From assembly GCA_963776765.1 (NCBI GenBank), contig CAVZOK010000003.1, positions 224,247 through 248,246 of the forward strand: a stretch of 24,000 nucleotides of DNA. The letters run 5' to 3'. The translations under genes and the position numbers were made by a program. Numbering within the stretch: the stretch's first letter is position 1; each line of letters opens with the position of its first letter. The DNA comes from Candidatus Sulfomarinibacteraceae bacterium. Its GTDB lineage: Bacteria > Acidobacteriota > Thermoanaerobaculia > Thermoanaerobaculales > Sulfomarinibacteraceae. Shown in pieces: positions 1 to 24,000 of the stretch. The notes below the pieces were generated by a model that saw only the letters and a program-made list of their open reading frames with translations, was not told where the DNA came from and ran no database searches.

Positions 1-1
1 C

Positions 2-499
2 TTGCTCTGCTTCTACCCGGGCGACTTCACCTTCGTTTGAGCCACCGAAGTGTCGGCGGTCGCCGACAAGTATCAGGAGCTTCAGAACCTCGGTGTTGAA
101 GTGTTCTCGGTCAGTGTCGACAGCCATTTCGTCCACAAGATGTGGAACGACCATGAGCTTTCGAAAATGGTCGAAGGCGGAATTCCGTTCCACATGCTCT
201 CGGACCAGGCGGGGAACATCGGCAGAGCGTATGGCGTCTACGACGAAACACAGGGGATCGAGCTGCGCGGTCGTTTCATCATCGATCCGGACGGCATCAT
301 CCAGGCGATGGAGGTGTTGACACCCCCGGTTGGACGCCGCATCGCCGAATCAATTCGTCAGGTGCAGGCATTCCAGGTGGTCCGCGCCAGCGGCGGCGCC
401 GAGGCAACTCCTGCCGGATGGATGCCCGGAGACCCGGTGCTCAAACCAGGTCCGGCGTTGGTTGGCAACGTCTGGAAGGAGTGGAAGCCAAACGAGTAA
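2..499 (+). CDS. Peroxiredoxin (AhpC/Prx1-like), 5' end outside the window. The in-frame TGA at 38-40 lies at the peroxidatic-Cys position (probable selenocysteine).
   Basis: The frame of ORF 50..499 stays open upstream through TGA 38-40 and reads LLCFYPGDFTFV-[TGA]-ATEVSAVADKY. This matches the Prx active-site motif FYPxDFTFVCPTE with TGA replacing Cys. Downstream Prx motifs are present (VSVDSHFVHKMW, RGRFIIDPDG). The GTG-50 start in the track is an artefact of reading TGA as a stop. Confidence 0.8.
51..68 (+). promoter_or_regulatory. SECIS-like recoding hairpin just downstream of the in-frame UGA
   Basis: A perfect 7-bp stem, TGTCGGC (51-57) with GCCGACA (62-68), closes a 4-nt loop GGTC (58-61). 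The stem starts 10 nt after the UGA and the loop G's lie about 18 nt downstream. A GGUC-type apical loop at this spacing resembles the E. coli fdhF SECIS geometry. Confidence 0.5.
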
Positions 500-534
500 G
501 AGCGGCACATCGAGTGCGAGCCTGAAAGCTTTGT

Positions 535-611
535 GCTGCAGCGACAGGACGTGGCGACCTGAAAGCGGATAACGATTCCTTCCTCAGATCGCCATCGCGC
601 TGCAGCTTTTT
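535..611 (+). terminator. Compound hairpin plus T-tract, putative terminator of the peroxiredoxin gene (between convergent genes)
   Basis: The outer 9-bp stem is GCTGCAGCG (535-543) with CGCTGCAGC (598-606). The inner 6-bp stem is TGGCGA (552-557) with TCGCCA (589-594). TTTTT follows at 607-611. The long interior loop makes this atypical. Confidence 0.4.
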
Positions 612-615
612 CTGG

Positions 616-957
616 CTAGTCCGAGCCCGACGTTTCGAGCTCCTCGATGCGCGCCCTGAGGCGTTGCAGCTCGGTTTCGAGCGCAGCGGTTTCCTGCTGG
701 AGATCCCTTCGCTCGGCGGCGACGTCCTGCCTCCGAATCGGATCCTCCCAGTCAACAGCCCGCTGCCAACCCGTTCGTCCCGTGGCCCAAAAGCGGTTTC
801 GCCAGCCGCGACCACCCCCGCGGCCGATGCCGCCTTGCCAACCCCCGAAGCTACTCCGCGAAAAACCCCGCGGGTACGAGGCCCCGCCGCAGTAGCCGAA
901 GCCGCCACCGGTCATCGATCCTCCTCCCATCGGTCCAGATCGATCTCCTCCTGGCAT
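616..957 (-). CDS. DUF5320-like small protein (Gly-rich N-terminus, C-terminal coiled coil)
   Basis: The N-terminus MPGGDRSGPMGGGSMTGGGFGYCGG and a C-terminal heptad-like helix (LQQETAALETELQRLRARIEELE) match my recollection of the DUF5320 signature. I chose the ATG at 957 because AAGGAGGG sits about 8 nt upstream. The track start at 963 is too close to that RBS. Confidence 0.7.
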   Translation of the reverse strand: MPGGDRSGPMGGGSMTGGGFGYCGGASYPRGFSRSSFGGWQGGIGRGGGRGWRNRFWATGRTGWQRAVDWEDPIRRQDVAAERRDLQQETAALETELQRLRARIEELETSGSD

Positions 958-972
958 GGTCATACCCTCCTT

Positions 973-1251
973 TCAGCGCGCCTCATCGTTCTTGGTGCGG
1001 CGGCTTTCGATCTCCTGGTGATGGGACGAGCCCTCCCGCACCGTCGCCACTCCACAGGTCGGGCAACGCTGCTTGAGACACGGTGCGCCGGGTTGGTGCG
1101 GAACCCGTTGTCCGCATTTGGGACAGACACAAAATCCACCACCACCCATCCCGCCGCCTTCTCCACTGCCGCCACGTCCGCTTCCCTGGCCGGTTCCCCG
1201 GCCCGCCTGCATTCCCTGACCTCGTCCCTGGCCCTTGCCTCGTTTCTGCAT
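973..1251 (-). CDS. Small Gly/Arg-rich zinc-ribbon protein (CxCPxCG...CPxCG)
   Basis: The protein reads MQKRGKGQGRGQG...GGGFCVCPKCGQRVPHQPGAPCLKQRCPTCG. Two CxxC pairs indicate a zinc ribbon. GGAGG lies about 7 nt upstream of the ATG at 1251. The longer track ORF (to 1419) overlaps the upstream gene and its extension has non-protein-like composition. Confidence 0.6.
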   Translation of the reverse strand: MQKRGKGQGRGQGMQAGRGTGQGSGRGGSGEGGGMGGGGFCVCPKCGQRVPHQPGAPCLKQRCPTCGVATVREGSSHHQEIESRRTKNDEAR

Positions 1252-1291
1252 GATCAGCCTCCTTCGAGATGAGCGCGTGTTTCGCGCCCTC

Positions 1292-1693
1292 TCAATCGTC
1301 GTGACATCCACCGCGGCCTTGCGCTCCGTGATCGTGGCCACAATCGTGATAGTTGTGTTCGTGGCATACCTCCCCGGAAGCGTCGAGGGTGCCGTCGAGG
1401 TAGCCCCGGGCGACGGCATCGGGATCCTCTCCCCGGATACCGGTCACCACCTCGATGCCGTGCTGGGCAAGGATGCCGGCGGCGCGCGGGCCCATGCCTC
1501 CGGCCAGAACGACGGTCGCGCCCTGATTGCGCAACCACATGGGGAAAATCCCCCGTCCGTGCTCTGGTGGAGCGCCGAGCAACCGCTCTCCGAGCGTGCG
1601 GTTCCCCTCGTCCACGCTGTAAAATGCGAACTCCTCGGCGCCGCCGAAATGCTCGCTGAACCTACCCTGGTGTACTGGAATCGCGATTTTCAT
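1292..1693 (-). CDS. NifX/NifB-C-terminal-like (dinitrogenase FeMo-cofactor biosynthesis domain) protein with Cys/His-rich tail
   Basis: MKIAIPV...FSEHFGGAEEFAFY...VVLAGGMGPRAAGILAQHGIEVV is typical of the NifX_NifB fold family. The C-terminal tail is CHEHNYHDCGHDHGAQGRGGCHDD. The RBS AAGGAGGAG lies upstream of the ATG at 1693. Confidence 0.8.
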   Translation of the reverse strand: MKIAIPVHQGRFSEHFGGAEEFAFYSVDEGNRTLGERLLGAPPEHGRGIFPMWLRNQGATVVLAGGMGPRAAGILAQHGIEVVTGIRGEDPDAVARGYLDGTLDASGEVCHEHNYHDCGHDHGAQGRGGCHDD

Positions 1694-1721
1694 TCGTCAT
1701 CTCCTCCTTGTGTTCAAGTCT

Positions 1722-2123
1722 TTAGTGCGGGCCTCGCCCGCGTCCGCTACCACCCTGCTGGTGGCGGCACCGGCAACCCTGTCCTCGCCTGCGCCCACCG
1801 TCGTGGACCGCACAGGGGAGAGGCTCGTCTGAAGCCGCTACCACCGGCCCCTCGCCGACCACCAGCACGCGCTCCTCGATCAACGCCCTTGCGACGGCCA
1901 ACCTGGCGCGGGCGAGGATGCGGGCAAAGGTCGGCCGGGAAACGCCCATCCGTTCCGCGGCAGCTTCCTGGTAGAGCCCCTCGAGGTCGGCGAGCCGCAG
2001 AGCCTCGAACTCATCCAGTCGCAGCTCTTCGATTTCGAGGCCGTCGACCGGACGGCCGACAGGCTTGAACGCCCTGCCTCCGGCCTCGCATCCGACTCGC
2101 CTGATCTTCTCTGGTCGCGCCAC
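1722..2123 (-). CDS. DUF134/UPF0251-like predicted DNA-binding protein
   Basis: (M)ARPEKIRRVGCEAGGRAFKPVG...LRLDEFEALRLADLEGLYQEAAAERMGVSRPTFARILARAR matches the DUF134 pattern (PRPxKxRxV...FKP...DEfEAlRL.D..G..qeeAA..MgVSRpT). I prefer the GTG at 2123 because GGGAGG lies 4 nt upstream. The track uses TTG at 2135. Confidence 0.8.
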   Translation of the reverse strand: MARPEKIRRVGCEAGGRAFKPVGRPVDGLEIEELRLDEFEALRLADLEGLYQEAAAERMGVSRPTFARILARARLAVARALIEERVLVVGEGPVVAASDEPLPCAVHDGGRRRGQGCRCRHQQGGSGRGRGPH

Positions 2124-2200
2124 GTTGCCTCCCAATTACGAACATATGCTCATTACTAGCGAATGTCAAGAGGCGATCCAGTTCGCGGGAACTCGGCATC

Positions 2201-3424
2201 GTGAGAGGTCCTGGGAAGACCGAATTGTGCAGCAAGTGCTACGGTAGCGGTCGCGTGAGTGAACTCAGATCAGACCCGTCGCAAGCCCAGCAGACCTCCA
2301 AGGTCGTCACCATCTCCGCAGCCCACGCGGCGCATGATACTTACAGTGCCTTCCTGCCTCCCCTGCTGCCCGTGTTCATCGAAAGGCTCGCCCTCGCAAA
2401 GGCGGAGGCCGGTCTGCTCACCGTCTTCCTCCAGGGCCCATCTCTCCTCCAACCATTCATAGGTCACCTGGGGGACCGTTTCGATTTGCGCGTCATTGTT
2501 GTTCTGACCCCGGCCGTGACCGCGGCCTGTATGAGCCTGCTGGGGGTCGCCCCGAACTACGCGGTGATCGCTCTGCTTCTGGTAACAGCCGGAGTCTCCT
2601 CCGCCGTTCTGCATTCGCTTGCACCAGTGATCGCGGGCCGGCTCACCAGGAATCGCCTGGGGTTTGGCATGGGCTTCTGGATGGTGGGAGGGGAGCTCGG
2701 TCGCACCCTCGGACCGATCATCCTGGTGAGTGCGATCGCTGTCCTCGGTCTCAACGGAATGCCATGGCTCATGGTCGGCGGTGTGGGGGCCTCGGCGCTG
2801 CTCTATTTCGGTGTGCGCGGCACGTCGCAAATACGCAAGGGTCAGGCGGAGGCGAACAACTTCTCCCAGGCCGTGCGTTCCATGCGAAACCTGCTGCTTC
2901 CTCTTTCCGGTGTCATGATCTTTCGATCGTTCACGATGGCAGCCTTCGCCACCTATCTTCCGGTCTTTCTGCGCGAGGAGGGTGCCAGCCTGTGGTTCGC
3001 CGGAGCCTCCCTGTCCGTCCTCGAAGCGGGTGGCGTAATCGGCGCCCTGGTCGGCGGTTCCGCAAGTGACGTTTTGGGCCGACGGAGGGTGCTCGCAGTC
3101 TCACTCCTCTTGACGCCTGTCCTGATGTTTGTCCTTGTCTACACGACAGGCTGGTGGAGGCTGCCCCTCCTCCTTCCGCTCGGGTTCGCCGGTCTCATGG
3201 CGACCCCGGTCATCATGGCGTCCGTTCAGGAGAGCGCCCCCGAAAATCGCGCATTGGCGAACGGCATCTACATGGCCCTCAACTTCGTTGTGCGGGCCCT
3301 GATCGTGGTCGTGGTAGGTGGCTTCGCCGACCGGATGGGAATGCGCTCGGCCTTCCTCGCCTGCGCCGCCCTGGGGTTGTTGGGAACGCCGTTCGTTTTC
3401 TGGCTGCCCGGAAGAATAAAATGA
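2201..3424 (+). CDS. MFS transporter (Fsr-like N-terminal motif); start uncertain (GTG 2201 or GTG 2255)
   Basis: The protein has about 12 hydrophobic segments, an AHAAHDTYSAFLPPLLPVF motif in TM1 and a GRLTRNRLG-type loop 2-3 motif. There are no stops through to 3424. Confidence 0.8.
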   Translation: MRGPGKTELCSKCYGSGRVSELRSDPSQAQQTSKVVTISAAHAAHDTYSAFLPPLLPVFIERLALAKAEAGLLTVFLQGPSLLQPFIGHLGDRFDLRVIVVLTPAVTAACMSLLGVAPNYAVIALLLVTAGVSSAVLHSLAPVIAGRLTRNRLGFGMGFWMVGGELGRTLGPIILVSAIAVLGLNGMPWLMVGGVGASALLYFGVRGTSQIRKGQAEANNFSQAVRSMRNLLLPLSGVMIFRSFTMAAFATYLPVFLREEGASLWFAGASLSVLEAGGVIGALVGGSASDVLGRRRVLAVSLLLTPVLMFVLVYTTGWWRLPLLLPLGFAGLMATPVIMASVQESAPENRALANGIYMALNFVVRALIVVVVGGFADRMGMRSAFLACAALGLLGTPFVFWLPGRIK

Positions 3425-3497
3425 GCGGCATAAGCAGCCATGCGTCATCGCTGCGGTCCGGCATGAAGCTGTTTGTTTGCCCGAATCAAGAATAGAA

Positions 3498-4271
3498 TCA
3501 GTCATCCGGCATCGAGGGCTCCGATTCGGCAACCGCACGAATAGCGGTTCGTCCTCCGTCGTCGTGCTCGAGGATTTCCTCGACCGGCCCGCCGATCGGG
3601 TCAATGACCAGGTGCGACGAAAATCTCGTTCTCTTCACGTGAAGACCCATCAATGACATCTTGACGACGATTTCGCTGTGGAGTTCGTAAGTATGGGATT
3701 CAGACTGGTCGGGACCAGGTGAATGCGGGATTCTGACGACCCGGTCGGTCACCAACACGGTGGCTTTCGTACCGAGGACGGCAAAGAACCCTCGTTTCAC
3801 CCTTGCGGTGTAGTGGAGATCCGGAAGGCTCATCCCCTCCAGGGGTATCTCCGGGTAGGCCAGCTCGTCACCAATGACCTTCGCCTCTAGATTCTCTCTT
3901 TCGGAGTCGCCCACAAACTTCAGGATGTTGGCCACCAGATGAGGGTTCGAGCATTCCACATAGAGTGACAGTTCGGTGTCTCCTTTGACGTCCGTACGAT
4001 CGCCCCCATCGAAGGAAATGACTCGAACCGGGAGGACACAGCCGGCTTCTCGCGGCGCCAGCACGCCAAACTGAATCAGCTGGTGGGTTTGGAGCTCTCC
4101 GTCCTTTTCATAGTCACACCGCTCGTATGACTTTTTCTGAAGCCACTGCGTGAAGTCCGCCTTTGTTTCGGCGGCCGGCTGTTGGCCATCTGCGATCGAG
4201 GGCAGGGGTCCGCTGACGGCTACCAACACGCAGAGGAAAACGAGGGTTGTGCTTCGATAAACCACGATCAC
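3498..4271 (-). CDS. Hypothetical exported protein (N-terminal signal peptide), no recognisable family
   Basis: GTG start. The hydrophobic N-terminus TTLVFLCVLVAVSGPLPSIADG resembles a signal peptide. Composition is protein-like and GC is slightly lower than in neighbouring genes. A terminator lies upstream, so the gene probably has its own promoter. Confidence 0.55.
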   Translation of the reverse strand: MIVVYRSTTLVFLCVLVAVSGPLPSIADGQQPAAETKADFTQWLQKKSYERCDYEKDGELQTHQLIQFGVLAPREAGCVLPVRVISFDGGDRTDVKGDTELSLYVECSNPHLVANILKFVGDSERENLEAKVIGDELAYPEIPLEGMSLPDLHYTARVKRGFFAVLGTKATVLVTDRVVRIPHSPGPDQSESHTYELHSEIVVKMSLMGLHVKRTRFSSHLVIDPIGGPVEEILEHDDGGRTAIRAVAESEPSMPDD

Positions 4272-4328
4272 ATCGTTCCGAGGTTTCCTTTGATGTTTTC
4301 ATTCTCGACGATCAACCCGCGGTGGACA

Positions 4329-4356
4329 AGAAAAACCGCCCGCTATTGCGGGCGGT
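4329..4356 (-). terminator. Rho-independent terminator of the NarI-like/HdrD-like operon
   Basis: On the minus strand, ACCGCCCGC-AATA-GCGGGCGGT forms a perfect 9-bp GC-rich stem with a 4-nt loop, followed by TTTTTCTT. Confidence 0.8.
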
Positions 4357-4379
4357 CTATTGAAACCTGGTTGGGCTGG

Positions 4380-4414
4380 AATTCCTAATTCCGAATTCCT
4401 AATTCCGAATTCTA
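4380..4414. repeat. Five tandem heptamers: AATTCCT AATTCCG AATTCCT AATTCCG AATTCTA
   Basis: This was read directly from the sequence. It is an AT-rich island in GC-rich DNA, lying between the stop codon at 4417-4419 and the terminator at 4329-4356. On the minus-strand RNA it yields four GGA motifs at a 7-nt period and several self-complementary GAAUUC/GGAAUUCC cores. Confidence 0.9.
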
Positions 4415-4416
4415 GA

Positions 4417-6021
4417 CTAGTGCCACTCCCAATCGATGAAACCGGGTTCGGTGTCGACCATCGCGTTGACGATCAGCTCGACGAGACCACCGTAGTAGAT
4501 ACCGGCCTTTTCCCACGCATCGTAGTAGGCGATGATGTCGCGGATCTGGCCCTTGCAGTTGGAGCACGGCGCACACAGATACTTGGGATTGTCCTTGGTC
4601 ATTTCCTCGTCGGAAAAGGCGTCGAGGATCTGGCGGAACTTCTTGCGCCCGGTCAAGCGATGGCGCCAATCCTGGAAGTTGTGGCCCGACATGATCGCGA
4701 AGCCCGAACCGCCCCCGCAACAGTAGTTCTCGACCCCGTGCGGCGTCATCTCGCGGAAGCGGCCCGGAGGCAGCACCGCTTCGAGGATTTCGCGCTGGGG
4801 TGACACGATGCCCATCAAGCGCACGAGGTTGCAGGGATCGTGGAGAGTGACTGGGAAGTCGTTGCGGCTGGGGTCGAGCTTGAGCTTGCCCGAGCGGATG
4901 ATATCGCGCAGGGTCACCATCGAGCTTTCGCGCGGGATGTTGAGGTCGCCGGTGAGGATCTTGTCGGCGATGACCGTCAAGGCCTTGTGGGCGTGACCGC
5001 ACTCGCCGAGTACAATCTTCTTGACCCCGAGTTTCTTGGCCGCGGCCGCGTGTTTGACCGCGACGCGGGCAAACTGGACATCGTCGTACCAGACGCCGTA
5101 GTTGATGCCGTCATAGGCGACGGCCTCCGAAGACATCGTCCAGCTGAGTCCGGCCGCCTCAAAAACCGTTGCGAAAGCGCCCGGGTTCTCCGGCCACGCC
5201 ATGATCTCGCCGGCGTTGTGGATCAGGAGGATATCGGCGCCCTCCTTGTCCCACGGGGTCTCGATCTCGATCCCGGTGCGCTCGGCCGTGTCCTCGTCGA
5301 TGAACTCGATGTTGTCCTTGACGATCATCGGCGTCATACCAGTGGAGGAACCAACCTCGAGCTGCAGGACCGAACCGTCGGTGTGGAGCTCCTTGGGCAC
5401 GATCCCCATCTCCATCGAGGCGATCTTGCGGATCTCGCGCGACAGCAGCGCATTGTCGACGCCGATCGGGCAGGTCTGGGCACAGCGCCGACACACGTTA
5501 CAGCGGTAGGAGAGCTCGATCAGCCGCGCCACGACCTCCCAGTTGAGGTCGATGTCGCCGTGGACCTTGGTTGATTCTTTCTTGACATACTTGAAGTAGA
5601 TCCGGCGCAGGATCTCGGAGCGGTAGATCGGCCGATAGAGTTCGTTCTCGCCGCTCTCCTCGTAAATGGGACAGGCGTCGGAACACGTCTGACAGTGGGC
5701 GCAGTGCTCCATCGACATCTCGAAGGGCTGCAGGAAGGCCCAGTTGTCCTCGGTGCTCATGCACTTTTCAAGACCCGCCAGGAAACCATTTACGAGGCGG
5801 TCCTCCTCTTCCTTCGATTGCGGTTTGGGAATGTTGACGGCGATCGTGTCGTCGAGCACAACGTATTTTTCGCGCGCCGCATCGCTCAGCTGGGCATAAG
5901 GCGGTTCCTCGTCGAGCTTGTCGAACGGTGGCGGCAGCGGAATCTGCTCGAGCGGGTCGATGCGAGCCAACGGTTGACCGGGGTTCTTGGCGATGTCTTT
6001 GACGCTGTCTGGTTGTTTCAT
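4417..6021 (-). CDS. HdrD/DsrK-family Fe-S oxidoreductase (two 4Fe-4S ferredoxin motifs plus CCG domains)
   Basis: The ferredoxin motifs are CAHCQTCSDACP and CNVCRRCAQTCP. The CCG-type motifs are HDPCNLVR, YCCGGGSGF and CAPCSNCKGQ. Its start overlaps the stop of the upstream membrane subunit gene in an ATGA at 6018-6021. Confidence 0.9.
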   Translation of the reverse strand: MKQPDSVKDIAKNPGQPLARIDPLEQIPLPPPFDKLDEEPPYAQLSDAAREKYVVLDDTIAVNIPKPQSKEEEDRLVNGFLAGLEKCMSTEDNWAFLQPFEMSMEHCAHCQTCSDACPIYEESGENELYRPIYRSEILRRIYFKYVKKESTKVHGDIDLNWEVVARLIELSYRCNVCRRCAQTCPIGVDNALLSREIRKIASMEMGIVPKELHTDGSVLQLEVGSSTGMTPMIVKDNIEFIDEDTAERTGIEIETPWDKEGADILLIHNAGEIMAWPENPGAFATVFEAAGLSWTMSSEAVAYDGINYGVWYDDVQFARVAVKHAAAAKKLGVKKIVLGECGHAHKALTVIADKILTGDLNIPRESSMVTLRDIIRSGKLKLDPSRNDFPVTLHDPCNLVRLMGIVSPQREILEAVLPPGRFREMTPHGVENYCCGGGSGFAIMSGHNFQDWRHRLTGRKKFRQILDAFSDEEMTKDNPKYLCAPCSNCKGQIRDIIAYYDAWEKAGIYYGGLVELIVNAMVDTEPGFIDWEWH

Positions 6022-6959
6022 TTGTCCTCTACCTCCGGCTCTTCCGTCGCTGCCTCGAGCCAGGTCTTTTTACCGTCGCCCCCGATGTGTTTTGCGGACC
6101 AGGAAATCGGTCGACTGAGCAGCTCTTCGATGACCTTCTCTTCGCTGCCGCCTTGCAGATTGGGATCATCCTTCCAGCGAATCGAGTGATAGGCAAAGTA
6201 CTTGCCCACGAAGTGCGACATGTGGGTGGTTGGAATGTAGGCCGTCAGCAGTGACAGGAGTACGACCGATAACATGAGTAACAGCGCTCCCGTACCACTG
6301 CCCAACGGCGCCAAGTTGAAAGTCGCGAGGTTGGCGACAAAGGCGGAGACCAGCGAAAAGTCCCGGTCATAGCCGAAAAAGGTCACCAGCGCGATTCCGA
6401 AGGCGACGATGAAAAATACGAGATTGAAGAGATCGGCGGGCGCCGTGTAGTCCCTCAGGGCACGGCCGCGCCGGCGGGCGAAAAGCCCTAACGCGCCGAC
6501 GATGCCGAGCACCAACCCGGCTCCACCGAGCCACGGGGCCAGGAGACCAATCACGGTGTTGATCGGTGCGACCACGTTCGCGGGCAGCAGTGCGCCGGCG
6601 ACACCCCCGACAAGAAGCAGGATGGTCGTTGCGGCGACCAGGTAGAGCCCGAAGTGAAATGGGAACGACCACGTCCAGAGCTTGCGGTTGTGCTCCCTGA
6701 GGGCAACCAGGAAGAGAATTTCCGGAACCATCACCTTGAGCTCGCCAAGGAGAGACACCTCGCGCTTCTTCTTCCACCAATCGCTCTCCTCGAGGTAGGA
6801 ACCACCGTATGCGGCGCGCCCTCCTCCCTCATGAGCTACCGGGTAGAGCTCCCATCTGAGATGCATCGGCATCTTGGACCAGAACACGAATCGGGCTGCA
6901 ACCGCGATCAGGAAGAACACGATGCCCAGATACGCGATGACGTAAACGAGAGTAGTCAT
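6018..6959 (-). CDS. NarI/DsrM-like polytopic membrane (di-heme b type) subunit
   Basis: Multiple TM segments are present. LRWELYPVAHEGG and the C-terminal HMSHFVGKYFAYHSIRWKDDP motifs match my recollection of DsrM/HmeC-type NarI-family proteins. I prefer the ATG at 6959 because GAGGA lies 9 nt upstream. The GTG at 6968 used by the track abuts the RBS. Confidence 0.8.
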   Translation of the reverse strand: MTTLVYVIAYLGIVFFLIAVAARFVFWSKMPMHLRWELYPVAHEGGGRAAYGGSYLEESDWWKKKREVSLLGELKVMVPEILFLVALREHNRKLWTWSFPFHFGLYLVAATTILLLVGGVAGALLPANVVAPINTVIGLLAPWLGGAGLVLGIVGALGLFARRRGRALRDYTAPADLFNLVFFIVAFGIALVTFFGYDRDFSLVSAFVANLATFNLAPLGSGTGALLLMLSVVLLSLLTAYIPTTHMSHFVGKYFAYHSIRWKDDPNLQGGSEEKVIEELLSRPISWSAKHIGGDGKKTWLEAATEEPEVEDK

Positions 6960-6981
6960 CAATAGCACTCCTCAAAACGAG

Positions 6982-7009
6982 ATTATATAACCATTTTCAA
7001 ATATTGAAA
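6982..7009 (-). promoter_or_regulatory. Putative sigma70 -10 box (TATAAT, 6982-6987 on the minus strand) with an overlapping inverted repeat TTTCAA-ATA-TTGAAA (6995-7009)
   Basis: A perfect TATAAT hexamer lies about 22 nt upstream of the ATG at 6959. A 6-3-6 perfect inverted repeat sits over the expected spacer and -35 region, as an operator would. Both lie in a 317-bp AT-rich intergenic region. Confidence 0.35.
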
Positions 7010-7261
7010 TAGCCGGCCCGGTGATCGGAATCCGACGACTGCCGGCCACTGAATTGCTTTTACGCGCACCATCCCGGTGCACAATTCGCAATATTTATTC
7101 CCTAGCGAACTAGTCGGATTTCAATCGATCTGGTTGCCAAGAAGCACTTTCGGGCCTAACTCAAACTTGGGTAGCACAGAAGATCGAAGCCCATATTCGA
7201 GCACCGCTTGAGCAAACGAGAACACGTCGCAGACCTTCAACCTCCGATTCGACGATATTTC

Positions 7262-7277
7262 GTTACGAAAGCGTAAC
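7262..7277 (-). terminator. Weak hairpin just after the TVP38-like gene stop
   Basis: GTTACG-AAAG-CGTAAC forms a 6-bp stem 8 nt downstream of the stop. There is no clear U-tract, so confidence is low. Confidence 0.25.
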
Positions 7278-7285
7278 TTCTGCCC

Positions 7286-8041
7286 TCAACGCCCGTCTGA
7301 GATCTCATCGGTGTGGTATCGCTTGCGCACCCACCCAGGGATCATTGACAGCAGCACAAACAACACTGCGGCAATGCCGAGATTCCAGAGAGTCTTCCCG
7401 AAATTTCCTGTACGCACCGCGCCGGCGGCGAAATTGTAGGCAATGGTCGCCGGCAGCATGCAGGGCAACGTCACCAGTACATAGGTCCTGAGTGGGATGT
7501 CGGTCAGTCCGTAGACGTAGTTCTGGACGTTGAACGGAAAAATCGGCACCAGTCGGGTCACCATCAGCATCCGCCATCCCTGACGCTTGACGCCCTCGTC
7601 GATCTTTTTGAGGGCCTGGTTCTTTTCCACCATTCTTTCGACCATGCCACGGGCGGCATAGCGTCCGACCAGAAAGGCGGCAATCGCGCCCAGATTGGCG
7701 CCCACCGTCGTCCATACCGCGCCCCACACTGCGCCGAAGACCAGACCGCCGGCGATGGTGATTGCCAACCCCGGCAGAAAGAAGACACTGGCAGCGATCC
7801 ACAGCAGGACAAAGACCACCGGCGCCCACCACCCAAGACCGTCGAACCAGGCGTTGAGTCGATCGATGTTGTCGACAGTGAGCATTTCGAAAAGGCCCAA
7901 ACGCCAGGCCACAGCCATGCCCGCGGCAATCGCCAGGAGGGCGAAGCACAGTTTCCACCAGTTCCGATGGCGGGAATCACCAGGGTCACGAGGCGCCTGC
8001 TTGATCACCGCGAACTCCGTTTTTTCCACCACGGCCTCCAC
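7286..8041 (-). CDS. TVP38/TMEM64 (DedA-related, SNARE-associated) family membrane protein
   Basis: The characteristic core is FFLPGLAITIAGGLVFG...GANLGAIAAFLVGRY...MVTRLVPIFPFNVQNYVYGLTDI. The start is uncertain: GTG at 8041, or a GTG about 12 nt downstream that is better spaced from GGAGG. Confidence 0.85.
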   Translation of the reverse strand: MEAVVEKTEFAVIKQAPRDPGDSRHRNWWKLCFALLAIAAGMAVAWRLGLFEMLTVDNIDRLNAWFDGLGWWAPVVFVLLWIAASVFFLPGLAITIAGGLVFGAVWGAVWTTVGANLGAIAAFLVGRYAARGMVERMVEKNQALKKIDEGVKRQGWRMLMVTRLVPIFPFNVQNYVYGLTDIPLRTYVLVTLPCMLPATIAYNFAAGAVRTGNFGKTLWNLGIAAVLFVLLSMIPGWVRKRYHTDEISDGR

Positions 8042-8282
8042 AGTCCGGTCGTGGGGAACTTGTCCGAAACTCCGTCAGAAGTAACCAAATCGCCGCCGCA
8101 ACCGAGTACAATCAACGCGCCAGAGACCTGTACGCGACTTTCTCTCCAAGCGCTCCCCGAGAGGATGCCAGGCACGCCACGCTTCGCTGATGTGCCGTTC
8201 CGCGGAAGAAATGTACCTCCCTGAATCGGGAGCCATGCACCTCCGACAAGCGCGCCAGATACCGCTGCACAAAGCCGAGGCC

Positions 8283-9419
8283 TTAAGGCTCTTCGCCCCT
8301 GATCAGGCGCTCGACCAACGCTGGGAACCATGAGCCGTCAGGCACCTGGATCTTCCACCCGTTGACAAAGTAGGTCGGGGTCGCAGAAACGCCCATGACC
8401 TGGCCGAGGTTCAACTGCTGGTGAACGGCATCAATCGACGGCGGACGTAAATAGCATTCCCGGAACGCACCCTCGTCGAGCCCGCGTCCAACGATGAAAT
8501 CAACCGATGTCCCGGTAACGAGGGCAACCTCCATCTCCCGTTGCAGGTCGTAAAAGGTCTCCTTGAACGGAATCAGTGCCTGAGGATCCTGGAGTGCCAC
8601 ACACCACGAAGCACAGGCAGCACGAAACGCCCATGGGTGGATCGTGGTCAGGGGGTAGCTCACCATCCCGTGCCGCACAAAACCGGCATTCTTCTTCAAC
8701 ACCATGTTGATAATGGGCCACTTACCCTTGCAAGCTGGACACTCGAGATCGGAGAACTCAACAATATCGACGGCCGTACTGTCGCCGGCTTTGGTATCCC
8801 ACACCACGACGTCGTTTTCCGCCAACAGACGCCTCCGATAGGCAACCGGATCCTCGTCGAGAGGCATTTCGGAAGCCATCACCAGATATTTTCCGTCGGC
8901 CGTAACCGCCGCCTGGCGCCGGTACGATCCATATCCGCTGTCGACGTTCAGATAGAAGGGAATCAGGGCGCCAGGACGTCGCGGACCGGCGTCCCACTCG
9001 ACCTGGACCTTCATCCCCATACTCGACTTGAGGGCTTCAGGCAAGAATTTAGCCAGGAAAACGCGCAGGGCCTCAGGCCCGGCACCGGCTGACTGGAACG
9101 GTGGAAGTTCACCGACACTTCCAAGCCAGATCGTGTTGGCGCTTTCATCGACCAGCATGGTCGGCTTACCCGTCAAGAGCTGGCTCGCACAGGTTCGCGC
9201 TATCTCGACAAAGCGGTAGGAGCCCGAGGGGGTGTGGAATCTGGTGTTCGAAACAAGCTGATAGTTCGAGTTCGGATACCAGGCGAGGGCACGCTGAACA
9301 AAACGCATGGCCTTCGGTGCCGGTTCGGGCTTATCCTCATCCTGTGCATTGGCGATCACCGCCGTGGCCATCATCAATGCGAATACCATTCCAGAAAGTC
9401 GACGCAGTCTCGTTCTCAT
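8283..9419 (-). CDS. Exported DsbA-like thioredoxin-fold thiol:disulfide oxidoreductase with an N-terminal extra domain
   Basis: The signal peptide is MVFALMMATAVIANAQ. A CPAC active-site motif sits in the context EFSDLECPACKGKW. The C-terminal TPTYFVNG-type motif is typical of the DsbA family. Confidence 0.8.
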   Translation of the reverse strand: MRTRLRRLSGMVFALMMATAVIANAQDEDKPEPAPKAMRFVQRALAWYPNSNYQLVSNTRFHTPSGSYRFVEIARTCASQLLTGKPTMLVDESANTIWLGSVGELPPFQSAGAGPEALRVFLAKFLPEALKSSMGMKVQVEWDAGPRRPGALIPFYLNVDSGYGSYRRQAAVTADGKYLVMASEMPLDEDPVAYRRRLLAENDVVVWDTKAGDSTAVDIVEFSDLECPACKGKWPIINMVLKKNAGFVRHGMVSYPLTTIHPWAFRAACASWCVALQDPQALIPFKETFYDLQREMEVALVTGTSVDFIVGRGLDEGAFRECYLRPPSIDAVHQQLNLGQVMGVSATPTYFVNGWKIQVPDGSWFPALVERLIRGEEP

Positions 9420-9472
9420 TCAATACTCCCTGTGAAATTGTAGCAGCGGTCGGCGACCGGAACGGGACTTTA

Positions 9473-10528
9473 CTAGACCTTTTCCGCTTTTTCGGTCTCT
9501 GCCTGCACTGCCGGTGCTGCGTCGGCGGTCTCAGGAAGCAGGCCCAGGGCTTCCCGCAGTTTGAGTTCGATTTCGCCGGCCGCATCCGGATTGTCTTTCA
9601 GGAATTGCCGCGCGGCTTCACGCCCCTGTCCGATGCGGGTATCGCCGTAGGAATACCAGGAGCCGGATTTCTGTACGAGGCGGTGTTCGACCCCGAGGTC
9701 GAGCAGCTCCCCAGTATAGGAGATACCCTCTCCGTATAGGATGTCAAATTCGGCGACCTTGAAGGGAGCGGCTACTTTGTTTTTTGCAACTTTGGCCTTG
9801 GTCCGGTTTCCGATCACCTGGTCGCCCTGCTTGATCGAACTGGTTCGCCGGATTTCGATACGCACCGACGAATAGAATTTGAGGGCCCGGCCGCCAGTCG
9901 TGGTCTCCGGATTGCCGAACATCACGCCGATTTTCTCGCGCACCTGATTGATGAAGATCAGGCTGGTGTTCGATTTGGAAACGATGCCGGCGAGTTTGCG
10001 CAAAGCCTGTGACATGAGCCGCGCCTGCAGTCCCATCTGCGCGTCTCCCATATCACCCTCGAGTTCCGAACGGGGGACCAACGCGGCCACCGAGTCGATG
10101 ACGATGGCGTCCACCGAACCCGAACGGATGAGCGTCTCGGCAATCTCCAGAGCCTGCTCGCCGAAATCCGGTTGCGAGATCAAGAGGTCGTCGAGGTTGA
10201 CGCCGAGATTGCCGGCATACTCCGGATCAAGGGCGTGCTCGGCGTCAATGAACGCCACCAGCCCACCTGCCTTTTGGGCGTTGGCGATGATGTGAAGAGC
10301 AAGGGTGGTTTTCCCCGACGACTCTGGCCCGTAGATCTCAATCACCCGACCTCGCGGTATGCCACCGATGCCAAGCGCTGCGTCGAGGGTCAGCGAACCT
10401 GACGGAATCACATTGACCCGGATCCTTGGCTTTTCGCCCATTCGCATCAACGAGCCTTTGCCGAACTGGCGTTCGATCTGGCCGATTGCGGTCTCCAATG
10501 CCTTCATTTTGTCGGCTTTTTGGTTCAT
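9473..10528 (-). CDS. recA: Recombinase RecA
   Basis: The match is unambiguous: Walker [13 protein letters not shown], then [61 protein letters not shown]. It is full length at 351 aa with no intein. Confidence 0.98.
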
Positions 10529-10570
10529 CAGAATCTCCTTACTGCGGGTGCAGCGTGGTGGGACCCGACC

Positions 10571-10599
10571 ATCCTAGGGGGCGCAGAACCGAACGTCAA
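10571..10599 (-). promoter_or_regulatory. Putative sigma70 promoter of recA (TTGACG-17 nt-TAGGAT)
   Basis: The minus strand reads cTTGACGttcggttctgcgcccccTAGGATggtc, with an exact 17-nt spacer. It lies about 40 nt upstream of the recA ATG. The -35 box overlaps the stop codon of the upstream gene. Confidence 0.35.
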
Positions 10600-12839
10600 G
10601 ATCCGGGTAGTCGGAGCTCGAAAGCGAGGTCAGAGATGACGACCCCGAGCTCGCGAGAGTCGGCCGCTCCATCATCCGCCGGCCGGTATACGTCGGAGAG
10701 GATTTCTACCTCGAGGCGACCATCAACCGAATCGCCAGGCAGCACATCAAGCCCGTAGTCAGCCGGAAAAGGTCCAATTTCGAATGGTCTGGCGGCGTGG
10801 CGTCCAGCAATTCGGACCTCGGTCCGCGCCGCGGTTGGACGTGGCGCCCACATTCTGAGATGGAGTCGGCCAGTCGTCGCCGGCAGCCGCAGGACCGCGC
10901 GTGGTCCCAGCCACACCCCTTCCCCCGCCCCGGGAAAATGCTCGGCGTCGTAAGCGCCCTCAACCTCGATCCGCATCGCCTCCCTCTGCCAGGGGTGACT
11001 GATCGCGCTCGCCCAGGAAGAGCCCTGGTTCGGCGCCCGGATTTCGAATAACTGCACCGCCAACGGTCTCGAGTCGCCGTCGCCAGGTGAATAGTCCTGC
11101 CGCCTTCTGAACACCAGGTCCGACACCCTACCCGTGGCCGCAGGTGGCAGCCGCAACCATAGCCGTTGATCGTCGGACCTGCCGTCGATCGTCGCCACGT
11201 CCTCGCCGTCGAACGTTACGATCAACGGTTCTGGACCTGGAGCCGGACGCAACGCGACCCCGATCTCGGTTCCAGCTGCTAGCGGCGGAATTGCCAGCTC
11301 CGCCCCAGGTGCGCCCCAAATGAACCAGCGGCCATTCGGCGTTTGCTCCCGTGGCCACCAACCACTGATCGGCAGTGCTGGGTCTTCGATCAACCATGCC
11401 TCTAGAAAACGTTGTTGGGTCAAAGGATAGAGTGCGTCCGAAACCCCACCCCAATAGCGTTCGTGACCGCGTATTCCGTCCGGATAGAAATGGCGGTGAA
11501 CAGTCGCGACGACCCACGCTCCCTCGATCGCGGACCACGGCTCGGGGTCCCATGGCGAAAGAACTCGCGGCGGTGTGGGCTCGCCACGCCACTCAAGCAG
11601 GTGCCAGAGATAGGAGGCAAATGGATGGAGCTCCGACTCCACTACAACAGTCCGTCCCGAGCTCAACGCTTCTTCCCGGGCACGGGTCACCGCCCGCCAC
11701 GCCGGTAGCTTCGTCGTATGTTGCTCTTCAACCAGGGGCACACTCCCGGCGCCAAGCCATCCCACCATGAGGAGAAGACCCGCGCAACCTGCTGCTGGTG
11801 GCAAGGTTGCCGCCGCTCCAGCGATCAACGGTGCAAGCGCCATCTGTACTCCAACCGCGTAGCGGCCGGTCGTTCGGTTCTGCATCCACACGAGCTGTGA
11901 CACCGCAACCACCAAAACCAGAGCCCACAGAATCGCGCCTCGCCGCCCGACCCGGCGCGCCCAGACAACGATTCCAATCGCCGCGGTCAGGAGCAGAATG
12001 GTCGCCGGCAGGACCCCTCCCAGCCCCTTGACAAGGCCCAGGTCTCCGTAGCCACCGAGGTTTCCGACGAGACGAGAAAAGTGACGTTGCGAGTGGGCCA
12101 GAAACGGTGCAACAAAGGCACTCCAGCCGCCCTCAGCCCGGGCCATCAAAAAAATCGAAACCGCAATAGCGGCCCCTCCCGCCACCAACCCGGACACCAA
12201 CCGCCGGATTGGCCGAACTACCCACACCACACCGAGCCACAACGCAGCCAGCACTGGAAGGAGATTCGGACGAATCAGAAATGACGCAGTCACGAGCAGC
12301 GTGAAGGTAGTGATCCGCCGGCCTCGGAGGCCGCCGACCGCAATAGCCACAGCACCGAGCGCAAGGACCGACGCGGCGGTCGAGGAAAAACCGCGTACCG
12401 AATAGAGCCACGGCCCAGGGGCTGCCAAAACGACCAGCGCCGCAGCCACCGCGATAGCGGGCGGCGCCAGCCGCCGCCCGATTGCCGCCAGAACCCACAG
12501 GGCAGCAACCGCGAAGGCGGCGGATGCAATCTGCAGGGCGCGCAGCGGATCGCCCACAACGGGTGTCAGCAGGTGGCCGATCGCAAGCCAGCCTGGAAAA
12601 CCGGGCGGATGTGGGAAGTGGGCCGCAAGGTCAAAGTTCAGAATTCCGCGTGCGAAGAGAGTTTCGTCCCACTCCCAGGGGCCGTTTGCGAGGAACGCGA
12701 ATCGGGAGACAAAAACCAACAGCGCCGCGCCTACGGTCGCTATCGCATCCAGTTTCCGGTTTGGCAGACGAAACAGGAGCAAAGCCCGAAGAGCTCCCCG
12801 GATAAGCCGAACCTCCGCATGAATGGGTTTATCGGTCAT
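10596..12839 (-). CDS. GT-C-fold glycosyltransferase-like membrane protein (PMT/ArnT-like N-terminal half) with a large C-terminal extracytoplasmic domain
   Basis: There are about 11 TM segments in the first 400 aa. The first-loop motif GPWEWDETLFARG resembles the DE motif of GT39/GT83 enzymes (FDEVHFGKF). The C-terminal ~340 aa are soluble and not recognisable. An ATGA overlap with the upstream gene lies at 12836-12839. Confidence 0.65.
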   Translation of the reverse strand: MTDKPIHAEVRLIRGALRALLLFRLPNRKLDAIATVGAALLVFVSRFAFLANGPWEWDETLFARGILNFDLAAHFPHPPGFPGWLAIGHLLTPVVGDPLRALQIASAAFAVAALWVLAAIGRRLAPPAIAVAAALVVLAAPGPWLYSVRGFSSTAASVLALGAVAIAVGGLRGRRITTFTLLVTASFLIRPNLLPVLAALWLGVVWVVRPIRRLVSGLVAGGAAIAVSIFLMARAEGGWSAFVAPFLAHSQRHFSRLVGNLGGYGDLGLVKGLGGVLPATILLLTAAIGIVVWARRVGRRGAILWALVLVVAVSQLVWMQNRTTGRYAVGVQMALAPLIAGAAATLPPAAGCAGLLLMVGWLGAGSVPLVEEQHTTKLPAWRAVTRAREEALSSGRTVVVESELHPFASYLWHLLEWRGEPTPPRVLSPWDPEPWSAIEGAWVVATVHRHFYPDGIRGHERYWGGVSDALYPLTQQRFLEAWLIEDPALPISGWWPREQTPNGRWFIWGAPGAELAIPPLAAGTEIGVALRPAPGPEPLIVTFDGEDVATIDGRSDDQRLWLRLPPAATGRVSDLVFRRRQDYSPGDGDSRPLAVQLFEIRAPNQGSSWASAISHPWQREAMRIEVEGAYDAEHFPGAGEGVWLGPRAVLRLPATTGRLHLRMWAPRPTAARTEVRIAGRHAARPFEIGPFPADYGLDVLPGDSVDGRLEVEILSDVYRPADDGAADSRELGVVISDLAFELRLPGS

Positions 12840-15607
12840 CGCCCGCGCCTCGGCTCTCCGACGAGCACGTCATGTATCGCTTGTTGTAGATCGTGTTCGA
12901 GCACCAGAGAAGAAATCTCCTCGGTGCGCCTTGCCTCGTCATATCCATGACTACAGTCAGCGTTAGGGACCTGTGCCATTGTCCTCAATTCGATACAGGC
13001 GCCGTCGTCCAACGAACCGTCTCCCTGCAGGAAGAGGTGTGTCGAGTTGCGCCAACATCCGTACTCCCCCACTACAGGTCGTCGCACGTCTTCACCGAGG
13101 AGGTTGCGACCGACAAATGCGTAGGGGGTTGGATCGACCCCAAGCAGGGCGAGAAGGGTCGGCGCGACATCCGCGTGGCCGGCGGGCGCGGTCTGCTCGC
13201 CCCGCAACGGATCAACACCCGGGAGCTTGATGAACAGGGGGATCTCCTGGCTCAAGTACCAACCCGCCGCGTCGTTCGTCGCACCCATAGCAACCGCGAT
13301 CTCATTTCGCCATGGAAAGCCGGCGTCATGGTCACCCCAGATCGCAATCACGGTATTTTCGCCAAGCCCCTCACGCTCAAGAGCGGCCACGAAAGCTGCC
13401 AGAGATGAATCGAAGAAACGCATGGTGTGGAGGAAATTGCCAAACGGAGTGCCATCCCAGATGCCGACATCAAGTTCCTCGAGGTGGGCCGGAAAGCCGT
13501 CGAAGGGATGGTGCAGCGAGAGGGTCAGAAGGTAGGCCGCGAACGGCTGTGCGCTGGTTGCCAGCCGGCGGGCGGTCTGCTCCAGGAAGTCACGATCCGA
13601 AAGGCCCCAGCCAACCTGCTCGCCCCCTTCAAAATCTTCAACAAAGAGGTTTCGCTGGTAGCCGTACGCGGCATGAGTCTGGCGACGATTCCAAAAAGCG
13701 CCTTCGTAGGGCACCGCAGAAAGAGTGTGGTAGCCACGTTCTCCAAGTGCCTCGGCGATTCCAGTGAAATCGTTGGATGCATACCTGAAGGCCGCAGCCC
13801 CTCCCGCCATCGGCAAGAGCGAAACCTGGGTTGCGAGTTCACTGTCAGAGGATCGGCCCTGGCCGGTCTGATCGGTAACGTTTGAAAACCACAACGCTTC
13901 TTCCGCCCACCCATTGAGGAACGGCGTTACTTCGCTGCCGCCGATCTCCAGGCCGACCACGAATGCCTGCAGGCTTTCCACCTGCACCATGACAAGATTG
14001 GCACCATCTGCAGCCGCAAAAGATATCCCAGCTCCCGCTCGCTGCGACGCCCGTTCGCGGAACCACGCCGCGACCTCATCGAACTGCTCAGGTTCGAGCT
14101 CGCGATGAATCACACCCCTGGCAACTGCACGGACACCGTCAACGGTGTGGAGGTTGAGCACCCCTACGTTCTGGGCCACAGTCACCCGGTGGAAGACCTG
14201 AATCAGGAGGTTTGGCGGTGTCAGGGCGAGATATGTAGCTGCCAAACTTCCGACGATGGTCAGTGTCAAAAGGACGGCGACGACTCCCCGTAACTGCCGC
14301 TGACCGGAGCTCCGCCGCAAGCGATCAGCCACTAACACGAGGACCACGCCAGGAAGGAGATCGAGCCACAACCAGGCGTCACCAGCCACGAGGAGTTCGC
14401 GGATACTCGCCTTGACCTGACCAAGCTGGCCGACGCCTGCAATGGCGGTCGCCGCCGGCAGATCGCCGAAGAATCGAAGGTAGATCGAATCCGCCCACAG
14501 AACGAGGGTGGCGCCCGCCACGAGGCCCCAACATGCCCATCCTCGGAATCTCTCCGGCAACACCCGCGTGAGAAGCACGAGAACTGACGCACCGCCCACG
14601 GCCAACATCCATCCGGTCGTCGAAAGGGCGGCATCACACTCCGAGAGCACGATGGCCTGTTTGACCGACAACGCGCTCACGCACCACCCGATATCTCCGA
14701 TCGAGAAAAGAGCGACCAGCGACCGCAGGCCTCCAAATCGCCACGTCGACACCGCAACGCCACCCGCACAGAGAACCAGGAGCGACCACCAGAATCCATT
14801 CGCCAAGGGGTCAGGAATCACCAGCACCCGGGACGTGGGCAGCGGTTCCGGGGCGCGCTCAGAAAACCAGCAGACGCCCTCCTCCACCAGATCCCACTGC
14901 AGGTGCCAGAGGCCCGGTCGATCAGGTGCCACGACAACGACTTCAAGGGCCACCGTCTCCCCGCTGCGAACCGCAGTGGGGAGGGAGGTGCGCCGTCCCT
15001 CCCAATAGACACCCTGTCCTTTCGGGCGGATGCCTTTCCCCTCTCGGCCGAGCCAGTGATACGCGGCCGCAACAAACCCGTTGGCGGGCCAGGTCCTGCT
15101 GCCATCGTTATGCAGGACCAGTTCCACCACCGACGCCGAACCGGCCATCATCACCCGCGAGGCCGATGCTTTGAGAACTGTAAAGGCTCGACCTGCAAAT
15201 ACTGACACCAGAACCGTCTCAGGCTCTGTGTCATCGGCTTCCGAAAGCCATCGAACTCCATCCTGGACGACATCCCAACGCAAAAGGTAGTCCCCGGGCG
15301 TTCGTGGCGCCCCAACGGAGGCCACCAGCTCGATGCTGGAGCCAGGCGGTACGATCTCGGGCAGCGGGGAGCGAAGGCCATCCCAGACAACAACCCCGCC
15401 TTCAGTATCCATCCAGTGGTACGAAACTGCGAAGCCATCCGCCGAAGACCATGTCAAGGGACCATCGTTGACTATGACGATCGGAATCGAGGTTTCAGAT
15501 CCCGCTTCGAGCGAAGGTGAGATTGTTTGCTCGACAACCGTCAGCCCTTCGGCCGCGCCCACCGAAATCCAGGACAGCAGAATTGCTGTGACCGCGATCC
15601 TATTCAT
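12836..15607 (-). CDS. LtaS/MdoB-like sulfatase-family (alkaline-phosphatase superfamily) transferase with N-terminal signal peptide, two tandem Trp-rich Ig-like repeats, a polytopic TM block and a C-terminal catalytic domain
   Basis: The catalytic-domain motifs are NLVMVQVESLQAF, GQGRSSDSELAT and VIAIWGDHDAGF. About six TM helices occupy the middle. Two ~120-aa repeats at the N-terminus share WDVVQDGVRWLSE / WDLVEEGVCWFSE. Confidence 0.8.
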   Translation of the reverse strand: MNRIAVTAILLSWISVGAAEGLTVVEQTISPSLEAGSETSIPIVIVNDGPLTWSSADGFAVSYHWMDTEGGVVVWDGLRSPLPEIVPPGSSIELVASVGAPRTPGDYLLRWDVVQDGVRWLSEADDTEPETVLVSVFAGRAFTVLKASASRVMMAGSASVVELVLHNDGSRTWPANGFVAAAYHWLGREGKGIRPKGQGVYWEGRRTSLPTAVRSGETVALEVVVVAPDRPGLWHLQWDLVEEGVCWFSERAPEPLPTSRVLVIPDPLANGFWWSLLVLCAGGVAVSTWRFGGLRSLVALFSIGDIGWCVSALSVKQAIVLSECDAALSTTGWMLAVGGASVLVLLTRVLPERFRGWACWGLVAGATLVLWADSIYLRFFGDLPAATAIAGVGQLGQVKASIRELLVAGDAWLWLDLLPGVVLVLVADRLRRSSGQRQLRGVVAVLLTLTIVGSLAATYLALTPPNLLIQVFHRVTVAQNVGVLNLHTVDGVRAVARGVIHRELEPEQFDEVAAWFRERASQRAGAGISFAAADGANLVMVQVESLQAFVVGLEIGGSEVTPFLNGWAEEALWFSNVTDQTGQGRSSDSELATQVSLLPMAGGAAAFRYASNDFTGIAEALGERGYHTLSAVPYEGAFWNRRQTHAAYGYQRNLFVEDFEGGEQVGWGLSDRDFLEQTARRLATSAQPFAAYLLTLSLHHPFDGFPAHLEELDVGIWDGTPFGNFLHTMRFFDSSLAAFVAALEREGLGENTVIAIWGDHDAGFPWRNEIAVAMGATNDAAGWYLSQEIPLFIKLPGVDPLRGEQTAPAGHADVAPTLLALLGVDPTPYAFVGRNLLGEDVRRPVVGEYGCWRNSTHLFLQGDGSLDDGACIELRTMAQVPNADCSHGYDEARRTEEISSLVLEHDLQQAIHDVLVGEPRRGR

Positions 15608-15638
15608 CGTCCGCCGAGTATAGCGGCCGAAGCGAATA

Positions 15639-16044
15639 CTAGTTGACCGGATAGCGCTCGTCGTAGAGCTGGATCACGGCGTCCGTGATGACGGCAGAAT
15701 TCGCGATATGTACCAGCGGTTGCGATTCAAGCATGAATATCGCGTCAAATCCGTTGTGCCACCAAGAGCTGATTCTCGAGCTGCCTGATGGCGTCAACCG
15801 ATGCAACAGTTCTCTGGGCGTTGAGCTGTTGGGTGAGCTCTGCGACACGGCTCTGCATCTTTTCGATTTGATCACTTCTCTCTGTAGACCATTCTTCGAG
15901 AATTTGAAGTTGCCTTTGGCCTTCCTTGACTGTCTTGATCGCCCGCTCTGTATCCAGGAAACCAACATTTCGGGCCACGACTGGAATCGCAGCAAACGTC
16001 GCAACAAGAGTTAGGATCCCACGCACGAATACTTGCATCGCCAC
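15639..16044 (-). pseudogene. OmpH/Skp-like periplasmic chaperone gene split across two reading frames (frameshift near 15745-15755)
   Basis: Frame A (16044->15745) encodes a signal peptide, then VGFLDTERAIK and a long helical arm, and ends ...LENQLLVAQRI*. The +1 frame continues (G)FDAIFMLESQPLVHIANSAVITDAVIQLYDERYPVN*. This matches the Skp C-terminal beta/DIT-type motif (E. coli: [29 protein letters not shown]). The RBS GAGGAGGTG precedes the ATG at 16044. Confidence 0.6.
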
Positions 16045-16167
16045 CTCCTCGGCCCGAACATGGACGGTAATCCCTGTCGTGGAGGGGCTTCAATCGACCG
16101 CGAATTGCAGCACGCGGGCAGGTCGATTCCCGTCCGCAACGGCCACCAAATAGCTCTTTCGTCGATG

Positions 16168-16185
16168 CCGGCACACTCCGTGCAT
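16168..16185 (+). promoter_or_regulatory. Sigma54 (-24/-12)-like promoter upstream of the plus-strand operon
   Basis: cCGGCACactccGTGCAt compares with the consensus TGGCAC-N5-TTGCW. The invariant GG (16170-16171) and GC (16182-16183) are at the canonical 12-nt offset. The element is about 80 nt upstream of the ATG at 16266 and in the correct orientation. Confidence 0.3.
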
Positions 16186-16265
16186 GTTAGAGTTCGGAAT
16201 GACTCACCATCAACCCTGAGTTCACAGCAAATGGAGAGCAGAAACTGACTGAGAGTGCCGATGTT

Positions 16266-17096
16266 ATGCAGACCATGAAACGATTGTTGCTGATGTTCTC
16301 GGTGGCAGCCCTGGCGGTCCTCCTGGTGGGATGTGCATCGAGTGATCCGAGCACCTCGCAGGCGCCACCCGAGACGCCAGAAAAGAAACCCCCAGCCACC
16401 GTCGGCCAGGAGCGCAACGAGGGGGGGGGCGGTGGTGGACAGTCCGGCGCCGGCGAGGGCGGACAGGGCGGTGGCCAGGGCTCTGAAGGAGGGTCGGAAG
16501 CCGGGCACAGCGAGGAGGGGGGCAGCGGGGCCTCTGGAGGTCAAGAAACGGCAGCCGGTAGCCAGGGCGGCGGCTCGACCGACAACTCCGGCGGGCACTC
16601 CGGCACCCAACCGCCCGCCGGATCGCCGGCCACGGGCAACGAAGCGGCGGCGGCACTCGAGCAACAGCTCGAAGACGCGCTCCAGGAGTTCGACCGGCGA
16701 ATGCGTGAAGAAATGGAGCGCCTGGCTGAAGAGACCACGGATGCCGAACGAGCGGGATCCAGTGCCACCGGCGTCGGAACAGGCACCGGGCGTGGCTCGA
16801 GCGGCGGTGAGACAAGCGAGTCTTCACCATCTGGCGAAACCGAATCCGGCGGCAGCTCGGGCGAAGCTACGGAAGAGGGCGAGGACTCCGCTGGCTCCGT
16901 CGGTGGATCGGGCCCGGGCGGAGAAGGATCGAGCCGGGCGCCGGCGGACGTCGGCGACGGTGCGGACGACGACATCGTCGCTCGCCAGCTTCGAGAGGCA
17001 GCCATGGCCGAGGAAGATCCCGAGCTGAGAGAGAAGCTGTGGGATGAGTATCGACGCTACAAGTCGTCGCTTGGCGGCTCGAGCAAGGACGGATAG
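16266..17096 (+). CDS. Lipoprotein with a long Gly/Ser/Glu-rich disordered region and a helical C-terminal module
   Basis: A signal peptide and lipobox (LLVGC) are present. About 200 aa of low complexity follow (GGGGGGQSGAGEGGQGGGQGSEGG...). The ordered C-terminus reads DDDIVARQLREAAMAEEDPELREKLWDEYRRYK. The next gene starts 2 nt after the stop. Confidence 0.7.
   Translation: MQTMKRLLLMFSVAALAVLLVGCASSDPSTSQAPPETPEKKPPATVGQERNEGGGGGGQSGAGEGGQGGGQGSEGGSEAGHSEEGGSGASGGQETAAGSQGGGSTDNSGGHSGTQPPAGSPATGNEAAAALEQQLEDALQEFDRRMREEMERLAEETTDAERAGSSATGVGTGTGRGSSGGETSESSPSGETESGGSSGEATEEGEDSAGSVGGSGPGGEGSSRAPADVGDGADDDIVARQLREAAMAEEDPELREKLWDEYRRYKSSLGGSSKDG
16421..16429 (+). repeat. G9 homopolymer inside the first gene of the operon (codons 52-55)
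   Basis: This was read directly as gaGGGGGGGGGc. It is the longest homopolymer I noticed in the window. Confidence 0.95.
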
Positions 17097-17098
17097 CG

Positions 17099-18367
17099 AT
17101 GATCGCCTCAAGCCGGAGAGCCCGCCTGATTCTGGTGACGTCGACGCTGACCCTTGTTTTCTTCAGTTTCGGCTGCGCCTCACAGTCGGCCTCGGACCGT
17201 TCGACCCCGGCCATCCAGGCGGCCCAGGAGATTCCGGTCGAGGAGCTCCTCGACGTCGGCGTCACGATCTTCGATCCCGGCCTCCCACCGGAGGGCCAAC
17301 CGGTGCCGGACGACGTGTTTCCGGAGCTTCGCAAGGCCGAGGCCAGGTTTCAGGCAATCCAGCTCATGGAGACCATGCAAAGCACCGGCCAGTGGGGCGC
17401 CGTTCGGGTCCTTCCAGCCGGGCACGGCACCACCGACCTCAGGGTATCGGGCACGATTCTGCTTTCCACCGGAATGAAGATGGCCCTCGACGTCCGGGCG
17501 GTCGACGCGAGAGGAAAAGTCTGGCTCGAGAGGCGTTACCGGGCCCAGGCCCATGAGGCTGTCTATCTGGGGAGCGAGGTTTCGGAGCGCGACCCCTTCC
17601 AGTCGATCTACAACGAGATCTCCAATGATCTCCTGGACGCGAGGAGCAAGCTCCGCGCAGGTGAGCTGCAGGAAATCCGACAGGTATCGAGGCTGAAGTT
17701 CGCCGCTAATCTCGCGCCGGAACCTTTCGAGGACTACCTGACAACCAACAAAAAGGGGCGGATCAGGGTCAAACGCCTGCCGGCGCACGGAGACCCGATG
17801 ATGGCGCGCGTCGATGCCATTCGGGCGAGCGAAAACCTCTTCATCGACACCCTCGATCAGAATTTCGCGGCCTTTTTCGCAAAAATGGAAGCACCCTATG
17901 CGAGCTGGCGGAAGTACACCTATGAAGAGGAAAAAGCCTACAAGGCCCTCAAACGCAAGGCCTTGACACAGCAAATTCTCGGCGGATTGGCGATCCTCGG
18001 CGCCGCCCTCGCAGACCCCGGTTCTCCGGTCGCTTCCGTCGCACGCGACGCCGCCATGATCGGCGGCATGGCCGCCATCCACGCCGGCATCTCCACCTCC
18101 AAAGAGGCCAAGATCCATGCCGAGGCAATCCGCGAGCTGGCGGCCTCGGTGGAGACCGAGCTCGAGCCGATCGTGATCGAGGTCCACGGCCAGACCCTGC
18201 GCCTCTCCGGCTCCGCGGAAACCCAATACCAGGAGTGGCAGCAGCTGATGCGGGAGATCTGGGCCACTGAAACAGGACTGCCGGTGGATCCAAACCTGCC
18301 CGGCGGGCCGACCATTTACAGCGGACCGGAGGCTGGATCATCCATCGAACCTCCGGAGCAGCGGTGA
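17099..18367 (+). CDS. Probable lipoprotein of unknown family with C-terminal glycine-zipper-like hydrophobic segments
   Basis: The signal peptide ends FFSFGC, a lipobox-like sequence. The conserved-looking core is FPELRKAEARFQAIQLMETMQSTGQWGAVRVLP. The Gly/Ala-rich segments are ILGGLAILGAALA and AAMIGGMAAIHAGI. The next gene starts 3 nt after the stop. Confidence 0.7.
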   Translation: MIASSRRARLILVTSTLTLVFFSFGCASQSASDRSTPAIQAAQEIPVEELLDVGVTIFDPGLPPEGQPVPDDVFPELRKAEARFQAIQLMETMQSTGQWGAVRVLPAGHGTTDLRVSGTILLSTGMKMALDVRAVDARGKVWLERRYRAQAHEAVYLGSEVSERDPFQSIYNEISNDLLDARSKLRAGELQEIRQVSRLKFAANLAPEPFEDYLTTNKKGRIRVKRLPAHGDPMMARVDAIRASENLFIDTLDQNFAAFFAKMEAPYASWRKYTYEEEKAYKALKRKALTQQILGGLAILGAALADPGSPVASVARDAAMIGGMAAIHAGISTSKEAKIHAEAIRELAASVETELEPIVIEVHGQTLRLSGSAETQYQEWQQLMREIWATETGLPVDPNLPGGPTIYSGPEAGSSIEPPEQR

Positions 18368-18370
18368 GCG

Positions 18371-19474
18371 ATGGGTGACGGTAACGACAAACCAAAGCTA
18401 CGGCCGCCGCCGCGAGTACCCGCAGCAAGCACCTCTGATCTCGGAGCCGACTCCAACAGGGGTCGTCAAACTCCAGGCCCCGTTCGAACAGCCGTACAGG
18501 CAGCCGTCGTGACCGCTATGGTCCTCGGGCTGATCGGCGTGTTCGTCATTCTTCCGCGCTGGCAGGATGGACGCCAGACGAGGATTGCCATCGATACTGA
18601 GGCCCAACAACCCGTAGCGACGCCCCAAAGTCCGGTTCCAACCGACGAGGACACAACGCCGGTTTCGGACGCCACCATCTCAGAACCGAGTCCCGTGCCA
18701 ACAGCTACCCAGACCCCTCGTTCGGTCCCGGCCCGGGTGCAAAATACTCCGCGACGCCAACCGTCGACCGCGGAACGGGAGTACATCGAGGCCATGTCCA
18801 TGGGCCTTGCGGCCCTCGAAAACCGTCAGTGGCTGGCCGCGCAAGATGCCTTCGCACGGGCCTCTCGGCTGCGACCAGATGCGCCCGAGGTCGCCGACGG
18901 TCTCGCCCGGGCGAGGGCCGGTCAGCGCCGCGAATCGGTCGCTGACAGCCTCCGTCGAGCGCGCGAATTCGAAGCGAACGAGGGCTGGCACGAGGCAGAG
19001 AAAATGTACTCGGCGGTATTGGCAATCGATCCCGAGTCCGCGCCGGCGCTTGACGGCGCGAAAAGGGCGAAAATACGGGCCAACCTCGACGAAAAGCTCG
19101 AATTCCACCTCGCCAACCCCGGCCGTCTCTCGACCGAGCCCGTCTTCGATGACGCCACCTCCTGCTTGGAGGAGGCTCTGGAAACGGTGCCGAGCGGCCC
19201 ACGTCTCGAGGGACAGATTGCGCACCTCGAGGCCCTTTTGAAGATCGCGTCAACGCCGGTGGCGGTAGTGCTGGAGTCCGACGCCTCGACCGAGGTCCTG
19301 GTCTACCGGGTTGGCCGCCTGGGAACCTTCACGCGGCGTGAGCTCAGCCTCAAGCCCGGCACATACACGGTGGTCGGCAGCCGCAGCGGGTATCGCGACG
19401 TCCGCCTGCAGCTTGTTGTGGTACCCGGATCGCGGCCGGAAACGCTCGTCGTACGGTGCACGGAAAGCCTATGA
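18371..19474 (+). CDS. Single-pass membrane protein: short cytoplasmic N-terminus, TM, Pro/Thr-rich linker, TPR-like helical repeats, C-terminal PEGA-like beta domain
   Basis: The TM is AVQAAVVTAMVLGLIGVFVIL. TPR-like repeats include ALENRQWLAAQDAFARASRLRPDAPEV and ANEGWHEAEKMYSAVLAIDPESAPAL. The C-terminus is VAVVLESDASTEVLVYRVG...LKPGTYTVVGSRSGYRDVRLQLVV. The stop overlaps the next start in an ATGA at 19471-19474. Confidence 0.7.
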   Translation: MGDGNDKPKLRPPPRVPAASTSDLGADSNRGRQTPGPVRTAVQAAVVTAMVLGLIGVFVILPRWQDGRQTRIAIDTEAQQPVATPQSPVPTDEDTTPVSDATISEPSPVPTATQTPRSVPARVQNTPRRQPSTAEREYIEAMSMGLAALENRQWLAAQDAFARASRLRPDAPEVADGLARARAGQRRESVADSLRRAREFEANEGWHEAEKMYSAVLAIDPESAPALDGAKRAKIRANLDEKLEFHLANPGRLSTEPVFDDATSCLEEALETVPSGPRLEGQIAHLEALLKIASTPVAVVLESDASTEVLVYRVGRLGTFTRRELSLKPGTYTVVGSRSGYRDVRLQLVVVPGSRPETLVVRCTESL

Positions 19475-21897
19475 GTATCGTTTTTTCATTCGAGATCGGC
19501 ACCGAGCGGCGTGTCTACACCTCGGACGACATGCCCCTGAGTCTGGGCGGCGCTGCCTGCCATCTTGCCCTTCCCGGCCTCTCAGAAGAAGGCCCTGTTG
19601 CGTTCCTGGGCCATGACGGGGGAGAACTTTTTATTCAACCCTCGGAGGATCGATCGACTTCGGAGCCAGTGACCTGCAACGGAATTCCCCTGGCCGCATC
19701 TCGTTGGCTCGGCGACCGCGACGAGGTCGGCGTCGGTAGCCATCGTCTACGGTGCGAAATCAGTTCCGACGCCGTTCGTCTCGTGCTGGTACAAAAAGCC
19801 TCTCGGGAGGTGAAACCTCGTGGGGCGGTCGTCTCCGGGGCCCCACAAACCTCAGTTTCGGGTCGGGCGATCACGCCCACCGATTTCAAGCCGCGATGGC
19901 AGTCGCCACCAGCCCGTTCCCGTTTCCGCATCCGTTCGCGTTCGCTGTTGATGATCGCTGCCGTCGTCCTGCTCGCTGCCGGCGCCTTTTTTGTCCTCAC
20001 GGCGCGAGCGGTCCGCATCGAGACCAGCCCCACGGCCGAGCAACTCGATGTTCGTGGCAGTTGGCTGACGCCCAAGTTCGGCGACAGCTACCTCCTCCGC
20101 CCAGGGAGCTACACCGTGACGGCCGAAGTCGAGGGCTACCGCAGCCTTTCGGAGACTCTCGAGGTGAACAGCGACACACCGTCGGTGGTCGGCTTTGTTT
20201 TCGAACCCCTCGGAGGTCTTCTGACCATCATTTCGAGCCCGGTGGACGGCGCCGAGATCATCATCGATGGGGAGGCAGCGGGCACGACCCCGGCCTACGA
20301 GATCGAACTCGGGGCGGGTAAGCACATGGTCGAGGTCGCAGCACCGCTCCACCTCCCCTACCAGACCACCGTCGTTTTCGAACCCGGTGAACCGCCTCGC
20401 GAGCTGGCGGCCGAGCTGGTTCCCAACTGGGCCCCGCTGACCGTTGCCACAGTTCCCGCAAATGCGACTGTCTTCCTCAATGGAACCGCCGTCGGATCGA
20501 CTCCCCTCGAGCATCGGGTCGACGCCGGTGAGTTTCTGCTCGAGCTTCGTCGACAGGGTTTTAAAAATTTCTCCAGGGCCGGTCGCGCCATTGTTGGTGA
20601 AGCCGTCGACCTTGGGCTCATTCGGCTTGTCCCGGTGGACGGCCGTCTCGCTGTGGCCTCGGAACCGACTGGAGCCACTGTGACAATCAACGGAGTATTC
20701 CGCGGCACCGCGCCGCTCGAACTCGACCTCACTCCTGACAACACTTACCAGGTGACGGTCTCGATGGCCGGGCGTAGCACGTTCGCCACTGCGGTCGAGA
20801 TCTTTTCGGGTCGACGATCGGACGTTCGGGCCGAACTCGAAATGCTCTCGGGCGAGGTCGCCGTGACCTCCCAGCCGCCCGGCGCCCAGCTGCTGATTGA
20901 CGGCGTACCTTCGGGCACCACCGACCAGATCCTGGACCTTGAGGCGCGTCCCCACCAGATCGAGATCCGGCTTGACGGCTACGTTCCCTATCGCACGTCT
21001 CTCACCCCAGAGCCCGGGCTTCCGCAGGCAGTACACGCCGTGCTCAAAGAGGAAGGCCCGGCCGGGCTACCAGCAAACATCAAAAGCCCTCAAGGCCTCG
21101 AGCTGGCGCTGGTCGGGCCCGGACGCTTCACCATGGGTGCCGCCCGCCGTGAGCCGGGCCGCCGCGCCAACGAAGTCCTGCGCGAGGTCGAACTGACGCA
21201 AGCCTTCTACCTCGCAGTGCGCGAAGTCACAAACAAAGAGTTCCGGGAATTCCGATCGGGTCACCGGTCTGGCTCCGTCCGCAATTTCAATCTCGAGATC
21301 GACCACCACCCGGTCGTCAATATCACCTGGAACGATGCGGCGAAATACTGCAACTGGCTCTCGGAACGCGCCGGGCTGCCCCAGGTCTACGTCGAGAGGG
21401 GCGGCACGATGGTCGCTCGCACGCCGCTCCCGTCAGGCTTCCGGCTGCCGACCGAAGCCGAGTGGGCGTGGGCCGCCCGCTATCCGGATGCGGCCGACGC
21501 CCGCAAGTACGCCTGGGGCGATTCGCTGCCCGTGCCCGTCGGCGCCGGGAACTACGGCGATTCCACGGGCTCATCGGTGCTCGGCGGCGCCATCCCCGGC
21601 TACCGCGATAACCATGGCGCCACCGCTCCGGCGGGCAGCTATCAGCCCAACCCACTCGGGCTCTACAATCTCGGCGGCAACGTATCGGAGTGGATGCATG
21701 ACGTGTATGCGGTGACGCCCTCTCCGCCGAACGAGCTCGCGCGCGATCCCGTCGGACCCTCCGAGGGGGCGTACCATGTCATCAGAGGCTCGAGCTGGAT
21801 GGACACGAACACGACCGAACTCAGGCTGAGCTACCGGGACTACGGCGACTCGGCGCGGCCCGATCTCGGTTTTCGGATTGCGCGCAGCGCGCAGTAA
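19471..21897 (+). CDS. FHA-like (cytoplasmic) - TM - 5x PEGA - FGE-sulfatase/SUMF1-like domain protein
   Basis: I chose the ATG at 19471 because of the ATGA coupling. The N-terminal ~108 aa have an FHA-like pattern (LSLGG..CHLALPG...NGIPL..SRWLGDRDEVGVGSHRL). An RSRFRIRSRS stretch precedes the TM at 19942-20004. Five PEGA-like repeats lie at about 20010-21050 (for example GAEIIIDGEAAGTTP, NATVFLNGTAVGSTP, GATVTINGVFRGTAP, GAQLLIDGVPSGTTD). The FGE-like domain at 21097-21894 contains HPVVNITWNDAAKYCNWLS, RLPTEAEWAWAAR, LYNLGGNVSEWMHD and GFRIARS. Confidence 0.85.
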   Translation: MSIVFSFEIGTERRVYTSDDMPLSLGGAACHLALPGLSEEGPVAFLGHDGGELFIQPSEDRSTSEPVTCNGIPLAASRWLGDRDEVGVGSHRLRCEISSDAVRLVLVQKASREVKPRGAVVSGAPQTSVSGRAITPTDFKPRWQSPPARSRFRIRSRSLLMIAAVVLLAAGAFFVLTARAVRIETSPTAEQLDVRGSWLTPKFGDSYLLRPGSYTVTAEVEGYRSLSETLEVNSDTPSVVGFVFEPLGGLLTIISSPVDGAEIIIDGEAAGTTPAYEIELGAGKHMVEVAAPLHLPYQTTVVFEPGEPPRELAAELVPNWAPLTVATVPANATVFLNGTAVGSTPLEHRVDAGEFLLELRRQGFKNFSRAGRAIVGEAVDLGLIRLVPVDGRLAVASEPTGATVTINGVFRGTAPLELDLTPDNTYQVTVSMAGRSTFATAVEIFSGRRSDVRAELEMLSGEVAVTSQPPGAQLLIDGVPSGTTDQILDLEARPHQIEIRLDGYVPYRTSLTPEPGLPQAVHAVLKEEGPAGLPANIKSPQGLELALVGPGRFTMGAARREPGRRANEVLREVELTQAFYLAVREVTNKEFREFRSGHRSGSVRNFNLEIDHHPVVNITWNDAAKYCNWLSERAGLPQVYVERGGTMVARTPLPSGFRLPTEAEWAWAARYPDAADARKYAWGDSLPVPVGAGNYGDSTGSSVLGGAIPGYRDNHGATAPAGSYQPNPLGLYNLGGNVSEWMHDVYAVTPSPPNELARDPVGPSEGAYHVIRGSSWMDTNTTELRLSYRDYGDSARPDLGFRIARSAQ

Positions 21898-21910
21898 TCG
21901 GAGGAGAGAC

Positions 21911-22126
21911 ATGAAGCCGATCAAGCGACCCATCATCACAGGCCTCCTCGCGGTCCTGGTTTTCGCATCGGCGCTGACAGCGGGCTGGATCACAGCCGAC
22001 GCCGGCGCACCGCCACAGGAGACCACGGAGCCGCCCGAGTCGGCGAGCGAAGAGCCTCTTCCTGATTTCCAACCGTCGGAACGCCTCCCCGCTGACAGCG
22101 CGGTCGCGTTCCCGACCGACATTTGA
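21911..22126 (+). CDS. Small (71 aa) exported or single-pass acidic Pro/Glu-rich protein
   Basis: GGAGGAG lies 4 nt upstream of the ATG at 21911. The N-terminal hydrophobic segment is IITGLLAVLVFASALTAGWI. The C-terminus reads ...SERLPADSAVAFPTDI. The gene is wedged between operon genes. The track start at 21878 lacks an RBS. Confidence 0.5.
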   Translation: MKPIKRPIITGLLAVLVFASALTAGWITADAGAPPQETTEPPESASEEPLPDFQPSERLPADSAVAFPTDI

Positions 22127-22133
22127 GGCCGTC

Positions 22134-22970
22134 ATGCGTCGCTCAGATTCAGTCGACTTCGTTTTTCAGCTCACCTCGCTGATTGTGGCCCTGATCATCG
22201 TCCATGCGTTCTATGTGACCGTGGTCCGGCCTCGTGCCGACATCTTCTCGGCCGAACAGGCCTCCCTGATGGCGGCCGATCCCGAATATGTCCAACAGCG
22301 GTCGGTGTGGGTCATCGTGCGCGACTTCGAGCAGGAGGCGTGTTTCGTACTCATGTTGTGGGCGATGGCGATCATGGCATCCAAGGGCCTGACGACTGCC
22401 CGTGAGAACCAACTCCTCGAGGCCGATCTGGTGCCGGTGGCGGACGGCGTGCGGATTCTTGCCGAGGACTCGCGCGAATACGCGCGACAGATCGAGGCAC
22501 TGCCCACAAACCAACAACGGCTTTTGTTGCCGCGAGTGGTTTTGGCCGCGTTGCGCCGGTTCGGCGCGACCGGCAGCATCCAGGACGCCTCCGACACCGC
22601 TCACAGCACGGCAGAAACCGAGGCGGAGCGTCTCGACTCCGAGCTCGCGATGGTGCGCTACATCGCCTGGGCGATTCCCTCGATCGGTTTCATCGGCACC
22701 GTGCGCGGTATTGGAGCGGCCCTCGGCCAGGCCCACCGGGCGGTCGAGGGGGATATCACCGGAGTGACGCGGAACCTCGGCGTCGCATTCAACTCGACCT
22801 TTGTCGCCCTCCTGATTTCGATCATCCTGATGTTCCTCCTGCACCAGCTCCAGCTGCGGCAGGAGCGACTGGTCCTTGATACCGAGGCCTACGTCGATAC
22901 TCACCTCATCACCCACCTCCAAGCCGGCCCGGCGGCGTCCGATCGTTCGCAGAGAACCGGGGCGAGCTGA
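22134..22970 (+). CDS. MotA/TolQ/ExbB-family proton-channel protein
   Basis: The C-terminal signature is AIPSIGFIGTVRGIGAALG...GVAFNSTFVALLISIILMFLL, which corresponds to the MotA_ExbB TM pair. There are two N-terminal TM segments and a ~100-aa cytoplasmic loop. GAGG lies 5 nt upstream of the ATG. Confidence 0.85.
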   Translation: MRRSDSVDFVFQLTSLIVALIIVHAFYVTVVRPRADIFSAEQASLMAADPEYVQQRSVWVIVRDFEQEACFVLMLWAMAIMASKGLTTARENQLLEADLVPVADGVRILAEDSREYARQIEALPTNQQRLLLPRVVLAALRRFGATGSIQDASDTAHSTAETEAERLDSELAMVRYIAWAIPSIGFIGTVRGIGAALGQAHRAVEGDITGVTRNLGVAFNSTFVALLISIILMFLLHQLQLRQERLVLDTEAYVDTHLITHLQAGPAASDRSQRTGAS

Positions 22971-22974
22971 GCTC

Positions 22975-24000
22975 GTGAGACTCGTCGCTCTGAAGCTGGT
23001 TGATTCCGGGCTCCAGTTCGTGAGCCCGAGGGGCAAGCTGTCACAGCCGAGTCCCGGCCTTGCTCTGATAGATGGTCACGAGCTCGCCGTGGGAGTCGAT
23101 GCGGAAAGCGGCGCGCGTCTCAATCCCCGCCGTCTTCACAGCCGGTTCTGGCAGGACCTCGGCACCGCCCCGCTCGGTCGCCCATTCCCTAACTATCTGC
23201 GAACGGCCGATCTCGCCCATGCGCATTTGAAATCCGTGTGGGATGCTGACGGCTCGGACGCCGGAGAGGTCATCGTCGCGGTGCCCGGCGTATATACCGA
23301 CGATCAGCTCGCGTTGCTCCTCGGGATCGCCCGCGAGCTCGCGATACCGGTTCGTGGCCTGATCGACGCCGCGGTCGCTGCCGCTGCCGATCGCGAGCTG
23401 CGGCCGTCGGTTCTTCACCTCGACATCCACCTCCACCGTGCTGTCCTCACCGAGCTCGAACACGGTCATGAAATTGTCCGAAAGACCGTCCGCGCTGAAC
23501 CCCGGGTTGGTCTCCTCGCTCTCCGGGACGTCTGGGCCCGGGTCATTGCCCAAACCTTTGTTCGAGCAACCCGATTTGATCCACTTCATGTCGCGGCCAC
23601 TGAACAGGATCTTTACACTCAACTGGCAGACCTTCTCGAGGTGCTTACAGACAGGGACTCGACCGAGGTTCGCATCGCATCGGGTGGCCACGAACACACC
23701 GTCAAGCTGGACCGTGCACGCATCATCGACGCCGCGATTTCCACTTACGACAGTCTGTCTTCTCTCGTCAACGATTATGAGCGCCCGAATGACACAACCC
23801 TTCTGCTCAGTCACCGTGCCGCAGCCTTGCCGGGGCTCGTCGACCATCTCGAAGAGCACACCGAATCATCAGTCGTGGTCTTACATCCAGCGGCCGCGGC
23901 CAGCGGCGCCCTTGCCCACGCCGACCTCATCCGGTCACGAGGCCCCTCCGTGCCCTTTGTCACCCGCCTTCCAGGCCTCGATGCGAGACCACCGGGGCCG
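22975..24000 (+). CDS. Hsp70/actin-fold (ASKHA) family protein, 3' end outside the window; not in the supplied ORF track
   Basis: My own translation from the GTG at 22975 is open for all 342 codons to the window end. It reads MRLVALKLVDSGLQFV... (compare IGIDLGTTNS), then EVIVAVPGVYTDDQLALLLGIARELAIPVRGLIDAAVAAA (compare [43 protein letters not shown]). It starts 4 nt after the MotA-like stop. The 23041..23859 minus-strand ORF in the track is its antisense shadow. Confidence 0.7.
   Translation, partial: MRLVALKLVDSGLQFVSPRGKLSQPSPGLALIDGHELAVGVDAESGARLNPRRLHSRFWQDLGTAPLGRPFPNYLRTADLAHAHLKSVWDADGSDAGEVIVAVPGVYTDDQLALLLGIARELAIPVRGLIDAAVAAAADRELRPSVLHLDIHLHRAVLTELEHGHEIVRKTVRAEPRVGLLALRDVWARVIAQTFVRATRFDPLHVAATEQDLYTQLADLLEVLTDRDSTEVRIASGGHEHTVKLDRARIIDAAISTYDSLSSLVNDYERPNDTTLLLSHRAAALPGLVDHLEEHTESSVVVLHPAAAASGALAHADLIRSRGPSVPFVTRLPGLDARPPGP

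Follow-up and report, generated by a model that had tools for sequence, protein, structure and literature searches.

The closest described counterpart of the locus analysed here is a set of TolQ-like motors combined with 'transpore-helix-vWA' pairs, predicted in silico in section 8 and Fig. 4c-d of PMC12204202 (Mol Biol Evol 2025). As set out in that section, tolQ-like genes are tightly linked to genes for heterologous TM-tethered vWA pairs with a transpore-helix Asp, tolR and exbD are absent, and AF3 models place the Asp inside a Thr ring; the core was seeded from Idiomarina and is found mostly in Proteobacteria and Verrucomicrobia. Going by this description, the present locus is alike in its tolQ-like gene without tolR, exbD or motB, the adjacent heterologous pair of TM-tethered vWA genes, the conserved TM Asp, the channel Thr ring and the lack of an SHLS motif. 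It differs in that the paper describes the motor core alone, whereas here a fixed nine-gene module is found, also in Acidobacteriota and Desulfobacterota-type genomes. PMC12204202 makes no mention of Hsp70-like, sulfatase/FGE-like or DnaK partners; the string 'FHA' occurs there once, within FhaC, the name of an OMP, and among the passages listed for 'lipoprotein' all deal with Tol-Pal or T9SS components.

The Tol-Pal system (TolQRA-TolB-Pal-CpoB) likewise combines a TolQ-family channel, an Asp-bearing partner helix, and one or more TPR proteins with lipoproteins in one operon, and the likeness extends to a possible TolB-N/LptE-like domain in the second lipoprotein and a plausible coupling of the PMF to the outer envelope. 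In contrast to Tol-Pal, the module has no TolR (ExbD family), TolA, TolB beta-propeller or OmpA-like Pal, its periplasmic head is a vWA domain, and it adds cytoplasmic FHA and Hsp70-like parts. An initial annotation of this DNA held that the gene combination matched none of Tol-Pal, TonB-ExbBD, flagellar stators, Agl/Glt gliding and Zorya, and that it may be new. This stands insofar as membership tests do not place the operon in Tol-Pal, TonB-ExbBD, Zorya or T9SS/GldK, but the motor core is not wholly new, a computational prediction having preceded it (PMC12204202). No experimental study of the operon was found in the literature.

The window, the whole stretch of 24,000 nucleotides that was analysed, comes from a Candidatus Sulfomarinibacteraceae bacterium and contains seven co-directional plus-strand genes, g1 to g7, at 16266-24000 (ORF listing and junction check; Table 1). 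The junction check reproduces every gap previously given for these near-abutting genes, namely +2, +3, -4 (an ATGA overlap), 13 (with GGAGGAG ahead), 7 and 4 nt. The reported absence of an internal terminator also holds, as terminator-like matches (8 against 5.2 +/- 2.4 expected) are not enriched and none falls at any junction between g1 and g7. The operon had been described as seven genes long and still open at the window edge; the seven genes are real and two more indeed follow g7 in every syntenic relative, but the total is thereby nine, with g8 and g9 past position 24000. We regard it as moderately likely that the window holds g1-g7 of a conserved nine-gene operon encoding a machine that spans the envelope and has a PMF-driven 5:2 motor (MotA/TolQ/ExbB type) at its core.

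Table 1. Features of the operon in the window (positions count from the first nucleotide of the window).
Feature	Position	Strand	Description
Candidate sigma-54 (-24/-12) promoter	16170..16184	+	GGCAC-N6-TGCA, 82 nt 5' of g1 start codon
g1	16266..17096	+	Lipoprotein, 276 aa; long acidic Gly/Ser/Glu-rich disordered linker
g2	17099..18367	+	Lipoprotein, 422 aa; lipobox FSFGC
g3	18371..19474	+	Bitopic inner-membrane protein, 367 aa; TM residues 44-62
g4	19471..21897	+	Bitopic inner-membrane protein, 808 aa; TM residues 159-177
g5	21911..22126	+	Small secreted protein, 71 aa; signal peptide, variable acidic/Pro-rich linker
g6	22134..22970	+	MotA/TolQ/ExbB-family proton-channel subunit, 278 aa
g7	22975..24000, continuing past window	+	GTG start; first 342 of ~447 codons; cytoplasmic, no TM helix

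Dozens of loci, from three phyla or more and including Acidobacteriota, Gammaproteobacteria and Desulfobacterota-type MAGs, share the order g1-g9, and the flanking genes differ by lineage. Because the order recurs in so many loci with unrelated flanks, the gene cluster lies beyond chance. The earlier proposal of a PMF-linked trans-envelope module is right, and the module is real and conserved. Within Sulfomarinibacteraceae, across genomes with 50-90% protein identity, the module occupies one fixed chromosomal site with LtaS/Skp on one side and regulator/ligase genes on the other, a pattern typical of vertically inherited housekeeping loci and unlike that of defence islands. Every carrier identified is a MAG. 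The module is spread patchily over the taxonomy, and copies with 93-97% identity occur in MAGs that bear different phylum labels, which may reflect horizontal transfer or mis-binning.

The sigma-54 pattern has a single match across the 24-kb window, in the 220-nt divergent intergenic region and on the correct strand for g1. One such match is not significant alone, as 31 of 100 shuffled windows also contain at least one. The motif recurs at the equivalent position 5' of g1 in loci L001, L005, L008 and L009, and an NtrC-type sigma-54 activator is encoded near related loci; an Rfam search of the promoter region returned no elements. The start of the region in the initial annotation, 16168, coincides with this motif.

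The motor parts g6, g9 and g8 are the best-conserved genes of the module, g6 foremost with 57-63% identity between phyla. The product of g6, annotated from the outset as a MotA/TolQ/ExbB-type channel, exceeds the Pfam cut-off for MotA_ExbB (1e-13; 51.6 bits against 22.9) and falls far below the equivalog cut-offs for TolQ (22.7 bits against 221) and, likewise, ExbB. Its closest solved structure is TolQ, and in an alignment to E. coli TolQ both pore-lining Thr positions are retained, a pair that is unchanged in all 68 distinct orthologues; g6 is presumed to be the pentameric component of the 5:2 motor. The module has no ExbD, TolR or MotB gene, as had been stated; the apparent lack of a partner, however, would be an artefact of the window edge, with Asp-bearing helices supplied by g8 and g9. 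These two paralogous genes follow g7 in every syntenic locus, and each encodes a short basic cytoplasmic tail, one TM helix, ~125 coiled-coil-like residues and a periplasmic vWA domain. The Asp of the N-terminal TM helix motif (FSLSFLDxICCGFGA) is invariant and the MIDAS D.S.S is intact throughout the distinct orthologues, 65/65 for g8 and 47/47 for g9 in either case. Both genes should be present past position 24000 in the window's own genome, since relatives at 50-90% protein identity all carry both, and we infer that they encode the "missing" ExbD/TolR-type partners of g6. Homology of the g8/g9 transpore helix to ExbD/TolR has no sequence support: the helix gives no Pfam ExbD match and its profile no PDB match; in hhalign the Asp residues align with those of ExbD/TolR at a probability of 1% or less.

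Among the exported products, lipoboxes in g1 and g2 and the signal peptide and acidic mature part of g5 (pI 4.05) agree with the two lipoproteins and small exported acidic peptide that had been annotated. The lipobox of g1, the gene with which the module begins at many loci, is LLVGC; the mature part (pI 4.2, 23% Gly) ends in a near-invariant motif, DDDIVARQLREAAxxExDPELRxKLWxEYxxYK, that is kept across all three clades, and no Pfam or NCBIfam family scores above its cut-off. The g2 sequence has no matches in Pfam, NCBIfam or the PDB, and identity between phyla is ~40% at a constant position in the operon. Its AlphaFold2 model is of low confidence overall (pLDDT 55) and better at residues ~100-250, and Foldseek returns weak matches to LptE (2.8e-4) and TolB (1e-3), on which the N-terminal alpha/beta domain is tentatively classed as LptE/TolB-N-like; the C-terminal half is helical with glycine-rich (GxxxG-type) segments. 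In all three clades, most loci have an ORF with the layout and C-terminal motif of g5, [FY]xP[ST]E.[IVL].AD..V.FP.DI, between g4 and g6; its linker is unalignable between loci, and g5 has no family match in Pfam or NCBIfam.

The two bitopic inner-membrane proteins annotated at g3 and g4 each have one TM helix, and their genes share the ATGA overlap in 8 of 8 loci with listed ORF coordinates, spanning all three clades (L001, L004; L023, L028, L043, L052, L066, L069). In g3 a short cytoplasmic N-terminus and the TM helix are followed by a Pro/Thr-rich linker, TPR repeats and a C-terminal PEGA/CarboxypepD_reg-like beta-sandwich. The TPR and PEGA-like assignments are clear in orthologues (TPR_2 4e-11), but the window copy itself matches TPR and CarboxypepD_reg weakly. 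The PEGA, FGE-like and FHA-like modules that had been placed on this pair of proteins are all recovered in g4: a divergent cytoplasmic FHA-like domain (~residues 1-105) precedes the TM helix, followed by a periplasmic PEGA/CarboxypepD_reg beta-sandwich array (PEGA x4, 1.8e-46) and a C-terminal FGE-sulfatase (C-type-lectin-like) domain (7.5e-47). The latter lacks the catalytic cysteines, with no Cys in the final 80 residues. The N-terminal profile (A5) matches FHA domains of Ki-67 (E = 4e-4), EmbR and Rv0020c, and the domain is without the phosphothreonine-binding residues GR / SxxH.

In the cytoplasm, the g7 sequence finds no match in Pfam or the PDB, and its predicted Hsp70/actin fold is upheld by the AlphaFold2 model (pLDDT 77) of a full-length homologue, P0017, that is 81% identical. 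The top Foldseek matches of this model are the nucleotide-binding domains of DnaK, Ssz1 and BiP (E ~1e-16, probability 1.0), corresponding to the N-terminal part of g7. Hsp70 proteins carry a phosphate-2 loop, DLGGGT, and the motif GGxxRxP; g7 has DLHLHR and SHRAAALPG at these positions, a divergence that makes ATP binding or hydrolysis doubtful, and judging by these residues g7 may be incapable of either. The C-terminal domain, an FHA-derived beta-sandwich mostly past the window edge, matches Pfam FHA in 30 of 42 members of the family (best 4.8e-14), which comprises 1944 clusters at 50% identity; in the window's clade the SxxH / S..GT.VN motifs are lost. In many other lineages, g3 orthologues of 750-900 aa have a Ser/Thr kinase domain at the N-terminus (Pkinase 5.5e-44 in L066, 2e-37 in L023, 6e-28 in L027). 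This domain is lacking in the window copy, in its entire clade and, within the Desulfobacterota-type clade, in the g3 forms of 433-542 aa. The co-occurrence of the g3 kinase with a canonical g7 FHA in many relatives suggests that the motor is phospho-regulated there, and both have been lost in the Sulfomarinibacter-like lineage of the window. The earlier proposal that cytoplasmic output passes through the FHA and Hsp70-like parts is right about the parts, but the direction may be the reverse, the kinase and FHA of relatives suggesting regulation of the motor.

PpkA has a periplasmic vWA domain, and COG1262 is the FGE/SUMF1 group. The threonine-phosphorylation pathway TagQRST-PpkA-Fha1, which switches on the Pseudomonas H1-T6SS, shares domains with the module through TagQ (outer-membrane lipoprotein), TagR (periplasmic, COG1262), PpkA (Ser/Thr kinase) and Fha1 (FHA) (PMC13584744), and kinase-bearing relatives present the same set as this envelope-state sensor: outer lipoprotein, FGE-like periplasmic module, bitopic Ser/Thr kinase and FHA reader. 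A module devoted mainly to such trans-envelope signalling, in which outer lipoproteins and the FGE-like periplasmic domain would detect envelope damage, the kinase phosphorylate a target, FHA proteins read it, the TolQ-like motor merely power or gate the sensor, and the output machine be encoded elsewhere, is nonetheless unlikely. The kinase is missing from many otherwise complete loci, and phosphorylation therefore cannot be the core function; the best-conserved genes are those of the motor, and no phosphatase (PppA-type or other), transcription factor, TagST ABC transporter or T6SS gene forms part of the conserved module, whereas the TagQRST-PpkA-Fha1-PppA pathway has no motor, Hsp70-like protein or PEGA array.

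A machine for surface motility, adhesion or secretion, in which the motor would shift vWA adhesin heads, or an FGE-domain ring like that of GldK, against the outer membrane, is quite improbable. Agl-Glt comprises a vWA adhesin (CglB), TPR proteins, lipoproteins and a TolQ-like motor, the T9SS joins a 5:2-type PMF motor (GldLM) to a periplasmic non-catalytic FGE-sulfatase-fold protein in the GldK/GldN ring, and gliding is raised as a possibility for motor-linked vWA proteins in PMC12204202. The top NCBIfam match of the g4 FGE-like domain is indeed GldK/PorK (2e-32), but its 113 bits fall far short of the cut-off of 350, and this domain sits on an inner-membrane-anchored FHA-PEGA protein instead of an OM lipoprotein. 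The module further lacks GldL, GldM, GldN, SprA, TolR-like AglQ/S, an outer-membrane barrel, a secretin and an exported adhesin, and its vWA domains are anchored in the inner membrane.

A defence-type machine had been suggested by the initial annotation. A Zorya-like (ZorAB + ZorC/D/E) anti-phage or other conflict system, whose MotA-like motor, with a long extended partner, would sense an invader's envelope perturbation and signal to cytoplasmic partners, draws on the recurrence of FGE/FGS, vWA, FHA, PEGA, kinase and Hsp70 domains in catalogued conflict systems (PMC7159879), the patchy taxonomy with near-identical copies and a negligible, sub-threshold g6-ZorA match (E = 0.005, 13.9 bits), but is highly improbable given that no core protein significantly matches a PADLOC model (the sole match being a generic kinase domain), that nuclease, protease, TIR or other effectors, ZorC/D and the ZorB peptidoglycan-binding domain are lacking, that homologues of g9 and g7 are absent from 72,556 plasmids and of g9 from 50,697 phage records, and that the Sulfomarinibacteraceae site is fixed and housekeeping-like.

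In the envelope-spanning machine that we favour, the g8/g9 heterodimer would place its Asp-bearing helices inside the g6 pentamer, like ExbD/TolR, so that proton flow would turn or pull the stalk. The paired vWA heads would reach from the inner membrane to the peptidoglycan or outer-membrane zone and grip an acidic ligand through their MIDAS metal, the best candidates being the acidic C-terminal motifs on the disordered tethers of secreted g5 and lipoprotein g1, with lipoprotein g2 as an additional partner. The translationally coupled g3 (TPR and beta-sandwich) and g4 (PEGA array and non-catalytic FGE/lectin-like domain) would make up a scaffold or sensor in the periplasm, beside the motor. 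In the cytoplasm, the g4 FHA-like domain and g7 may dock on the complex, either to regulate it or to signal its state, in a way similar to the docking of the actin-fold scaffolds PilM, GspL and FtsA on bitopic membrane partners. The g3-fused kinase and the phosphothreonine-binding g7 FHA would control this layer in many lineages; in that of the window the interactions would be phospho-independent, because both have been lost there. The function is probably neither transport nor defence; the module would most likely couple mechanically to the outer envelope or monitor it, in Tol-Pal fashion, its motor pulling on or sensing outer-envelope partners under cytoplasmic FHA/Hsp70-like control.

The seven co-directional genes at the end of the window, here called g1 to g7, are borne out by the list of open reading frames and by direct inspection of their start and stop codons. 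The junctions between them are as close as the initial annotation had claimed, at +2 nt, +3 nt, -4 nt (an ATGA overlap), 13 nt after a GGAGGAG sequence, 7 nt and 4 nt; in keeping with the supposed lack of an internal terminator, terminator-like hairpins were not enriched, with 8 found against 5.2 +/- 2.4 expected and none of them at a gene junction. The g3/g4 ATGA overlap is present in all eight loci with listed ORF coordinates, which cover Acidobacteriota, Gammaproteobacteria and the Desulfobacterota type. The localisations proposed for g1-g7 agree with hydropathy and sequence inspection, by which g1 and g2 are lipoproteins (lipoboxes LLVGC and FSFGC), g3 and g4 single-pass membrane proteins, g6 a multi-pass channel and g7 soluble, while g5 (71 aa) has a signal peptide ahead of an acidic mature part. 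Upstream of g1 lies a sigma-54-type motif (GGCAC-N6-TGCA), the sole such match in the window, which probably explains why the operon had been given a start at 16168. The position of this motif is kept in close relatives, and those bearing it encode an NtrC-type activator near the operon. A scan for sigma-70 promoters found none, and an Rfam search of the region upstream of the operon gave no match.

Positions of the operon genes and neighbouring features in the window, with cross-phylum identities to the window-type proteins
Feature	Position	Strand	Basis	Cross-phylum identity
NarI/DsrM-like and DsrK/HdrD-like genes	4417-6968	-		
RecA, DsbA-like and DedA/VTT genes	7286-10528			
747-aa ORF	10596-12839	-		
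LtaS-type gene	12836-15607	-		
Skp/OmpH-like gene	15639-16044	-		
Sigma-54-type motif	16170-16184			
g1	16266-17096	+	ORF list, start/stop codon check	
g2	17099-18367	+	ORF list, start/stop codon check	about 40%
g3	18371-19474	+	ORF list, start/stop codon check	
g4	19471-21897	+	ORF list, start/stop codon check	37-40%
g5	21911-22126	+	ORF list, start/stop codon check	
g6	22134-22970	+	ORF list, start/stop codon check	57-63%
g7	22975 to window end, open	+	GTG start; ORF list, codon check	31-39%
Low-confidence g7 segment	~23062-23199			
g8				45-54%
g9				52-63%

The core of the system is a channel of the MotA/ExbB type. g6 matches the Pfam family MotA_ExbB (PF01618) with 51.6 bits (E = 1e-13, cut-off 22.9), and its two pore-lining threonines, the equivalents of TolQ T145 and T178, are both matched in a phmmer alignment to E. 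coli TolQ and invariant in 68 of 68 distinct orthologues. The operon beyond g7 was read from contigs of relatives with close g7 homologues, not from the window's own contig. These carry the LtaS-like sulfatase and Skp/OmpH genes upstream as in the window, then g1-g7, and then two further genes, g8 (363 aa, vWA Pfam match at 2.9e-9) and g9 (335 aa, weak vWA Pfam match at 0.01), whose products are 24-31% identical to each other. At the N-terminus of each protein a short basic tail leads into a TM helix that reads FSLSFLDxICCGFGAIILL; about 125 coiled-coil-like residues separate this helix from a vWA domain, which contains the MIDAS motif DxSxS. The TM-helix Asp is invariant among distinct orthologues (65/65 for g8, 47/47 for g9), as are the MIDAS Asp and its two Ser; the helix reads SFLD, and an SHLS motif is absent. 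None of the nine proteins g1-g9 has an ExbD-family match, the transpore-helix profile of g8/g9 finds no match among PDB sequences, and hhalign against the N-termini of E. coli TolR and ExbD aligned the Asp at a probability of at most 1%. A common origin of this helix with ExbD/TolR could not be established, and what is claimed is therefore an equivalent feature rather than family membership. Since Asp-helix proteins follow g7 in the relatives, the earlier statement that the operon has no ExbD, TolR or MotB comes from the window ending too early; their functional equivalent, fused to vWA domains, is encoded directly downstream of g7.

In tblastn searches of g1-g9 against the loci of relatives, the order g1-g2-g3-g4-(g5)-g6-g7-g8-g9 was found throughout, being kept in Acidobacteriota (Sulfomarinibacteraceae and relatives), Gammaproteobacteria (Steroidobacteraceae and others) and Desulfobacterales. 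Further conserved members, such as a phosphatase or an effector, were sought among the genes flanking the module, all of which are lineage-specific, and the module is therefore conserved as a unit. A scan of species-representative genomes returned relatives of g7 from 207 species, with MAGs making up all of the 80 best matches, and in the search for a cultured carrier every named match was likewise a MAG. MAG copies labelled Nitrospinota or Thermodesulfovibrionia cluster with the Desulfobacterota type. In one such case, the module proteins of a locus from a MAG labelled Nitrospinaceae (L052) are 93-97% identical to those of a Desulfobacterales locus (L043), a likeness due either to a very recent transfer or to mis-binned contigs. 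The taxon labels of MAG loci of this type should be treated with caution, and because of this identity Nitrospinota and Thermodesulfovibrionia are not counted as independent phyla, leaving three robust clades. Some 13-15 gammaproteobacterial loci have two extra co-directional lipoprotein genes, one ahead of g1 and the other after g9 (e.g. L027 832-1539 and L028 13570-14367), which the Acidobacteriota and Desulfobacterota-type versions lack.

Divergent from the operon in the window is a Skp/OmpH-like chaperone gene split between frames near 15890: the orthologue in L001, a locus from a relative, aligns to frame -1 over its residues 1-96 and to frame -2 over residues 86-172. Either a frameshift, which would make the gene a pseudogene, or an assembly error accounts for the split; two other relatives' loci, L009 and L022, show similar splits. 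Beyond it lie an LtaS-type gene, whose 923-aa product is a sulfatase/transferase with an Ig-like region at the N-terminus, and a 747-aa ORF that overlaps this gene by 4 nt and has no Pfam match. The LtaS-like gene adjoins the operon throughout Sulfomarinibacteraceae and does not do so in other phyla. Further away are genes for RecA, a DsbA-like thioredoxin and a DedA/VTT protein, and an overlapping gene pair, of which one member encodes a membrane cytochrome b of the NarI/DsrM-like kind (316 aa) and the other a DsrK/HdrD-like protein with Fer4/CCG domains (534 aa); this pair fits a sulfur-cycling, Sulfomarinibacter-like organism. Downstream of g9, in Sulfomarinibacteraceae only, L001 (13505-17710) and equivalent loci encode an OmpR-type response regulator on the same strand and a PAS-HTH_8 protein and an NtrC-type sigma-54 activator on the opposite strand, which may be this lineage's own regulators of the sigma-54-like promoter ahead of g1.

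Searches of g1, g2, g5 and g7 against Pfam, NCBIfam and PADLOC gave no match above threshold, g1 and g2 having sub-threshold matches only. For g7, the initial annotation's guess of an Hsp70/actin fold was correct: the AlphaFold2 model of a homologue (pLDDT 77; homologues are about 447 aa long) is matched by Foldseek to the NBDs of DnaK, Ssz1 and BiP with E ~1e-16 and a probability of 1.0. It is the fold search only that settles this predicted fold. There is no HSP70 Pfam match even at E <= 10, the partial g7 sequence has no match among PDB sequences, and the g7 profile finds only non-significant matches in the PDB, to Ssz1 (the best, E = 0.45) and to FHA domains. By sequence, g7 is no Hsp70; the glycine-rich phosphate loops are replaced (DLGGGT by DLHLHR, the other loop reading SHRAAALPG), and in place of a substrate-binding domain the C-terminal part is a domain of FHA type. 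This domain matches Pfam FHA in 30 of the 42 family members sampled (best 4.8e-14), and its SxxH and S..GT.VN motifs are kept outside the window's clade but lost inside it. The family comprises 1944 clusters at 50% identity, with NCBI labels of just 'hypothetical' or 'FHA domain-containing'. A segment at residues ~30-75 of the full-length homologue P0017 is modelled with very low confidence (pLDDT < 50); in a 20-sequence alignment from the window's clade (A1) it has the consensus RLxPRRLHSRFWQ, with R48, P51, H55, F58 and W59 invariant, and in a 42-sequence cross-phylum alignment (A2) just P51 and W59 are still invariant. Instead of belonging to the Hsp70-like fold, this segment may be a docking motif that is disordered.

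A second, FHA-like module lies in g4, the N-terminal profile of which matches the FHA domain of Ki-67 (E = 4e-4) and gives weaker matches to those of EmbR, Rv0020c and EssC, though the phosphothreonine-binding GR and SxxH residues are missing. The remainder of g4 comprises four PEGA domains (1.8e-46) and an FGE-sulfatase domain (7.5e-47). The catalytic Cys pair of FGE sits within the last 80 residues of the domain, a stretch in which g4 has no Cys, and the FGE-like domain is therefore probably a binding module rather than an enzyme. In g3, the TPR and beta-sandwich matches are weak in the window's copy and clear in orthologues. In many lineages g3 is 750-900 aa long with an N-terminal Ser/Thr kinase domain (Pkinase up to 5.5e-44), whereas in the window's clade it is 360-410 aa long and without a kinase. 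With both the g3 kinase and the g7 FHA motifs absent, the module of the window's lineage therefore lacks the phospho-signalling layer. In some Desulfobacterota-type loci the g7 FHA motifs are retained without a kinase on g3.

After a disordered acidic linker, g1 finishes in the nearly invariant DDDIVARQLREAAxxExDPELRxKLWxEYxxYK. As for g5, it is a real gene: every clade has a small secreted protein encoded between g4 and g6, with an unalignable linker and a C-terminus conserved as [FY]xP[ST]E.[IVL].AD..V.FP.DI. The g2 profile has no match in the PDB, and its AlphaFold2 model gives weak matches to LptE and the TolB N-terminal domain, a likeness that is tentative because the model is poor (pLDDT 55).

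The cluster falls outside Tol-Pal, TonB-ExbBD, T9SS and Zorya, as had been proposed. The TolQ model TIGR02796 scores g6 at 22.7 bits against a cut-off of 221, and the module has no ExbD/TolR, TolA, beta-propeller or OmpA-like protein; the ExbB model TIGR02805 gives 20.1 bits against a cut-off of 135, and ExbD and TonB domains are absent. Among rival readings, a TPP-like signalling pathway draws on a domain vocabulary common to TagQRST-PpkA-Fha1, but is weakened by the dispensability of the kinase across loci. A gliding or T9SS-like machine would be suggested by the similarity to GldK/PorK; at 113 bits (TIGR03525), however, this lies well under the family cut-off of 350, the remaining parts, GldLMN, are absent, and g4 is a TM protein, unlike the lipoprotein GldK. 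Against a Zorya-like defence machine stand a ZorA score of 13.9 bits (E = 0.005) with no other Zorya match in PADLOC, the negative outcome of the PADLOC, plasmid (g7, g9) and phage (g9) searches for core genes, the lack of an effector, and a chromosomal position fixed within the family.

A closer likeness is to motors described in 2025 (PMC12204202, Mol Biol Evol 2025), a prediction based solely on gene neighbourhoods and AF3 models. As at the g6 loci, these have a tolQ-like gene without neighbouring tolR, exbD or motB, and their heterologous pairs of TM-tethered vWA proteins, like g8/g9, have the helix Asp and no SHLS motif. The seed proteins of that study come from Idiomarina loihiensis, and AF3 models exist there for Idiomarina proteins only; Hsp70-like or FGE/sulfatase partners are not mentioned, and the one 'FHA' match in the text is the OMP name FhaC. 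A literature search for the full domain combination or gene set found only this study and general domain catalogues. The earlier observation stands, and its interpretation is supported in part. The core motor is of the predicted kind. The fixed nine-gene architecture, which joins two lipoproteins and a small secreted protein with a conserved tail to a PEGA/FGE-like protein, an Hsp70-fold protein, two FHA-type modules and, optionally, a kinase, appears undescribed in the literature searched and is wholly uncharacterised by experiment.

In the proposed mechanism, a g6 pentamer and a g8/g9 heterodimer would form a PMF-driven 5:2 motor, the coiled-coil stalks holding the MIDAS-competent vWA heads out in the periplasm, where their likeliest ligands or partners would be the lipoprotein g2 and the tethered acidic motifs in which g1 and g5 end. 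The translationally coupled g3 and g4 may serve as a periplasmic scaffold or sensor, and the FHA-like domain of g4 together with g7 may provide a cytoplasmic regulatory or reporting layer, which would be under kinase control in many lineages and not in the window's lineage. The overall role is most likely a Tol-Pal-like coupling or surveillance of the outer envelope. That the module is a new class of machine, in which a vWA-headed Asp-helix motor pulls acidic peptides and is wired to Hsp70-fold/FHA components (and a kinase in most lineages), seems rather unlikely; if true, it would be the first proton-driven rotary motor coupled directly to eukaryote-like phospho-signalling, for envelope mechanosensing. 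The known 5:2 ion-driven motors, MotAB, ExbBD, TolQR, GldLM, AglRQS and ZorAB, each opened a field, and the module, which keeps its gene order across Acidobacteriota, Gammaproteobacteria and Desulfobacterota-type sediment bacteria, adds one with metal-dependent adhesion (vWA) domains at the ends of its inner "rotor" proteins and with a fixed set of seven partners, all unstudied. It offers testable handles in the invariant Asp and Thr, the MIDAS motifs and the two near-invariant C-terminal peptides as candidate ligands, and the lineages with and without the kinase/FHA layer provide a natural comparison.
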